Made by a program: the position numbers and the translations under genes | From: Candidatus Sericytochromatia bacterium | GTDB lineage: Bacteria > Cyanobacteriota > Sericytochromatia > S15B-MN24 > VGJW01 | Direction of reading: 5' to 3' | DNA: 64,000 nucleotides | Assembly: GCA_035285865.1 (NCBI GenBank) | Contig: JAYKHS010000030.1 | Coordinates: 96,001 to 160,000 of the forward strand | Notes under the pieces: generated by a model | Told to the model about the DNA's origin: nothing | Databases searched by the model: none | The model's input: only the letters and a program-made list of their open reading frames with translations | In this document: piece after piece, positions 1 through 64,000 of the stretch | Layout of the letters: every line of letters starts with the position of its first letter | How positions within the stretch are numbered: the stretch's first letter is position 1

Positions 1-617
1 GCCAGCCACCCTACCCGAACGCCTGGCAACCCCAGGCGTTTGCTCATGGCACCGATACCGATCCATCCCGGGCCACGGCCAGCAACCGGGGCCATGCCAT
101 CCTCCCGCACGCCCCTGTAGATCTCATCCACGACGACGACATCCAGCGGGCCGAGCCACGTCTCGATGCGTTCGAGAGGTGCCTTGCGGCCCGTGGGATT
201 GTCCGGGCTCACGGCGAACCACGCACGTTGGCCGGCGCGCGGCTGAGGAGGATGCTCGGCAAAGGGGGACCACGAACGCCAAGGCGATGCAAGTCGGCGC
301 ACAAGGCCCGGCCATTGGTAATAGGCAGGTTCTCCCACCATCAGCTCTCGATCCGGGGCCGCAAGGGCCAGCATGGCGACGGCGTTGCCCCCGGTTCCGC
401 CCAAGACAGGCAGGATGGCCTCTTCCGGCAGGCCTTCCCACGCCGCGATGAGGCGGACAAGTTCGGGGTCACCTCCCGAGGGGGCGTAGCCGGTCGCGAA
501 GGTCTCCTCGAGCGAGAGGTTCAGGCCGCAGGGGATCATCGTTCGGCCCAGGTGCCAGCGCGCTTGCGAGGCGTGGCGGTCGAACCAGGCCTCGAGCGGG
601 TGGCGATGCGCGAACAC
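1..617 (-). CDS. PLP-dependent aminotransferase class I/II (3' end beyond window; absent from ORF track)
   Basis: Manual translation from GTG at 617: VFAHRHPLEAWF...GYAPSGGDPEL...PDNPTG...VVVVDEIYRG...GAMSKRLGLPGVRVGW; fold-type I motifs NPTG, DEIY and SKxxxLPGxRxGW. Confidence 0.85.
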   Translation of the reverse strand, partial: MFAHRHPLEAWFDRHASQARWHLGRTMIPCGLNLSLEETFATGYAPSGGDPELVRLIAAWEGLPEEAILPVLGGTGGNAVAMLALAAPDRELMVGEPAYYQWPGLVRRLASPWRSWSPFAEHPPQPRAGQRAWFAVSPDNPTGRKAPLERIETWLGPLDVVVVDEIYRGVREDGMAPVAGRGPGWIGIGAMSKRLGLPGVRVGWL

Positions 618-715
618 TGCCGCATCCTAGCAGGTTCTTGACGCTGGAATGTCGCCCGTGACAACATCTTGGGCCGACCGTGCGACTTGGCCGGTCCCTT
701 GAAAGGCAACTCAAC

Positions 716-958
716 GTGAAGAATCCGCTCGAGACTCCCGGTGCCACGATTTTGCTTGGTCTGGTGCTCACTGCAGCGCTGTACGGCGCGCTCCGATTGA
801 CGGCTCCGGCCACCGTTCCCGCCGAGACGACGGCTCCGGGCGCAGAGTCGTCGGCCGATTCATCGGCCGGATCGGCGGATGAATCGGCACCTGCCGCGGA
901 CGAGGCAGCCACGACGGACGCCGTAACCGGCGCTGTCGTCGAACCGGCGACCCCCTAG
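716..958 (+). CDS. small membrane protein with acidic Ala-rich tail
   Basis: GAAAGG RBS then GTG; hydrophobic segment ATILLGLVLTAALYGAL; directly upstream of the puuD-like gene. Confidence 0.6.
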   Translation: MKNPLETPGATILLGLVLTAALYGALRLTAPATVPAETTAPGAESSADSSAGSADESAPAADEAATTDAVTGAVVEPATP

Positions 959-1002
959 TCCCTTTCCGGGCCTTTCCCTTCCCAGACCAGCATTTCGAGG
1001 AT

Positions 1003-1512
1003 ATGACGATGGACGGTCAACTTTTCGGCGAATACTTGCTCAGGTGGCTGCACTTCCTGTTCGGCTTCACTTGGATTGGCCTGCTTTACTACTTCAATCT
1101 GGTGCAGATTCCCAGCCTCAAGAATATTTCCGCCGAGGCCAAGGCCGAGGTATTCAAGGAGGGCGGCATCGCCCGCACAGCCCTGTTCTACTTCCGGTGG
1201 GCCGCGATCGGTACCGTCCTCGTCGGGCTTGCACTTCTTGCGCACAAGGGCATGCTTGTTCAGGCCCTGACGCTGTCCGGTCCGACTAACATTCGGGGCT
1301 TGGGCATCGGTTGCTGGCTGGGCATCATCATGATGCTGAATGTCTGGCTCATCATCTGGCCCAAGCAGCAGACGGTGCTGGGCATCGTCCCGGCGACCGC
1401 CGAGGAGAAGGCGGCGGCCGGTCGGACGGCGATGCTGGCCTCTCGTACCAACTTCCTGCTGTCGATTCCGATGCTGTTCTTCATGGAGGCGTTCTCGCAC
1501 GGTCTCAACTGA
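1003..1512 (+). CDS. urate hydroxylase PuuD-like membrane protein (Urate_ox_N domain only, no cytochrome c domain)
   Basis: LRWLHFLFGFTWIGLLYYFNLVQ, FRWAA, MMLNVWLIIWPKQQ and SRTNFLLSIPMLFFM motifs typical of the family; no CxxCH. Confidence 0.8.
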   Translation: MTMDGQLFGEYLLRWLHFLFGFTWIGLLYYFNLVQIPSLKNISAEAKAEVFKEGGIARTALFYFRWAAIGTVLVGLALLAHKGMLVQALTLSGPTNIRGLGIGCWLGIIMMLNVWLIIWPKQQTVLGIVPATAEEKAAAGRTAMLASRTNFLLSIPMLFFMEAFSHGLN

Positions 1513-1525
1513 GCCGGCGGTGGGT

Positions 1526-1562
1526 CGGGGGCGCTGCGCTGCGGCGCCCCCGGTCTCTATTT
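1526..1562 (+). terminator. probable intrinsic terminator
   Basis: CGGGGGCGCTGC-gct-GCGGCGCCCCCG hairpin followed by TCTCTATTT, just after the stop at 1512. Confidence 0.55.
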
Positions 1563-1649
1563 GGGGCCTGGTTATCGATACAATACCTAGACATGTCTTG
1601 AATTCAGGCGGCCTCGGGTCTGCGGGGTCGCGAAAGAACCCTGATTCCC

Positions 1650-1678
1650 TTGACTTATCGGGTTTGCTTGTCTATGTT
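1650..1678 (+). promoter_or_regulatory. sigma70-type promoter of the folE2 operon
   Basis: TTGACT-N17-TATGTT. Confidence 0.65.
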
Positions 1679-1736
1679 CTGTGGAGGTAAGTCGAGCGGG
1701 CCTTGTGCCGCCCAGTTCGCCACGAAAGAAGGATTG

Positions 1737-2564
1737 GTGCCTGTGCAGGATGTGTTGACCCCCCCCTTGGTGGACATCCAGTCCTCCCCGGACACCCGCG
1801 GTGTTCCGCTCCAGCGCGTGGGTATCTCGGGTGTGGCCATGCCGATGGTCATCCGGGGTGCTCAGGGTGGTCAGCCTGTTCAGGCAGATGTGGCGCTGAC
1901 GGTGGCACTTGCGGCGGAAACCAAAGGTACCCACATGAGCCGGTTCGTCGAGGCCTTGCTCCCCTACCGGGACGTGGCGCTCGACCTTGTCGGACTCGAA
2001 GGGCTCGTCCGGGATGTGCGTAGTCGCTTGAAGGCACCTGCTGCGCAGGTCGAACTGGGTTTCCGTTACTTCATCGACAAGCCGGCTCCGGCCTCGGGGC
2101 TCTCGGCCCCGACGGACGTGCAGGTCCGCCTCGCGGGTGAGGTGGGTGCCGACAACGCCTTCACCGGCACCATTGCCGTAACGGTCCCGATGACGACGCT
2201 GTGTCCGTGCAGCAAGGCAATCAGCCGCTACGGCGCGCACAATCAGCGGTCACTGGTCACTGCGCAGTTGCGGTTTTCCGGTGCAGCCCCCACCATCGAG
2301 GAGTTGGTCGCTGGTCTCGATGGGTGTGGATCATGTCCAGTCTATCCGCTCGTCAAGCGGGAGGACGAGAAGCACATCACGGAGCAGGCTTACGAGAATC
2401 CCCGCTTCGTCGAGGACGTGCTGCGCGAGGCGACACTCTGGGCAAGAGGCCTTGCCGGAGTCACATGGTTCTCCCTGACCTGCGAAAATCTGGAATCGAT
2501 CCACAACCATTCTGCCTGGGGGATGCACGAGGAGATGGTGCTCCCGGACCCGCCCCGCGCGTGA
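1737..2564 (+). CDS. folE2: GTP cyclohydrolase I type 2 (FolE2)
   Basis: DIQ, KGTHMSRF, TTLCPCSK, GAHNQRS, KREDEK, NPRFVED and ESIHNHSA motifs; start placed downstream of the promoter. Confidence 0.93.
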   Translation: MPVQDVLTPPLVDIQSSPDTRGVPLQRVGISGVAMPMVIRGAQGGQPVQADVALTVALAAETKGTHMSRFVEALLPYRDVALDLVGLEGLVRDVRSRLKAPAAQVELGFRYFIDKPAPASGLSAPTDVQVRLAGEVGADNAFTGTIAVTVPMTTLCPCSKAISRYGAHNQRSLVTAQLRFSGAAPTIEELVAGLDGCGSCPVYPLVKREDEKHITEQAYENPRFVEDVLREATLWARGLAGVTWFSLTCENLESIHNHSAWGMHEEMVLPDPPRA

Positions 2565-3265
2565 CCGGTTCGGCAGGCCCGGAGCCTCCGTTGGCCCTGT
2601 CGTTGGCATGGGCGTCCAAGGCTTCCGGTGACCGTGCTGGGGCGTGGCACTGGATACGCCAGTTGCAGGACGACCGACCCGAGGCGTGGGTCGGGTGGTG
2701 GGCAGGCGGTGTGATGGCCCTTGCGGAGGGAGCTTGCGAAGAAGCCCTCGAGGCGTTCTCGCGCGCGGCTCGCCTCGAGGAACATCGTGTCGAGGTGGCG
2801 TTGAACCTGGGCATCGCCCAGTGGTTGACGGGGCATCCGCGCGATGCCCGCAGGACATTGGCCCACGCAGCCTCGGTCGGGGGGGGGCACGTCCGTGCCG
2901 TTGCGACTCTGGGAGTGGCTCATCTCGTGGCCGGCCTCGAGACCGAAGCAGAGCGGACGTTGTCCCGGGCAGCCTCGGCGGGCGGTGATTCGGGCGTCGG
3001 CAGCGTGGGCCTCGGGGTGCTGTGTGCCCGACGTGGTCAGTGGCCGGAGGCCGAGCGCTGTTTTCTCGCGGTGGCGCCGGTGGAGGGTGCCCGTCGCGCA
3101 GCGCTGAGCGACCTTGCCATCCTCTGGCGTCGCCGCGGTATGCTGGATGAAGCATCTCGCTGTGCCCGCGAAGCGACCCGCCTTGAGGACTGGCCCGAAG
3201 TCTCCTGGGAGGGATGGACCTTGGCACTGGCTCCGCTGGAGTACTTGGTGGAGGAATCGACTTGA
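2561..3265 (+). CDS. tetratricopeptide repeat protein
   Basis: GTGA overlap with folE2; repeated helical TPR-like units (EALEAFSRAARLE...VALNLGIA; LGVLCARRGQWPEAERCF). Confidence 0.7.
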   Translation: MTGSAGPEPPLALSLAWASKASGDRAGAWHWIRQLQDDRPEAWVGWWAGGVMALAEGACEEALEAFSRAARLEEHRVEVALNLGIAQWLTGHPRDARRTLAHAASVGGGHVRAVATLGVAHLVAGLETEAERTLSRAASAGGDSGVGSVGLGVLCARRGQWPEAERCFLAVAPVEGARRAALSDLAILWRRRGMLDEASRCAREATRLEDWPEVSWEGWTLALAPLEYLVEEST

Positions 3266-3873
3266 TGGCGTTGCTTCCCGTTCTTGCGGCGGTTTTGGCG
3301 CCGTGGGTCGGCGACGGAAGCGTCACCTCATTGTCGGCCTCCGAGAAGGCTCGTCTCGATGCCGGTGAGGTGCTGGTCCAGGTCGAACGGGCCGACGTGC
3401 CCGTCAAGCGCTTTCAGGTCGTCGGGGACATCGAGGCTCCGGCGGCCGAGGTCTGGGATGCCTATACCGACTTCGACCATTACGAGCAGATCTTCGATGT
3501 GACCCGTTGTCGTGTCGAACGCAGGGAGGATTCGGCACTCTACGTCTATTCCTACTTGGCTCTGGTATGGCCCATCGGCCCGAGATGGGTCATCAACGAG
3601 ACCCGACTCGATCGGGATTCGTGGAGGTTCACTTACAAGCGGGTACAGGGCACTTTCCGTAAGTACGAGGGCGAGCTGCAACTCACGGAGCTGGGCCCGA
3701 AGCGCACCCGAGTGAGGTATGCGGCGCGGATCGACCCCGATTTCCCGGCGGTTCCGACCTTCCTGCTGGACTGGGTGCAGTATCGGCAGTTCCCCACGGC
3801 CATTACCCACGTTCGTGATTGGTTGCGGCGCAAGGGTGAAGGGTCGGGCACGGGCGGCCGCCCCAAGGGCTGA
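3265..3873 (+). CDS. SRPBCC/START (polyketide cyclase-like) domain protein, possibly secreted
   Basis: IEAPAAEVWDAYTDFDHYEQIF...GTFRKYEG pattern; hydrophobic N-terminus; TGATG overlap with the previous gene. Confidence 0.75.
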   Translation: MALLPVLAAVLAPWVGDGSVTSLSASEKARLDAGEVLVQVERADVPVKRFQVVGDIEAPAAEVWDAYTDFDHYEQIFDVTRCRVERREDSALYVYSYLALVWPIGPRWVINETRLDRDSWRFTYKRVQGTFRKYEGELQLTELGPKRTRVRYAARIDPDFPAVPTFLLDWVQYRQFPTAITHVRDWLRRKGEGSGTGGRPKG

Positions 3874-3882
3874 AGTCCGGCT

Positions 3883-5328
3883 TCAGTTTGCTGCCGGAGC
3901 CGAGACCACACGTGCGGGGAGCGAGGCCGCAGCCTGGACCTTGGCGGCCCATTCTGCCTTGTCCGGCCGTCCCAACAGTCCGAACATGTAGTTCTTGTAG
4001 GCCTCGACGCCGGGCTGATCCAGGGGATTGATGCCCTCGAGCCAACCCTCGAGCACGGTTGCGATCTCGCAGGTGTACAGGAACTGGCCCAGATGGAAGG
4101 CGTCCAGCGTCGGCAGCGTCCACGTCATGGAGGGACGACCTGCCGCGTGCCATGCCTGCGATGTGCCGAGGCGCGCCATGTCCAGCATCTCCCCGAGGGA
4201 GCGTCCAGCCACGTAGTCGAGCGCGTCACGGTCCGGTGGCGCCACGGCGACGATCGGGTCCGGGGACCACGATGCGACCCGCAGGTGACTGACGACGACG
4301 TTCGGTGCGCCCTCCTGGATCTGCTGGCCACGTGCGTGCAGATCGCGGGTGTTGACCATCGTGAGCGGTACGCGACCGCCGCCTTCCTTGCCGAGGCTCT
4401 CCGAAACCAATTGGTCCACCCATCCCCCGATACCCTCGAGGCCCCGCCCCCAGCATGAGAGCACCGACAGATTGCGACCGGCCCGGCGCGACAGGGTCTG
4501 CAGGACGGCGTGTAGCAGGGCCGGGTGTTCAAGCGGGTCAGACGGGTTCATGCGGGCCACCGACAGTGCGCCTTCGAGAAGCGCTCGGATATCGATGCCA
4601 GCTACGGCAGCGGGCAGGAGGCCGACTGCCGAGAAGACCGAATAGCGTCCACCCACGTCGGCCGGGATGACCCACGATTCGAGGCCTTCAGCTTCTGCCT
4701 GGGCCCGCAGGAGTCCGGAAGAAGGATCCGTGGTCGCCACGATGCGTGCTGCGGCATCATCGCCGTAGACGGCCCGCATGCGTTCCCGTACCATTCGGTA
4801 GGCGACGGCCGTCTCGAGCGTTGTGCCGGACTTCGAGATCACGTTGACGGTCACGTCCTCCGTCACGGAGGCCGGACGGCTGGTCGGCATCAGGTCCAGC
4901 AAGCTGCCTAGCGAGCGGGGGTCGAGATTGTTTCCCTCGAAGAGCATCCGTGGACGGTCTGCGCGGGCCGCACGGTCCAGTTCCTGTCGCCACGGGTGAC
5001 CCAAGGCCTGGATCAGGGCTGCTGCGCCCAGGTAGGACCCCCCGATACCGAGAACGATGTGTCGATCCCCGAGTGCGGCGATTCGGTCGGCCGTCGCCTG
5101 GAGGCGGTCGACTTCCCCGAGCATCGTCGCGGGCAAGTCGAGGAAGCCGAGAAAGTCGTCGCCGCGGCCCCGGCGGGCCCGGAGTGCCTGCCACACGCGT
5201 TCGGCCTCGGGCCTCAACGCCCGGATGGCCTCGTCGTCGATGCCGCAGGCCTCTCCCGCAACTTCCGGGCGCATGCCGGTCCAGTCCAGCGAGAGCCCCA
5301 TTGCGGTCTTTTCCGGTTGGCTGGCCAT
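3883..5328 (-). CDS. pgi: glucose-6-phosphate isomerase
   Basis: LGIGGSYLG, ISKSGTTLET, VGGRYSVFSAVG, ESLGKEG and NPLDQPGVEAYK motifs. Confidence 0.95.
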   Translation of the reverse strand: MASQPEKTAMGLSLDWTGMRPEVAGEACGIDDEAIRALRPEAERVWQALRARRGRGDDFLGFLDLPATMLGEVDRLQATADRIAALGDRHIVLGIGGSYLGAAALIQALGHPWRQELDRAARADRPRMLFEGNNLDPRSLGSLLDLMPTSRPASVTEDVTVNVISKSGTTLETAVAYRMVRERMRAVYGDDAAARIVATTDPSSGLLRAQAEAEGLESWVIPADVGGRYSVFSAVGLLPAAVAGIDIRALLEGALSVARMNPSDPLEHPALLHAVLQTLSRRAGRNLSVLSCWGRGLEGIGGWVDQLVSESLGKEGGGRVPLTMVNTRDLHARGQQIQEGAPNVVVSHLRVASWSPDPIVAVAPPDRDALDYVAGRSLGEMLDMARLGTSQAWHAAGRPSMTWTLPTLDAFHLGQFLYTCEIATVLEGWLEGINPLDQPGVEAYKNYMFGLLGRPDKAEWAAKVQAAASLPARVVSAPAAN

Positions 5329-5378
5329 GGGCAGGACTCCTCGTGCGGTAAACTGTCGCGAGGAGGAGTCTAGCAGAC

Positions 5379-6491
5379 GTGACCAAACGCATTGCCGTCC
5401 TTACGGGCGGGGGCGACGCCCCGGGCCTCAACGCCGTCATCCGCGGGGTGGTCAAGACCGCCATCGCCACTTATGGCTGGGAGGTGCTCGGCTGCCGCGA
5501 CGGGGGCGAGGGCATGCTCTCTCGGGACTTCGTGCCGCTGGACCTGAATGCGATTCGTGGTATCGCCGCGCGCGGGGGCACCATCCTGGGGACGACGAAC
5601 CGGGGCAATCCTTTCCGATATCCGGTCAAGGGACCCGATGGCATGACCTTGGTGGATCGCAGTGATGAGGCTGTGGCGAATCTTCGCGAGGCCGGCGTTG
5701 ACGCACTGGTCTGCATCGGCGGGGATGGCGGCTTGCGGATCGCCCACGCCTTTGCCAAGAAGGGTCTGAAGGTCGTGGGCGTGCCGAAGACGATCGACAA
5801 CGATTTGCCGTGCACCGACCAGACCTTCGGCTTCGACACGGCCATCCAGACCGCGACGGAGGCAATCGATCGCCTTGTGACGACGGCCGAAGCGCATCAC
5901 CGCTGCATGGTTGTCGAGGTCATGGGTCGTGACTCGGGCTGGATTGCCCTGCATTGCGGTATCGCGGGTTCGGCCAATGCCGTCCTCCTGCCGGAGATTC
6001 CCTTCGATCTCGCCAAGGTGGCTTCATTCGTCCGTGAGCGAGGCGCGGGTGGCAAGGACTACAGCATTGTCGTGGTGGCCGAGGGGGCCAAGGTGGCTGG
6101 TGAGGACGTGGTGCTGCTTGAGGAGAACGAGGCCGCCGGCATCCGCAGGCTCGGGGGCATCGGCCAACGCGTGGGGGCCTACATCGAACGGGAAACCGGG
6201 GTGGAGACCCGGGTAACGGTGCTGGGCCACGTGCAGCGTGGTGGTTCTCCCTCTTCCCTCGATCGTGTTCTGGCGACGCGTTATGGCGTCGAGGCCGCGC
6301 ACCTGATCGCGCGGGGCCAGTTCGACCACATGGTGGCGCTGCGTGGCCAGGAGATCGTGCCGGTGCCGCTCTCCGAAGCAACCAGTTCGATCAAGACGGT
6401 CGACCCTGAGAGTGCGCTGGTACGCAATGCACGCGACCTCGGGATCTGCTTCGGCGACATCGTCCCGAGCCTGCTCGCGACCCGGGGATGA
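5379..6491 (+). CDS. pfkA: 6-phosphofructokinase (PfkA family)
   Basis: TGGGDAPGLNAVIR, GGTILGT, IGGDG, PKTIDND, EVMGR and LGHVQRGG motifs. Confidence 0.95.
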   Translation: MTKRIAVLTGGGDAPGLNAVIRGVVKTAIATYGWEVLGCRDGGEGMLSRDFVPLDLNAIRGIAARGGTILGTTNRGNPFRYPVKGPDGMTLVDRSDEAVANLREAGVDALVCIGGDGGLRIAHAFAKKGLKVVGVPKTIDNDLPCTDQTFGFDTAIQTATEAIDRLVTTAEAHHRCMVVEVMGRDSGWIALHCGIAGSANAVLLPEIPFDLAKVASFVRERGAGGKDYSIVVVAEGAKVAGEDVVLLEENEAAGIRRLGGIGQRVGAYIERETGVETRVTVLGHVQRGGSPSSLDRVLATRYGVEAAHLIARGQFDHMVALRGQEIVPVPLSEATSSIKTVDPESALVRNARDLGICFGDIVPSLLATRG

Positions 6492-7609
6492 CGCCAAGCG
6501 AACGGCCACTGTCCGGCCTGGCTCGGGATGAGGCTTTCGCGGCCTGGGCCGCCGGCCTCGTTCTTCCCGCACCCCGTCCCGTATCGATCGACGATGCTGC
6601 CGGTTGCGTTCTGGCCGTGCCAGTCGCTGCCCGGCTGCCCGTGCCGTCCCGCGATGAGGCCGCGTGCATGGGGCTGGCCGCGCGGTCGGAGGATCTGGAA
6701 GACCCTCCGGTGCGGCTTCTCGAGGCACCGCGTGCCTCCCGGCGCCTGCCCCGCGGCCACGTCTGTCTCGTGGAGCAGGGGGATAGCCTTCCCGATGGCG
6801 CAGATGTCGTGCTCCCCATGGACTATGTCCGCCCGGAAGGGGATGCGTGGATGGCGCAGGTCGTTCCGTCGGCCGGTGCGTTCGTCCGCCAGGCAGGGGA
6901 AGAGTTGGCTGCCGGAGACCCTGTTCTGGAGGCAGGTGCAAGCCTCACCCCGGAGCGACTTGCACAACTGGCGCGTGCCGGATGGGGCAACCTGCTGGTT
7001 CTCCCTGTACCGCGTGTGGCGACGCTCCTTGTCACCGATCGGTCCGTCGACCCCGCGGCTTGCGATCCGGGTGGTCCTCCCCCCGAGGATCGGGGCCCGT
7101 GGCTGCATGCGATGCTTTCGGCATTCGGTCATCAGCCGCTGCGCCTTGGCTGGGCCCGACCGGATGCCGAGTCCTTGCCCGATCGCGTCGAATCGGCCGC
7201 CGAACTGGCCGACCTGCTTCTGCTGCCTGCGCGTCGGCCGGAGGATGTGGCTCGCCGCCTTCTACCCACACTCGGTTCGGGAGCCCTCGTCCTCGACTTG
7301 CCAGGGGAGGCAGGGCCTGCCTGGGTCGTTCGCTCCGGGGAACGTCGCATCCTCGTGGCCCCTCTGGATCCGTGGGGCTTGGCCGCTGCCTTGCACCTGC
7401 TGGCCATGCCGATGCTCCGGCGACTGGCCGGCAGGGATGATGGGTCCCGGCAAGCACTGCCTGCCGATGACGAGCCGTTGCTACCTCCGGGGCCGTGGTG
7501 GCCGTGCCGTCTCGAAGGAGACGCTTGGGTGCCCTTGGAACTGGGTGAGGCGCCGCTTGCGGACGGATGGCTGCATCCGGACCGCAGACTGATTTGCTGT
7601 TGTGGTTAG
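6488..7609 (+). CDS. MoeA-like molybdopterin molybdotransferase, highly divergent
   Basis: DAAGCVLA..., LPDGADVVLPMD and FVRQAGEELAAGDPVLEAG match MoeA domains I-II; C-terminal conserved motifs are eroded. Confidence 0.65.
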   Translation: MTPSERPLSGLARDEAFAAWAAGLVLPAPRPVSIDDAAGCVLAVPVAARLPVPSRDEAACMGLAARSEDLEDPPVRLLEAPRASRRLPRGHVCLVEQGDSLPDGADVVLPMDYVRPEGDAWMAQVVPSAGAFVRQAGEELAAGDPVLEAGASLTPERLAQLARAGWGNLLVLPVPRVATLLVTDRSVDPAACDPGGPPPEDRGPWLHAMLSAFGHQPLRLGWARPDAESLPDRVESAAELADLLLLPARRPEDVARRLLPTLGSGALVLDLPGEAGPAWVVRSGERRILVAPLDPWGLAAALHLLAMPMLRRLAGRDDGSRQALPADDEPLLPPGPWWPCRLEGDAWVPLELGEAPLADGWLHPDRRLICCCG

Positions 7610-7756
7610 GGACGGGTTAAATCTGTTCATTTGCCGTCAAGAATCCCTCGCGAAGGAGCATTTCCGCGCAACCTCTTGCCTGATTTGGGGCACGATACAT
7701 GCAGAGGACATATTCAGGTCCGAGCTTTGCTCTCCTTTCCCCCCGAGGAGTTTTCC

Positions 7757-8758
7757 ATGCCCAAGATCGAGCGCCCCGAGGGGCCGCAGCCCAAGCCGAA
7801 GTCTTCCAAGCCGCCCAAGGGCGCGGTTCCTGTCGAGAAAGCCCCCAAGCCCTCGACTGGCGAGAAGGTCCACATCTCGCCTGAGGCACGGGATCCGAAC
7901 CGCGCCGGCGCGTTGATCAAGTTGCTCGCCGGCACCTTGCAGGCGCGTGATGCCGCGGAAGCCGCGAAGGCCGAGATGGCGCGTCGCGACTCTGCCGACA
8001 AGGCCAGGGGCGAGGCGGGCAAAGCATTTGCCGACGCCACGCGTGCGGCCCGGGGATTGCTGTCAGTGGCTGAGGCCAAGGCGACCGGGCTTGTGGAGCG
8101 TCGCGCCAAGACGGGTGAGGCGGCAACACGGCTGGAAGAAGCCGCGAAGCGGATGCCTGAGTTGGATCCCTCGGCACAGGCTGCGTCTGCCGATGTCCTC
8201 GAGCGTCTGAATGCCCGGGTCGATGAGCTCAAGGGCCGCATTGCCGTCGAGGAGAAGGCTGTATCGGAGGCCACGGCAAAGCTGGCTGCGGATCGCAAGA
8301 CGCTGGATGAGGCTCTGGGCAAGGCGAAGGACGAGAAGGCGCTGGGCCGCGCCCTCCGCAGCCTGACCGAGGCTTATGGTGATCTCGATGCCCGGGTCAA
8401 GGACCTGCCGCCGGATTCCGCCAAGGAGATCCGCAAGGAGGCCGAGACCCTGCGCAAGGTGATTCACCGAGCCATGGTGGCCCACTCCGACAAGTCTTCC
8501 GTCTCCGAGCCGGATAATGCCTATCTCTTCGGGCGGCCGGGCAAGGCGTTCAAAGAGCACCTGCGTCCGGTCGAGGACTGGCTGGCCAGCCCTGCAGGTC
8601 CGGTGTCGGCGGACAAGCGTCGTGAGATGGTCGAGCATCTTCAGGAGCTCGACGAGGCGCTGTCGGATGTCCAGGATCCCTTGCTCAAACAGGCGGCTTC
8701 GGAAGTGGTTGCGGACATCAGCGCCAAAGCCTTCGCCCGTCTTTCCGGCGCCCAGTAG
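7757..8758 (+). CDS. hypothetical alpha-helical/coiled-coil protein
   Basis: GAGGAG RBS before ATG at 7757; Pro/Lys-rich N-terminus followed by A/E/K-rich helices. Confidence 0.75.
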   Translation: MPKIERPEGPQPKPKSSKPPKGAVPVEKAPKPSTGEKVHISPEARDPNRAGALIKLLAGTLQARDAAEAAKAEMARRDSADKARGEAGKAFADATRAARGLLSVAEAKATGLVERRAKTGEAATRLEEAAKRMPELDPSAQAASADVLERLNARVDELKGRIAVEEKAVSEATAKLAADRKTLDEALGKAKDEKALGRALRSLTEAYGDLDARVKDLPPDSAKEIRKEAETLRKVIHRAMVAHSDKSSVSEPDNAYLFGRPGKAFKEHLRPVEDWLASPAGPVSADKRREMVEHLQELDEALSDVQDPLLKQAASEVVADISAKAFARLSGAQ

Positions 8759-8759
8759 C

Positions 8760-9695
8760 TCAGCCGCGCCAGAATCCGCGCTGGCGTATCAACCTTAGTG
8801 CACGTTCGAAGTCCTCCGGAAGGGGGGCTTCGAATTGCATGGGCCGGCCGTCCGAGGGATGGGCGAAGGCCAGACGTGCGGCGTGCAGCAGTTGGCCTTC
8901 GAGGCGCATGGGGCTCGAACGCCCGGCAGGACCATAGATCGGGTCGCCCACGACCGGGTATCCGAGGCTGGCGAGGTGGACGCGAATCTGGTGCGTCCTT
9001 CCCGTGTCGAGGTTCAACTCCAGCAGGCTGGCGTCCCGCCAGCTTTCCAGTGTCACGTAGTGGGTGATGGCAGCCTTGCCGCCAGCGACGACGGCGAAGC
9101 GCTTGCGATCCGTCGGATGGCGCCCAATCGGCCTGTCGATGGTGCCGCTCTCGGGATAGGGTCTGCCGTGCACCAGTGCCAGGTAGGTGCGCTTGATTCG
9201 GCGCTCCTGCATCGCCTTGCCGAGCGCGGCGTGGGCGACATCATGCTTGGCTACGACCAAGAGGCCTGTGGTGTCCTTGTCCAGACGGTGCACGATCCCG
9301 GGTCTCAGCGTGCCGCCGATGCCGGAAAGGCCATCGAGGGCATGAAGCAGGCCATGGACAAGGGTGCCCTCCCAGGAACCGGGCGCCGGATGCGTGGCCA
9401 TGCCTCTCGGCTTGGCCACCACGGCCAGCGCGTCATCCTGATGCAGGATGTCCAACGAGAGGTCTGCGGGTTGTACCGAGTAGGGGCGGACCTCGGGCAG
9501 GCTGGCAGCCAGATGCTCCCCGCCCTTGAGCCGCAGGCCTGCCTTGGCGGGCAGGCCATCGACCTGCACGCGCCCTTCCGTGATCAGGGTCTGGATGCGG
9601 GCGCGCGACCAATCGGGCAGGAGGCCAGCAAGATGAACGTCGAGCCTGGTACCGGCAGCGGATGCAGGCACCAGGCTCTCGATATCCGGGATCAA
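8760..9695 (-). CDS. rluD: RluA-family pseudouridine synthase (RluD-like, S4 domain)
   Basis: RLDVHL...SRARIQ S4 domain; RPGIVHRLDKDTTG and TGRTHQIRVH motifs. Confidence 0.92.
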   Translation of the reverse strand: MIPDIESLVPASAAGTRLDVHLAGLLPDWSRARIQTLITEGRVQVDGLPAKAGLRLKGGEHLAASLPEVRPYSVQPADLSLDILHQDDALAVVAKPRGMATHPAPGSWEGTLVHGLLHALDGLSGIGGTLRPGIVHRLDKDTTGLLVVAKHDVAHAALGKAMQERRIKRTYLALVHGRPYPESGTIDRPIGRHPTDRKRFAVVAGGKAAITHYVTLESWRDASLLELNLDTGRTHQIRVHLASLGYPVVGDPIYGPAGRSSPMRLEGQLLHAARLAFAHPSDGRPMQFEAPLPEDFERALRLIRQRGFWRG

Positions 9696-12073
9696 CCCTC
9701 GGTCGGACGGCGACCGCGACCCGGAATCACGGCTTTGGCCTTGGCAACCAGCGAACCCAGCTTGCTGGCCGGTTCGGCCGCCTCGGGGGCACCAGCCTCG
9801 GCAACGGCTTCGGGTGCGTCCGCGGCTGCCAGACGGCGCGTGCCGCGACGCGGCTTGGGCTTCTCGGAAGGCGCGGGTTCGCCCGCTTCGGTCTCGACGA
9901 CCTCCGGGTTGTCCGCGGCACCAACGTCCTGCGCCGGTGCGACCTCGGCCACGATGGCCGGATTTTCCTCAGGCACCGTCTCAGGAGCCGGCGTGACGGC
10001 TTCCGGTTCCTGTCCGACCGGCACCATCTGCATGATGCCGGGGGCAACCTCGCGCATCACCATCTGGGGACGACTGCCCAAGGCGCGAGGCCTGTAGGGT
10101 TCCGTGCGCGTCACGGGGCCGACGACGGGCCGCGGAGGCGTCAGGCCCTTGGGAAGCTTGGGCGCTCCCTTGTCATCCGTTGCCTGGGCCGCGACGGGAG
10201 TCGGCGTGGGTGCAGGAGGCTGGGGTGAAGGAGTTGCCACGACGGCAGGCGCAGCCTCGGCGACGGGCCGGGCAAAGCCCGAGCCCGGGCGAACGCCCGG
10301 CCGGACAAAGGCAGGTGCGTCTTCGGGGCGGTCGCGACCTTCGGTTGTCTGACCTTCCTGACGCTCTCCATCCCGGTCATGGCCGCGGTCTCCCCGACCA
10401 CGTCCACGACGCCGACGACGGCGCCCGCGACGCTCGCCGGAATCTCCTCCGAACGCAGAGCCACCGCGGTCGTCGGACTCTTCGTCATCGTCCTCGGTTC
10501 CGGTTCCCGCGTCGTCGTCCTCGAAGGTCATGACCTCGACGATGGGCGACTGTGCGTCCTCGTCACCTTCGGTGCCATCACCGTCCTCGCCGTCGTCATC
10601 CTGGGAGCGCTCGTCGCGTCCGCGTCCACGGCCGCCGCGGCGACGGCGCCGACGGCGGCGCCCGCCTTCGCGCTCCTCGCCTTCATCCATTCGGGGCGCA
10701 CGCTCCACGGACGTGGACCCACCCGCGGACGCCCCGTCCACAACCTCGAAGGAACCGGTATCGCCAAGTGCTGCACCCAGCAGGTCCTCGGCCTGGAGGC
10801 CTTCTTCGTCTTCGGCGGCGATTTCCGCAGCCACCGACGGCATGACGCCGCCGACCCGGAACACGTCATTGCGTTGCCGGCCTGCACCCTTGCAGGAGTT
10901 GCAGGAGCTCGTGAGTTGCTCGACCAGGCTCTGGCCCTGTCGACGACGGGCGACCTCGATGAGGCCGTGTTCCGAGAAAGACTCGGAGATCTGCGGACGG
11001 CTCTTGTCCGGACGCAGGGCATCCTCGAGGGCCCGTTGGACCTTCTGGCGGTCCTGCGCATAGTCCATGCTGATGAAGTCGATGATGATGATGCCACCGA
11101 TGTCGCGCAGACGAATCTGACGGGCAATCTCCTGAGCAGCCTCGAGGTTGGTCCGGAGCACGGTGTCCTGCAGGCTCTTGCTGCTTGTCAGGCGCCCCGA
11201 GTTGACGTCGATGACGGTCAGGGCCTCGGTGAGTTCGATGACGATGGAGCCGCCCGACGGGAGTCGAACGGTTTTCTGGATGGCCTGTTCGAGCTCGTGG
11301 CCGATGCGGTAGGCGGCCATGATGTCCTTGCCGCGGTGCAGTTCGAGCCTGCCGACCATGTCGGGCATCCAGTCCTGCAGGATGGTCCGGGCCTTGGCAA
11401 AGCCTTCCTCGGTATCGATGACCAGCTTGTCGATGTCTGCCGAGACCCAATCGCGGATGACGCGGGTGATGAGATCCTGATCCCGGTGGAGCAGTGCCGG
11501 CGAGGGCCGGGTCTGGGCCTCATGAAGGATGGCTGCCCAGCGTTCGATCAGTTCGTCGACATCCTTGCGCAGTTCCTCTTCCGAGGCTCCGATCGCTTCC
11601 GTTCTGACGATGAGACCGTGGCCGGGATCCTTCAGGCTGGTCGCGATACGCTTGAGGCGATCCCGTTCCTTGCCTTCGGTGATGCGGCGCGAGATGCAGA
11701 CCCTGTTGTCGTGGGGCACGAAGACAAGGAATCGGCCCGGCACGGAGATTCGGCCCGACAGGCGCGCACCTTTGGTGCCCGTCGGGGCTTTGGCGATCTG
11801 GACCAGGACGCGTTGGCCCGCCTCGATGGGCTTCTGCTTGCCGTGCCGGCGGTTGTGCTCGGCGGGCATGTCCGCGGTATGGATGAAGCCGTTCTTGTCG
11901 TGCCCGATGTCTATGAACATCGCCTCGATGGCCGGGACGATGGACTCGACGCGACCCAGGATGATGTCGCCGACGAACTGGTCGCCCTGCCGCATGATGA
12001 ACTCTGCGGCCTTGTTGCCCTCGAAGACGACGGCGAGATTGTTGTTCTCGCTGATGACAATCTGCTTGCTCAC
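9692..12073 (-). CDS. rne: ribonuclease E (Rne/Rng family) with long disordered C-terminus
   Basis: S1 domain, KAPTGTKGARL, TEALTVIDVNSG, RLRDIGGIIIIDFI and CNSCKGAG Zn-link; Arg/acidic patchy tail. Confidence 0.95.
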   Translation of the reverse strand: MSKQIVISENNNLAVVFEGNKAAEFIMRQGDQFVGDIILGRVESIVPAIEAMFIDIGHDKNGFIHTADMPAEHNRRHGKQKPIEAGQRVLVQIAKAPTGTKGARLSGRISVPGRFLVFVPHDNRVCISRRITEGKERDRLKRIATSLKDPGHGLIVRTEAIGASEEELRKDVDELIERWAAILHEAQTRPSPALLHRDQDLITRVIRDWVSADIDKLVIDTEEGFAKARTILQDWMPDMVGRLELHRGKDIMAAYRIGHELEQAIQKTVRLPSGGSIVIELTEALTVIDVNSGRLTSSKSLQDTVLRTNLEAAQEIARQIRLRDIGGIIIIDFISMDYAQDRQKVQRALEDALRPDKSRPQISESFSEHGLIEVARRRQGQSLVEQLTSSCNSCKGAGRQRNDVFRVGGVMPSVAAEIAAEDEEGLQAEDLLGAALGDTGSFEVVDGASAGGSTSVERAPRMDEGEEREGGRRRRRRRRGGRGRGRDERSQDDDGEDGDGTEGDEDAQSPIVEVMTFEDDDAGTGTEDDDEESDDRGGSAFGGDSGERRGRRRRRRGRGRGDRGHDRDGERQEGQTTEGRDRPEDAPAFVRPGVRPGSGFARPVAEAAPAVVATPSPQPPAPTPTPVAAQATDDKGAPKLPKGLTPPRPVVGPVTRTEPYRPRALGSRPQMVMREVAPGIMQMVPVGQEPEAVTPAPETVPEENPAIVAEVAPAQDVGAADNPEVVETEAGEPAPSEKPKPRRGTRRLAAADAPEAVAEAGAPEAAEPASKLGSLVAKAKAVIPGRGRRPTEG

Positions 12074-12328
12074 ACGGCCTCCTTAGGCTGCGCGCGACCC
12101 AGCGGACACCTCGCGGTGACAACGGGATGCCGATCCGGGCCTCTGAGGCCAAGGTCGGGCCGACCGTTGTTGCAAGGCGCCTTGAAGAATGGGTCTGGAC
12201 CCTCGACGGTCGCGACCGCGGCTTTGTGGTGCCGACGTCCAGCGGACCGTGTGTTCGGGTGGGTGGATGGGTTTGGGGGTCTTCGCGCCGGATGTTCCGG
12301 TCAGGAACCGCACCGTAAGACCATGGGC

Positions 12329-12357
12329 ACGTTAACACCGCCCATGGGGCCTGTCAA
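12329..12357 (-). promoter_or_regulatory. sigma70-type promoter of rne-rluD
   Basis: minus strand TTGACA-N17-TAACGT. Confidence 0.7.
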
Positions 12358-12389
12358 GAATGGCGCATGCCCCGTACACTGGACGCAGC

Positions 12390-12908
12390 ATGCGGATCAT
12401 GGGCATCGACCCCGGCCTGGCCACGGTCGGCTATGGCGTGATTGACGCCTCGCGGCCGCGACAGCCGACGTGCGTGGCAGCCGGAGCCGTCGTGACGGCC
12501 CGCGACCTCCCGATCGCCGAGCGCCTGCTCGAGATTCAGCGCGACCTCGATGGCCTGCTGGCCGAGTATCAGCCTGATGAGGTGGCCGTTGAGGATCTGT
12601 TCTTCGTCAACAACATCACCACGGGCATGCAGGTGGCCATGGCGCGCGGATGCATTCTGGCCACGCTCGCCGCACGCGGCCTTGCGGTGCACGCCTATGT
12701 GCCGATGGCCGTGAAACAGGCCGTGACGGGTTCGGGGCGGGCGCCCAAGCGCGAGGTCCAGGAGGCCGTGCGGCACTTGCTTTGCCTCGATCGGGTCCCG
12801 CGACCGGATGATGCGGCCGATGCGCTTGCGGTGGCCCTGTGTCACCAGCAGCATCGCGGCCTGCGCAACATGGTCCCGGGGCGAGCGGAGGGGGCTCGAG
12901 GCCGATGA
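12390..12908 (+). CDS. ruvC: Holliday junction resolvase RuvC
   Basis: MRIMGIDPGLATVGYGVI, VAVEDLFF, VKQAVTGSGRAPK and DDAADALAVALCH motifs. Confidence 0.95.
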   Translation: MRIMGIDPGLATVGYGVIDASRPRQPTCVAAGAVVTARDLPIAERLLEIQRDLDGLLAEYQPDEVAVEDLFFVNNITTGMQVAMARGCILATLAARGLAVHAYVPMAVKQAVTGSGRAPKREVQEAVRHLLCLDRVPRPDDAADALAVALCHQQHRGLRNMVPGRAEGARGR

Positions 12909-13498
12909 TCGACTTCCTGCAGGGGCATATCGTCGCCCTGGACGAGGACAGCCTCGTGCTGGCCGTCTCGGGCGTGGGCTTCCGCGTGCAGTGCGGGGCA
13001 CGTCATCTGGCTTCCCTTCCGGGGCCCGGGCAGGAGATCAGGGTGCTCACCCATCTGGTCCACCGTGAGGACGAGATGGCGCTGCTGGGCTTCGGCTCAC
13101 TCGAGGATCGGGCGATGTTCCGGCTCTTGTCCGGTGTGGCGGGCGTAGGCAACAAGGTGGCGATGGGTCTGCTCGGCATGCTGACGTCGGCCGAAATCGC
13201 CCGGGCCGTCCTTGATGATGATCCGCGCACATTGGCCCGGGCCCCCAAGGTGGGGCCAAAGCTGGCCCAGCGCCTGGTCGTGGAGCTGAAGTCGAGGGTG
13301 TCGGGTCTGCCCGTGGTGCTGCCCGAGTCGCTGCCCGCTCCTGCCGAAGCGTGGCGCAAGGCCATCGAGGATGCCCTTGTCGGACTTGATGTCCAGGTTC
13401 AGGAGGCCCGGGCAGCCGTGGCCGCCATCGAGCGCGATCCGGGCTTCGATGAGGGGTTTCGCCAGGCGATGCGTCTGGTACAGGGCCTGCGGCCCTAG
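12905..13498 (+). CDS. ruvA: Holliday junction branch migration protein RuvA
   Basis: MIDFLQG, VSGVGFRV, HREDEMALLGF, GVGNKVA and VGPKLAQRLVVELK motifs. Confidence 0.92.
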   Translation: MIDFLQGHIVALDEDSLVLAVSGVGFRVQCGARHLASLPGPGQEIRVLTHLVHREDEMALLGFGSLEDRAMFRLLSGVAGVGNKVAMGLLGMLTSAEIARAVLDDDPRTLARAPKVGPKLAQRLVVELKSRVSGLPVVLPESLPAPAEAWRKAIEDALVGLDVQVQEARAAVAAIERDPGFDEGFRQAMRLVQGLRP

Positions 13499-14127
13499 CG
13501 CACCACGAACGGGTTCTGTTCCCGTTCCTCACCGATGGTCGTGCCCGGTCCGTGTCCGGAAATCACACGGGTTTCACCGGGAAGGTCATAGAGTTGCTCC
13601 CGGATGGAACGGGCAAGCGTCGGGGCCGAACCGCCCCAGAGGTCCGTTCTGCCTACGCTGCGCCGGAACAGGGTGTCGCCGGCACAGACCAGTTCGGCCT
13701 CGGGAACGTGCAGGCAGCAGGAGCCGGGAGTATGACCCGGCGTGTGCAGCACCGTCGCGCTGATCGAACCGGCCACGAGGAGCGCCAGATGATCAGGATG
13801 CGCATCAGGCGCCTCGGGGTCCTGGGCTCTGAACCCGAACATGCGGGCCTGTGTCTGCGTGGCTTCCCAGAGCGGCATGTCGGCCTCGTGGAGCAGCACG
13901 CGGGCCTGCGGATAGCGCTCCTTGAGGCGACGGGTCGCCATGTAATGATCGAGATGGGCATGGGTGTGAAAGAGGACGACCGGTTCGAGTCCGGCCTTGT
14001 CTAGGCGCGCCATGATGGCGTCGGCCTCATCTCCCGGGTCGATCACGATGGCCTTGCCCGAGGCCTGGTCACCCAGGATCGTGCAGTTGCACTGGAACGC
14101 GCCTACCGCAAAGGTCTCGAGGTGCAT
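13495..14127 (-). CDS. MBL-fold metallo-hydrolase (glyoxalase II/YcbL-like)
   Basis: IDPG, THAHLDH, HTPGHTPG, GDTLF, GRTDL and GHGPGTTIGEE motifs. Confidence 0.9.
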   Translation of the reverse strand: MHLETFAVGAFQCNCTILGDQASGKAIVIDPGDEADAIMARLDKAGLEPVVLFHTHAHLDHYMATRRLKERYPQARVLLHEADMPLWEATQTQARMFGFRAQDPEAPDAHPDHLALLVAGSISATVLHTPGHTPGSCCLHVPEAELVCAGDTLFRRSVGRTDLWGGSAPTLARSIREQLYDLPGETRVISGHGPGTTIGEEREQNPFVVR

Positions 14128-14185
14128 GGGGCGCATGCTAGCATGACGCCATGGCCCTGCAGCATCCCCGATTGCCGGTTCCGGC

Positions 14186-15289
14186 GTGACGGTCGTGCGT
14201 GCGGTCGGGGGCGGAGGTGCGCCAGAGCCTCCGCCACGCCAGGCGGTGCCGATCGTGCCTGCCAATCAGGCGCGTCTGCTTTCTGCCGAGGCGCTCTCCG
14301 AGGATGCCCATCCGACCAGCACCCGACCGACGACGCTTGCGGATCTCGTCGGCCAACCCGAGGTCAAGGCCCAACTCGAGGTGGCGCTTGCGGCAGCGCG
14401 GCAGCGGGGCGAAGCGCTCGAGCACCTGCTTCTGCATGGTCCTCCGGGCCTCGGCAAGACGACCCTTGCCCAAATTGCGGCGCACGAGATGGGCTCCCGT
14501 TGCCACGTGACCTCGGCCCCCGGACTCGAGCGGCCGCGTGATCTGGCCGGCTTCCTGGCGCGTCTGGATCCCGGGGACGTGCTCTTCATCGATGAGATTC
14601 ATCGACTCACGCCCGTGGCCGAGGAGTTGCTCTACCCGGCCATGGAGGACTTCGTGCTCGATCTCGTGCTCGGCAAGGGGACGACGGCGCAGATTCGTCG
14701 GGTGCCGCTGCCGCGTTTCACGCTGGTCGGTGCCACGACCCGTGCCGGTGCCCTCTCCAGTCCGCTGCGCCACCGCTTCGGTCTGGTAGCTCGCCTGCGG
14801 TTCTATGCGCCCGAGGACATGGCCGCGATCCTGATGAGGGAGGCGGGCCTGCTTGGGCTGGATCTCAGGCCGGACGGCGCCGTGGCCATCGGGGGACGTT
14901 CCCGTGGCACGCCGCGCGTCGGTCTGCGCCTGTTGCGTCGAGTCCGCGACCACGTCCAGGTGCGGGATCCCGGGCCGATCGACGCAGAGCGGGCTGCAGG
15001 TGCCTTGGCCCATCTCGAGATCGATTCACGGGGGCTGGATGATCTCGATCGGGAGGTCCTCCGAGTCCTGCTGGTGGCGCATCGAGGCGGGCCCGTCGGC
15101 ATGGAGGCTCTGGCCGCCGCGGTCGGTCTAGAAGCCGCGACACTCGAGGATGTCGTCGAACCCTATCTGATCCAGGCGGGCTTTCTCCAGCGCACGCCAC
15201 GCGGGCGTCAAGCGACGCCCCTGGCGTGGCAGCACATGGGCCTGGGGCCGGATTCCGGTGGGCAGGAAACGCTGGCTTTCCCGTCCTGA
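14186..15289 (+). CDS. ruvB: Holliday junction helicase RuvB (start approximate)
   Basis: GPPGLGKTTLA, FIDEIHRL, LYPAMEDF, GATTRAG and EPYLIQAGFLQRTPRGR motifs. Confidence 0.95.
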   Translation: MTVVRAVGGGGAPEPPPRQAVPIVPANQARLLSAEALSEDAHPTSTRPTTLADLVGQPEVKAQLEVALAAARQRGEALEHLLLHGPPGLGKTTLAQIAAHEMGSRCHVTSAPGLERPRDLAGFLARLDPGDVLFIDEIHRLTPVAEELLYPAMEDFVLDLVLGKGTTAQIRRVPLPRFTLVGATTRAGALSSPLRHRFGLVARLRFYAPEDMAAILMREAGLLGLDLRPDGAVAIGGRSRGTPRVGLRLLRRVRDHVQVRDPGPIDAERAAGALAHLEIDSRGLDDLDREVLRVLLVAHRGGPVGMEALAAAVGLEAATLEDVVEPYLIQAGFLQRTPRGRQATPLAWQHMGLGPDSGGQETLAFPS

Positions 15290-15393
15290 GTCCGGTTCGG
15301 GCTATAATGGGGACAGCTGTGCGCGCCGGCGCCCCCGGGCGAAGATGCCCATGGTGCGCGGACGTTTCCGGTCAGTGATGAGGACAGGTTTCC

Positions 15394-16344
15394 ATGGGTA
15401 GAGCGATGGCGTACTTCAAGGGCGGGATCGTGCCCGTGGAAGATGCCCGTATCTCGATCATGGCCCATGGCTTCAACTACGGCACGGGTTGCTTCGAGGG
15501 CATTCGGGCCTACTGGAACGAAGAGCAGGGCGAGATGTACCTGCTGCACGCCCACGAGCACTTCCGGCGCATGGCACGCAACGCGAAGATTCTCTTCATG
15601 GAATTGCCCGACACGGTCGAGACCATGGTCACGCGTTCCGTCGAGTTGGCACGGGCCACCGGCTTCCGGCAGGACATCTACCTGCGGCCCACCCTCTACA
15701 AGGGCGACGAAATCATCGGCGTTCGCCTGCATGGCCTGAACGACGAGTTCCACATCTACGCGGCACCGATGGGCAACTACGTGGATACGGCCCGAGGCCT
15801 TCATCTGGGCACCTCATCCTGGCGGCGCATCGACGATACCGCCGTTCCGGCGAGGGCCAAGATCATCGGCGCCTACATCAACAGCGCCCTCTGCAAGACC
15901 GAGGCCGTCATGAACGGTTTCGACGAAGGGCTCTTCCTGAATCCCGACGGCCACGTCTGCGAGGGCTCCGCCGAGAACTTCTTCATGGTCCGCGACGGAG
16001 TCCTGATCACGCCGGGCGTTGCGGACAACATCCTCGAGGGCATCACGCGCAGCAGCATCATGGAGATTGCGGATCGCGAGTTCGGCATCAAGACCGTGTC
16101 CCGGGCAATCGATCGCACCGAGGTCTACGTGGCCGACGAGATCTTCATCTGCGGGACCGGGGCCCAATTGGCCTGGGTCAGCCACGTCGACCATCGTGCC
16201 ATCGGTGGTGGGCAGATGGGGCCCCTGACGGCGCGTATCCGGGACATATACTACCAAGCCGTTCGTGGCACCCTGCCCCGCTACCACCATTGGTTGACGC
16301 CGGTTCTGGGTGCCCCCGCTCCTGCCGTCGGAACCAGCCGATAG
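15394..16344 (+). CDS. ilvE: branched-chain amino acid aminotransferase
   Basis: HGFNYGTGCFEGIRAY, AKIIGAYINS, EGSAENFF and ILEGITR motifs; TATAAT at 15303 upstream. Confidence 0.93.
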   Translation: MGRAMAYFKGGIVPVEDARISIMAHGFNYGTGCFEGIRAYWNEEQGEMYLLHAHEHFRRMARNAKILFMELPDTVETMVTRSVELARATGFRQDIYLRPTLYKGDEIIGVRLHGLNDEFHIYAAPMGNYVDTARGLHLGTSSWRRIDDTAVPARAKIIGAYINSALCKTEAVMNGFDEGLFLNPDGHVCEGSAENFFMVRDGVLITPGVADNILEGITRSSIMEIADREFGIKTVSRAIDRTEVYVADEIFICGTGAQLAWVSHVDHRAIGGGQMGPLTARIRDIYYQAVRGTLPRYHHWLTPVLGAPAPAVGTSR

Positions 16345-16497
16345 ACCCGTCTCCGGGGTTTGTTGCCCGGCTTAAACGAACCTTTGGAGAAGCTTCAACG
16401 TCGCGCAATCCTGCATAGGCAAGACGCCGCCGGGAATCCCCGATAGACAGAACAGGATTAACTCGTCTTTAATCGACGGGTCGAGGGGGGTCTCGAA

Positions 16498-17838
16498 ATG
16501 GTCGGTCAGTCGGTCCTTCGCAAGGTTGCACTCCTTGCACTGGGTTCCGTCCTGCTCGCAGGGTGCGGGGGGCGCACCGCGACGGTGGCGCTGCCCGACG
16601 ATCGCTTCTCGGGCGGCTCCTCGATGCCGATCCAGAACGTGGCGACCGGCACGGTATCCGGGCGCGTCGTCGATGCCCGCACGGGTCTCGGCATCTCGGA
16701 CGTCCGGGTCGAGACGCAGGGTCTCCAGACCGGCCAGCCCATCCGCACCGATGGCAGCGGCCGCTTTACCATTGCCGGCGTGCCTGCCCAGCGCGTTCGT
16801 CTCGTCGTCGACAAGCCCGGCTACACCTTCCTGCAGGGTGTCGGCGACATCTTGGTGGATGTCCTGCCCGGCGGCACCGTCACGGCTCCCGACATCCGCC
16901 TGACGGCCCAGATCGATGCCCTGCCCAATGCATTCATCGTGGCCATGGGTAACCTCAACCGCCCTCGCTCGCTGGCCATCGATCCGGCCTATGCCGAGGA
17001 CAGCCGCGGCGCGCAGAACCTGTACGTCCTGTCGCTCGACAACTACCTGCTGTTCGGCAACATCTCGACCCCGGTTCAAGTGTGGGCCATCAAGAAGCTC
17101 AACCTGGGCGGCGGCATCGAGAACACCTTCGGTCGCGCCCTGTGGACCAACGAACTGATGAATCCCACGGGCCTCGCCGTGGATCGTGGGGGCAACCTGT
17201 TCGCTGCCGATGCCGGTCGCGACGTTGTCCGCAGCTTCACTTCCGTGGGTGCCTCTAACCCCAAGGGTGCCTTCGAGAATCTGTCGAAGCCGACCGATGT
17301 CGAGGTCCTGCGGAACGGCATGGTGGCCGTTGCCGTCGGTGGCGAGGGCAAGATCCAGCTGCTTGATGCCACCCGTCAGCCCGCCCGGGATGCCGCTGGT
17401 CGCACCCTGGCGCCCATCAGTGCCGGCGGTGGCGTCAAGGGTCTGACTTCGGACGCGAACAACGACCTCTACTTCATCGACGACACCGCCGCGGCCGGCG
17501 GCGTCATCCGCAAGGTCAACCTCCAGGGTCAGGTGCTGATGCAGTTCGGCTTCCGCGGTGGTCGCGGCGCCGGTTACTTTGAGCACCCCACCGACCTTGC
17601 CGTCGATCCCCGGAACGGTGACCTCTACGTGGTCGATACCGGCAACAACCGCATCCAGCGCTTCAATCGCGACGGAGCTTTCCTGTCCGAGTTCGGCGGG
17701 ATGGGGTCAGGCTCGGGCCAGTTCAACCAGCCTTCCGGCATCGCTGTGGATCGCGACGGTTTCGTCTACGTCGCCGACACCAACAACAACCGCATCCAGA
17801 AGTTCGCGCCGTCCAAGTCCCAGTTCGCCGGTTTCTGA
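16498..17838 (+). CDS. lipoprotein with carboxypeptidase-regulatory-like domain and NHL-repeat beta-propeller
   Basis: lipobox LLAGC; VSGRVVDARTG..TDGSGRFTI; NHL repeats such as FNQPSGIAVDRDGFVYVADTNNNRIQKF. Confidence 0.85.
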   Translation: MVGQSVLRKVALLALGSVLLAGCGGRTATVALPDDRFSGGSSMPIQNVATGTVSGRVVDARTGLGISDVRVETQGLQTGQPIRTDGSGRFTIAGVPAQRVRLVVDKPGYTFLQGVGDILVDVLPGGTVTAPDIRLTAQIDALPNAFIVAMGNLNRPRSLAIDPAYAEDSRGAQNLYVLSLDNYLLFGNISTPVQVWAIKKLNLGGGIENTFGRALWTNELMNPTGLAVDRGGNLFAADAGRDVVRSFTSVGASNPKGAFENLSKPTDVEVLRNGMVAVAVGGEGKIQLLDATRQPARDAAGRTLAPISAGGGVKGLTSDANNDLYFIDDTAAAGGVIRKVNLQGQVLMQFGFRGGRGAGYFEHPTDLAVDPRNGDLYVVDTGNNRIQRFNRDGAFLSEFGGMGSGSGQFNQPSGIAVDRDGFVYVADTNNNRIQKFAPSKSQFAGF

Positions 17839-17850
17839 GATCCGTCAGGC

Positions 17851-17890
17851 AAGGGCGAGGTTCCGCAAGGGGCCTCGCCCTTCCGCATTT
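17851..17890 (+). terminator. probable intrinsic terminator
   Basis: AAGGGCGAGG...CCTCGCCCTT stem with GCAA tetraloop after the NHL gene. Confidence 0.55.
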
Positions 17891-17979
17891 CGGTATCCGT
17901 GCCTTCCCGCAATGCTCCTGCACTCCGGTCCCGGATGGGGCATCATGGGGTGCGGTGATCGCTGGGGAGGTCGTGTACG

Positions 17980-18498
17980 GTGGGTGATGCGTGGACTTGG
18001 CTGGGATGGGGGCTGTCCGGCTTCCTCGCGCTGGCGGTGGTCGTGCTGGTGGTGCCGGCCACCCGGTTGCGCATCAGCACCTGGATTGGCCCCAGGATTG
18101 CCGCCAGTTACCAGAAGCAGATCGGCAAGCAGTTCCGGTCGGCTTATCCGGAGCTGTACGCCCGCTTCTCGTGGCTCCAGCCTTCCGCGGCCAGCCAGGA
18201 CCTGCTGCAGGGAGCTTTTCGCCAGATGCCCCCCACTGAGGCCCAGCGCCTGATTGGCGAGTTCCAGAGGCTGGCCGGCAACCTCGAGCAGCGGCACGCC
18301 GATTTGGCCCCCTTCGTCGAGGCCATCCGGACTCAGGATGCCCAGAAACAGGCCTCGGCCCTGCAGGCCCTGATGAAACTCAAGGCCGACCGTCGCCAGG
18401 CCCTCGAGAAGGATGTCCTGTGGGCCTACGACCAATTGCACGGCCGCTTCCCGAAGTGGGTCAAGCTGGTCGAGAGTCGTTTGCGGACCGGCGCCTGA
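17980..18498 (+). CDS. hypothetical membrane-anchored protein
   Basis: GGAGG RBS; N-terminal transmembrane segment followed by amphipathic helices. Confidence 0.7.
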   Translation: MGDAWTWLGWGLSGFLALAVVVLVVPATRLRISTWIGPRIAASYQKQIGKQFRSAYPELYARFSWLQPSAASQDLLQGAFRQMPPTEAQRLIGEFQRLAGNLEQRHADLAPFVEAIRTQDAQKQASALQALMKLKADRRQALEKDVLWAYDQLHGRFPKWVKLVESRLRTGA

Positions 18499-18520
18499 GG
18501 CTTCTCGGCCCGGGAGCGCA

Positions 18521-18676
18521 TCAGGCCCCGGACATGTAGTCCTCGTGCCGGAAGCCGCAGGACGTGCAATGCAGCTTCCAGTAGTGCTCGTCGAAGTCCG
18601 AGACCAGCGTTTCCTTGCTGCAGTTGGGACAGGTCTTGCTCCCCGTGCGCATGACGTGCATGACCAACTGTTCCAT
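18521..18676 (-). CDS. small zinc-ribbon protein (51 aa)
   Basis: MEQLVMHVMRTGSKTCPNCSKETL...LHCTSCGFRHEDY; two CxxC pairs. Confidence 0.65.
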   Translation of the reverse strand: MEQLVMHVMRTGSKTCPNCSKETLVSDFDEHYWKLHCTSCGFRHEDYMSGA

Positions 18677-18827
18677 GGCCTTGTCCTGATTCGGTTCCAA
18701 GGTCTCGCGCCTCCAAGATGGCGACCGTCGATTCGCCGCCCTGTCGACCAGAATGCTACAATTTGGCTTCGTGAGCCGTGACGGATCGCCCAAGGTCTCT
18801 CCCGGCAGCAACCCCGGAGGTGTCCCC

Positions 18828-19430
18828 ATGGATGCGACCCAGCGCGAAGCGCTTGCGGCGGCCCTGCGCAAGGCGGCCGATCAGTTGGCTGGTGCGTCCG
18901 CGCCTGCCCTGGTCCGCAAGGATGTCCTCGCAGCGTGCCGCAAGGTGCAGGAGGCTTTCCTTGCCTTGGGCTTCGACGAGCTGGCCTCTCGCAAGCGGCT
19001 GGTCTACTTCCTGCGCTCGATGGAGCTGGCCAACGGGGTGGTCGGGGCGCGCACGGCCCAGCGCCTGCTGGTCCGTACCTTCGAGGAAGAGGCCGAACTG
19101 GCCGAGAAGTGGTTGGTCGAACAGGGCCTGCTTGCCGATCATGGCGATGACGGTATCCTGTTGGCCGAAGCCGGTGCGCAGTATCTGACCCAACATCGCG
19201 CCGAGTTCCCCGTTCTGGGCGGTGGCGAGCGTCGTGGCCAGCGCGGAGGTCGCGACCATCAGCATGCCCGGGGTAGCCGTGGCCACGGTGCTCCCGCACG
19301 TCCGGCGCCCGTTGTTGCCGAACCTGCTCCGGTCGTGGTGACCGTCCCCCCGGTTGAAGCCCCTGCTGCACCGGCGACCGAACCCGTCGCTGAGGTTCCC
19401 GCCGAAAAGGCGCCCGCCGCCGAGGCCTGA
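18828..19430 (+). CDS. hypothetical protein, possible winged-helix segment and low-complexity tail
   Basis: GGAGG RBS; LVEQGLL...ILLAEAGAQYL resembles the end of a wHTH domain. Confidence 0.7.
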   Translation: MDATQREALAAALRKAADQLAGASAPALVRKDVLAACRKVQEAFLALGFDELASRKRLVYFLRSMELANGVVGARTAQRLLVRTFEEEAELAEKWLVEQGLLADHGDDGILLAEAGAQYLTQHRAEFPVLGGGERRGQRGGRDHQHARGSRGHGAPARPAPVVAEPAPVVVTVPPVEAPAAPATEPVAEVPAEKAPAAEA

Positions 19431-19507
19431 GCCTCTCGTCAACCTCTGCCGGCCCTCCTCGTAGCCAACATTTGGTGCTCGGCTTGGTCGTGCGGCTGGG
19501 TTGAAGG

Positions 19508-19591
19508 TGGGCGAGGCGGGATTCGAACCCGCAAGGGACTGCGTCCCGGCCGATTTTAAGTCGGCTGCGTCTGCCGTTTCGCCACTCGCCC
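19508..19591 (-). tRNA. trnL: tRNA-Leu(UAA), intron-less, CCA not fully encoded
   Basis: GGGCGAGTGGCGAAACGGCAGACGCAGCCGAC-TTAAAA-TCGGC, long variable arm, GGTTCGAATCCC T-loop, CTCGCCCA acceptor end. Confidence 0.95.
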
Positions 19592-19599
19592 CGAGAACG

Positions 19600-20235
19600 T
19601 CAGGCCTTGCCGGCCTTGGCTGGAGTCCTGCCGCTCACACCCGCCAGGGCATGCCGGACGGCTTCGGCCGCAACCTCGATGTCGGCTTCGGTGCCGGAGA
19701 GGTAGAGGCGCCCGAATGCACCGAAGGCCCTGACCTCAAGCAGGTGGATGCGCGCCGCCTTCTCGGCCTCGTTGGCCGCAAGCAGTGCATAGCCTGCCGG
19801 ATGTGTCTCCATGACGAAGTAGGTCTGACCCTCGAGGATCAGGTCCCCGTGCCGCATCCTGTTCACCAGCATTGCATGGTGGGGCGCGATGCCCGTCAGG
19901 GTCTGGGCCGAGACGACGGAGGGGGCAAGTCGGTCGCTCTCCTGCATCCCGAGGTGGTCGAGGATGGCTCTGCCCGCTTCGCGGACCATGCCCTGATCGA
20001 AGCTGTGCAGTTCGAGGCAGCCGTACTCCCTCTCGACGATCTGCATGCCCGGTTCAACACGCGCAGCCTTGAGCGCCGCGTCAGCCAGGATGTTGATCTC
20101 GATGCCCGGTGAGATCTCGACGAACAAGGAAGCCTGTCCCTCTTGAGGCAGGTAGCCTTGCGACACGGTCGCCAGGAAGCCCGCCAACTGGGGCTGAAGC
20201 ACATCCAGATAGACCAGGGTCCGCAGGTCGGCCAT
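19600..20235 (-). CDS. bacterial microcompartment shell protein, tandem-domain BMC-T (CcmP/CsoS1D-like)
   Basis: LRTLVYLDVLQPQ, EISPGIEIN, ERxYGxLExHS, PAGYALLAANEAEKAA and GAFGRLYL, as in CcmP-type double-stacking trimers. Confidence 0.9.
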   Translation of the reverse strand: MADLRTLVYLDVLQPQLAGFLATVSQGYLPQEGQASLFVEISPGIEINILADAALKAARVEPGMQIVEREYGCLELHSFDQGMVREAGRAILDHLGMQESDRLAPSVVSAQTLTGIAPHHAMLVNRMRHGDLILEGQTYFVMETHPAGYALLAANEAEKAARIHLLEVRAFGAFGRLYLSGTEADIEVAAEAVRHALAGVSGRTPAKAGKA

Positions 20236-20330
20236 CGGGAGCTCCTTTGTGCGGTGGACTTGGATGGGATCCTATGCCTCTGGCCGCATGGGGTCAAGAA
20301 TTGCGCCGGTCGACCTGCTAGGATCGCGAC

Positions 20331-22214
20331 ATGGTGCGTGATGAGGTGCTGGCGTGCAGCGGCTGCGGAAACTTGCCGCCCGCTCGGGCCCGCTGCTGTC
20401 CGGACTGCGGGGCGGTCCGACTCGTCTTGCCGAGCGTGGGCAGTGTCCTGCAGGGGCGCTGGCAGGTCACGGCCCGGCTTCATGACGATGTCTGGGGCAG
20501 TGCCGTCCATGAAGCCGAGGATGTTCGCGTGCACGGGCGGCGTGTCCTGATCCGGCAATGGGCCCGTCCGTTCGAGGGTGTGTCGGCGGATCGACGGTGG
20601 CGCCTGCTCGAGGCCCGCGCCGGAACGGATGTCCCGTCGCTGCCGGCCTGGTACGACCTTTACGCCGAGGCCGAGTCCTGGTGGGCCGTGGAAGCGCGGG
20701 TACCCTGGCATGCACTCGAGGTCGGCTGGGCGATGCCCGCCGGTGCGCTGCTGCGTGTGGCTTCAGGTCTCATCGAGGCGCTCGAGGCACTTCACGCCGC
20801 TGGTCTGGATGCCGATGCACCCGTCATCGAGGACCTTCGTCTCGATCCGGATGGTGAGGCCATTCTGCTCGCGAGGGGCGGTTGGCAGCGCTGGTCGTGG
20901 CATCCACTGGGCAAGGGGCCCGAGGAAGAGGATGCCGGGCAGCGGGCCCGTGCGGATCTCGCTGCCGTGGCCGCCATCCTGCGCGGGGCTCTGGATGGTC
21001 CTTGTGACGACGCCTTGGAGAGCCTGCTGCTGGAGATGGAGCGCGCGCCGCTGCCCGGTGGGGCGGCTGGGGCGGGTTTCCTGCAGGGCCGGGCGGTCCT
21101 GCTGTCCGTACCTCGGCCTGCGGCCGAAGAATCGGCCCCTGTTCCCGTCCAGCCATCCGGAGGCGAGCCTTCTGCCGCGTGGCGCCTTGCTCGTGGCCTC
21201 GAGACCCTCTGGCGGCAGCCACTCTCCGTTCCCGTCGATGCCGTTGTCCCGCTTGGCGACACGCACTTGGGGACGTGGGATCGTGAAGGCGTCCTGACGT
21301 TGCGGCGCTGGGGCGATGGGGCCGAAGTCTGGAGTCGTCCGGCTCCGGCACCGGGCCTTGCGCCTGCAGGCGGGGTGTTCTTCGGGGGCAGGTGGTGCAT
21401 GGCGGCTCAGGACACGTTGGTCGCCGTCGGTCTCCAGACGGCTGAACCCGAGTGGATGATCGACGTGCGGGGCCTGCGGGCGCGGGACCAATTGGCGGTT
21501 GCCGGTGGCCTGCTGGTCGTCGCGGATCCCGTTGAACGCATGCATCTCGCCTGGGATGTCACGGGAAGACCTGTCTGGCAGGCCTCCTTCGGCAAGGCTC
21601 GAGCCCATCTGGACGTGGAAGCGCTTGATCGGCTCGACGGTCGGGTGCGCTGGGCGGTGGCCGACAACCTTCTGGCGTGGGCCTTCAAGGGCAGGATGGG
21701 GGTCCGGGACGTCCTGACCGGCACGGCCCTGTGGGAGGAGGATCTGCCCTCGGGTCCCGAAGGAGCCTCCCGGCAAGCGCTTGTTTGCATCGGCGAAGGG
21801 GTCATGGCCATCGTCGATCGCGGGGGCAAGGCCTGGTTGCACGATGCAAGGACGGGGACCGCCCTGTGGCACCAGCATGCGCAGCCGGGCGGAATTGATC
21901 TCGAGGCTCCGTGCGTCCTCGACGGCCAGCTCGTGCTGTCTGCTTCTCCGTGGAAGTGGGCCGCTCTGGATCTAAGGACGGGCGAACGACAGTGGGCCCT
22001 GCACGTCGGGGGCACGAGCCTCACGCTGCGACCGGCCCCGCCGTCCTTGTTGGCCCAGGGGGCATCGGGGCCCCTGCTGCGCGTGGAGCCCCGCAGCGGA
22101 CGGATCCTCGAACAGGCCGACCCCGGCTGCGCCATGACGGGCGGTCCCTGGATCATGCCGGACGGAGGCATCCTTTCCGTTCTCGAGGACTCCCTCCTCG
22201 CGGCCTTCCGTTAG
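20331..22214 (+). CDS. zinc ribbon + degenerate kinase-like domain + PQQ-like beta-propeller
   Basis: CSGC..CPDCG; GSVLQGRWQV kinase-like N-lobe; Trp-docking repeats DARTGTALW, DLRTGERQW, DVLTGTALW. Confidence 0.7.
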   Translation: MVRDEVLACSGCGNLPPARARCCPDCGAVRLVLPSVGSVLQGRWQVTARLHDDVWGSAVHEAEDVRVHGRRVLIRQWARPFEGVSADRRWRLLEARAGTDVPSLPAWYDLYAEAESWWAVEARVPWHALEVGWAMPAGALLRVASGLIEALEALHAAGLDADAPVIEDLRLDPDGEAILLARGGWQRWSWHPLGKGPEEEDAGQRARADLAAVAAILRGALDGPCDDALESLLLEMERAPLPGGAAGAGFLQGRAVLLSVPRPAAEESAPVPVQPSGGEPSAAWRLARGLETLWRQPLSVPVDAVVPLGDTHLGTWDREGVLTLRRWGDGAEVWSRPAPAPGLAPAGGVFFGGRWCMAAQDTLVAVGLQTAEPEWMIDVRGLRARDQLAVAGGLLVVADPVERMHLAWDVTGRPVWQASFGKARAHLDVEALDRLDGRVRWAVADNLLAWAFKGRMGVRDVLTGTALWEEDLPSGPEGASRQALVCIGEGVMAIVDRGGKAWLHDARTGTALWHQHAQPGGIDLEAPCVLDGQLVLSASPWKWAALDLRTGERQWALHVGGTSLTLRPAPPSLLAQGASGPLLRVEPRSGRILEQADPGCAMTGGPWIMPDGGILSVLEDSLLAAFR

Positions 22215-22223
22215 GATGGAGGG

Positions 22224-23294
22224 ATGAACGTCCAGGCTGCCGTCGCGTCCTTCTGGCTCTGGCTGGTGTCGCTGCAGGGGCCGCAGCTACCGCCACGGGT
22301 CGAGGCTCCGGAGGTCGTGCGGCACCAGGTCTGTCATCCGGGTTTGATGTCGGAGGGGATGTGGGAGTCCCCGGTCATGGCTTCCGGCGTGGCCATCCGG
22401 GAGGCCTGGCCCTCCTGGCAGGTGCGCGCTCCCGAAGGAACCTCCGTTCACCTCGCCTTGCGATTCCGTAGGGTTGCTGCCGATTCGTGGAGCCCGTGGC
22501 TTACGGCAGGTCACTGGGGCGAGGATGCCCCGGCCCCCGAGGACGAGGCGACGACATCGGCTGGCGTGCTTGTCGACGTGGACACGGTGGTTTGCCGTGT
22601 TCCCCAGGCGTGGTTCCAGTGGCGTGTCGTGAGCCGGGTGCGTGGCGCGGCGGAGCCTCCGTTCGTCGATCGGTTGGTCCTTGCCACGGCTGGTGCACCC
22701 CTGGGCGACGGGCCATTGCCCGCCGACCCCCTCGCACCACCCGCCCGCCCCGGATGGAGGGGCATCGTGATGGTCCCCTATCGGGATCAGGGTACCGACG
22801 TACCCCGCATGAAGGGCTCGCTGTGTTCGCCAACGACGACGTGGATGGCCCTTGCCTCTGTCGGGCGTACGGATGGAACGCTCGAGTCCTTTGCGAGCCG
22901 GGTTTACGACAGCCGTCATGACCTCTTCGGTGTTTGGCCCAGAGCCACTGCTGCGGCTGCCGAGCGGGGGCTGTCCGGGTACGTCACCCGGCTGTCCGGC
23001 ATCGAGGCCTTGCGGGATCATCTGGCGGCAGGACACCTGATTGGCGCGAGCATCCGCTACGCCGAGGGGCAGCTCAAGCGCCCGCCGGCCTTGCCCGCGA
23101 CCAAGGGACACCTCATCCTGCTTCGCGGCATCCGGGCAGACGGGGCCATCGTGGCCAACGATCCGGCCACTCCGGGCTCCGGCGATGGCTTCGCCTGGCT
23201 TCCCGAGGACCTCGAGTCTGCCTGGATCGGTCGTTCTGCCGGTGGCATCGCCTACGTGTTCGAGCGTGCCGAGACGCTCGGGGGCAGCCCCTGA
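22224..23294 (+). CDS. C39-like peptidase family protein
   Basis: VPYRDQ...LCSPTT, GHLILLRG and NDPA (Cys-His-Asp). Confidence 0.8.
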   Translation: MNVQAAVASFWLWLVSLQGPQLPPRVEAPEVVRHQVCHPGLMSEGMWESPVMASGVAIREAWPSWQVRAPEGTSVHLALRFRRVAADSWSPWLTAGHWGEDAPAPEDEATTSAGVLVDVDTVVCRVPQAWFQWRVVSRVRGAAEPPFVDRLVLATAGAPLGDGPLPADPLAPPARPGWRGIVMVPYRDQGTDVPRMKGSLCSPTTTWMALASVGRTDGTLESFASRVYDSRHDLFGVWPRATAAAAERGLSGYVTRLSGIEALRDHLAAGHLIGASIRYAEGQLKRPPALPATKGHLILLRGIRADGAIVANDPATPGSGDGFAWLPEDLESAWIGRSAGGIAYVFERAETLGGSP

Positions 23295-25165
23295 TGCTCC
23301 GCTTCCGTCCTGTTGCGGTGATTCCGGTCCTCTTGTGCTTCGGTCTCGGGCTGCCAGCTTCTGGCGCCGAGGCCAGCCGCACCTCGCCCCTCGTCCGCAC
23401 TTACCTTGGTGTGCGTGGCCATCGGGCCGTGACCTTCTCGCCCGACGGGCGTTCCCTGGTGTTCACCTCGACCGTGACCGGGACGGCGCAACTCTGGACC
23501 GTCCCCATCCAGGGCGGCTGGCCCCAGCCGTTGACGCAGGAAGCCGAACCTGTCAGCGAGGCGATTCGACTGCCCGGGCGCTACCTGACAACTGTCGATG
23601 AGGGTGGCAATGAACGGCGCCGGCTGGCCTGGTTGCCCTTGGAAGGCGGAGCGCTGCGGACCTATGCGTGGGCTTCCGGCTCCATCCAGGTTCCCGGTCC
23701 CGTGACCCGGGACGGTCGGTTGCTGGCTTACGCGACCAACGAGCGGGATGCGCGGCGTTTCGATCTGCATCTGCTGGAGCCCGCGAGTGGGCGCTCGCGA
23801 CGTATCCTCGAAGGCGACGGGACCCTGCGGGCGGCGACCTGGCTCAAGGATGGGGAGCTGCTGGTCTATCATCAGGCGCGGACGCCGACGGACGAGGACT
23901 TCCATCTGCTGGATCTGCGTTCGCGCATGGTCCGTCCCCTGACGGAGCGACCTGGAGCGGCGATCTACCGCGGCGTTCATCGGGCCGCCAACGGCAACCT
24001 CTGGCTGGTCTCCGACGAGGGACGCGAGTTCGCCGGCCTGGCCACCCTCGATCCTGCACGTCCCGGCCTGCGATTCCTGGGCCCGGACGGACCGGAGACG
24101 GTCTCGGATCTTGTGCTGTCCGAGGACGGAACCCAGGCGGCCTGGATCAGGAACCTGGAGGGGTGGTCCGAACTGTGGGTCTCGGCGACGGACGCCCCGA
24201 AGCCGCGCCGCATCGAATCTCTGCCGGCGGGCGTTCTCGGAGGCCCGGTCTGGTCGGCGGATGGCAAGCGGTTGGCCATCACCCTGTCGACTCCTGTCTC
24301 ACCTCCTGATGCATGGCTGGTCGACCCGGCGACAGGCGTCAGTCGGCGGGTGACGCATGCTGCGCTGGGCGGCCTGCGTACCGATCTCTTCGTGCGGCCC
24401 GAGCGCGTGCTGGTGCCCAGTTTCGACAAGCGCGCGGTACCTGCATGGCGCTATCGCCCGCCAGGCCTGAAGCCCGGGCAGCGGGCCCCGTGGCTGGTCA
24501 TCGTGCACGGTGGGCCCGAGGGTGAGGAGCGTCCTTCCTTCTCCGCCGCCATCCAACTGCATCTGGCCCGCGGTTGGGGGGTCCTCGCACCCAATATCCG
24601 TGGCAGTACGGGCATGGGCAGGTCGTGGAGCCATCTGGATGACGGCAGGAAGCGACCTGATGCGCTCGCCGACATGGCCGCTCTGGCGACGTGGTTGCGT
24701 CGTCAGCCTGACGTGGACGCGCGGCGCGTCGTCGTGACGGGTGGCAGTTATGGCGGCTACGTGACGATGGCTTGCCTCGCCTTCCAGCCGGACCTGTGGG
24801 CCGGAGGGGTCTCCTCAGTGGGCATGAGCAGTCTCGTGACGTTCCTCGAGCGGACAGGCCCCTGGCGCAGAGCATTGCGCGAGGCCGAATACGGCAGCCT
24901 TGAGCGCGACAGGGATTTTCTGGTCCACTGGTCCCCCCTGACCCACGTGGATCGCATCCGAGCTCCGCTCTTCCTCATCCAGGGGGTGCAGGATCCTCGG
25001 GTGCCCGTGGGCGAGGCGCGCCAGATGGCCGAGGCTCTTCGGTTGCGCGACAGGCAGGTGCGCCTCCTCGAGTTCGAGGACGAGGGGCACGGTCTCGGGA
25101 AGTTCTCGAACCGGGTCACGGCGCTCGACCAGACGTTGCAGTTCCTCGACGCGCTGGCTCATTGA
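23294..25165 (+). CDS. S9 family (prolyl oligopeptidase/acylaminoacyl) peptidase, secreted
   Basis: signal peptide, beta-propeller, VHGGPE, GGSYGG, DPRVP and DEGHG. Confidence 0.92.
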   Translation: MLRFRPVAVIPVLLCFGLGLPASGAEASRTSPLVRTYLGVRGHRAVTFSPDGRSLVFTSTVTGTAQLWTVPIQGGWPQPLTQEAEPVSEAIRLPGRYLTTVDEGGNERRRLAWLPLEGGALRTYAWASGSIQVPGPVTRDGRLLAYATNERDARRFDLHLLEPASGRSRRILEGDGTLRAATWLKDGELLVYHQARTPTDEDFHLLDLRSRMVRPLTERPGAAIYRGVHRAANGNLWLVSDEGREFAGLATLDPARPGLRFLGPDGPETVSDLVLSEDGTQAAWIRNLEGWSELWVSATDAPKPRRIESLPAGVLGGPVWSADGKRLAITLSTPVSPPDAWLVDPATGVSRRVTHAALGGLRTDLFVRPERVLVPSFDKRAVPAWRYRPPGLKPGQRAPWLVIVHGGPEGEERPSFSAAIQLHLARGWGVLAPNIRGSTGMGRSWSHLDDGRKRPDALADMAALATWLRRQPDVDARRVVVTGGSYGGYVTMACLAFQPDLWAGGVSSVGMSSLVTFLERTGPWRRALREAEYGSLERDRDFLVHWSPLTHVDRIRAPLFLIQGVQDPRVPVGEARQMAEALRLRDRQVRLLEFEDEGHGLGKFSNRVTALDQTLQFLDALAH

Positions 25166-25249
25166 AGGATTCTTGGGCTGGACTTCAGGTTGCCTTAAAC
25201 GATCCGGCGTCGGCACTGCCCGATAACTTCCGCATCAGGAGGTGTCCGC

Positions 25250-26323
25250 GTGCCGCAATCGATTCAGCGAGGGGCTGCCCCGGGTACTCGCCCTACCTCG
25301 GCTGGGACCGTCGTGGTTCGCGACAAGGACACTCTCTGGGGCCTTGCGCAGCGTCACCTCGGTGATGGTCGCCGCTGGCGCGAGATCGAGGCGGCAAACC
25401 AGACTCTGCTGGGGAGAACGGGCGGTTTCATCCGCCCCGGCATGGCCCTGCGTCTGCCGGGAGCGGAAGTTGCCCGCCCTACCCCTGCACCCGCGCCTGT
25501 TGCCACCCCTGCTCCTGCGGCGAGACGGCCCGCCCCAGTCCCCGGGACCACCTCTCCTGTGCCGGCCGGAGGGCGCCCAGCGGCGCCGGTATCGATGCCG
25601 GGCATGGCGGGTGACCGCTTCGTGCGTTCGCGTCCTCTCGATGACCAGGGCCGCTGGACGCGCGAGACCTCCGCACGCTTCTCTGCTTTCGTGCCCGGCC
25701 ACATCGCGCGCCTGCGGCAGGAGCGCACCGAAGTGGACTGCGCGGACCTCGCCGCCAAGCTGCTGAGCGACTTTTCCAAGCAGGAGCAGCTTCCGAATCC
25801 GGTGGACCGGGCCGGCACGTGGCATCGCTACGACAAGGCCAATCCCGGCGGACTGCCCAACGTGCAAGGACCCAACTTCTTCCTGTCCCGCGTGAATGCG
25901 GACAATCTCGCGAAGCAGTTCACCCGTCCCATACCGGATCATGACCTTGACGGCATCGCGGGAGCCGATCGCCGGACCGGCCGGGTCGACGTGGATGATC
26001 TCGAGCCCGGCGATATCCTCTTCTACGACTGGGATGGCGATGGCGTGGTCAACCACACCGTCAACTTTGTCGAGCGCAAGGAAGACGGCACCGTAGTGCT
26101 TGCCTTCGGCTCCTATGACAATCTGTCCCGTGACGGGCAGCCGTTGACCTGGTCCACGCTGGACCTGACGCCGATCGAATTGCTCGAGCTCAAGCCCGGT
26201 ACCGCAGACTTCGATCAGTGGCTGGGCGAGGGCAGCCGGCTCTGGGGCGCGCGCCGTTATGCCTTCCGGCCTTCAGGCGTTGCCGACGAGGCTCCCGGAG
26301 CGGTCCGGATGTCCGCGCGCTGA
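25250..26323 (+). CDS. LysM domain protein with C-terminal papain-like amidase (NlpC/P60/Amidase_6-like) domain
   Basis: VVRDKDTLWGLAQRHLGDGRRWREIEAAN...IRPGMALRLP (LysM); DCADL...GDILFYDWDGDGVVNH. Confidence 0.75.
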   Translation: MPQSIQRGAAPGTRPTSAGTVVVRDKDTLWGLAQRHLGDGRRWREIEAANQTLLGRTGGFIRPGMALRLPGAEVARPTPAPAPVATPAPAARRPAPVPGTTSPVPAGGRPAAPVSMPGMAGDRFVRSRPLDDQGRWTRETSARFSAFVPGHIARLRQERTEVDCADLAAKLLSDFSKQEQLPNPVDRAGTWHRYDKANPGGLPNVQGPNFFLSRVNADNLAKQFTRPIPDHDLDGIAGADRRTGRVDVDDLEPGDILFYDWDGDGVVNHTVNFVERKEDGTVVLAFGSYDNLSRDGQPLTWSTLDLTPIELLELKPGTADFDQWLGEGSRLWGARRYAFRPSGVADEAPGAVRMSAR

Positions 26324-27546
26324 GCGGCGTACCGCCTCAGTTCGGGCGTCGTTGCGGCAGCCAACGCCGCGAGCATGAGAATGGCAGCCCCGCCCAAGCT
26401 GACGGCCTGTGCAGGGCCTAGCCATCGCGCCACGGCACCTGCTTCTGCTTCACCGAGTTGGGGGCCGCCGATGTAGAACATCATGCCGATGCTGGTGACG
26501 CGTCCCCGCAGGGCGTCGGGTGTCCTGGCCTGACGCAGGTGGGCACGGATGACGGTGCTGATGCTGTCGGCTCCGCCCGCGACGACGAGACAGGCCAGCG
26601 CCGGCACCAACGCAGTCATCTGTCCGAAGCACAGCCACGCCCCACCATATACGGCAATCATCCCGAGGAAGATAGGCCCTTCCCTCCGGATTGGGGGCAT
26701 TGTCGAGAGCAGGACAGCCGCGAGCGAGGCGCCAAGCGGCTGGGCGGCCATGAGCAGACCGACCTCGCGGGCACCACCGTGATGGACTTGTTCCGCGATG
26801 GCCGGCATCAGCATCGTCGACGCACCGAGGAAGGTGGATGCGAAATCGATGATCATCGTGGTCCAGAGCATCCGATCCGCCATCATGAACCGCCAGCCTT
26901 CCAGCCAGGCACCAAGCCCCGACTGGAACGGGCCCTCGGTCGAAACTTCCGGACGAATCGCCGGCAACCGGGCGAGGGCACCCAGGACCGCCAAGTAGGA
27001 GGCGGAATCGAGCGCGTGGATCATCGCCGCACCCGAGCCGCCGGCGAGCAGCAGGCCGCCGATCATCGGTCCCGCGACCGCCGCGAGTTGCCAGCCCGAT
27101 ACGCTGAGCGACAGGGCGTGGGCCAGGCGATCAGCAGGGACAAGCGCGGGTACGAGCGCGCCGCGTGCCGGGTTGTCGCAGGCAACGGCAGCGGCATGCA
27201 GGGCGACCAGCCCAAGCAGGATCGGTGTCTCAAGACGATTGGCCAGAGTCAGCAGCAGGAAAGCCACGGCAACTGCCGCCATGGTCCCCTGCGTGGCGAG
27301 CATGAGCTTGCGCCTGTCACGGCTGTCGGCGAGTACGCCGCCAACGGGTGCGAGGACAAGGATGGGCAGGGCCTTTGCGAGGCCCATGGCTCCCATGAGC
27401 AGCGGATCGTGGGTCAGGGACCAGAGCTGCCAGGCCAGGGCAACCTGTTGCATCTGCGTGCCGAGGCTCGAGGTCGCCTGACCCAGCAGCAGCCGCCGGA
27501 AGTCAGGGATCGCCCAGGCTGACCACTTGCGGCTTTCGCCTACCAT
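26257..27546 (-). CDS. MFS transporter (EntS/MFS_3-like)
   Basis: GGVLADSRDRRKLM and TPDALRGRV motifs; about 12 hydrophobic segments. Confidence 0.9.
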   Translation of the reverse strand: MVGESRKWSAWAIPDFRRLLLGQATSSLGTQMQQVALAWQLWSLTHDPLLMGAMGLAKALPILVLAPVGGVLADSRDRRKLMLATQGTMAAVAVAFLLLTLANRLETPILLGLVALHAAAVACDNPARGALVPALVPADRLAHALSLSVSGWQLAAVAGPMIGGLLLAGGSGAAMIHALDSASYLAVLGALARLPAIRPEVSTEGPFQSGLGAWLEGWRFMMADRMLWTTMIIDFASTFLGASTMLMPAIAEQVHHGGAREVGLLMAAQPLGASLAAVLLSTMPPIRREGPIFLGMIAVYGGAWLCFGQMTALVPALACLVVAGGADSISTVIRAHLRQARTPDALRGRVTSIGMMFYIGGPQLGEAEAGAVARWLGPAQAVSLGGAAILMLAALAAATTPELRRYAAQRADIRTAPGASSATPEGRKA

Positions 27547-27634
27547 CGGGACCTTGCCTCGGATTCCCGGGTCGGATTGTCGACCTTGCGGTTCAATCTC
27601 CGGCCAGCCGTTTCACGAGGTGGCGCGGTCCCAC

Positions 27635-29359
27635 CTAGCGGACGCGTGAGATGATCCGACCGACTTCAGGCATCAGTTGGCGCTTGGCCCGGATGTGGGC
27701 GATGAGGGCATCGCGCTGAAGGACCTGGAGGTCGCGGCGGGTCTTGCCGGGCAGCATCGCGAATCCTGCCCCGCCTTCCGCCATGTAGTCCGTCACGACC
27801 ACCTTGTAGGTGCGGTTCTCGTCGAAGGCCTTGCCCCCGATCTTGATGGACGCGATGTCGCCATTGGCTTGGACCACGTACGTGGCGCCGGCGATGGCAT
27901 GCCGCTTGCGCTCGTTGGGGCGGCGCTGGATGCGAAGCACCTCGCGGGCCGTCTTGCCGTCCACGGTCATGGCCACGAGCTTGTTGTCGAAGGGGAGCGC
28001 GTAGAAGGCATCCTCGATGCGGATCTGTCCGTGGAGGATGTGGTTGCGCGGCGTACCGCTGCTCGACACGGCGAAGTCGATGGTCGGGTCGAGCGTTCGG
28101 GCAGCCGCCAGGGACGCATCGGCAATCAGGTTGTTGAGGCTCGACTCGACAGCGCCGGTGGAGTAACGCTTGAAGTCGCCATTGGCCGTGCCGATGACTT
28201 CCTTGACCACGCTGTCGACGCGCGTCTTGTACGGGGCGATGGCCGCCTCCACGGCGGGATCCGGACGCACCGTGCGATCGAGGGGAATCAGGTTGTTCTG
28301 GTAGGCTTCGACCCGGCCGTCACGCAGCGTCAAGTCGAGCTTGCCGAGGAAGCCCCCGCCGAAGCCGGGAGACACGATCAGACAACGCTCGCCGTTGGTC
28401 TCGAAAACCTTGGGGCGCTTGATCATCACGTGGGTATGTCCGCTGACGAGGACGTCGATGCCGGGCACCTTGGCCGCGATGGTCTCGTCCGTGACGTGGT
28501 CGCCTTCAGACGCGGCCGCGTCCGAGGCATGCTCGTCGGCGTGGTCGCGTTCGTGCTCGTCAGCCCAGGGCGGAACGGTGCCGACGTGGGAGATGCACAC
28601 CACGACATCGGCTTCCCGACGCAGGCGCTCCACCACGGCGCGCGCAGTGGCCAGCGGGTCGTAGTAGGTCGCGCTCTGGAAGTTGGGCGGGGCGATCAGG
28701 CCATCGACCTCGGTCAGCAGACCGAAGATGCCGACGCGAAGTTTACCTGCCTTGACAACGGTGTAGCGGCTGGCGAATTCGGGGTTGAAGGTCACGTTCG
28801 ACGTGACGGGCCGGCTCTTGTAGAAGCCCATGGCGCGGCGTAGGTCATCCACCCCATTGTCGAACTCGTGGTTGCCGATGGTCAGCGCGCTGAAGCCCAG
28901 CATGCTCATCAGGCGCATCTCGGCTTCGCCCTTGAAGAAGTTGAAGTACGGGGTGCCCTGGAGGTAGTCCCCGGAATCCACCAATATCGACTGCGGCTGC
29001 TGCGCGCGGAGCTCGGCTGCCTTGGTCGCCAGACGCGCGAAGCCGCCCTTGCCGGCGTACATCGAGTAGTAGTAGTTGTCGGCAAATGGCTCGATCCGCG
29101 AGTGTATGTCGCTGGTATACAGGACCGAGAACGGCACGGGCTGGCCCGCCAGCGTCGGATCGGCGGGTACCTCAGGAGCCTGGCCGAGATCCGGAAATCC
29201 CGGTGTGACGGGAATGCCGTTGGCGCGGTATTTGAGCGCCCGGTTGCCCGAAGGCAGGTAGCCGGGGTTCGAGCCCCCGCAGCCGGCCAAGATGACGGCT
29301 GCCAATCCGCCCGCGAGGAGGGTGGATGCGGCACGACGGGAAGATTGCGCGATGGCCAT
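27635..29359 (-). CDS. bifunctional metallophosphatase/5'-nucleotidase lipoprotein
   Basis: lipobox ILAGC; TSDIHS, DSGD, GNHEFD, SGHTH, LPFDN and DYMAEGG motifs. Confidence 0.9.
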   Translation of the reverse strand: MAIAQSSRRAASTLLAGGLAAVILAGCGGSNPGYLPSGNRALKYRANGIPVTPGFPDLGQAPEVPADPTLAGQPVPFSVLYTSDIHSRIEPFADNYYYSMYAGKGGFARLATKAAELRAQQPQSILVDSGDYLQGTPYFNFFKGEAEMRLMSMLGFSALTIGNHEFDNGVDDLRRAMGFYKSRPVTSNVTFNPEFASRYTVVKAGKLRVGIFGLLTEVDGLIAPPNFQSATYYDPLATARAVVERLRREADVVVCISHVGTVPPWADEHERDHADEHASDAAASEGDHVTDETIAAKVPGIDVLVSGHTHVMIKRPKVFETNGERCLIVSPGFGGGFLGKLDLTLRDGRVEAYQNNLIPLDRTVRPDPAVEAAIAPYKTRVDSVVKEVIGTANGDFKRYSTGAVESSLNNLIADASLAAARTLDPTIDFAVSSSGTPRNHILHGQIRIEDAFYALPFDNKLVAMTVDGKTAREVLRIQRRPNERKRHAIAGATYVVQANGDIASIKIGGKAFDENRTYKVVVTDYMAEGGAGFAMLPGKTRRDLQVLQRDALIAHIRAKRQLMPEVGRIISRVR

Positions 29360-29505
29360 GCTTTTCTTATCCCGACCTTAGCCGATTTCTGAACCTAATT
29401 TCACGTTAAGTTACGTGCACCTTCTCCGGGGCTTGGCGCAATGTCTTGCCCCCGTTTCGCGGGCGTGGGACCATGCGGCGCAACGATGCATCTGGAGGCC
29501 CGCCG

Positions 29506-30408
29506 ATGACCTTGCCCGGACGCCTGCTCACGGCGATGGTGACTCCCTTCGCTGCGGATGGTGCCGTCGATCTGGCGACTGCGGCGCGCCTGGCGCGTCA
29601 CCTGGTCGCCCAAGGATCCGACGGACTCGTCGTCAACGGCACCACAGGCGAATCGCCGACCCTCTCCGAGTCGGAGCGGGAAGCCCTGCTCGACACCATC
29701 ATTGAGGCCGTCGGGGCGGAACGGGTCGTCATGGGCACCGGTTCCAACGATACGGACGCTGCCGTGCGCATGTCCCGGCAGGCCGCTTCGCGCGGTGTCG
29801 CCGGTCTGCTCGTCATCGCGCCCTACTACAACAAGCCCGACACCCGGGGCCTGGAGGCGCATTTCCGGGCGGTTTCCGCCGCCTCCGACCGGCCAATCAT
29901 CCTCTATAACCATCCGCCGCGGACGGGAGTGGCGATTCCGGCTGCATTGGTGGGGCGTCTTGCGGCGGACTGCCCCACGATCGTGGCCCTCAAGGACAGT
30001 TCGGCCAGCCTCGACGTGGCCACGGAGATTCTGCTGGCCACGCCCCCGGATTTTCTGCTCTACAGTGGCAATGACAGCCTGACGCTGCCCATCATGGCCG
30101 TTGGTGGCCACGGCGTCATCAGTGTGGCATCGCACGTGATCGGCCCGCGCCTCCGGCAGCTCGTCGATGCTGCGGCGTCTGGGGATTTCGGGACGGCCCG
30201 ACGACTGCACCATGAACTGTACGACCTGATGCAGGGCCTGTTCCTGGCCCCGAGTCCGGCACCGGTCAAGGCTGCCTTGGCGTGGACCGGGATGCCGGTG
30301 GGTGGCGTTCGTTTGCCTCTTGTCGATCTCGATGGCCGTGACCGTCAGCGTCTCGAGGGCATCCTGCGCGATGCGGGCCTTGTCGAGGCACTCGGGGTGC
30401 GCGCGTGA
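29506..30408 (+). CDS. dapA: 4-hydroxy-tetrahydrodipicolinate synthase
   Basis: TAMVTPF, GTTGESPTL, PYYNKP, LYNHPPRTG, LKDSS and YSGND motifs. Confidence 0.95.
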   Translation: MTLPGRLLTAMVTPFAADGAVDLATAARLARHLVAQGSDGLVVNGTTGESPTLSESEREALLDTIIEAVGAERVVMGTGSNDTDAAVRMSRQAASRGVAGLLVIAPYYNKPDTRGLEAHFRAVSAASDRPIILYNHPPRTGVAIPAALVGRLAADCPTIVALKDSSASLDVATEILLATPPDFLLYSGNDSLTLPIMAVGGHGVISVASHVIGPRLRQLVDAAASGDFGTARRLHHELYDLMQGLFLAPSPAPVKAALAWTGMPVGGVRLPLVDLDGRDRQRLEGILRDAGLVEALGVRA

Positions 30409-32084
30409 CGGGCATCCGCATCATTCCGCTGGGTGGCCTAGGGGAGATCGGCAAGAACTGCTGGCTCGTCGAGTCGGCTGACGACATGGTGATGCTCGAC
30501 TGCGGATTTGCCTTCCCGACGGAGGAAATGTACGGCGTCGACCTCGTCATCCCGGACTTCACCTATGTCGTGGAACGCGCCCACAAGCTGCGCGGAGTCT
30601 TCGTCTCCCACGGCCATGAGGACCATATCGGTGGTCTGCCGTTCCTCTACCGGGAGCTGCCCGATCCCGGAGTGCCCATCTACGGCACGCCTTTCACGAT
30701 GGCGCTCGTGCAGCGCAAGCTGCACGAAGTCTCCGCGCTGCGTGGCAAGGTGCCACTGGTGCCCTGCGAGCCGCGGTCCGTGGTGCAGGCCGGAGGCCTC
30801 GCGGTCGAGTTCATTCGGGTCTGCCATTCGATCGTCGATGCCGTGGGTTTCGGGATTGGCACGCCCATGGGCACCGTCGTCTACTCCGGTGACTTCAAGA
30901 TGGATCAGACGCCGATGGATGGCCATCGCTTCGACTACTTCCGCTTCGCAGCTCTGGGCGAGGAGGGCGTGCTGGCTCTGCTCTCGGATTCCACGAATGC
31001 GGAGCGCGAGGGCATGACGCCTTCCGAACGCGTGGTGGGCGAGGGGCTCCGGCACGCGTTCGGCGATGCCGCGGGGCGGGTCATCGTGGCCACTTTCGCT
31101 TCGAACGTGCAGCGCGTCCAGCAGGTCATCGAGGTGGCTCACGCCTACGGCCGGCGCGTGGCGCTTGTCGGACGCAGCATGCAACAGGTCACGGAACAGG
31201 CCCTGAAGATGGGCTACATGACGGTGCCGGATGGCGTGCTGGGAAGGGTCGAGGACCTCATGGCCCTGCCACCGGACAAGGTATGCATCGTGACCACCGG
31301 TAGCCAGGGCGAACCGATGAGTGGCCTGTCGCGCATCGCCCACGGCGACCACAAGCACGTCGCGGCCATGGAAGGAGATACCGTCATCCTCTCCGCCGTG
31401 CCGATCCCGGGCAACGAGCGCAGCGTCGGCCGGACCATCAACAAGCTCTTCAGTCGCGGCGTCCACGTCATTTATGAGGGTGAGCGCAGCAATGCCCGTG
31501 CGAGCCGTCATGTCTCGGGGCACGCGAGCCGCGAGGAGCTCAAGATCATGCTTTCCCTGACTCGCCCGCGCTACTTCGTACCGGTGCATGGCGAGCCGCG
31601 TCACCTGATTCACCACGCCGAACTGGCCATCCAGATGGGGGTGCCCCCTCAGCATTGCTTCCTGATGGAGAATGGCGCCGTGCTGGAACTGGGGCCGGAT
31701 GGCGGACAGTTCGGGGAACCCGTGCCTTCCACGCCCTTTCTCGTCGATGGTCAGTTGCTCAAGGACATCGGCACCGCCGTACTCAAGGATCGCAAGCAAC
31801 TGGCCATGGAGGGTGTCGTCTCGGTGGCCCTCACGGTGGACGATGCCGGGCGGCTGACGGACCTGCCTCGTCTGCTCTCGCAAGGATTTGTCCACGGCAA
31901 CGAGTTCATGCGGATGCTGCCTGATGCGGAGGCCCTCGTGGCCGAGGTCGTGGATCGATGTCGTGCAGAGGGCATCGTGACCCGCGAGGCCCTGAAGGCT
32001 CAGGTCTCCGAGGCGCTGAGCCGTTTTCTGAACGAACGCTCAAGGCGCCGGCCGGTCCTGCTGGTCTCCGTGCTCGGCGCCTGA
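30405..32084 (+). CDS. rnj: ribonuclease J
   Basis: PLGGLGEIGKN, HGHEDHIG, TGSQGEP, HVSGH and PVHGE motifs. Confidence 0.95.
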   Translation: MTGIRIIPLGGLGEIGKNCWLVESADDMVMLDCGFAFPTEEMYGVDLVIPDFTYVVERAHKLRGVFVSHGHEDHIGGLPFLYRELPDPGVPIYGTPFTMALVQRKLHEVSALRGKVPLVPCEPRSVVQAGGLAVEFIRVCHSIVDAVGFGIGTPMGTVVYSGDFKMDQTPMDGHRFDYFRFAALGEEGVLALLSDSTNAEREGMTPSERVVGEGLRHAFGDAAGRVIVATFASNVQRVQQVIEVAHAYGRRVALVGRSMQQVTEQALKMGYMTVPDGVLGRVEDLMALPPDKVCIVTTGSQGEPMSGLSRIAHGDHKHVAAMEGDTVILSAVPIPGNERSVGRTINKLFSRGVHVIYEGERSNARASRHVSGHASREELKIMLSLTRPRYFVPVHGEPRHLIHHAELAIQMGVPPQHCFLMENGAVLELGPDGGQFGEPVPSTPFLVDGQLLKDIGTAVLKDRKQLAMEGVVSVALTVDDAGRLTDLPRLLSQGFVHGNEFMRMLPDAEALVAEVVDRCRAEGIVTREALKAQVSEALSRFLNERSRRRPVLLVSVLGA

Positions 32085-32099
32085 AGCCTTCCCTTCGGA

Positions 32100-32783
32100 T
32101 CAGTCCAGTCCGCGGGTCGCGATGATGACGTCGTCCGCCACCTCTTCGGAATCGAAGGTGTAGATGCGGATGTCGGCGGGGGGGACCGTGACGGTGTACT
32201 CACGGGTCTCGACGACCGCTCCCTTCCGGGTGAAGGATACGCTGACGATGGCCTGGCGATTGCCGAAGAACGACTGGTTCCAGACCTGCAGCTCGGTGTG
32301 GGCGCGCAGCGTGCCGAAGAGGGCTAGGCCCGACGTCCACGTCCGCTTCGTCGTGAAGACGAGGTCGGCCGGCGCAGGTGCCACCGGGGCCGGCGTCGCG
32401 ACGGGCACGGGGGTAGGCATCGGCGTCGGAACCACGGTCGGCTGCGGTTCCGGAGTCGGCTGGACCACGGGTACGGGATCGGCTACCGGGGTGGCTTCGG
32501 GAGCCGGACTCTCCGACGGTGCTGGCGCGATGGAGGGTGAGGAGTCGGGTGCGATGGTCGCCTCCGGGACGCTGGGGATACCGAGGTCTTCGGTAGCCAC
32601 GGGAATGTCGTCCGTGGCCCAGGGCAGCGGTTCGTAGGAGTAATCGGGTTCGGGGAGCGGCACGTCCGCCGTGGGCGACGTCTGCAGCGCGACGGACGAC
32701 GCGGTCGTCATCTCGTCCCGCAGGCCGCAGCCGCTGGCCAGTGTGGCCACCAGCAGTACCCGAGCCCAGCGTGTGCGGTGCAT
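32100..32783 (-). CDS. Pro/Thr-rich lipoprotein with small C-terminal beta domain
   Basis: lipobox LASGC; PTP/VPTP linker; GGAGAAGGA RBS. Confidence 0.75.
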   Translation of the reverse strand: MHRTRWARVLLVATLASGCGLRDEMTTASSVALQTSPTADVPLPEPDYSYEPLPWATDDIPVATEDLGIPSVPEATIAPDSSPSIAPAPSESPAPEATPVADPVPVVQPTPEPQPTVVPTPMPTPVPVATPAPVAPAPADLVFTTKRTWTSGLALFGTLRAHTELQVWNQSFFGNRQAIVSVSFTRKGAVVETREYTVTVPPADIRIYTFDSEEVADDVIIATRGLD

Positions 32784-32859
32784 GGTCCTTCTCCTCTCCG
32801 GGGTTATCGCGCACGAGCGATTCTCTCCGGTAAAGGATGGCTCAAGAAATGCTCAAGCT

Positions 32860-33909
32860 TCAGAGCAAGGGGCGGCCGCCTGCCCCGTAGCCCGTGAGCT
32901 CCACGAATCCCCAGCCTGCAGGCTGTCCCCGACGCTGGACATCGACCAGACCTTCCCAGTAGGTGACGCCGGTCGTCCGGCGGGTCCTAAGCTCCTGGTC
33001 GGGCAAAGCGGGACGAAGCTCCAGGGGCGTCGGATCGCCGGGCACCTTGAGGGTCCAGCGCGAAGGGTAGCGGATGCCGGTGCGTGGACTTGTCCACGTT
33101 GCGGTGGCCGAGAGATTGCCCGGTCCCGGGACCCACGTCTCCTGGCGGCCGTCCGGGTGGCGCATCGAGCCTCGGCTCACGCGCAGAATCCCGCCTTGGG
33201 GATTGCGCAGCACGTAAAGCATCACGTCACGTCCGTCGGCCAGGGTGAGGCTGAACCAGTCCCAGCCCACGGCATCCGGTCCGAGACCACTGCTGGTCCA
33301 TTCACGGTCGAGCCAGGCTGCTCCGCGGACCGGCAGGTGCTTGCCATCGATCGCCACCGTACCCGTGGCCTCGAGACGGGGTTGCGAGTAGTAGCGCGAT
33401 CCTTGGTCCACGGCATCCGACTTGCGCGAGTAAGCCGAGGGTCCGTGGATCATCGGAGGCTTCGTCTCCCGGAGCGTCAGGTCGATGCCCCAGCCATCGG
33501 CAGGAAGGCTCAGGTGGGTCTTTGCCCCGTGATGACGCGCCGACCATGTGCCGATGGCGACGTCGAGCCCGTGCTGTTCGGCCCGAGCGCGCCCCATCGC
33601 CGTCCTGCCCGAGGCCTCCGCATGGCGGAAGCGGCTCCCGCGGACGTCTCCCAGCGCCAGATGGCCGACCACAAGGTCACGAGCGTCCCACGGTCCCTTG
33701 ATGGCGTTCGGGCGGGCAGGCAGCTCCCTGCGGAAGAACGTGACCTGGAAGCCGAATACCCCTCGCCCGGGACTTTCGAGGCGGCCAGTCCAGTACCACC
33801 ACTCTGTCCTGTGTCGCGGGTGGGCTCCGTGATCGGCGGGAAAGGACAGGGTCGTGCCGTCCGCGGATGGGTGCAGCCAGCTCCAGGCGACAAGCAGCCA
33901 GGGCATCAT
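32860..33909 (-). CDS. lipocalin-like AttH/CrtC (carotenoid 1,2-hydratase-like) protein
   Basis: FPADHGAHP, TEWWYWTG, FGFQVTFFR, YYSQPRL, WLDREW, GWDWFS, YWEG and GFVELTGY motifs. Confidence 0.9.
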   Translation of the reverse strand: MMPWLLVAWSWLHPSADGTTLSFPADHGAHPRHRTEWWYWTGRLESPGRGVFGFQVTFFRRELPARPNAIKGPWDARDLVVGHLALGDVRGSRFRHAEASGRTAMGRARAEQHGLDVAIGTWSARHHGAKTHLSLPADGWGIDLTLRETKPPMIHGPSAYSRKSDAVDQGSRYYSQPRLEATGTVAIDGKHLPVRGAAWLDREWTSSGLGPDAVGWDWFSLTLADGRDVMLYVLRNPQGGILRVSRGSMRHPDGRQETWVPGPGNLSATATWTSPRTGIRYPSRWTLKVPGDPTPLELRPALPDQELRTRRTTGVTYWEGLVDVQRRGQPAGWGFVELTGYGAGGRPLL

Positions 33910-36404
33910 CGCGCGCGATCTCCCGGGTGCGTGGCGAGCCGTATGGAGCGTGCCGGTCCCACGCTGGCCAGCACGCCTGCGACGGGAAGTCCGAGCAGCA
34001 GGAGCAGCATTCTGCCGGGCTGGGGCGTGAACGGCAGGTGCCAGCCAAACGCTGCCGGATTGAGCACATCCACGAGCAGGAGGGCGAGACCGAGGCCGAG
34101 CCCGACTCCAAGCAGCGTGCCCACCGTCGTGGCCAGCCACGCCTGGCCGAGCGCATAACGCGCGAGGTCGCCCGCCGAGAAGCCGATCCATCGGTAATGA
34201 ATCAGCATCTGTCGCTCCTCGGCGAGGGCGCTCGACTGACTCGAGGAGAGACCCAGCAGGGCCACCACCAGCCCGATGAGTTCGATCGCCCGCGTGAGCG
34301 CGAAGGTCTCGTCGAAGATGCGCAGGACCTCGCCGCGCAACTCCCCGGGTGTCCGACACACGACGGCGTCCGGTTCCGGCAGGCTGGAGAGCAGCGCGCG
34401 TCTGACGGCCCGGGCATCCGTGCCCGGCTCCAGCATGATGGCGAGACTGCGAGGGCGGCCCCACCCCGGGAAGGCACGGGCAAACGTCTCGTGGGCCATG
34501 AACACCTGACCCTGATCGCTGGCATAGTCCTGCACCACGCCGACCAGCGTCAGGCCCATGCTGCCTGTCGCTGCCGGCAGCTCGAGACGCATGCCCGTGT
34601 GCAGGCCGTGGTGCCGCCAGAGGGCCTCGGTGACGAGGACCTCGTCCCCAGTCCGGGGCATACGCCCCTCGAGCATGGGCAACTCACCCCGCGCAGCACG
34701 TGCTGCCAACGGCATTCCGACGAGGACGACGGGGCGTTGATGCCACTGGGTCCTTACCTCAAGGGTCCGTTCGACCGCCCTGACTCCGCGCAAGCCTGCC
34801 ACGTGGGCGGCCAGAGCGGGTGAGAGCGTTCCCCCCTCTCGCGTGCCCTCGCCCTGGCGCGCGCTCAGGAAGAGGTCGGCAGAGAGCGTGCGCTGGGCCC
34901 AGTGCGCGACGGATCCCCGGAAGGAGGAGACCATCGTGCCCATGCCGAGCACCATGCCCGTGGCAAGGACAATGGCCGAGACGGCCAAGGCGTGCCTTCG
35001 CCAGCCCTGGGCCAGGGAGCGGGCGGCGAGCGGCAGGACAAGCAGCAAAGGCTGCCGACCGGGTGCGCGCAGGCCGTGAAGTGCCCGCAGAAGGACCGGC
35101 ACGAGGCAAGCGGTGCCTGCGGAGAGTAGGGTTGCGGAGGCGAGGGCGACCACGTTCGTGAGGGTACGATCCCGACCAGTCGCGACTGCGGCCGAAGCGG
35201 TCATGCCGGCGCAGACGAGCAGTCCGAGGCCACCGAGGGTCCAGCCCACCGGCCACGGTGGGGGCTGTCGCTCGGGTTGGTGTTCCAAGCCCGTCATCGA
35301 CGGTGCGAGGCTCAGGGCTTTGTAGGCAGGAACTCCTGCGGCCACGGCACCGAGCAAGGTGGAGCAGCCCAGCGCAAGCAGGATGTCCCCGCCCTCGAGA
35401 TGACTCCAGGCGGGTCCTGTGCGCCCGTAGAGGGCCGAGACCGTGCTGCGGATGGCTTGGGTCGTCCCGCTGGCGAGGGCCACCCCGAGCAGCACGCCCA
35501 GAGTTCCGCCGACGGCACCGATGATGGCTCCCTCGGCCAAAAGCACGCTGGCGATGGCGCGCCTCGAGGCGCCAAGCGCATGCAATCGGGCCATCGTGCT
35601 TCGTCTGGCGCCGAAAGAGCGACCCAGCAGGTTCAGGTTCAAGGCGGCACCGAGCAGGACGGAGACGAGGCTCAGCGCAGCCAGGTTGAAGCGGAAGGCC
35701 CGAGCCATCTGATCGAGGACGCGTGCGCGGGACCCGGCAGGCTCCAGCACGAGGCCTCGCGATCGCACACGCGCTGCAAGCGCCTCACCGACGCTGGCCC
35801 GCACGAGGACGCGGTCGAGTCGTCCGGGTCGCTCGAGCAGGCGCTGGGCTTCGGCGATGTCGCAGATGACCCGCGGCTGCGTCGGTCGGTTTCCCAAAGG
35901 CAGCAGGCGTCCCGCAATGCGCAGGCGCAACTGGCGGGAGCCTGCCATCACGGGGACATTCTGGCCGACCGTCCCGGCCCCGGGCCAGAGTACGGCAGCG
36001 GGCCCGAACATGTCCGCAGGATCGGCAACACCTCGTACTTCTCCCCACGCCTCGATCGGTGCCGCAAGGTCGATCCCGGTCAGCATGAGATCCTGTGGAT
36101 CCGGGCCCATCGTCCGGATTTCCCCTTCGATCAGAGGGATCAAGGGATCGGTGGCCGGGACGAGCGATTGCAGGTCGACGAGGATACGCTCGTCCAGGTC
36201 TCCCGCCGGAGCTCGGATGACGTGGCCCGGCGGGCCTGCCAGGGTCTCCAGACCCGACATGAAGGCCTGGTGGACCGAGCGGCTGGCGAGGTGAACGGAA
36301 AGCGCGACCCCGCTGCCGAGCGCAACGCCAAGCACAGTGACCACGAGGCCCCATGGAGCCTTGACCCACCAGCCCGCAGACAGGGCCCGGACTAGTGTCC
36401 TCAA
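33906..36404 (-). CDS. FtsX/MacB-like ABC permease (AttF/G-type)
   Basis: duplicated FtsX permease domains; GVALG, MVSSFR and IFDETFALT motifs. Confidence 0.9.
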   Translation of the reverse strand: MRTLVRALSAGWWVKAPWGLVVTVLGVALGSGVALSVHLASRSVHQAFMSGLETLAGPPGHVIRAPAGDLDERILVDLQSLVPATDPLIPLIEGEIRTMGPDPQDLMLTGIDLAAPIEAWGEVRGVADPADMFGPAAVLWPGAGTVGQNVPVMAGSRQLRLRIAGRLLPLGNRPTQPRVICDIAEAQRLLERPGRLDRVLVRASVGEALAARVRSRGLVLEPAGSRARVLDQMARAFRFNLAALSLVSVLLGAALNLNLLGRSFGARRSTMARLHALGASRRAIASVLLAEGAIIGAVGGTLGVLLGVALASGTTQAIRSTVSALYGRTGPAWSHLEGGDILLALGCSTLLGAVAAGVPAYKALSLAPSMTGLEHQPERQPPPWPVGWTLGGLGLLVCAGMTASAAVATGRDRTLTNVVALASATLLSAGTACLVPVLLRALHGLRAPGRQPLLLVLPLAARSLAQGWRRHALAVSAIVLATGMVLGMGTMVSSFRGSVAHWAQRTLSADLFLSARQGEGTREGGTLSPALAAHVAGLRGVRAVERTLEVRTQWHQRPVVLVGMPLAARAARGELPMLEGRMPRTGDEVLVTEALWRHHGLHTGMRLELPAATGSMGLTLVGVVQDYASDQGQVFMAHETFARAFPGWGRPRSLAIMLEPGTDARAVRRALLSSLPEPDAVVCRTPGELRGEVLRIFDETFALTRAIELIGLVVALLGLSSSQSSALAEERQMLIHYRWIGFSAGDLARYALGQAWLATTVGTLLGVGLGLGLALLLVDVLNPAAFGWHLPFTPQPGRMLLLLLGLPVAGVLASVGPARSIRLATHPGDRAR

Positions 36405-37075
36405 GCCTCGAACCGCCCATCCACGAGCAAGAGGCAGCGGTCGGCCGCAGCCGCCACTTCAGGATCGTGCGTCACCATCAGCACGCCGGTCCCGGAGGTC
36501 CGGACGAGCGAGCCGATCAGGGCGAGCATGGCGCGTCCTGTCTCACGATCGAGATTGCCCGTGGGCTCATCGGCCACGACGAGGGCCGGTGCATGGACGA
36601 GGGCGCGCGCCAGCGCCACGCGCTGCTGCTGGCCGCCCGAGAGGGCAGATGGATGTCGCGCGACGGCATGGCCGAGACCCACGGCCTCGAGCATGGCCAC
36701 GGCGCGTCGCTCGGCATCGGCGGAGGGCGCGCCCTGGAGGTCGAGCGGCAGGCGCACGTTCCCGAGGACGTCCAGGGTGGGCAGCAAGTGGAAGGCTTGG
36801 TGCAGGTGGCCGAGTCGCTCCCGACGAAGACGCGTCAGGGCAGCGTCAGAAAGATTTTCGGTCCGAAGGCCGTCGAGGGCGAGCGTCCCTGCGTCGGGAC
36901 GGTCCGTCAGGGCCACCAGATGGAGCAAGGTGCTCTTGCCGCTTCCGCTGGGGCCCATGATGGCCACCCATTCTCCCGGTCGGATGCTGAGGTCGATACC
37001 GTCCAGTGCCCTGTGTTCAGCTCCTGTGCCCTTGCCGTGGATGCGAACGAGTCCACGAGCCTCGACCAGGTTCAC
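36401..37075 (-). CDS. ABC transporter ATP-binding protein (LolD/AttE-like)
   Basis: GPSGSGKST, LSGGQQQRVALARA, ADEPTGNLD and VTHD motifs. Confidence 0.93.
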   Translation of the reverse strand: MNLVEARGLVRIHGKGTGAEHRALDGIDLSIRPGEWVAIMGPSGSGKSTLLHLVALTDRPDAGTLALDGLRTENLSDAALTRLRRERLGHLHQAFHLLPTLDVLGNVRLPLDLQGAPSADAERRAVAMLEAVGLGHAVARHPSALSGGQQQRVALARALVHAPALVVADEPTGNLDRETGRAMLALIGSLVRTSGTGVLMVTHDPEVAAAADRCLLLVDGRFEA

Positions 37076-37794
37076 GTATCCTGCCCGGGCAACGGGAGCG
37101 TGCGGCGCGCCCGGAGGCGATTCAAGCGCTGCTGGGCATCCTGCCGGACCTCACGCCACGACTGGCCGTGCAGCGGGTGGTCATGCAACTGGCCGGGATC
37201 CGCTGCCAGCCATGTCCCCAAGTCCTCGAACGGGCCTTCAAGTCCGCTGTCCTGCGTGACATCGAGCAGACCGTCCTTGGTGCCGTCCCACTCCAATTGC
37301 AGGCTGCCGTCATGGCCCCAGCCCAGCTGATTCGGACCGCGGCCCAACGCTTCGCGCACCCGCAGCAGCAGCGGAGCGTCCAGCAGGTAGCTGTCCGTTC
37401 GATACCATCGGCCCGCCACCCTGAGCTCCGTGACGGCGTGGACAAGATGCGGCCCCGGATACACGAGTCCGGAGAGGAAGGCGGCAGGCAATCTCGTGAT
37501 GTATTGGCGAGCCTCTTGTCCCGAGGCGCGCCAGAGCGCAGTCAGGAGGGTGGACTTGCCAAGTCCGTCTGCCACGCCTGCAGTCAGGACCTCGGAGGCC
37601 CTGTAGTGGAGCCGTTCTGCAGGAAACCCGAAGGCGATCGCGTCCCTGACATGCCTGTGACAGGCCGCAGCGGCTTCGGCAGTCGGCTCGGGCACGAGTC
37701 GTCGGGCCAATCGTCGGATGGCACCATGGGCACAGTCGACCCACGGGGTGGGTACGTCCCACCGGGTCTCCCGCTCTGTGGTTTCGCCCTGCAC
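37072..37794 (-). CDS. transglutaminase-like protein lacking the catalytic Cys
   Basis: HVRDAIAFGF...ASEVL..GVADGLGKSTLLTALWRASG..AR; HAVTE....GRWYRTDSY. Confidence 0.7.
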   Translation of the reverse strand: MQGETTERETRWDVPTPWVDCAHGAIRRLARRLVPEPTAEAAAACHRHVRDAIAFGFPAERLHYRASEVLTAGVADGLGKSTLLTALWRASGQEARQYITRLPAAFLSGLVYPGPHLVHAVTELRVAGRWYRTDSYLLDAPLLLRVREALGRGPNQLGWGHDGSLQLEWDGTKDGLLDVTQDSGLEGPFEDLGTWLAADPGQLHDHPLHGQSWREVRQDAQQRLNRLRARRTLPLPGQDT

Positions 37795-37883
37795 GTGCTG
37801 CCCTGATACCTGACGAACCGGAGATCGCTCCGGGCGATCCGGAAACCGAGTGCCACCGCGTTGCCCGGGATGCGCCGGACAGG

Positions 37884-37957
37884 AAATATCCGGGAAGTGC
37901 TGACAACCTGTCCCGACCCGGCCAGCACTTCCCGGACACCCGAGCGTTGACCGCTCT
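37884..37957 (-). ncRNA. candidate structured small RNA, copy 1
   Basis: 5' hairpin GAGCG-gtcaa-CGCTC, then an ~20-bp stem GGGTGTCCGGGAAGTGCTGGC/GTCAGCACTTCCCGGATATTT closing the 16-nt loop CGGGTCGGGACAGGTT; begins 7 nt below a -10 box. Confidence 0.6.
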
Positions 37958-37963
37958 GCAATC

Positions 37964-37993
37964 AGAATAGAGGCATAGACACGAACTAGTCAA
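37964..37993 (-). promoter_or_regulatory. sigma70-type promoter, copy 1
   Basis: TTGACT-N18-TATTCT on the minus strand. Confidence 0.65.
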
Positions 37994-38071
37994 TAGCTAG
38001 ACGAAGGTTGCTCTGTCCTGGCTTTCGCGCCGGTGCACCGCTCCTCTCTCGTCATCGGGGGGCACCCAAAC

Positions 38072-38146
38072 GAATATCCGGGAAGTGCTGACAACCTGTC
38101 CCGACCCGGTCAGCGCTTCCCGGACACCCGAGCGGCGTACCGCTCT
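38072..38146 (-). ncRNA. candidate structured small RNA, copy 2
   Basis: GAGCGG-tacg-CCGCTC hairpin, then stem GGGTGTCCGGGAAGCGCTGAC/GTCAGCACTTCCCGGATATTC with the identical 16-nt loop. Confidence 0.6.
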
Positions 38147-38152
38147 GAACTC

Positions 38153-38182
38153 AAGGTAGAGCATTGGGCACTAGTTGGTCAA
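38153..38182 (-). promoter_or_regulatory. sigma70-type promoter, copy 2
   Basis: TTGACC-N18-TACCTT on the minus strand, same geometry as copy 1. Confidence 0.6.
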
Positions 38183-38229
38183 TAGGTAGACGAAATCGAT
38201 ACAATCCGATAGACAGTTCGTTACTCGAC

Positions 38230-38271
38230 TTAACGAAAGAGCTCCCGGACCAGCGGTCCGAGAGCTCTTTC
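38230..38271 (-). terminator. intrinsic terminator of rpmB
   Basis: GAAAGAGCTC-TCGGACC-GCT-GGTCCGG-GAGCTCTTTCGTT hairpin just after the rpmB stop. Confidence 0.75.
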
Positions 38272-38283
38272 CGACGTCAAGCG

Positions 38284-38526
38284 TCAGCCCTTGAGGAGCG
38301 ACTCCGAGGCACCGTAGCGCTTCAGAGCGTCACGCAGGCCGTAGCGGCCGATGGTCTTGATGACCTTGGCCGAGACCCGAAGGCGAACCCAACGGTTCTC
38401 GTCCTCGAGGAAGAAACGCTTCCACTGCAGGTTGGGCTCCTGGCGGCGCTTGGTCTTGACGTGGGAATGACTGACGGCGTTCGCCACATTGGGCTTCTTG
38501 CCGGACACCATGCACTTGCGGGCCAC
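38284..38526 (-). CDS. rpmB: 50S ribosomal protein L28
   Basis: MARKCMVSGKKPNVANAVSHSHVKTKRRQEPNLQWKRFF. Confidence 0.96.
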   Translation of the reverse strand: MARKCMVSGKKPNVANAVSHSHVKTKRRQEPNLQWKRFFLEDENRWVRLRVSAKVIKTIGRYGLRDALKRYGASESLLKG

Positions 38527-38692
38527 GACCGAATTCTCCAGCTTTCAGAAAAGGAACAGGGAAGCCACACGCTTCCGACAACCTGTGCTAGGATAGATGG
38601 ACCGGGCCGTTCCGTCAAATCCCGCGACGCGGGTCCCGGCCCATCTGGTCCTTTTCCGGGCGTTCGTAGCCCACTTGTCCAGGAGTCCTTTC

Positions 38693-38854
38693 ATGGCAGC
38701 CAGCGGTCACCGCGTGATCATCAAGCTCCGCAGCACGGAGAGCCCCTACCAGTACACGACCTTCAAGAGCAAGCGGAATGATCCCGACCGCCTCGTGCTC
38801 AAGAAGTACGATCCGGTCGTGAAGCGCCACGTCGAATTCAAGGAGACCAAGTAA
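38693..38854 (+). CDS. rpmG: 50S ribosomal protein L33 (Cys-free, C- type)
   Basis: [10 protein letters not shown]...[41 protein letters not shown]. Confidence 0.96.
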
Positions 38855-39096
38855 TGGCGGCCGATAACAAGAAGCGTCAGCGCAAGCGTCGTCGCAAGCC
38901 TTGCCCCTTCCTGTCGGGTCAGGTCGACAAGGTCATCGACTACAAGGACGTGATGACGCTGCGTCGGTTCGTGTCCGAGGACGGCAAGATTCTCCCTCGG
39001 CGGGTGACGGGCGTCAGCGCCAAGTATCAGCGGATCGTGAACGTCGCCATCGGTCGGGCGCGCGAGATCGCGCTGCTTCCCTACCAGAAGCGGTAG
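38854..39096 (+). CDS. rpsR: 30S ribosomal protein S18
   Basis: [26 protein letters not shown]...QR...[13 protein letters not shown]. Confidence 0.96.
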
Positions 39097-39195
39097 TCGT
39101 CTCCGAACTTCGGGCTCCGGGTTGCGCCTGTCGCAATCCGGGGCCTACGCCTTTGGGGAAGCACTGCAGCCTTGACGCGCGGACTCGCTCCTTGG

Positions 39196-40530
39196 TCAGT
39201 GATCATTGCGAGAACTGCCTCGCAGCAGCATCCAGGCGAGGCCGGCACCGATCCCGATGGCCGCGGATCGGACCAGCCTGTCTTGCCTTTCGGCGCGGGC
39301 CTTGGCCTCAGCATAGGGCAGGCGTGTGAAGGTCACCATGTGGTAGAGCGACATCCACTGGTCCGGGAGCCAGCGCTGCAGCTGCTGATCGAGCGCGTGA
39401 CGCCACTTGTAGCTGCGCTTCGCGACCGAGTCGCGCATCTCGACGAAGTTGCACATGGCGAGTTCGGCAAGCGCATCCGTGTGGGGCTTGCGTCGGGCGG
39501 CATAGCGCGACAGGGCCAGACGGCGGTCCTCCGGGGCCATCGCCAACTCCTCGGCCAGCACCACGACGTCCTCAAAGGACGCATTCATGCCTTGTCCGTA
39601 GAAGGGCACCACGGCATGGGCCGCGTCGCCCACCAGCGCCACGCAGTCGTCCACGATCCAAGGATCGCACTTCACGAGGACCAGCGACCGGACGGGGTTT
39701 TCGCGCCAGGAATCATCGAAGTCGGGCAGCATCGGCAGGGCATCGGGAAACCATTCCCGGAAAAACTGCCGGGCATCCGCGACGGACTCCAGGTTGGCGA
39801 AGCTCTCGGCGCCTTCGAACGGCAGAAAGAGCGTGCCGGTGAAACTGCCGTCAGGGTTCGGCAGGCCGATGAGCATGTGGTTGCCACGAGGCCAGATGTG
39901 CAGAGCGCCCGGGTCCATGGCGAATGCACCATCAGGCTGGGCCGGGAATGAAATTTCCTTGTAGCCCCAGTCGATGAACTGCTGCTCGTAATCGAATCTG
40001 TCGCGACGCTGCATCTGGCGACGGACAGCGGAGAAGGCCCCGTCCGTGCCGAACAGCGTCAAAAAGGCTTCCTCGCCCCGCGAACCGTCAGCCTTGGACC
40101 ACGTGAGTACCTTGCGCTCGGCATCGAACCCGTCGACACCCTGATCGAAGAGGATCTCCACTTCCGGACAGCGCTCGGCTTCCTCGACGAGCAGCATGTT
40201 GAGTTCGGCACGACCGATGGACAGGATCACGTCCTCGGGATGGATGCCGTAGGGCTGCAACTCGAGCGTCTCATCCTGGCCATGAATCATGCGGCCACGC
40301 ATCGGCAACGCCTTCTCGAGGACTTTCTCCTCGAGGCCGACGCAGGCCAGCGCATGTCGGCCACGCGTGGACAGGGCCATGTTGATGGAGCGTCCCGGGG
40401 GCTGCGGCACCTTGCGCGGGTCGGGGCGCCGTTCGAGGACACGCACTCGATGGCCCCTTCTTCCAAGCGTCAGGGCCAGCAGGGCACCTGCGAGTCCTGC
40501 CCCCGCGATGGTGAATTCGGGTATGTTCAT
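39196..40530 (-). CDS. kmo: kynurenine 3-monooxygenase
   Basis: GAGLAG, GRSINMALSTRG, LHIWPRG, PNPDGSFT, GDAAHAVVPFYGQGMNASFED and NFVEMRD motifs. Confidence 0.93.
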   Translation of the reverse strand: MNIPEFTIAGAGLAGALLALTLGRRGHRVRVLERRPDPRKVPQPPGRSINMALSTRGRHALACVGLEEKVLEKALPMRGRMIHGQDETLELQPYGIHPEDVILSIGRAELNMLLVEEAERCPEVEILFDQGVDGFDAERKVLTWSKADGSRGEEAFLTLFGTDGAFSAVRRQMQRRDRFDYEQQFIDWGYKEISFPAQPDGAFAMDPGALHIWPRGNHMLIGLPNPDGSFTGTLFLPFEGAESFANLESVADARQFFREWFPDALPMLPDFDDSWRENPVRSLVLVKCDPWIVDDCVALVGDAAHAVVPFYGQGMNASFEDVVVLAEELAMAPEDRRLALSRYAARRKPHTDALAELAMCNFVEMRDSVAKRSYKWRHALDQQLQRWLPDQWMSLYHMVTFTRLPYAEAKARAERQDRLVRSAAIGIGAGLAWMLLRGSSRNDH

Positions 40531-41747
40531 GCCTGTTGCTCCAGCACGTGAAGGAAGCGGTCGAGGTCTGCCTCGCTATTGTAGAGGGGCGCCGCAGCCA
40601 GACGCAGGACATCCGGTGCCCTGAGATCGCAGACGATGCCGGCGGCCTCCAGTGCCGCGTGGACGGCTCGGGCCCGTTCGCCCAGGGCAAGACAAGTCAT
40701 GGCCCCGCGGCGATCCGGTGCCTCGGGTGTCAGCAGCCGAATCCACGGTCTGTCCAGCCGTGCGAGGCCGCTGCGCAGATGGTTCGTCAGGTCGATGGCC
40801 CTCGCGTGCAGGCGTTCGATGCCGACGCTGTCGAAGACACGCAGCGAGGCGCGCACAGCCACCATCGACAGCACGGGTGCATTGCTCAGTTGCCACCCTT
40901 CCACGCCGGGTTGCGGATGGAAAGGCGGCTCCTCGGCGAATCGCGTCGCCGGATCGTGGCCCCACCAGCCACCGAGACGCGGCAGGTCCGTCCGCCCGTG
41001 ATGGCGCTCGTGGACGAAGGCTCCGCCTACACTGCCCGGACCGCTGTTGAGATATTTGTAGCTACACCATACTGCAAAATCTGCATTGCTGTCATGTAGC
41101 TTTATTGGCATGTTGCCGGCTGCATGGGCGAGGTCGAATCCGGCCAGTGCGCCGACGGCGTGGGCTGCACGAGTCAGGGCCTCGAGATCGAAAGCCTCAC
41201 CCGTCAACCAGTCCACGCCCGGAAGCCACACCAGTGCCAGTCGTTCGCCCTCGCGGGCGATGGCGTCAAGCAGGTCCTCGGGACGGAAGTGGTTCTCTCC
41301 TGGCCTTGGGCGCAGCGGTACCAGATCCTCTGCCGGATCACCCCCGTGCCAGCGCACCTGGGTTTCCAGAGCGAAACGGTCCGAAGGAAAGGCATGGGCT
41401 TCGAAGAGGATCCGTCGCCGTTTGCCCGACGGGCGATGGAACGAGGCGAAGAGCAGATGCAGGTTGGCCGTCAGGCTGTTCATCATGATGGCCTCGTGGG
41501 GACGGGCACCTACCAGGCGTGAAAGCGGCCCCTGCACGGTCTCGTGGAAGGCATACCACGGGTCCGGTTGCGAGAAGTGACCCGCGACGCCCTCCCGCGC
41601 CCATCGTGCCAGCTCAGCCTCCATGTCCCGCGCCGTGGCGACGGGCTGCAATCCGAGCGAGTGTCCGGCGAGGTACGCCTTGGGGCGTCCGGAGGCATCC
41701 GCAGGGATGTGGAACTGGCCGGTCGGCAGGATAAGGTGGTCGGTCAC
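40527..41747 (-). CDS. kynU: kynureninase
   Basis: YLAGHSLGLQP, MNSLTANLHL, FPSD, DLAHAAGN, WCSYKYLNSGPG, GWWGH and APLYNS motifs. Confidence 0.94.
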   Translation of the reverse strand: MTDHLILPTGQFHIPADASGRPKAYLAGHSLGLQPVATARDMEAELARWAREGVAGHFSQPDPWYAFHETVQGPLSRLVGARPHEAIMMNSLTANLHLLFASFHRPSGKRRRILFEAHAFPSDRFALETQVRWHGGDPAEDLVPLRPRPGENHFRPEDLLDAIAREGERLALVWLPGVDWLTGEAFDLEALTRAAHAVGALAGFDLAHAAGNMPIKLHDSNADFAVWCSYKYLNSGPGSVGGAFVHERHHGRTDLPRLGGWWGHDPATRFAEEPPFHPQPGVEGWQLSNAPVLSMVAVRASLRVFDSVGIERLHARAIDLTNHLRSGLARLDRPWIRLLTPEAPDRRGAMTCLALGERARAVHAALEAAGIVCDLRAPDVLRLAAAPLYNSEADLDRFLHVLEQQA

Positions 41748-41762
41748 GGGGAAGTTTCCGGT

Positions 41763-42536
41763 TCAGGCAGCGGGCGAGACGGGAAGCCAGACGGGGCGGG
41801 CAGGGGCGGCATCCCGATCGAAGGGAGCGATCTGGAGATTCAGCAGGCCGATGCCATCGGGCAGAGCTGCCGGCAACCAGGCCATCTCGGTGATGGTGTG
41901 CGCGCTTCCGCCTGTCGGGCGTTCTCCCGCTCCCAGACCCCAGAAGGCCCTGTGGGCCGCCAGCGCTCCGCCATCCCATTCCGGTTCGAGTGAGGGCAGA
42001 TCGGTCACGACATGGCGACATCCCTGTTCCCGCAGCCAGCCGGCTGCCTCGGCCGTGATGAATCGTCTCGCCAGGCCAGACCAGTCTCGGGGGCCGTCCA
42101 TCGGCGGAGCCAGTCGGATGACGACGGCCTCGCGCCAGGACGCGGGCCACGGCTCAAGTGCCCGCCGCAGCACCTCGGCCGTGAGCGGGGCCGTGGCGTC
42201 GTCGAAGGTCGGACTGACCAGGGTTGCTGGCACAAGCACGTCCACGAGGTCTCGGTGAACCGGCAGTGGGCGGTCCGCCAGATGCCCGATGCCTTCCGTG
42301 TGCGTGCCGTGCGCATGAGGAATGAGCGTGAGGACTTCGCAACGGCAGGAGCCGCCCTCTGCAGGTTCGCCCGTGAAGCTACCGGCACGCACCGTCTCCA
42401 CCGTGGCTCTGGGCAAACCGAAGGCGCCGGCTTGCCGTCCGGCGAAATCGAGGCCGTAGGCCAACACCCGTGCGCTATCAAGCCTGACGGAGCAGACCGT
42501 TCCTGCGACCTCAGCCCGGAGTGTCAGGCCTGTCAC
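41763..42536 (-). CDS. kynB: cyclase-family protein, probable kynurenine formamidase
   Basis: PHAHGTHTE, DLPSLEPEWDGGALAAH, TITE and DAAPARP motifs; located inside the kynurenine cluster. Confidence 0.75.
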   Translation of the reverse strand: MTGLTLRAEVAGTVCSVRLDSARVLAYGLDFAGRQAGAFGLPRATVETVRAGSFTGEPAEGGSCRCEVLTLIPHAHGTHTEGIGHLADRPLPVHRDLVDVLVPATLVSPTFDDATAPLTAEVLRRALEPWPASWREAVVIRLAPPMDGPRDWSGLARRFITAEAAGWLREQGCRHVVTDLPSLEPEWDGGALAAHRAFWGLGAGERPTGGSAHTITEMAWLPAALPDGIGLLNLQIAPFDRDAAPARPVWLPVSPAA

Positions 42537-43531
42537 GCCGGAGCCCCGAGGAAGGAGAGGGCGTTCCGTTCGAGCAGATCGCTGGCGATTTCGGGTCGGT
42601 CGGGCCAGGCATGCCGTACGGCGTCTCCGGCCACTGCCTCTCCCAGAGGAAAGGGGAAGTCCGTGCCGAGCATCAGCCGGTCAAGGCCGCTCTTATCCGC
42701 GAGCAGACGCAGGCTTGCAGCATCCTGGACCAGGCTGTCCACCCAGAATCGCGGCCATTGCTCGGACGGGGGCTTGGCGGTCCGCGTCGCGCAGAGGTCC
42801 GGTCTTGCCACGAATCCGCGGTCGAAGCGCCCGAGCAGGTACGGTACCGCGCCGCCGCCGTGGGCCAGGCCCACGCGCAGGTCCGGAAGCCGATCGAGCA
42901 CGCCCCCGAACATCAGGCTGCCTGCCGCAAGGGCCGTTTCGGCCGGCATGCCGACCAGCCAAGGGGCGAACCAGGAGGGCATTCGTTCTGCGGCCATCAT
43001 GTCCCACGGATGCAGGAACACGGCTGCCCCCAGCGAAGCCGCGGCGGAAAGCACGGTCTCGAGTGCCGGGTCGTCCCAGTTCCGACCCAGAACGTGGGTC
43101 CCCAGTTGCACCCCGCGCAGCCCCAGGTCGCGCACGCATCGCTCCAGTTCGGACACGGCCAGATCCGGGGCCTGGAGGGGCAGCGTGCCGAGCCCCAGAA
43201 AGCGATCCGGGCGCTCCCGGACCCACGAGGCCACGTGGTCATTGAGCAGGCGAGCCAGGTCAAGGGCTGCCTTGCCGGGGGCCCAGTAGCTGAACATCAC
43301 CGGTACCGTCGACAACACATGGCGGTCGATACCGGCTTCGTCCATCGCGGCAAGTCGCGCGGACCGGTCCCAGAGCCGCGCGTCCACGTCGCGAAGGGGC
43401 TTGTCCCCGACCATCAGCTTGCTGCAGCCCATCTCTCCATGAACCAGCGCGGGCCATGGACCGGATCCCCAGCGGTCGGCCATGTCCGGCCACGCGCGCG
43501 GGAGGACATGCGTATGGACGTCCAGCATCAT
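42533..43531 (-). CDS. nbaD: 2-amino-3-carboxymuconate-6-semialdehyde decarboxylase (amidohydrolase_2)
   Basis: DVHTH, STVPVMFSY, HPWDM, PWLVGMPAET, AHGGG and GTDFPFPLGE motifs. Confidence 0.92.
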   Translation of the reverse strand: MMLDVHTHVLPRAWPDMADRWGSGPWPALVHGEMGCSKLMVGDKPLRDVDARLWDRSARLAAMDEAGIDRHVLSTVPVMFSYWAPGKAALDLARLLNDHVASWVRERPDRFLGLGTLPLQAPDLAVSELERCVRDLGLRGVQLGTHVLGRNWDDPALETVLSAAASLGAAVFLHPWDMMAAERMPSWFAPWLVGMPAETALAAGSLMFGGVLDRLPDLRVGLAHGGGAVPYLLGRFDRGFVARPDLCATRTAKPPSEQWPRFWVDSLVQDAASLRLLADKSGLDRLMLGTDFPFPLGEAVAGDAVRHAWPDRPEIASDLLERNALSFLGAPA

Positions 43532-44055
43532 GTGGCGTGTGGTGGCTCCATCACCGTGCCGCAGGACTTGCACGTGCGCTGGGTGGCTTCGCCGCTCCAG
43601 AACTTGGCGAAGGCCTCGGCAAGCTGGGTCTCCAGATCGGAAACCGGCAGGGTGACCTCGTGCAGTTTCAGACCGCACGCCTCGCACGCCCAAAGGAAGC
43701 CGTCGAAGTCCTCCGGCAGTCGAGGGCGCTCGATGACGAGGCCCAGCGTTCCCGGCCCACGTCGTGGCGAGTGGGGTACGCGCCTGGGCAGGAGCAGGGT
43801 CTCGCCTTCACGAACCCGGACGTCCACGGGCTTGTCGTCGATCAGCAGCTTCAGCAGGAGGTCGCCCTCGAGTTGGTGGAAGTACTCCTCGTAAGGGTCG
43901 ATGTGATAGTCCTTGCGGGCGTTGGGTCCGCCGACCGCCATCACGATCAGGTCCTCTCCCCGGTAGAGGCACTTGTTGCCTACGGGCGGCTTGAGTTGAT
44001 CCCGGTTGGCTTTGAGCCATGCCTGAAGATTGATGGGCGTGAAGGGTGGAAGCAT
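43528..44055 (-). CDS. nbaC: 3-hydroxyanthranilate 3,4-dioxygenase
   Basis: LKPPVGNK, VGGPNARKDYH, EEYFHQ, PHSP and two CxxC (CEAC, CKSC). Confidence 0.95.
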   Translation of the reverse strand: MLPPFTPINLQAWLKANRDQLKPPVGNKCLYRGEDLIVMAVGGPNARKDYHIDPYEEYFHQLEGDLLLKLLIDDKPVDVRVREGETLLLPRRVPHSPRRGPGTLGLVIERPRLPEDFDGFLWACEACGLKLHEVTLPVSDLETQLAEAFAKFWSGEATQRTCKSCGTVMEPPHAT

Positions 44056-44061
44056 CGGGAC

Positions 44062-44844
44062 TCAGGCCTCACCTGCCGCTGCCAGCGTGATGCTGCCGAG
44101 CGCTTGCGCCTCCACGACCACGTGCCGGCCGGGAGCCAGGGGATGAGCTGCAGTCAGACCACCCGTCAGGACGATCTGTCCCGGTTCGAGGTGTTCTCCG
44201 CGCGCGTGCAGCAGGCGGGCCAAGGCCATGAGCGCCCGTACGGGGTGATCCATCACGGCAGCGCTGCTGGCAGCTTCGGCCAACTGCCCATCCACGGTCA
44301 TGACCACGCCCAGATTGCCAAGATCAATCGTGTCGGGTCTGCACCAGCAGGTGCCCAGAACATAGGCGGCGGCAGAGGTGTTGTCGGCCAGGACCTCCCC
44401 TAGGGTAAACCGGTAGCCGACATAGCGGCTGTCGAGAACCTCGACGCCCAGCGTGACGGCTTCGATGGCTTCCTGAGCCTCCCGGAAACCCGGTGCGGGG
44501 CCCGGATCGTGCTTCATCCGGAAAACGATCTCGGGTTCGACCTTGGGTTGTTGCCAACCCGTCGTCCGGATCACGCCAGCCTGAACCTCCATCGCTGCGA
44601 GCAGATAGCCGGCAATCGGGGCGTCGAGGTTCATCTGGCGCATCTTTGCAAGGCTGGTGAATCCCATCTTCCAGCCGGAAAGCGCTTCGCCCGCCGCAAG
44701 GCGCAGGCTTCGACCACTGGCCTGAACGGCATAGCCGTCGCCAACTTCGAGTCCGGGCCACGGGCGTTCGTCCGCCTCGAGCAATCGACCGGACCTCCGC
44801 GCCTCATCCAGAAGGCATGCCCACTCGTCGTATGCCGTGGTCAT
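44062..44844 (-). CDS. 4-oxalocrotonate decarboxylase (FAH family)
   Basis: GWKMGFTSLAKMRQM, QPKVEPEI, EVLDSRY, ADNTS and LTGG motifs. Confidence 0.82.
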   Translation of the reverse strand: MTTAYDEWACLLDEARRSGRLLEADERPWPGLEVGDGYAVQASGRSLRLAAGEALSGWKMGFTSLAKMRQMNLDAPIAGYLLAAMEVQAGVIRTTGWQQPKVEPEIVFRMKHDPGPAPGFREAQEAIEAVTLGVEVLDSRYVGYRFTLGEVLADNTSAAAYVLGTCWCRPDTIDLGNLGVVMTVDGQLAEAASSAAVMDHPVRALMALARLLHARGEHLEPGQIVLTGGLTAAHPLAPGRHVVVEAQALGSITLAAAGEA

Positions 44845-45686
44845 CGGTTTGCCTCTCGGGCAAGGCTGACCGTCCCGACGCCCGAGACTCGGGCTTCGAC
44901 ATGGTCTCCCGGAAGGAAGGGAACGACAGGCCCCATCGCGCCCGAGAGCACGATGTGGCCAGACTCGATACGTGTACCGGCAGCCCCGAGCGTTCGTGCC
45001 AACCAAGCGACGGCTTCAGCCGGATGTCCGAGGCAGGCTGCCCCGGCACCGGTTGCCACGACTTCCCCATTGCGCAGCATCGTCATGCCGAGCAACCGCA
45101 TGTCGAGGCCAAGTGGCGAAACAGGCGTGAGGCCCAGCGTGAAGTACGCAGAACTGGCGTTGTCGGCGATGGTGTCCACGATCGTCAGGTTCCAGTCAGC
45201 CACTCGGGAGTCGATGACCTCGAGCGCAGGCAGCACGAAGGCCGTGGCTCTCAGGACATCGGCAGGCGTGCAACCCTGGGTCGGCAGAGACTCGCGCATC
45301 ACGAAGGCGATTTCCGCTTCGATGCGTGCCTGCAGCAGTGTGCCGCCCGGACAGGAAACACCGGCCGGGATGCGCATGCTGTCGAGCAGGACCCCGAAGT
45401 CCGGTTGATCGAAGCCCAGCCACTGCTGGACAGCCTTGCTGGTGACGCCCACCTTGTGGCCGACGACGACCGGAGCGTGATCGCGCTGGGTAGGGACCAC
45501 GGCATTGAGGTGAGGCAGGCGGCCGACGCGACGTGACATGTTGGCCTTCTGCACGCGATAGGCCTGCTCGAGGGTCAGTCCCGGCACGGCGTCCCTGGGA
45601 GGAAGCATGGTGCGACCGTTCCGCTCCGCTTCGGCGAGTTGATCGGCGAGGGTGGCCAGTGCCTGATCCTCCACGGCCGGGTTCAC
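44841..45686 (-). CDS. 2-keto-4-pentenoate hydratase (FAH family)
   Basis: GHKVGVTSKAVQ, DQPDFG, EAEIAF, EVIDSRV, DTIADNASS and GAGAACLGHP motifs. Confidence 0.88.
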   Translation of the reverse strand: MNPAVEDQALATLADQLAEAERNGRTMLPPRDAVPGLTLEQAYRVQKANMSRRVGRLPHLNAVVPTQRDHAPVVVGHKVGVTSKAVQQWLGFDQPDFGVLLDSMRIPAGVSCPGGTLLQARIEAEIAFVMRESLPTQGCTPADVLRATAFVLPALEVIDSRVADWNLTIVDTIADNASSAYFTLGLTPVSPLGLDMRLLGMTMLRNGEVVATGAGAACLGHPAEAVAWLARTLGAAGTRIESGHIVLSGAMGPVVPFLPGDHVEARVSGVGTVSLAREANR

Positions 45687-46135
45687 CGGCGTACCCTCGG
45701 ATCGACGGCCACGACCTTGAGTTCGATCAACAGGTCGGCAAGGGGTAACGAGCGGACGACACAGGTCGTTCGGGTCGGGGCGGAGACAGCCGGGAAACGG
45801 CGATTCCAAGCCGTGTTGAAGGCCGGGTAGTCCGCGAGGTCAACCAGCATGGCGAAGACATCGACCACATGTGTCAGGTCGGCACCGGCTGCAGCGAGGA
45901 TGCGTTCGAGATTCTCGAAGACCCCGTCAGCCTGAGCCGCGAAGTCACGCGTGACGCCCTGGGGGCCACGGACGACGCCAGGAATGGTCTGGTCGGGACG
46001 ACGGGCGGACAGGCCCGAAACCCAGAGCAGTCCGCCAGCTGCCCTTGCGTGCGGGTAATGGGCCAGCGTCCCGGTGCCCTCGGTCAGGACATAGCCAGTT
46101 CCATTGGGGCCCTCGTGGAGTGATGCGGTGGTCAT
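45683..46135 (-). CDS. 2-aminomuconate deaminase (RidA/YjgF family)
   Basis: YPHAR, VSGLSARRPD, FNTAWN, PTRTT and LLIELK motifs; pathway context. Confidence 0.82.
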   Translation of the reverse strand: MTTASLHEGPNGTGYVLTEGTGTLAHYPHARAAGGLLWVSGLSARRPDQTIPGVVRGPQGVTRDFAAQADGVFENLERILAAAGADLTHVVDVFAMLVDLADYPAFNTAWNRRFPAVSAPTRTTCVVRSLPLADLLIELKVVAVDPRVRR

Positions 46136-47619
46136 GATTCTCCCCAAGGGATGCAGATGGTCCGCGTCTCACTGAAGAAGTCGAGCGACCAGGTGCCGCC
46201 CTCGCGCCCGATGCCCGAAGCCTTGACGCCGCCGAAGGGGGTCCTGAGATCGCGGAGGTACCACGAGTTGACCCAAGTCAGGCCCGCCTCCAGACGTCGG
46301 CTGACACGCATGGCGCGTTCGAGGTCTCGGGTCCAGATGACGCCGGCGAGCCCGTAGGGCGAGGCATTGGCCATGGTCAGCGCTTCGTCCTCGGTATCGA
46401 AGGGCGCCACGTGGCAGACAGGCCCGAATACTTCCTCCCGGACGCACGGGTGGTCTTCCGAGAGATCCGTCCAGACCGTCGGGGCAAACCACCATCCGCC
46501 TGCCAGATCGTCGGGCATCTCGGGCACTACGCCTCCGGCGCGGACCGTGCCCGAGGCTTCGGCCAGAGCAGCGTAACGACGGATGCGCTCGCGTTGTCCC
46601 TCGGAGATGACCGGGCCGAGTCGCGTCTCCGCTTGCCAAGGGTCGCCGGGCACCCATTTCCTTGCCTCGGCTGCGAGACGCTCCACGAAGGGCTCGTAGA
46701 GGGAGCGGGCGACGTAGATCCGTTCGGTGCAAAGGCAGACCTGGCCCGTGTTCAGGAACGCCGAACGCGCCGTGCCGGCCACGGCTGCGTCGAGGTCCGC
46801 GTCCTCGAGCACGAGGGCGGCATTCTTGCCTCCCAACTCGAAGGACAGGGCCTTCAGGCCGTCGGCTGCGGTGGCCATGATGGCCCGGCCGGTGGCGCTC
46901 TCACCGGTAAACGCGATGGCTCGGATGTCCGGATGCCGGACGAGGGCTTCGCCTGCTCCGCCTGCGCCCAACCCATGGACCACGTTGAAAACCCCGTCCG
47001 GAACGCCGACCTCAGCCATGATCTCGGCCAGCAGGCAAGCCGTCGTCGGAGTCTCCTCGCTGGGCTTGACGATGACGACGTTGCCCATGGCCAGCGCCGG
47101 TGCTGCCTTGAAGGTCAGCAGCAGCAACGGCAGGTTCCACGGGACGATGAGGCCGACGATGCCGATGGGCGCGCGCAGAACGGTGTTCATCACATCGAGA
47201 CCGTCCGCGGTACGCATCCGGAAGACCTCATCGGCACGTCCCCGAGCAATGGCCGCGAAGGACCTGAAGTTGGCCGCCGCCCGCGGCAGTTCCCACGAGC
47301 GTGCCTCGTGGGCTGGTTTGCCGGTATCGCCTACTTCGGCGGCGACCAGATCCTCGAGGCGTTCGAGCAAGCGGTCGGCGATCCGATCGAGCAGGTCGCA
47401 ACGCGCTGCGGTCGACATCCGTCCCCAAGGGCCTTCAAGCGCCTTTCGTGCTGCTTGCACGGCCATGGCCACCTCGGCCTCGCCACCCAGCGCAAGCTGG
47501 CCATGCACCTGCCCGGTGGTCGGATTGCGCAGCGGCCGGGTCTCGCCGTCGGCATCCAGCCATTGCCCGCCGATGAAGTGGCGCCGCAGCCCCGATGCAG
47601 TCGCGGTCGGCATGACCAT
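46132..47619 (-). CDS. 2-aminomuconic/2-hydroxymuconic semialdehyde dehydrogenase
   Basis: PWNLPLLLLTFK, FTGESATG, FELGGKNA, NTGQVCLCTERIYV, EEVFGP and LRDLRTPFGG motifs. Confidence 0.92.
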   Translation of the reverse strand: MVMPTATASGLRRHFIGGQWLDADGETRPLRNPTTGQVHGQLALGGEAEVAMAVQAARKALEGPWGRMSTAARCDLLDRIADRLLERLEDLVAAEVGDTGKPAHEARSWELPRAAANFRSFAAIARGRADEVFRMRTADGLDVMNTVLRAPIGIVGLIVPWNLPLLLLTFKAAPALAMGNVVIVKPSEETPTTACLLAEIMAEVGVPDGVFNVVHGLGAGGAGEALVRHPDIRAIAFTGESATGRAIMATAADGLKALSFELGGKNAALVLEDADLDAAVAGTARSAFLNTGQVCLCTERIYVARSLYEPFVERLAAEARKWVPGDPWQAETRLGPVISEGQRERIRRYAALAEASGTVRAGGVVPEMPDDLAGGWWFAPTVWTDLSEDHPCVREEVFGPVCHVAPFDTEDEALTMANASPYGLAGVIWTRDLERAMRVSRRLEAGLTWVNSWYLRDLRTPFGGVKASGIGREGGTWSLDFFSETRTICIPWGES

Positions 47620-49220
47620 CAGCCGGTTCCTCCCGGACCTTCGGTCGCGAAGTAGGGACGAAGGTCTTCGGCGTTCTCGAGAGCTGCATAGTAGCCGCCC
47701 ATCGTCAGGATGAAGCCCATGCGACCCTCCCAGCCTGCCGGCTGATCGAGGCGGATCAGGTGGTTGCCCACCCCTTGGGCCGGCAGACCGGTCTGGAGGA
47801 CCAGCCTCTCGGCCCCCGCACCCATGGCCCAGAAGTCATCCAGGCGCTGCTCGAGCGGTCCGTCCTCGGCGATGACAGGCTCTTCGACGGTCTCCGCATC
47901 CGGGTCTCCACCCGAGCGAATGATCGTGAGGGCTTGCAGCACCTGTTCCCGCGTTCGCCCGCGGAAGCGGAACAGAATGAAGGGATCCTTGTCGAACTGG
48001 CCCGCAAGCCAGTAGAAGACGGCCGCGATGTGCTTGCACGGGTTGTAGAGGTCCGGACAGGTGCACTGGGCAAGCACCTCCTGTCCGTCCGTCGGATACA
48101 GCGAGGCCCCTGCCGCCGCGAACGCCGCATCGATGTCGTCGGGCAGTTCGCCGCGTAGCAGTTCGGTGGACCACCACGCGTTGTCGGCCATCTCGCGAAG
48201 CGTGGCCTTCCACGTCTCGTCCTCGAGATGGACGAGCGCGAAGGTCACTCTGTAGGGCTCAGGCAGGGAGCCCTTGACCTTGGCCGTCAGGACCCCCTCC
48301 TCGTCCATGCGGGCATCGTGCACCGCGCCTTGCCGTGCGTACTCGAGTCCGCGCTTCAGACGGGGACCGAGACCCACGTATTCGAGGAAATCCGTCCAGC
48401 GTTCGGACCAGCGTCGGGTGCCCAGACCCATGGATGCTGCCCGACGCGCCAAGCTGACCTTATGGCTCCTGCGCTCCTGACGACTGACCTTTTGCGGCTT
48501 GGCCGGCTGCTGGGGACGCTCCGTCGCGCCGGCCTCCGATTCTTGCCCTGCCCCTGCAGTCTTGCCGCGGCGACGCTTGCGCACCCTGCGCCTACGACCG
48601 GACGCGCTGCTGCCTTCCTCGGCCGCCGTCGCATCCCCGCCGCCCTCCTGCAAGGTGCCCGCGATCTCTCGGGCGAGGGCTTCGGATGCCTCGGCCTTCG
48701 CGCCGGGGGCCGCGGGCTCCGAGGCGAGGCCTCGTGCGCGGGCGCGTCTGCGGCGCCTGCGTCGCGCACGACCGGCATGTCCCCCTTCGCTCCCGATTGT
48801 ACGCTCGGCTGCGTCCGCTTCCGCAGATTCGGTCGTGCCGGTCGAGATTGGCTCCGACGGCTGGATGCCAGCCTCCGGCGAGGCTGCATCCCGGCGGGGC
48901 CGAGTCGTCCGGGCGGCGCGACGCCGGTGGACGCCGACATCGCCGGTCTCAGGGGCAGATTCCTCGCCGCCTGCATCAACAGGACCTTGTGGTGTAGCCT
49001 CCCCATCAGATAAACCGGGGGATGCTTCCGATCCGTCGATCCGTCGCGGCCTGCGGGCACGCCGTGGACGCGCCGTCTCCGCCTTCTCAGGGGTTTCCAC
49101 GGTCGCGACGGTGCCTACATCGGGAGCCGAAGACACCGTTGCCGGTTCCGCTGAGATGGCCCGGGACCGGCGTCGGCGGACCGGTGCGGTTTCCGGACTG
49201 GTGCTGGTCTCGTCCGTCAT
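47619..49220 (-). CDS. SWIM zinc-finger protein with long disordered Arg-rich N-terminus
   Basis: RLKRGLEYARQG, VKGS..PYRV, CTCPD..NPCKHIAAV and DPFILFRFRG motifs. Confidence 0.88.
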   Translation of the reverse strand: MTDETSTSPETAPVRRRRSRAISAEPATVSSAPDVGTVATVETPEKAETARPRRARRPRRIDGSEASPGLSDGEATPQGPVDAGGEESAPETGDVGVHRRRAARTTRPRRDAASPEAGIQPSEPISTGTTESAEADAAERTIGSEGGHAGRARRRRRRRARARGLASEPAAPGAKAEASEALAREIAGTLQEGGGDATAAEEGSSASGRRRRVRKRRRGKTAGAGQESEAGATERPQQPAKPQKVSRQERRSHKVSLARRAASMGLGTRRWSERWTDFLEYVGLGPRLKRGLEYARQGAVHDARMDEEGVLTAKVKGSLPEPYRVTFALVHLEDETWKATLREMADNAWWSTELLRGELPDDIDAAFAAAGASLYPTDGQEVLAQCTCPDLYNPCKHIAAVFYWLAGQFDKDPFILFRFRGRTREQVLQALTIIRSGGDPDAETVEEPVIAEDGPLEQRLDDFWAMGAGAERLVLQTGLPAQGVGNHLIRLDQPAGWEGRMGFILTMGGYYAALENAEDLRPYFATEGPGGTG

Positions 49221-52200
49221 GCCTCGTCCTCGACCGCGTCCTCACGCAGTGCCAGCAGTTCCCGGAGCTCCGACGTGCCCATGTCGGCAAGCCAGCGCTC
49301 GCCCGTGCCCACGATGGACGAGGCAAGGAACTTCTTGGATTCGATAAGCTGATCGATGCGCTCCTCCATCGTGCCGGTGCAGACGAACTTGTGAACTTGG
49401 ACGTTGCGCTTCTGGCCGATACGGAAGGCCCGGTCCGTGGCCTGGTTCTCGACAGCCGGGTTCCACCAGCGGTCGAAGTGGAACACGTGGTTCGCACGGG
49501 TCAGATTCAGGCCCAGGCCTCCCGCCTTGAGCGAGAGAATGAACAGCGGCGGTCCGTCCTGGCTTTCCTGGAAGCGCTGGACCATCTCGTCCCGCTGACG
49601 CTGAGGAATGCCACCATGCAGGAAGATCACGGCCTGGTAGCCGAACTGGTCCTTGAGGTGTCGGGCCAGCAGATGGCCCATCTCGACGAACTGCGTGAAG
49701 ATCAGGGCTCGATCTCCGATCTGCACGATTTCGTCGAGCATGTCCGTCAGGCGGGCAAGTTTTCCGGAACGCCCCGCGAGGACCGGCATCTCGCCCTCAT
49801 CGAGGGCCTGAGCCGGATGGTTGCAGACCTGCTTGAGCCGGGTGAGCGTCCGCAGGACCGCGCCGTGGCGTGCGATTCCATTGGCCTGCTCGATTTCGTC
49901 CATCATCTGCGCCAGGGTTTGGCGATAGAGGTCGGCCTGCTCCCGCGTCAGGTTCGTGTAAACCTTCATCTCGATCTTTTCCGGCAGATCCTGGATGACG
50001 AACGGGTCGGTCTTCATTCGGCGCAGGATGAATGGATTGATCAATTTGCGCAGGCGGATTGAGGCCACCGGATCCCGAAAGCGCTCGATGGGGGTTGCGT
50101 ACCGCTGCTTGAAGAAAGCCTTGTCGCCGAGATAGTCGGGATTCAGGAACTGGAACAGGCTCCAGAGTTCGGCCAACCGATTCTCCACGGGCGTTCCCGT
50201 CAGTGCCACGCGATATCGGCTTCGCAGCATGCAGACGGCCTTGGCCTGCTGCGTGTCGGGATTGCGGATGTTCTGGGCCTCGTCAAGCACCACGCCGTCC
50301 CACGTGTGCGCTGCAAGCGTCTCGCGATCACGCGTGGCAATGCTGTAGGTCGTCAGGACGACGTCCACATCGCGGACGAGGGCGAGCAGGGCCTCACCCT
50401 GCTTGCGGTCCGGTCCGTGATGGATGTGAACCGTAAGGCCCGGCGTGAAACGCTGGATTTCGCGCCACCAATTGCCCAGCACCGACGTCGGACACACCAG
50501 GAGGGTGGCACGCCGCTTGGCCCGCGTGCGGCGGTTGTGGGTCAAGAGCGCCAGCAACTGGATGGTCTTGCCGAGACCCATGTCGTCCGCAAGGCAAACG
50601 CCCAGGCCCTGCCCCGTGAGGAAAGCAAGCCAGGAGAAGCCCCGAATCTGGTAGGGGCGCAGCGTGCCGACGAAACCTTCGGGACTCGGCAGCGTCGGGA
50701 TGCGCTGGTTGTCGCCTCCCAGGACGTCCGCCAGCCAGCCCTGACCGACCACGCCCAGCACCGGAAGGCCTTTGGTCACGCTGGCCGCCGGATTCGCGAA
50801 GGCCAGTTGCATCGCCTTGGAGAGCTCCATCGTGCGTTCCTGGGTTGCTTGCCTGCCCCAGTGCTGGATGGTGAGGTCAAGGTCCTCCGCACGCAGCTCG
50901 AACCACTGCCCCCGCACCTGGCGAAGGGGCGCTTGCTGATCCTGCAGGCTCTGGAACTCAGTGGCGGACAGCGGCCCGTCGGGCAGGGCCAGGTCCCAGT
51001 CATAACGGACCATGGTCTCGATTCCGGCTCCGGCATCCGCAGCGCGCAGCATGCCCGTGCCGGCCCTTTGCGGTTCGTCGTCCATCGGCTTGATGGTGAG
51101 ACGAACGCCCAGCCTGCTTCTGCCTGGGGACCACCACTCGGGCAGGATGCAGCCGAATTTCTCCTCGGCGCTCTCCAGAACCGGGGCCACGTTGGCGAGG
51201 AAGTCATGGGCTTCCTCGATTCGAAGCAGCGCATGGTCGGGCCTGGGCACCCGGATGGCTGCAGCCAGGTTGTCCCCGAGTCCCACGTGGGAGTTTTTCT
51301 TGAAGACGTCCTGGGCCTCTCCAAGGGACTGCAGGAAGGTGATCTGGGGCTGGCCGATCTCGCGGGCGTGGAAGACACCCTTGTGACCGCCCTCCTTCCA
51401 GATTTCCGCAGCCGTGACGAACAACGAGGGCTCATCGGGGGCCTGGAACCCGAACTGCAGTTGCCACGGCCCGTCCAGGACTTCGGGAGCCACGAGGCGA
51501 AAGGCCGTGCGCAAGGGCGGCAGCGGCGTGTGGATGGGGACCAGCCAGCGCTCGACGGCAGATTCGAGGGCCTGCAGTTCCCGTACGGGCCCCTTGACCT
51601 GGAGATTCTCCGGATCATCCGGTGCCGCGCCGAGAGAGACGGCCCACCGGTCCCAGACCCCGGGACCCGAGGCGCGCAAAGGCTTGGGGATGGCGGTCGC
51701 CCACTGACGGATGAGTGCGTCGAGTCCCTTGCGGGCGAAGGTGCCCAGGAGATGGCGCGGAGCCGGGCTGGAGCTGCCCCGACCGAACGCACGCGCGACG
51801 GGCGGCATCATCCGGGCCATCTGCGCGAGGCGCACCTCTTCGGTATTGAGGATGGGCTGCCAACGGCCGACCAGTCGCGTGCCCTCATGGGTCAGTGCTG
51901 GCACGAAGTGGCGTCGGGCCGCCAATTCCAGCACCCAGTTCGCGACCAGTCGCCAGAACTGGAGGTCCGGCCCGAGCACGCGATCCGCAGCAGGGGCATC
52001 GGTCATCGCTGCCAGGAGCCGGATGGCCTCTGCGGGGCCGCAGGGCAGATGGAAGAGGCGCGTCTCGATGAGGGTCCGTTCAGCCGTCTGCACCGCCGAA
52101 TTGGCATCGGGTGAAGGGGAGGGCTTGTTGCCCGATCCGGGCAATCGCGCCTCCGCCACGAAGAAAGAGCGCGCCGGGACTTCCGGCAGGATGCCCGCAT

Positions 52201-52369
52201 AGGCTTCACAGACCCGGGTCGAGTCCAGCGGGCCGCCGAGGTCCTCGGCCCAGAACACGAACTGACCCTGACCTTCGTCGGGACACCAGGTGCCATGCAG
52301 CACCACGCGACGTTTAGTCTCTGCCTTCATGCGCCACATTGCGGGGCGTGCCGCTTCCGGGGCAACCAC
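49217..52369 (-). CDS. SNF2-family (SF2) helicase/ATPase (start approximate)
   Basis: LRPYQ, LADDMGLGKT, LDEAQNI, TGTPVEN, LSLKAGGLGLNL and QATDRAFRIGQ motifs. Confidence 0.95.
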   Translation of the reverse strand: MVAPEAARPAMWRMKAETKRRVVLHGTWCPDEGQGQFVFWAEDLGGPLDSTRVCEAYAGILPEVPARSFFVAEARLPGSGNKPSPSPDANSAVQTAERTLIETRLFHLPCGPAEAIRLLAAMTDAPAADRVLGPDLQFWRLVANWVLELAARRHFVPALTHEGTRLVGRWQPILNTEEVRLAQMARMMPPVARAFGRGSSSPAPRHLLGTFARKGLDALIRQWATAIPKPLRASGPGVWDRWAVSLGAAPDDPENLQVKGPVRELQALESAVERWLVPIHTPLPPLRTAFRLVAPEVLDGPWQLQFGFQAPDEPSLFVTAAEIWKEGGHKGVFHAREIGQPQITFLQSLGEAQDVFKKNSHVGLGDNLAAAIRVPRPDHALLRIEEAHDFLANVAPVLESAEEKFGCILPEWWSPGRSRLGVRLTIKPMDDEPQRAGTGMLRAADAGAGIETMVRYDWDLALPDGPLSATEFQSLQDQQAPLRQVRGQWFELRAEDLDLTIQHWGRQATQERTMELSKAMQLAFANPAASVTKGLPVLGVVGQGWLADVLGGDNQRIPTLPSPEGFVGTLRPYQIRGFSWLAFLTGQGLGVCLADDMGLGKTIQLLALLTHNRRTRAKRRATLLVCPTSVLGNWWREIQRFTPGLTVHIHHGPDRKQGEALLALVRDVDVVLTTYSIATRDRETLAAHTWDGVVLDEAQNIRNPDTQQAKAVCMLRSRYRVALTGTPVENRLAELWSLFQFLNPDYLGDKAFFKQRYATPIERFRDPVASIRLRKLINPFILRRMKTDPFVIQDLPEKIEMKVYTNLTREQADLYRQTLAQMMDEIEQANGIARHGAVLRTLTRLKQVCNHPAQALDEGEMPVLAGRSGKLARLTDMLDEIVQIGDRALIFTQFVEMGHLLARHLKDQFGYQAVIFLHGGIPQRQRDEMVQRFQESQDGPPLFILSLKAGGLGLNLTRANHVFHFDRWWNPAVENQATDRAFRIGQKRNVQVHKFVCTGTMEERIDQLIESKKFLASSIVGTGERWLADMGTSELRELLALREDAVEDEA

Positions 52370-52530
52370 GATCCGGAGTCACGGCGAGGGAACGGAGTTG
52401 CGGCGGCGATCCCGGGGGACAGGCGGCCCTCGAGGGCCGAGGCACGGCAACCGGACGACAGTCTAACACCCCTGTGGCGCACGCGGCAACGGACGCCGAA
52501 TCCTTGTTCCGATTTGCTATCCTTGTGGCG

Positions 52531-53136
52531 ATGGAAATGCAGGCTCTCCGGAGTGGAACCACCGTCCCCCGATGGTTGGCCCTGGCCGCATTCGTCGTGT
52601 CCGGGCTGCTCGTCCTCTGGGGCGTGTGGAGTCTCACTGCCCCGCCTCGTGGCGCGGATGTGCGTGCTGCCTATGCTCGGGCTGCTCGGGCCTGGGTGGG
52701 CCAGCCCTTTCCTCGGGTCATCTTGCCGGCGGCGAAGGGCGAGCAGGTGGCGTTGCCCTTGCCGGGCCCCCAGGTGCTCGTCTTCTTCAGGGTCTTCACC
52801 TGAGGGCACTGCCGCCACCAACTCGCGCAGTTGCGTGAGGAACGCAAGACATGGCCCAAGGGGGTGACCCTGATGGCCGTCAGCCATGACCGACCGGAAG
52901 ACCTGAGGGTTCTCGAGCGAGAACTCGGGCTCGGCTATCCGCTTCTTTCGGATGCGCGGTATCGCCTCATCGACGCCTGTGCAGGTCGCGAAGCCAACCG
53001 CGTGTACGCTCGCCCTGCCGCGGTGGTGGTTGGACCTGATGGACGGGTGGCATGGGCCCACATCGGGGCCGACGCCTCGGACCGTGCGGACCCGGCGGCC
53101 ATCCGGCGCGCGCTTGCGCCCTACATGCCGAAGTAG
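52531..53136 (+). CDS. membrane-anchored peroxiredoxin-like (AhpC/TSA, thioredoxin-fold) selenoprotein with UxxC motif and in-frame TGA at 52801
   Basis: ORF-track fragments 52339-52803 and 52831-53136 share one frame; read-through gives VLVFFRVFT-U-GHC-RHQLAQL...MAVSHD...YPLLSD...RPAAVVVGPDGRVAW. Confidence 0.85.
52822..52839 (+). promoter_or_regulatory. bacterial SECIS-like hairpin
   Basis: CTCGCGC-AGTT-GCGTGAG stem-loop starting 18 nt after the TGA, with G in the apical loop. Confidence 0.7.
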
Positions 53137-53321
53137 CGCCCGATCAGGGTTTCGGCGTGCGCGAGGCGGACGCGCAGGTCCCGAACGGACTCCTCATCGG
53201 CCTCCGGATGGTCTTCGAGCCACGTCCACGCAGCATCGACCGCGGCGACGAGCCGTTGCTGGTCGCGTGGGCCGTTTTCGAGGGCCTGATCGAGGGTGGA
53301 TCGCATTTCGCTGAACGTCAT
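53121..53321 (-). CDS. small hypothetical helical protein (66 aa)
   Basis: ATG start, plausible codon usage, fills the gap before the AT-rich divergent promoter region. Confidence 0.6.
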   Translation of the reverse strand: MTFSEMRSTLDQALENGPRDQQRLVAAVDAAWTWLEDHPEADEESVRDLRVRLAHAETLIGRYFGM

Positions 53322-53416
53322 TCAGGGGCTTCCATTCGGGATTAAGCTCGTGTATGTTATTCATTAATAATCTGTTTTCTGGTCAGTGTTCAACTGTCTC
53401 TCGGGAGGATCGCTCG

Positions 53417-54937
53417 GTGAATCGCAGCGCCCTGTTGCTGACTGTATCGACTTTGGTTGCCGGTTGCGGGATGGCTGTTCCGCGCGCGTCGCTGGGGCTT
53501 GCCGACAAGGGTGCCGTAACCGCACGGTCCGCGCGTCAAGGGGCCCCGGCCTGGGCCAAAGATGCGGTCTTTTACCAGATATTCCCTGACCGGTTCGCCA
53601 ACGGTCTGACGGCCAACGATCCTGACGGCACCGAACCGTGGGGCGGCAAGCCGACCTACACGAACTTCTTCGGAGGAGACCTCGAGGGCATCCGCAAGCA
53701 TCTCGACCACCTGCAGTCCCTTGGCATCACGGCGCTTTACCTGAATCCCATCTTCCAGTCGCCCTCGAACCATAAATACGACACCACGGATTACCTGCGC
53801 ATCGATCCGGCCTTCGGTGACGAGGCGACGTTCCGGGCACTTGTTGCCGACGTGCACGCCCGCGGCATGCGCATCATTCTGGATGGCGTCTTCAACCACA
53901 CGGGGGATCAGTTCAACCAATTCCGTCAGGCCGCGCGTACGGGCCCCGGTTCACCCTACTGGAACTGGTACAACTTCTACGGCTTCCCCGTGGTCCAGCA
54001 GCCCAAGCCCAATTACGACTCCTGGTGGGGCTTCGCGACGTTGCCGAAGCTGAACTATCGCAATCCGGCAGTACGCAGTTACATCCTTGACCTTGTCGTA
54101 CCTTATTGGACCCGGATGGGTATCGACGGATGGCGTCTGGACGTGCCCAACGAGATCTCCGAACCCGGGTTCTGGGAGGCATTCCGCAGCAAGGTGCTGG
54201 CCATCAACCCCGACGCGTACCTTGTCGGCGAAATATGGGATGACCCCCGGCCGTGGCTGGGGCGGTTCGATGCCACGATGAACTATCCCTTCCAGAAGGC
54301 GCTCGTGGCCTTCGCGGCCAAGCGCCAGATGGACGTCGATACGCTCGACCGCGAACTTGCGGCCCAGCGGGGCTGGGGCGGTGCATCAACGAACGCGATG
54401 TTCAACATTCTTGGCAGCCATGATGTCGAACGGTTCCGATTCGAGGCAGGGGAGCGGCCTGAACGCCACCGTGCTGCGGTCCTGCTGCAGATGACCTATC
54501 CCGGAACCCCAGTCGTCTACTACGGCGACGAAATCGGCATGACCGGGGGCAAGGATCCGGATGACCGCCGCTGCTTCCCATGGCAGTCGGCCCAGTGGGA
54601 CCAGGGCACGCTTCGTCACTACCGCGACCTGATCAAGGCTCGTCGGCAGGTCCGGGCGCTGCGCGACGGCTGGTTCCAGACCTTGCTTCGGCACAACGAC
54701 CGGAGGCTCTGGGCCTACCTGCGTGATTGGCAGGGCGAGAGTCGGGCACTGGTGGTGGTCAATGCCGGCGATGCCGCCGGAAGCCTCGAGGTGCCCGTAG
54801 CCGATACCACGCTTTCGGATGGGACGCTGCTGCGTAACATCCAGACCGGTACCGTCGCGAGGGTCACTGGCCGCAAAGTCGTGCTCGGAGACGTCGGTCC
54901 CGCCGGCTCGGTGTGGGTGGCGGAAAGCCGGCGCTGA
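53417..54937 (+). CDS. GH13 alpha-amylase family (neopullulanase/cyclomaltodextrinase-like), lipoprotein
   Basis: lipobox LVAGC; FYQIFPDRF, GGDLEGI, DGVFNH, DGWRLDV, GEIW, GSHD and YYGDE motifs. Confidence 0.92.
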   Translation: MNRSALLLTVSTLVAGCGMAVPRASLGLADKGAVTARSARQGAPAWAKDAVFYQIFPDRFANGLTANDPDGTEPWGGKPTYTNFFGGDLEGIRKHLDHLQSLGITALYLNPIFQSPSNHKYDTTDYLRIDPAFGDEATFRALVADVHARGMRIILDGVFNHTGDQFNQFRQAARTGPGSPYWNWYNFYGFPVVQQPKPNYDSWWGFATLPKLNYRNPAVRSYILDLVVPYWTRMGIDGWRLDVPNEISEPGFWEAFRSKVLAINPDAYLVGEIWDDPRPWLGRFDATMNYPFQKALVAFAAKRQMDVDTLDRELAAQRGWGGASTNAMFNILGSHDVERFRFEAGERPERHRAAVLLQMTYPGTPVVYYGDEIGMTGGKDPDDRRCFPWQSAQWDQGTLRHYRDLIKARRQVRALRDGWFQTLLRHNDRRLWAYLRDWQGESRALVVVNAGDAAGSLEVPVADTTLSDGTLLRNIQTGTVARVTGRKVVLGDVGPAGSVWVAESRR

Positions 54938-54949
54938 ACCGCGGCGGGT

Positions 54950-56269
54950 TCAGCCCAGCCGGTCGATCATGAGCCGGAGCCATGCAGCCGCCTGCCGTGC
55001 GGCTTCAGCGGACGACGGCCAGAGCATCTGCGTGTCACCGACCACGACAAGGCGACCTCTGCCGACCTGTCTGGAAACGGCCAGCTTGTTGGCATTGGTC
55101 GTTCCGGACGCGACCCGGTAGGCCGTTTCCGGCATCACGGCCAACGTTCTGGCAGGGGGCGCAGCCTCGACCGTGCAGGATCCCTGGACCCCGAGGGCCG
55201 TACCATCCAGCGGACTTTGCCACAGCGGCAAGAGGGAGGCCTGGCCACTTGCCGTACGCACGATATCGACACGGGCATAGGCACCGACCGTCCGCAGCAG
55301 ATCCTGCAATCGGGTTGAGTCGAAACCGCTGGCACCACCCCAATCCGCCGAGACGAGGACGGTGCCGCCCAACTCGAGGTGTTGCCTGATGGCCGTGGCT
55401 TCCTGATCGGGGAGGTTGGTCGGCGCGGCAAGCCAGAGAACCTGACCGAGCTTCGGTGTCGGCACGGCCGGGCCGGACAGGGCAATCTGACGCTCGGAAA
55501 GTGCTGCTTGCAGTCGTCCGTAGATTGCCGAGTCCGACATGCCGAATGGCCACCCGGTCATCGCAAGGCCGACCGGTCGATCCGCCAGAACCGCGACTCC
55601 CCCCGTCGTGTCGATCTCCTCGTGGCCGACGTGGTGGATGGAGGCCGACCCGGTGTCCGGGCCCACTTCCAGGCGATAGCGGCCATCGGCGTCCGACTCC
55701 GTCTCCTGCAACCCGGCCACGACCCGAGCTCCCTGCACGGGTTGCCCCGCCTGATCCCGCAAGGTCCCCTCGATCGTGCGTGGGCTTGGCAGCAAGCGGA
55801 ACGTCAACTGCACCACGGGTATCGAGACCTGGCTGATGCCGCCCACGGGTTGAGACACCGCGGCAAGAGAGACGGTCGCCTGATGTGTCAGATAACCGGG
55901 TGCCGAAGCCCTGACGGAATAGGTGCCTGCGTTCATGTCGGTGAAGGAGCGGTCACCCGAGGCATCGGCAACGCCGAATCCCAGCCCGGAACCCATGGCC
56001 ACGACCGTCGCACCGGGCAGAGCCGCATCGCGGGTATCGCGCACCAGGATGCGAAGGGTGCCGCCGATGAGATTGGCCGGGCTGACGCATCCACCATCCG
56101 CAGCGCAACGATCCTGCGATGCAGGTGGCGAGCCCGATCCCCCGGGGGGGGCAGCTGTCGGCACCGTAGTCACAGGCGGGGCCGCGGTCGGCCTCGGGGA
56201 GATGACGGTTGTCGATGTGAAGCAGCCCGCGAGCAACGCGGGAAGTGTGGCGTGGAGCCAGCGTGTCAC
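54950..56269 (-). CDS. lipoprotein with carboxypeptidase-regulatory-like domains and a C-terminal GATase/GldG-like domain
   Basis: lipobox LLAGC; GTYSVRASAPGY; IRQHLELGGTVLV...GRGRLVVVGD. Confidence 0.7.
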   Translation of the reverse strand: MTRWLHATLPALLAGCFTSTTVISPRPTAAPPVTTVPTAAPPGGSGSPPASQDRCAADGGCVSPANLIGGTLRILVRDTRDAALPGATVVAMGSGLGFGVADASGDRSFTDMNAGTYSVRASAPGYLTHQATVSLAAVSQPVGGISQVSIPVVQLTFRLLPSPRTIEGTLRDQAGQPVQGARVVAGLQETESDADGRYRLEVGPDTGSASIHHVGHEEIDTTGGVAVLADRPVGLAMTGWPFGMSDSAIYGRLQAALSERQIALSGPAVPTPKLGQVLWLAAPTNLPDQEATAIRQHLELGGTVLVSADWGGASGFDSTRLQDLLRTVGAYARVDIVRTASGQASLLPLWQSPLDGTALGVQGSCTVEAAPPARTLAVMPETAYRVASGTTNANKLAVSRQVGRGRLVVVGDTQMLWPSSAEAARQAAAWLRLMIDRLG

Positions 56270-57696
56270 GGCCTGTCCCCGGACGGCTGCCTCATGCCAA
56301 GGGCGGCAAGGGCGTCAACCCTGCCCCAGCCAGTCTCGTGGTCGAACCCGCTGGAGCCCATGTCGGCGGAGGATGCAAGAATGCGCAGCCTCACCTGGTC
56401 TGGCGAGAGGTCAGGTTCCTGCGACAGGATCAGCGCCGCGAGGCCCGCCACCAGGGGGGACGCCTGCGAGGTACCGGAAACTCTGCCGTGTCCGGGCCAC
56501 GAGCTCTGCGTCTGTCCGAGGGACAGCACATGGGCGTAGGTCGGAAGCGTGGACAGGATGCCTTCCGATGTCTGGTTCTGGCCACCACCCGGCGCCATCA
56601 CGCCGAGTTCGGGCCCGATGTTGCTGTAGCTTGCCCTGCGGCCTCGTGGGTCCAGTGCGCCGACGGCGAGGACGCCGGCGTAAGCGGCCGGATAGTAGAC
56701 CGGTACCCCGGAGCCGTTCCCGGCGGCGACGACGAAAAGGACGCCTCGAGTCTGTCCATAGGTCATGGCCTCGGCCAGAACCGGAGCCGGTTCCTCTCCG
56801 CCAATTGACATGTTGAGGACCCGGACGCCGAGATCCACGGCCTTGCGGATGCCGAGGGCAATGACATCATCGCTGCCATTGCCCTGACAGTCCATGGCCT
56901 TGATGTCGAGGATCCGGACCGAAGGAGCGACGCCCACGATGTTGTTGCGAAGCCCGGTCTGATTGTTGGCCACGGCCCCGATGATGCCGGCCACATGCGT
57001 GCCATGGCCGTTGCCGTCCGGGCCAGGATGGGCGGCATCCTGATAGGCCGTCGACGAGCCATAGTCCAGACCGAGACAACTGTCTCTCCTGCCCGAATCC
57101 TGCAGCGCATCGACCACCAGCTGACGCCCCGCGCCGTCCCGGGCCATGTTGACGGCGAGGTCGGGGTGGCGGCCGTCGATTCCCGAGTCCAGCACTCCGA
57201 CGAGGATGCCCTGTCCGCGCACGTCCGGATAGGCCTGCCACGCCGCAGGCAGGTTTGCTTGCAGAAGGCCCCATTGATTGCTCGAGCCCGTATTGAGATC
57301 GTTGAATGTCTGCAAGGTGCGGACGGTCGTGTCCGGCTCTGCCGGTGATGCCGAAATCAGGCCCAGGGTCCGTCGATGGTTGCGGCTGATCCAGCGCGTC
57401 ATCCCGCGCGAGGAGAGCTCTGCCTCTGCAGCCTCGGCAGCCTGTTCACCGGGAAAGGCCAGGGTGTCGACGTACGGCAGGGGGCTGTTCACGACCCGGC
57501 CACGGTGGGCAGAAAGCCAGGCTTCCACGCTGCCCGGCGCCAGATCCTTTCGCCAGCCGACGAGCCGGACCTCAGGTTCGATGGCCTCGACGGTCGGGGT
57601 GGGCGGAAGCTGGAGCGGCGGAGCGGAGAAGCAGCCCGGCAAGCAAGCCAATACCAAGGCCCGGAAGGGCCCCCCGATGTGAAGATGCCGGAGCAT
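56266..57696 (-). CDS. S8 subtilisin-family serine peptidase, probable lipoprotein
   Basis: VGVLDSGID, GHGTHVAG, AAGN and SGTSQASPLVAG motifs; LPGC lipobox. Confidence 0.92.
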   Translation of the reverse strand: MLRHLHIGGPFRALVLACLPGCFSAPPLQLPPTPTVEAIEPEVRLVGWRKDLAPGSVEAWLSAHRGRVVNSPLPYVDTLAFPGEQAAEAAEAELSSRGMTRWISRNHRRTLGLISASPAEPDTTVRTLQTFNDLNTGSSNQWGLLQANLPAAWQAYPDVRGQGILVGVLDSGIDGRHPDLAVNMARDGAGRQLVVDALQDSGRRDSCLGLDYGSSTAYQDAAHPGPDGNGHGTHVAGIIGAVANNQTGLRNNIVGVAPSVRILDIKAMDCQGNGSDDVIALGIRKAVDLGVRVLNMSIGGEEPAPVLAEAMTYGQTRGVLFVVAAGNGSGVPVYYPAAYAGVLAVGALDPRGRRASYSNIGPELGVMAPGGGQNQTSEGILSTLPTYAHVLSLGQTQSSWPGHGRVSGTSQASPLVAGLAALILSQEPDLSPDQVRLRILASSADMGSSGFDHETGWGRVDALAALGMRQPSGDRP

Positions 57697-57737
57697 GCCG
57701 AGTGCAGCATACCCCGGCATCCGGAGCTTGAGGCAGC

Positions 57738-59480
57738 TTATTCCCGAAGCGAGAGGAGGTCCTGAATCTCCCGAAGGACCTGTTCCCGAGCGCCCAGCAA
57801 CTGACGCTGCTCTCGCCCGAGGTCTTCGAGATCCCCGCGCAGGCGGTCCTGAGCGGCGAGTGCCTTGCGCGCTCCATCCGTGGCCTGGCGCAGTTCGTCC
57901 TCGGCGGAGCGAAGTTCCTCGCGAGCGCGGCTTGCCGTGGCACTGTCGCGATCGATGGACTGCTCGATCTGGGCCAGCCTGCGCTGCGCCCCGGCGATGC
58001 GTTGCTTGGCCTCGGCAATGCGGCGCTCCTGACCGTCGATCTCTCGGGCCACTTCCTGACGCCTGCCGTTCAGGTCCTCGATCCGGCTTGTCAGGTCCGC
58101 GATGCGGCGCTCCAGTTCGGGACGCCTGGCCAGACGCTGGCGATCCCGCTCCGACAACTGGTCGGGATCCAACTGCGCAAGGCGGTCGAGGCCGGCTTGT
58201 TCCCGAAGGAGATCGAAGCGGGTGTCGCTGAGGTCGTTGCCGCGTTGCACCAGGCTGTCGTCACTGCCTTCGAGGCGCTTGATGGCATCGGCGGCACGCG
58301 CCACACCGTCGCGTGCGCCGGCGATTTCACCTTGAGTGTGCCCGCGCTCCTCACCAAGCCGGCGCAGGTCGGCCTGAAGTTCGGCCAACTGGCGAGCCAG
58401 CTGTGCCTGCTCACCCTTGAGCTCGTCCCGACGCGCCATCGCGCGGTCGAACACCACCTGAGCCTCGCGGATGGCATCCTTGACCCGCTCCGTCTCGGCC
58501 GCGATCGCCTGCTCCTGCCGCCGGATCTTGGCCAGCGTGCGCTGATCGGCGTCCAAGGCCCGCTCCAGCAGGTCGTTGCGTTCGCGGGTCAGGCGATCCA
58601 AGGACCGGCCCAAGTCGTCGATGCGCCCCCGGGCCGCCCGGATGTCGTCGAGGTTGGCCTGGGCTTCCTGTTCCTGAGCCCGGGTCCGCTGCTCGAGTTC
58701 TCCTGCCTTTTGGCGCACACCGAGCAGCTCGGCGCGGGCCTTGGCCACGGCCTCGCCGATGCGGGCCACGATGCCCTGCTGGGAGGTCACATCCCGTTCG
58801 GCCTTGCCGGTGGCGCGTGCATTTCCGTCGCGGGCATCCCGATTGCGGGCAATGTCCGACTCTCCGGTGCGCAAGCCCTTCTCGGCTGCTGCAGCCTCGG
58901 CCGAACGCCACTCGCGCTCGGCGCGCTCGAGGGCGCCCTCGGGAAGCGTTCGCGGGTCCAACCCCTTGAGGTAGTCATAGTATGCCTTGGCCGTCCGCGC
59001 CTTGATGAAGGCTTCCCGGTGCGCTTCGGCCAGCTCGGAGCCCTGCGCGGCGAGGGCGCGCGCCTCGGCCTTCAGGTCCCGGACGCGCTGCTCAAGACCT
59101 TCGAGTTTGCGCAGGTCCTTGTCGAGGTCGGCCTCGAGCCGGGCTTTGGCGTCTTCGAGGCCCGCTCCGCGGCGCTCCAACTCGGCTAGATCGCGACGCT
59201 TGGCCTCGATTTCCTGCTCGAGACGCTCCTGAATCTGTTGCGCCTTGGCCAGCTGTCCGGCCACCGCATCGATGCGGTCGCGCGTGTCCTTGCGCCGACC
59301 GTCGAGGGCCAGAATCTGGTCCTTGACACTGGACCCCCGCGCTACAGGTGAGGACCTGAGTGCGCTCTGGTCCGACTCCAGCCGGGGCTCCGCGGCACGA
59401 AGCGCCTGATCGAGCGACGCCCTTACCTGGGTGACGCGGCCAAGCCGGTGCACCGAGCCGCGGTTGTTGATTTCGGACAT
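57738..59480 (-). CDS. long coiled-coil hypothetical protein
   Basis: 580 aa, nearly continuous heptad-like R/E/A/L/Q-rich sequence; GGAG RBS. Confidence 0.8.
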   Translation of the reverse strand: MSEINNRGSVHRLGRVTQVRASLDQALRAAEPRLESDQSALRSSPVARGSSVKDQILALDGRRKDTRDRIDAVAGQLAKAQQIQERLEQEIEAKRRDLAELERRGAGLEDAKARLEADLDKDLRKLEGLEQRVRDLKAEARALAAQGSELAEAHREAFIKARTAKAYYDYLKGLDPRTLPEGALERAEREWRSAEAAAAEKGLRTGESDIARNRDARDGNARATGKAERDVTSQQGIVARIGEAVAKARAELLGVRQKAGELEQRTRAQEQEAQANLDDIRAARGRIDDLGRSLDRLTRERNDLLERALDADQRTLAKIRRQEQAIAAETERVKDAIREAQVVFDRAMARRDELKGEQAQLARQLAELQADLRRLGEERGHTQGEIAGARDGVARAADAIKRLEGSDDSLVQRGNDLSDTRFDLLREQAGLDRLAQLDPDQLSERDRQRLARRPELERRIADLTSRIEDLNGRRQEVAREIDGQERRIAEAKQRIAGAQRRLAQIEQSIDRDSATASRAREELRSAEDELRQATDGARKALAAQDRLRGDLEDLGREQRQLLGAREQVLREIQDLLSLRE

Positions 59481-59624
59481 GGGGGCAAGCTCCCGAAAAG
59501 CTGAGTCAAACAGTCGTCAACTCCCTTATCCCCTTCTCCTGCCTCCATCTTGCGTCTCCGTGCGTATCCCGGTCACGGCGCCTTGCGTTGGACAAGCTGC
59601 CCCCCCGTGCCCTAACCTTTTCCC

Positions 59625-60689
59625 GTGCCACCAAGTTCCTGCTCCCGCTTGCCGCTGGTCGGCGTCCTTGCTGCCCTCGTCATCGCGACCGCGCCCGGTT
59701 GTGCCGTCCTCGCCGGCGCGGCGATGCCCGTCGTTCGTTGGCGCAGCGCCGACATGTTCGCCTCGGGAGATGCAGAGCGCTCTCGCGTCGACATCCCCGG
59801 CAACCTGTCGCAACTCCGTTTCCTGGCCAACCTCGCTCCCGATCACGCCGAGGTCAATGTGGCCGCTGCTCAGGCACTGGGGGGCTATGCCCTCGGATTT
59901 CTGGATCCCGTCCTGACGCCCGGTTTCGAGCCACCGGCCGAGGAGCTCGCCGAGGCGCGCAAGGCATTCCGGGAGGGGCGTGCCCACGGCATGCGCGGCC
60001 TTGCCGGCCTGCCAGGATTCGCGGCCGGCGTGGATGGTGACCTGGAGGTCTTCAGGTCGGCCATTGCCGGGGCGCATCTGCACGATGTGCCCGCGCTGTT
60101 CTGGACGGCCTACAACTGGGGCCAGTTGGCGCTGCTGTCTTTCGACGACATCGAACTGAGTGCCGAGTTCGAGAAGGCGGAGCTCATGATGCGGCGGGTC
60201 GAGGAGCTGGCTCCGGGCTTCTTTCATGGAGGCGCCCAGGCCTTCTTGATGGTGCGCTATGCCTCGCGACCCACGCTGTTGGGAGGGGACCCCGAGGCGG
60301 CTCGGGCGGCTTGGTTGCGTGCCCGGGAGGCGTCTGGCGGTCGCTTCCTGATGACGGATGTCCTGTACGCCCAGTATGCCTGCGTGCAGATTCAGGATGC
60401 GGGGCAGTTCAGGAAGGTTCTGGAGGACGTGCTCGCCACCCCACCCGAGGTGCTGCCCGAGCAGCGCCTCGCCAATGTCCTCGCTCAGCGGCGGGCCAGA
60501 ATCCTCCTTGGGCGGATCGCGGACTGCTTCGACCTCGAGGCCACGGAGGCTGCGGAGGACGAGAATGAGGCAGGCGAATCCGCTTCCCCGACCCCTGCGC
60601 CGGCCGTGACGCCTGCTCCTCGTGCCTCGGTTGCGCCGTCCGGACGGAACAACGTGACCAGAACCCCTCGTCCGAAGAATCGGAGGTAG
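59625..60689 (+). CDS. TRAP transporter TatT component (TPR-like lipoprotein)
   Basis: Cys after a hydrophobic leader; PALFWTAYNWG, LGGDPEAAR, FRKVLEDVL and RLANVLAQRRA; directly upstream of dctPQM. Confidence 0.82.
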   Translation: MPPSSCSRLPLVGVLAALVIATAPGCAVLAGAAMPVVRWRSADMFASGDAERSRVDIPGNLSQLRFLANLAPDHAEVNVAAAQALGGYALGFLDPVLTPGFEPPAEELAEARKAFREGRAHGMRGLAGLPGFAAGVDGDLEVFRSAIAGAHLHDVPALFWTAYNWGQLALLSFDDIELSAEFEKAELMMRRVEELAPGFFHGGAQAFLMVRYASRPTLLGGDPEAARAAWLRAREASGGRFLMTDVLYAQYACVQIQDAGQFRKVLEDVLATPPEVLPEQRLANVLAQRRARILLGRIADCFDLEATEAAEDENEAGESASPTPAPAVTPAPRASVAPSGRNNVTRTPRPKNRR

Positions 60690-60693
60690 TGCC

Positions 60694-61686
60694 GTGAATC
60701 TCGTTCGCCTGGTCGTTGCTGCGCTTGTCGGTGGCATGGTCTGTCTGCAGGCGCCTGCTGCTCTCGCGGCCAAGACTCTGAAGATCGCCTTCCTGGCTCC
60801 GCCCGGTTCCAAGTGGGATCAGACCTTCAAGCGCATCAGCGATGAGGTCTCCGAGAAGACCGCTGGGGAAATCAGGGTCCGGTTCATTGGTGGCGGCGTC
60901 ATGGGCGATGAACCGGACGTCGTGCGCAAGATGCGTCGAGGCCAACTTCAGGGCGCAGCATTGACCGGCATGGGCCTCGGTCTGATCGAGCCGCAGGTGC
61001 GCGTTCTCGAGCTCCCGCTGCTTTATGACTCGGACGCCGATGTCGACCGCGTGACGGCCAAGGTCGAGGACCAGCTCGGAGCACGCCTCGGCGAGAAGGA
61101 TCACGTCCTGCTCGGCTGGGCTGAGGTTGGCCCGGTGCACGTTTTCACCAACAAGCCCATTCGGCGTCTTGCGGATTTCAAGGGTACCCGCATGTGGATG
61201 TGGGAGAATGATCGGTTGGCCGAGGCGATCTTCAAGGAGCTGGGCCTGCAGCCGACGCCGCTTGCCATCACCAGTGTCCTGACCTCCTTGCAGACTGGCA
61301 TGGTCGACGGTGTATACAACTCTCCTCAGGGCTTGGTGGCCCTGCAGTGGAACAGTCGCATCCGCTATGCGCTGGATTTTCGCCTGACCCAGTCGGTTGG
61401 CGCCCTTGTTGTCACCCGCAAGGCTTGGGATGGCCTTTCCGCGGACCAGCAAAAGGTGCTGCGCGAGGCTTCGCGTCGGCATTGCGAGTCCTTGGTCCGT
61501 GATGGTCGCGAGGACAATCGGAAGGCGCTGGAGGCCCTCAAGCGCCAGGGCGTGCAGTTGACGTCCCTGTCTGCCGAAGACCGCAAGCGCGTCCGTCAGG
61601 CTGCGGACCGCGTGGCCGACCAGTTGGTGGGTTCGCTCTACCCTGCCGACCTGCTGCGGCAGGTTCGTCAGGCGGCAGGGCGGTAG
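60694..61686 (+). CDS. dctP: TRAP substrate-binding protein DctP (TatP-type)
   Basis: LKIAFLAPPGSKW, GGVMGDEPDVVRKMRRGQL and SLQTGMVD motifs. Confidence 0.9.
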   Translation: MNLVRLVVAALVGGMVCLQAPAALAAKTLKIAFLAPPGSKWDQTFKRISDEVSEKTAGEIRVRFIGGGVMGDEPDVVRKMRRGQLQGAALTGMGLGLIEPQVRVLELPLLYDSDADVDRVTAKVEDQLGARLGEKDHVLLGWAEVGPVHVFTNKPIRRLADFKGTRMWMWENDRLAEAIFKELGLQPTPLAITSVLTSLQTGMVDGVYNSPQGLVALQWNSRIRYALDFRLTQSVGALVVTRKAWDGLSADQQKVLREASRRHCESLVRDGREDNRKALEALKRQGVQLTSLSAEDRKRVRQAADRVADQLVGSLYPADLLRQVRQAAGR

Positions 61687-61688
61687 GC

Positions 61689-62294
61689 GTGACGGGGCCG
61701 CTCGGTGCGGCGCTGCCCTCGGATACCCCGGAGGGTGCTTCCGAGCGCGGGCGTCTGGAGCTGCCGCTTCTGGCTCCGCTGTTCCGCCTTGACCGCCTGC
61801 TGGTCGCCCTCGAGGTCGGGATTCTCGGGCTGCTGCTTGCCGGCATGATCTTCCTTGGTCTGGGTCAGGTCGTCCTGCGCGAGTTCTTTCAGTCCGGCTG
61901 GACGTGGGCAGATGCCCTCCTCCGCCACCTGGTGCTGCTCGCCGGTCTTTTCGGGGCCATGACCGCCACTCATGCCCGACGTCACTTGGCCATGGACGCG
62001 CTGGTGCGTGTCTTGCCCGAAGCGGCGCGTCGCTGGTCCGAGGTCATGGTTGAGGCGGTATCGGGTGCCACGTGCATCTGGTTGATGGTCATCGTCGTGC
62101 CGTACCTGCGCGATGAACTGGCCCATGGCGGGGAAGAAGTCGCCTTCGGCATCACCCAGGCCCAGTTCCAGCTCGCCTTCCCCGTCGCGCTTGCGGTCAT
62201 GGCGTTCCGCTTCTGCCTGTTGGCGCTCAACGACGGGTTGCTGCTCTGCTTCCCGCGAGCCGAGGCTGCCCTGTTGCGGGAGAGGGGCAACTGA
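61689..62294 (+). CDS. dctQ: TRAP small permease DctQ
   Basis: 4 transmembrane segments; QVVLR..WADALLRHLVL...RHLAMD. Confidence 0.85.
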   Translation: MTGPLGAALPSDTPEGASERGRLELPLLAPLFRLDRLLVALEVGILGLLLAGMIFLGLGQVVLREFFQSGWTWADALLRHLVLLAGLFGAMTATHARRHLAMDALVRVLPEAARRWSEVMVEAVSGATCIWLMVIVVPYLRDELAHGGEEVAFGITQAQFQLAFPVALAVMAFRFCLLALNDGLLLCFPRAEAALLRERGN

Positions 62295-62295
62295 C

Positions 62296-63570
62296 ATGGG
62301 GTGGCTTGCGGGACTCGGTCTGACCCTGGCAACGCTGCTCGGTGCGCCGCTGTTCGTCATCCTGTCCCTGCTCACCGTCATCGGTTTCCTCGCCGATGGC
62401 CAGGATGCAGCCATCCTCTTCACAGAGTTCGTGAAGATCGCCGAACAGCCGATGTTCATCGCCATCCCGCTCTTCACTTTCGCGGGCTATCTGATGGCCG
62501 AGTCGAAGACCAGTGTCCGCCTGATCGATCTGACCAAGGCCCTGGTCGGATGGTTACCCGGCGGCGTCGCCATCGTCGCCCTGCTTTCGTGTGCGTTCTT
62601 CACTGTTTTCACCGGCGTGTCGGGGGTGACCGTCATCGCTCTCGGCGGTCTGCTGCTGCCGGCCCTCCTTCGTGAGGGTTATCCCGAGCGCTTCGCGTTG
62701 GGGCTCCTGACGACGGGAGGAAGCCGGGGTCTGCTCTTTCCGCCCTCGCTGCCCATCATCATCTACGGCGTCATTGCTCAGGTAGATATTGGCAAGCTTT
62801 TCATTGCCGGCGTCGTGCCCGGTGTGCTGGATCTGGCGGCGGCACTGATCTTGTGTCTGATGCTCGGGGGGCGTGGCCCGTCAGAGCGCGTGCCGTTCCG
62901 TCTGGACGAGGCGTGGCGCGCGCTCAAGGCGGCGGCATGGGAAATCCCGGTGCCTTTCATCATCTTCGGCGGTATCTACGGCGGTTTCCTGACGGCTGCG
63001 GAGGCCGCCGTCACCATGGCGCTCTACGTCTTCATCGTCGAGGTGTTCATCTACAAGGATCTGCATTGGCGCCGCGATGTGCCCCGCGTGATTCGCGAGT
63101 CGATGGTCCTTGTCGGCGGCATCCTGATCATCATCGGTGCGGCCCTCGGGCTCACCAACCTGCTCGTCGATCGTGAAGTGCCCGACCAGCTCTTCCAGGC
63201 CATCCAGCCCTTCATCACCAACAAGATCACGTTCCTGCTCGTCCTTAACGTGTTCCTGCTGGTCGTGGCCGCACTGCTGGACGTCTTCTCGGCCATCCTT
63301 GTCGTTTTGCCCCTGATTTTGCCTCTGGCGGCCAACTATGGGGTAGACCCCGTCCATCTGGGCATCGTCTTTCTCATGAACCTCGAGATCGGCTACAGCC
63401 TGCCTCCCATGGGCCTCAATCTCTTCGTGGCGTCTTTCCGCTTCAACCAGCCGATCATGGCGCTCTACAGGGCGACCCTGCCGTTCCTGGTGGCAACATT
63501 GGTGGTGCTTGCCCTGGTCACATACGTTCCTTCAATCTCCCTTTGGCTGCTCGGGGTGGTGCAACCGTGA
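62296..63570 (+). CDS. dctM: TRAP large permease DctM
   Basis: AIPLFTFAGYL, FPPSLPIIIYG, GVDPVHLG and NLEIGY..PPMGLNLFV motifs. Confidence 0.93.
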   Translation: MGWLAGLGLTLATLLGAPLFVILSLLTVIGFLADGQDAAILFTEFVKIAEQPMFIAIPLFTFAGYLMAESKTSVRLIDLTKALVGWLPGGVAIVALLSCAFFTVFTGVSGVTVIALGGLLLPALLREGYPERFALGLLTTGGSRGLLFPPSLPIIIYGVIAQVDIGKLFIAGVVPGVLDLAAALILCLMLGGRGPSERVPFRLDEAWRALKAAAWEIPVPFIIFGGIYGGFLTAAEAAVTMALYVFIVEVFIYKDLHWRRDVPRVIRESMVLVGGILIIIGAALGLTNLLVDREVPDQLFQAIQPFITNKITFLLVLNVFLLVVAALLDVFSAILVVLPLILPLAANYGVDPVHLGIVFLMNLEIGYSLPPMGLNLFVASFRFNQPIMALYRATLPFLVATLVVLALVTYVPSISLWLLGVVQP

Positions 63571-64000
63571 GCGCGCGTCCAGCGCCCTCGCCGCTGCTCT
63601 TCCTGTTCATCACGCTGCTGCTGGACATCATGGGCATCGGACTTATCGTGCCCATCACCCCGGGCCTCGTGGCGGAGCTTGCTCCATCGGCCGACCCGTC
63701 GCGACATGCAGCGCTCGTGGGTTACCTCTTCGCCTCATTCACCTTCATGCAGTTCCTGGCTGCGCCGTTTCTCGGTGCGCTGTCCGATGCCGTCGGGCGA
63801 AAGCCGGTCCTGCTGGTGGCCCTCGTGGGGACTTCGGCGAGTTATGTCGGCATGGCGCTCGCCAACAGCCTCGAGCTGCTCTTCGCCGCACGCGTGGCCG
63901 CAGGCCTTGCCGGGGCCAGCCTGTCGGTTGTCAGCACCTGCATCGCCGACCTGAGTTCACCGGAGGACCGGGCCAAGAACTTCGGTATCCTGGGCGCCGC
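63567..64000 (+). CDS. TetA/DHA1-family MFS transporter (3' end beyond window; absent from ORF track)
   Basis: GTGA overlap with dctM; LFITLLLDIMGIGLIVP...MQFLAAPFLGALSDAVGRKPVLL...ARVAAG...IADLS.PEDRAKNFG. Confidence 0.88.
   Translation, partial: MSARPAPSPLLFLFITLLLDIMGIGLIVPITPGLVAELAPSADPSRHAALVGYLFASFTFMQFLAAPFLGALSDAVGRKPVLLVALVGTSASYVGMALANSLELLFAARVAAGLAGASLSVVSTCIADLSSPEDRAKNFGILGA

Follow-up and report, generated by a model that had tools for sequence, protein, structure and literature searches.

The tandem sibling sRNAs PrrF1/2, OmrA/B, LhrC1-5 and NsiR1 lie side by side as near-identical copies that share a regulator box and have a promoter apiece. A pair of predicted RNA genes in a genome of Candidatus Sericytochromatia follows this plan, with near-identical copies that each have a promoter, a predicted terminator and a conserved structure, but it differs from all of these RNAs in sequence, regulator and seed and has no Rfam match. 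A second parallel is offered by DsrA and RprA, which act on rpoS as anti-antisense activators and need Hfq. As in these RNAs, the seed proposed here would displace a leader helix covering the pre-start region; in contrast, Hfq was not found in the five genomes searched, and the leader concerned, that of the cobalamin adenosyltransferase gene pduO, is about 50 nt long.

The regulator that we propose belongs to class I of the CarH/LitR photoreceptors, known from Thermus thermophilus, Bacillus megaterium and myxobacteria, in which a MerR domain is joined to two B12-binding domains carrying Wx9EH and ExH (PMC9304148, PMC8156234). Light irreversibly cleaves the Co-C bond of CarH-bound AdoCbl (PMC8156234). 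CarH operators are tandem 11-bp repeats (nnnnTnnACAn) over the -35 or -10 in which pseudo-repeats are tolerated, and PduO, which supplies AdoCbl, is essential for its generation in M. xanthus (PMC9304148). The genome studied here has the same protein architecture and motifs, the same kind of tandem TnnACA repeats with pseudo-repeats over the -35, and PduO. The targets described in the available text of PMC9304148, PMC8156234 and PMC9758184 are protein genes, whereas here they would include sRNAs; the term 'sRNA' has 0 occurrences in that text. A literature search on Sericytochromatia small RNAs, CarH/LitR with sRNA, and sRNA with cobalamin adenosyltransferase, which covered part of the literature, found no CarH-controlled sRNA among the matches listed.

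For the output, the nearest described case is RoxS of Bacillus subtilis, which binds yflS at its very 5' end, blocks RNase J1, aids the binding of ribosomes and readjusts a cofactor pool (PMC5419742). Like RoxS, the RNAs proposed here would be of the Hfq-independent type and released from a cofactor-sensing repressor, with Rex/NADH as the sensor there and light/AdoCbl here (PMC5419742). The polarity is reversed, as RoxS presents C-rich regions to a G-rich target (PMC5419742), and no similarity in sequence or structure was found between RoxS and the pair (no Rfam match). With regard to the RoxS/yflS type, the analysis found a complement at the predicted pduO 5' end in 4/4 genomes of the genus, for a predicted +1 and a match that is not significant alone, and the presence of RNase J.

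The window, a stretch of 64,000 nt, belongs to a genome of 2.82 Mb that is 83% complete (G000); G001, G002 and G003 are its three congeners. Gene calls, leaders and intergenic masks were taken from a codon-model caller, and some of its starts are wrong. The locus comprises the following features, with both RNA ends predicted in each copy:

38284-38526, minus strand: rpmB (L28), the upstream neighbour in 4/4 genomes of the genus
38235-38271, minus strand: rpmB terminator hairpin upstream of the RNA pair, with arms at 38235-38251 and 38255-38271
38068-38146, minus strand: predicted sRNA copy A, about 79 nt, with a 6-bp 5' hairpin, a stem of about 20 bp, a 16-nt loop and a U-rich 3' tail
38093-38108, minus strand: invariant 16-nt loop of copy A, containing a 10-nt seed complementary to the pduO leader
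37884-37957, minus strand: predicted sRNA copy B, about 74 nt, with a weaker U tail
37905-37920, minus strand: invariant 16-nt loop of copy B
37072-37794, minus strand: transglutaminase-like gene, the downstream neighbour in 4/4 genomes of the genus

A first-pass annotation of the window had described two direct repeats of about 121 bp, 188 bp apart in a gap of about 490 bp, behind an rpmB terminator at 38230-38271. The hairpin is present, and two repeats of 122 aligned nt with 83.6% identity, separated by 188 nt, lie in the 489 nt that divide the start of the transglutaminase-like ORF (37794) from the end of rpmB (38284). The whole 2.82-Mb genome contains 2 copies of the repeat, both at the rpmB locus. 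A short direct repeat with a hairpin could be an assembly duplication, a REP/MITE element or a CRISPR remnant. However, the copies differ from each other, each genome has two of them, each with a promoter, rather than dozens of dispersed promoterless ones, and three other species have the same pair. The copies are also joined in contigs of other DNA runs: in runs X2 and X3, a contig of about 91% identity extends from within copy B's body across the promoter of that copy and the spacer to reach copy A. The pair is therefore not an assembly duplication, and these explanations are effectively refuted.

The annotated fold, with 5' hairpins of 5-6 bp, a stem of about 20 bp and identical 16-nt loops in both copies, was confirmed (z = -5.2 and -5.0 for the two copies; 0/200 shuffles equally stable). 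The transcript length of about 75 nt given for both units was corrected to predicted lengths of about 79 nt for copy A and about 74 nt for copy B. The terminators of both units are predicted weak U tracts, and UUUGGG directly follows the stem on its 3' side in 7/8 copies (all but copy B of G000), for example at window positions 38065-38070. The plus strand folds well too; we take the minus strand to be the RNA strand because of the promoters and because an alternation of G:U, A:U and G:C at five pairs works on the minus strand only. Across the 8 copies of the four genomes, 96.5% of cells are paired, two-sided changes occur in 4/25 pairs and the loop is invariant in 8/8, with the caveats that related sequences can beat the shuffles of the covariation tool and that all conservation of the RNA rests on four related genomes. 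The two copies of G002 (L004:1448-1780) are identical in RNA and promoter spacer, while A and B are distinct in the other three species; recent gene conversion is the likely cause.

No Rfam family came near its cut-off at the locus, in keeping with the annotation of an unrecognised family: the scan gave 6 matches (best E 1.3), all at or below 18.5 bits against gathering thresholds of 38-69, and 2 matches, both sub-threshold, came from the congener loci and the pduO region. SRP RNA, 6S RNA and tRNA, to which the units could not be assigned from the sequence, and tmRNA likewise have no covariance-model match at the locus. SRP RNA is encoded on contig C26, a sub-cut-off 6S match lies on C16, both away from the locus, and full-length tmRNA was found elsewhere in G001, G003 and G005. 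Nor had the annotation been able to assign the units to a CRISPR repeat, which agrees with two copies per genome, each behind its own promoter.

The suggested check in related genomes returned the same pair in all four genomes of the genus; in each of the three congeners, too, two copies lie between rpmB and the transglutaminase gene. A search with the RNA model found no credible homologue outside the genus in 27 genomes of the order (two weak matches were inspected and dropped), and the RNA was found in 4/47 genomes of the class, all in the genus. An 18-nt loop pattern gave 2 viral matches, put down to chance, and 31 metagenome loci, of which 2 carry the RNA, both from the same genus and the same locus. 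A 22-nt pattern searched in 185,579 species genomes recovered the 3 congeners and one match in Bryobacteraceae without the long stem. The RNA family is thus restricted to the genus and absent from Rfam. Two identities of the loop, over 10 nt with the rpmB leader and over 12 nt with rpsR in G001, were rejected, the former not being conserved and the latter being absent in G000. The assembled contigs of a single RNA run (X20), which cannot show absence, include none over the RNA pair. The earlier inference of sibling sRNAs is supported by synteny, two-sided changes, strand-specific alternation and the lack of an Rfam family, and we hold it very likely that both repeats are real RNA genes.

The transglutaminase-like gene heads an operon with genes for an ABC ATPase, an FtsX permease and a CrtC/lipocalin protein (window 32860-37794), for which we speculate on a role in light-induced scavenging of lipids or retinoids. 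In G001 (L002:1876-1985) and G003 (L003:1643-1752), a third, degenerate unit forms the promoter/leader of this operon; it has a promoter with two upstream boxes and a hairpin retaining GGUCRGGAC. G002 has a single-box promoter at this place. G000 lacks the third unit, so its operon may rely on read-through from copy B. The third unit and the weak U tail of copy B could mean that no trans-acting RNA exists and that duplicated, attenuator-like promoter-terminator units tune read-through into the operon. We consider this quite improbable: a terminator needs neither an invariant 16-nt loop nor a 5' hairpin, a second promoter lies between copy A and the operon, and the invariance of the loop in 8/8 copies contrasts with compensatory changes in the stem. 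Read-through from copy B may still occur beside the production of sibling sRNAs.

Both RNA genes are preceded by sigma70-type promoters overlapped by predicted CarH operators:

38153-38182, minus strand: sigma70-type promoter A, with -35 TTGACC (38177-38182), 18 nt, -10 TACCTT (38153-38158), 6 nt and AGAGCG at 38146
38165-38203, plus strand: predicted CarH operator A, with TGGGCA (38165), TGGTCA (38176, over the -35), TAGACG (38187) and GATACA (38198) in 11-bp register
37964-37993, minus strand: sigma70-type promoter B, with -35 TTGACT (37988-37993), 18 nt, -10 TATTCT (37964-37969), 6 nt and AGAGCG at 37957
37976-38003, plus strand: predicted CarH operator B, with TAGACA (37976), TAGTCA (37987, over the -35) and TAGACG (37998)

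The promoter elements and their spacings are as first annotated in both units, and a promoter scan returned 3 promoter-like sites against 0.2 expected, with promoter B among them and promoter A below threshold. The spacer, by contrast, had been taken as diverged and hides a conserved box. On the strand opposite to the RNA, the boxes, which cover the -35 and the spacer, are arranged as a spacer box, a pseudo-box over the -35, an upstream box and often a fourth; rhodopsin and SDR promoters also carry theirs on the non-coding strand. At the two fixed positions, in the spacer and upstream of the -35 and 22 bp apart, the eight A and B promoters of the four genomes read TnnAC(A/G) in 15/16 cases with variable nn, and none of the other strands or registers reaches 6 boxes. 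The six key box columns are conserved at 0.875-1.0 against 0.63 in 24 neighbouring columns (permutation p 3.5e-5, for positions picked post hoc in related sequences). Many boxes of the RNA promoters end in G, as the search rule of PMC9304148 permits. The carH promoters of the genus have the same layout, TnnACR-5-nnnnCA-5-TnnACR, which has 4 intergenic matches in the genome, including carH and RNA-B.

A matrix was trained on 18 boxes from nine carH promoters of other genomes; three of the nine training genomes are congeners and half of the boxes are -35 hexamers. Among 342,592 intergenic windows of G000, it ranked the rhodopsin promoter 1, RNA-B 3, carH 5 and RNA-A 6, followed by a gene read as CIA30-like (9), SDR (19) and ahpC/gpx (22). 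By the same matrix, the six A and B promoters of the congeners would rank 1-8 in the G000 list. On the strand from which the RNA promoters draw their scores, the -35 of these promoters gives no help.

The upstream box and the -35 also form an imperfect palindrome, GTCWA-N4-TTGAC, which is unique to RNA promoters A and B in the genome; a relaxed palindrome scan matched the promoters of rhodopsin, cryptochrome/photolyase and a MerR gene. Since the middle box over the -35 is a pseudo-repeat throughout, and another MerR-type HTH gene exists in the genome, the RNAs could be real and the upstream motif could serve a different regulator or have arisen as a by-product of duplication and of a strong -35. 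This is improbable in our judgement, as the palindrome leaves unexplained both the spacer box, which lies in exact 11-bp register in 7/8 promoters, and the ranking of the RNA promoters beside those of rhodopsin and carH. Judged from operator sequence, control of the pair by CarH is the probable reading. Neither this regulator, with its CarH-type operator, nor the target discussed below was recognised in the first-pass annotation.

The candidate regulator is encoded outside the window:

contig C30, 64449-65411: class I CarH of G000, with the domains MerR_1, B12-binding_2 and B12-binding

Of its solved relatives, Thermus CarH is the best (E 1e-30), it retains Wx9EH and ExH besides both B12 domains, and an adenosyltransferase is encoded in the genome. 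It scores 144 against a cut-off of 400 for the NCBIfam CarH equivalog, and the name CarH rests on architecture and motifs. carH is present in 4/4 genomes of the genus, 0/4 of the rest of the family and 16/27 of the order, and CarH is therefore more widespread than the RNA. Promoters of carH across the order show TnnAC(A/G)-type boxes. In other families of the order (L145, L147, L149-L152), they contain a back-to-back array for divergent genes, made up of two antisense boxes followed by two sense boxes that end in the -35. The carH neighbours in G000 are genes for ferrochelatase, DUF1295, SDR, FAD oxidoreductase and photolyase proteins, a neighbourhood resembling LitR clusters; typical targets of the LitR family (class II) are photolyase, SDR, FAD oxidoreductase and folE (PMC9758184).

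Further sites of the predicted CarH regulon in G000 lie at C20:52079, C30:64367, C30:67316, C30:63043, C30:73708, C30:97669 (window position ~1670, at a gene read as folE2), C17:112748, C2:18435, C7:62280 and C4:39655. The predicted regulon takes in rhodopsin, carH-hemH, SDR, ahpC/gpx, genes read as CIA30-like, folE2, SRPBCC-epimerase and TetR, and some without known function. The rhodopsin gene (C20:52176-52961) has the top-ranked CarH operator, and the antisense box pairs of the rhodopsin and SDR promoters are kept in alignments of the four genomes. Because phytoene synthase was found in 0/4 genomes of the genus, the regulon there is not one for carotenogenesis.

The invariant loop complements the ~10 nt with which the pduO mRNA is predicted to begin. 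The gene, which encodes a PduO-type cobalamin adenosyltransferase (C28:162460-163005; PF01923, TIGR00636), lies outside the window, and the loop complement is a 12-nt match in its leader (C28:163044-163055), about 50 nt upstream of the gene. Across the genus, the site begins 5-7 nt after a conserved predicted -10, TA(A/C)CAT, lies 38-54 nt from the start codon and is kept in 4/4 genomes, with 10, 9, 10 and 10 pairs; in G002, an A-to-G change keeps a G:U pair while the rest of the leader has diverged. None of 21 other pduO leaders from the order has a contiguous 9-bp match.

A first target scan, with windows of -45..+25, missed the pduO site and did no better than 12 shuffles; its top match, at the glmU end/prs leader, was not among the exact matches in the congeners and was rejected. 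With windows of -100..+25, the pduO leader ranks 1 of 2,577 at -30.4 kcal/mol, which is no better than the best leader energies of eight shuffled loops (-27.8 to -31.1 kcal/mol), and the target match is not significant alone. The pduO duplexes of G001 and G002 reach -22.1 and -23.0, against -21.6 for the best gapped outsider. Among the 66 G002 occurrences of the 10-mer that were examined (67 listed; 10 without an orthologue), four persist in G000: two lie antisense to coding sequence, one belongs to the RNA gene, and the fourth, in pduO, is the only one that is sense and non-coding. From 68 leader pairs, about 0.7 conserved leader matches are expected per random loop. The case for pduO rests on the identity of the gene, which was noticed post hoc, on top rank, on position and on genus-restricted presence. 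A 151-nt contig of RNA run X20 covers the pduO start and ends short of the seed site, and the changes listed for the X2/X3 strains include none in the pduO site, as expected at their low divergence. On this evidence, we lean slightly towards pairing of the loop with the pduO leader; the compound claim, that light-induced sRNAs from CarH-type promoters pair with the pduO 5' end, falls a little short of an even chance.

When folded from the predicted +1 as far as the start codon, each of the four leaders forms a 5-nt toehold and a helix of 5-7 bp that joins the rest of the site to a purine-rich pre-start segment, with two weak pairs in the toehold of G000. The net binding of loop and pduO is -10.6 to -17.4 kcal/mol in the four leaders, loop-topology cost excluded. 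Predicted release of the pre-start segment is clear in G002 alone (0.43 to 0.85); it is slight in G003, while G000 and G001 show none, and the folds of G001 and G003 change when 30-60 nt of coding sequence is added. Positions 6-10 of the site could be maintained by the cis helix alone.

Instead of activating pduO specifically, the RNAs might repress, act on further leaders, or both. Loop complements of at least 9 nt occur in 23 leaders in sense against 7 in antisense, and 2/419 dinucleotide shuffles and 14/11,573 abundance-matched 16-mers reach 23; once normalised for abundance, the enrichment is weak (35/419 shuffles reach the ratio). Three of five further leaders that were checked (C14:40500, C3:160218 and C18:~53410) have each retained, in 3 genomes, a site compatible with pairing, and release of the ribosome-binding site of pduO is not predicted in G000 and G001. 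Yet in G002 each of these sites is disrupted or was not found, the two other leaders lost theirs, and pduO has the only site kept in 4/4 genomes, at a distance from the start codon that makes direct blocking of the ribosome-binding site unlikely. We regard this alternative as unlikely, though other C-rich leaders may be further targets of RNAs that activate pduO. Two leaders, one at C10:14453 and the other belonging to the gene that diverges from carH, were rejected for loss of the site; so was the start of a periplasmic-binding-protein gene, where an 11-nt match in 3 genomes encodes M-S-R-P. The photolyase leader (C30:~70790; orthologues L272-L274) opens with a run rich in C that complements the loop in part, over 9 nt in G002 and with a bulge in the others.

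Of the two functions first suggested for the loop, a base-pairing seed fits better than a protein decoy. As decoys, the CarH-controlled RNAs could bind CsrA through the GGA in the loop or act as an RNA anti-repressor of CarH. CsrA is encoded in 5/5 genomes searched, the GGA is predicted to be unpaired (0.82-0.99), all 16 loop nucleotides are invariant though 10 pair with pduO, and the degenerate third hairpin with GGUCRGGAC recurs in the downstream operon leader of G001 and G003. The usual CsrA site, however, has an A before GGA, and here each RNA exposes a single GGA without it; a sponge of the CsrB/RsmZ type, which needs multiple exposed GGA motifs, was rejected for the same number. Moreover, csrA directly follows a gene read as fliW in a flagellar operon, which points to protein antagonism; on inspection, the RNA contains no 11-bp repeat array. 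Ro60/TROVE, the partner of Y RNAs, had a match in 0/5 genomes, which also removed a Y RNA identity. A decoy role is improbable in our judgement, and we return to a seed that pairs with pduO.

We tentatively propose, as a possibility well short of an even chance, that light-released CarH frees the twin sRNAs to activate pduO through its 5' end, so that the photoreceptor governs regeneration of its own single-use chromophore. In the dark, CarH loaded with coenzyme B12 would repress both RNA promoters. In the light, by analogy with known CarH biology, it would leave its operators and the RNAs would be made. Their seed would dock on the 5-nt C-rich toehold at the predicted pduO +1 and, as folding predicts, displace the helix that holds the purine-rich pre-start segment; and/or the duplex would shield the pduO 5' end from RNase J, which is encoded in the window:

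30405-32084, plus strand: RNase J, the 5'-3' exonuclease that an sRNA bound at the 5' end would block

More PduO would then re-adenosylate the cobalamin left by photolysis, for use by NrdJ, the mutase and CarH itself, and a negative feedback would be closed. Two copies would provide a higher dosage or a graded response; the latter may apply because operators A and B differ in strength. NrdJ and methylmalonyl-CoA mutase, both AdoCbl-dependent, are encoded, and motif regexes on the 83% complete genome matched MetH and did not match MetE, BtuR or cob biosynthesis motifs. With these motifs unmatched and AdoCbl enzymes present, the organism would depend on PduO to repair cofactor lost to photolysis, and activation is for this reason the more sensible sign; given pairing with pduO, activation is fairly likely. 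On sequence grounds, the light input of the sRNA family is well supported; the B12 feedback output is plausible but unproven.

CarH destroys its chromophore at each light-sensing event, and its re-arming hence depends on an adenosyltransferase. The available text of the CarH/LitR literature examined does not address how adenosyltransferase supply is matched to illumination. If the proposal is true, a CarH-controlled sRNA aimed at pduO supplies this link, adds control after transcription to a photoreceptor family of wide occurrence and provides an RNA-based feedback loop, a form of light adaptation, in bacterial light sensing. The loop would sit in a non-photosynthetic sister lineage of cyanobacteria with rhodopsin and without phytoene synthase, Ca. 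Sericytochromatia would gain a defined regulatory RNA for which both input and output are predicted, and a light-switched activator of 80 nt would be useful in optogenetics. Even with the wrong target, the CarH-boxed pair would make up an sRNA family that is new and whose inducing signal can be predicted.

Several further observations concern the surroundings of the locus. The genes rpmB-rpmG-rpsR (window 38284-39096) resemble zinc-free paralogues, and in this genus the zinc-free-type rpmB is the sole rpmB found with the query used. In other genomes of the order (L057, L059, L060, L062), this type of rpmB precedes a gene that we take to encode a CobW/COG0523-like GTPase. A tRNA-Sec is encoded in G000. 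A kynurenine/3-hydroxyanthranilate degradation cluster, read from ORFs with the monooxygenase alone profile-scanned, flanks the ribosomal genes at window positions 39196-47619.
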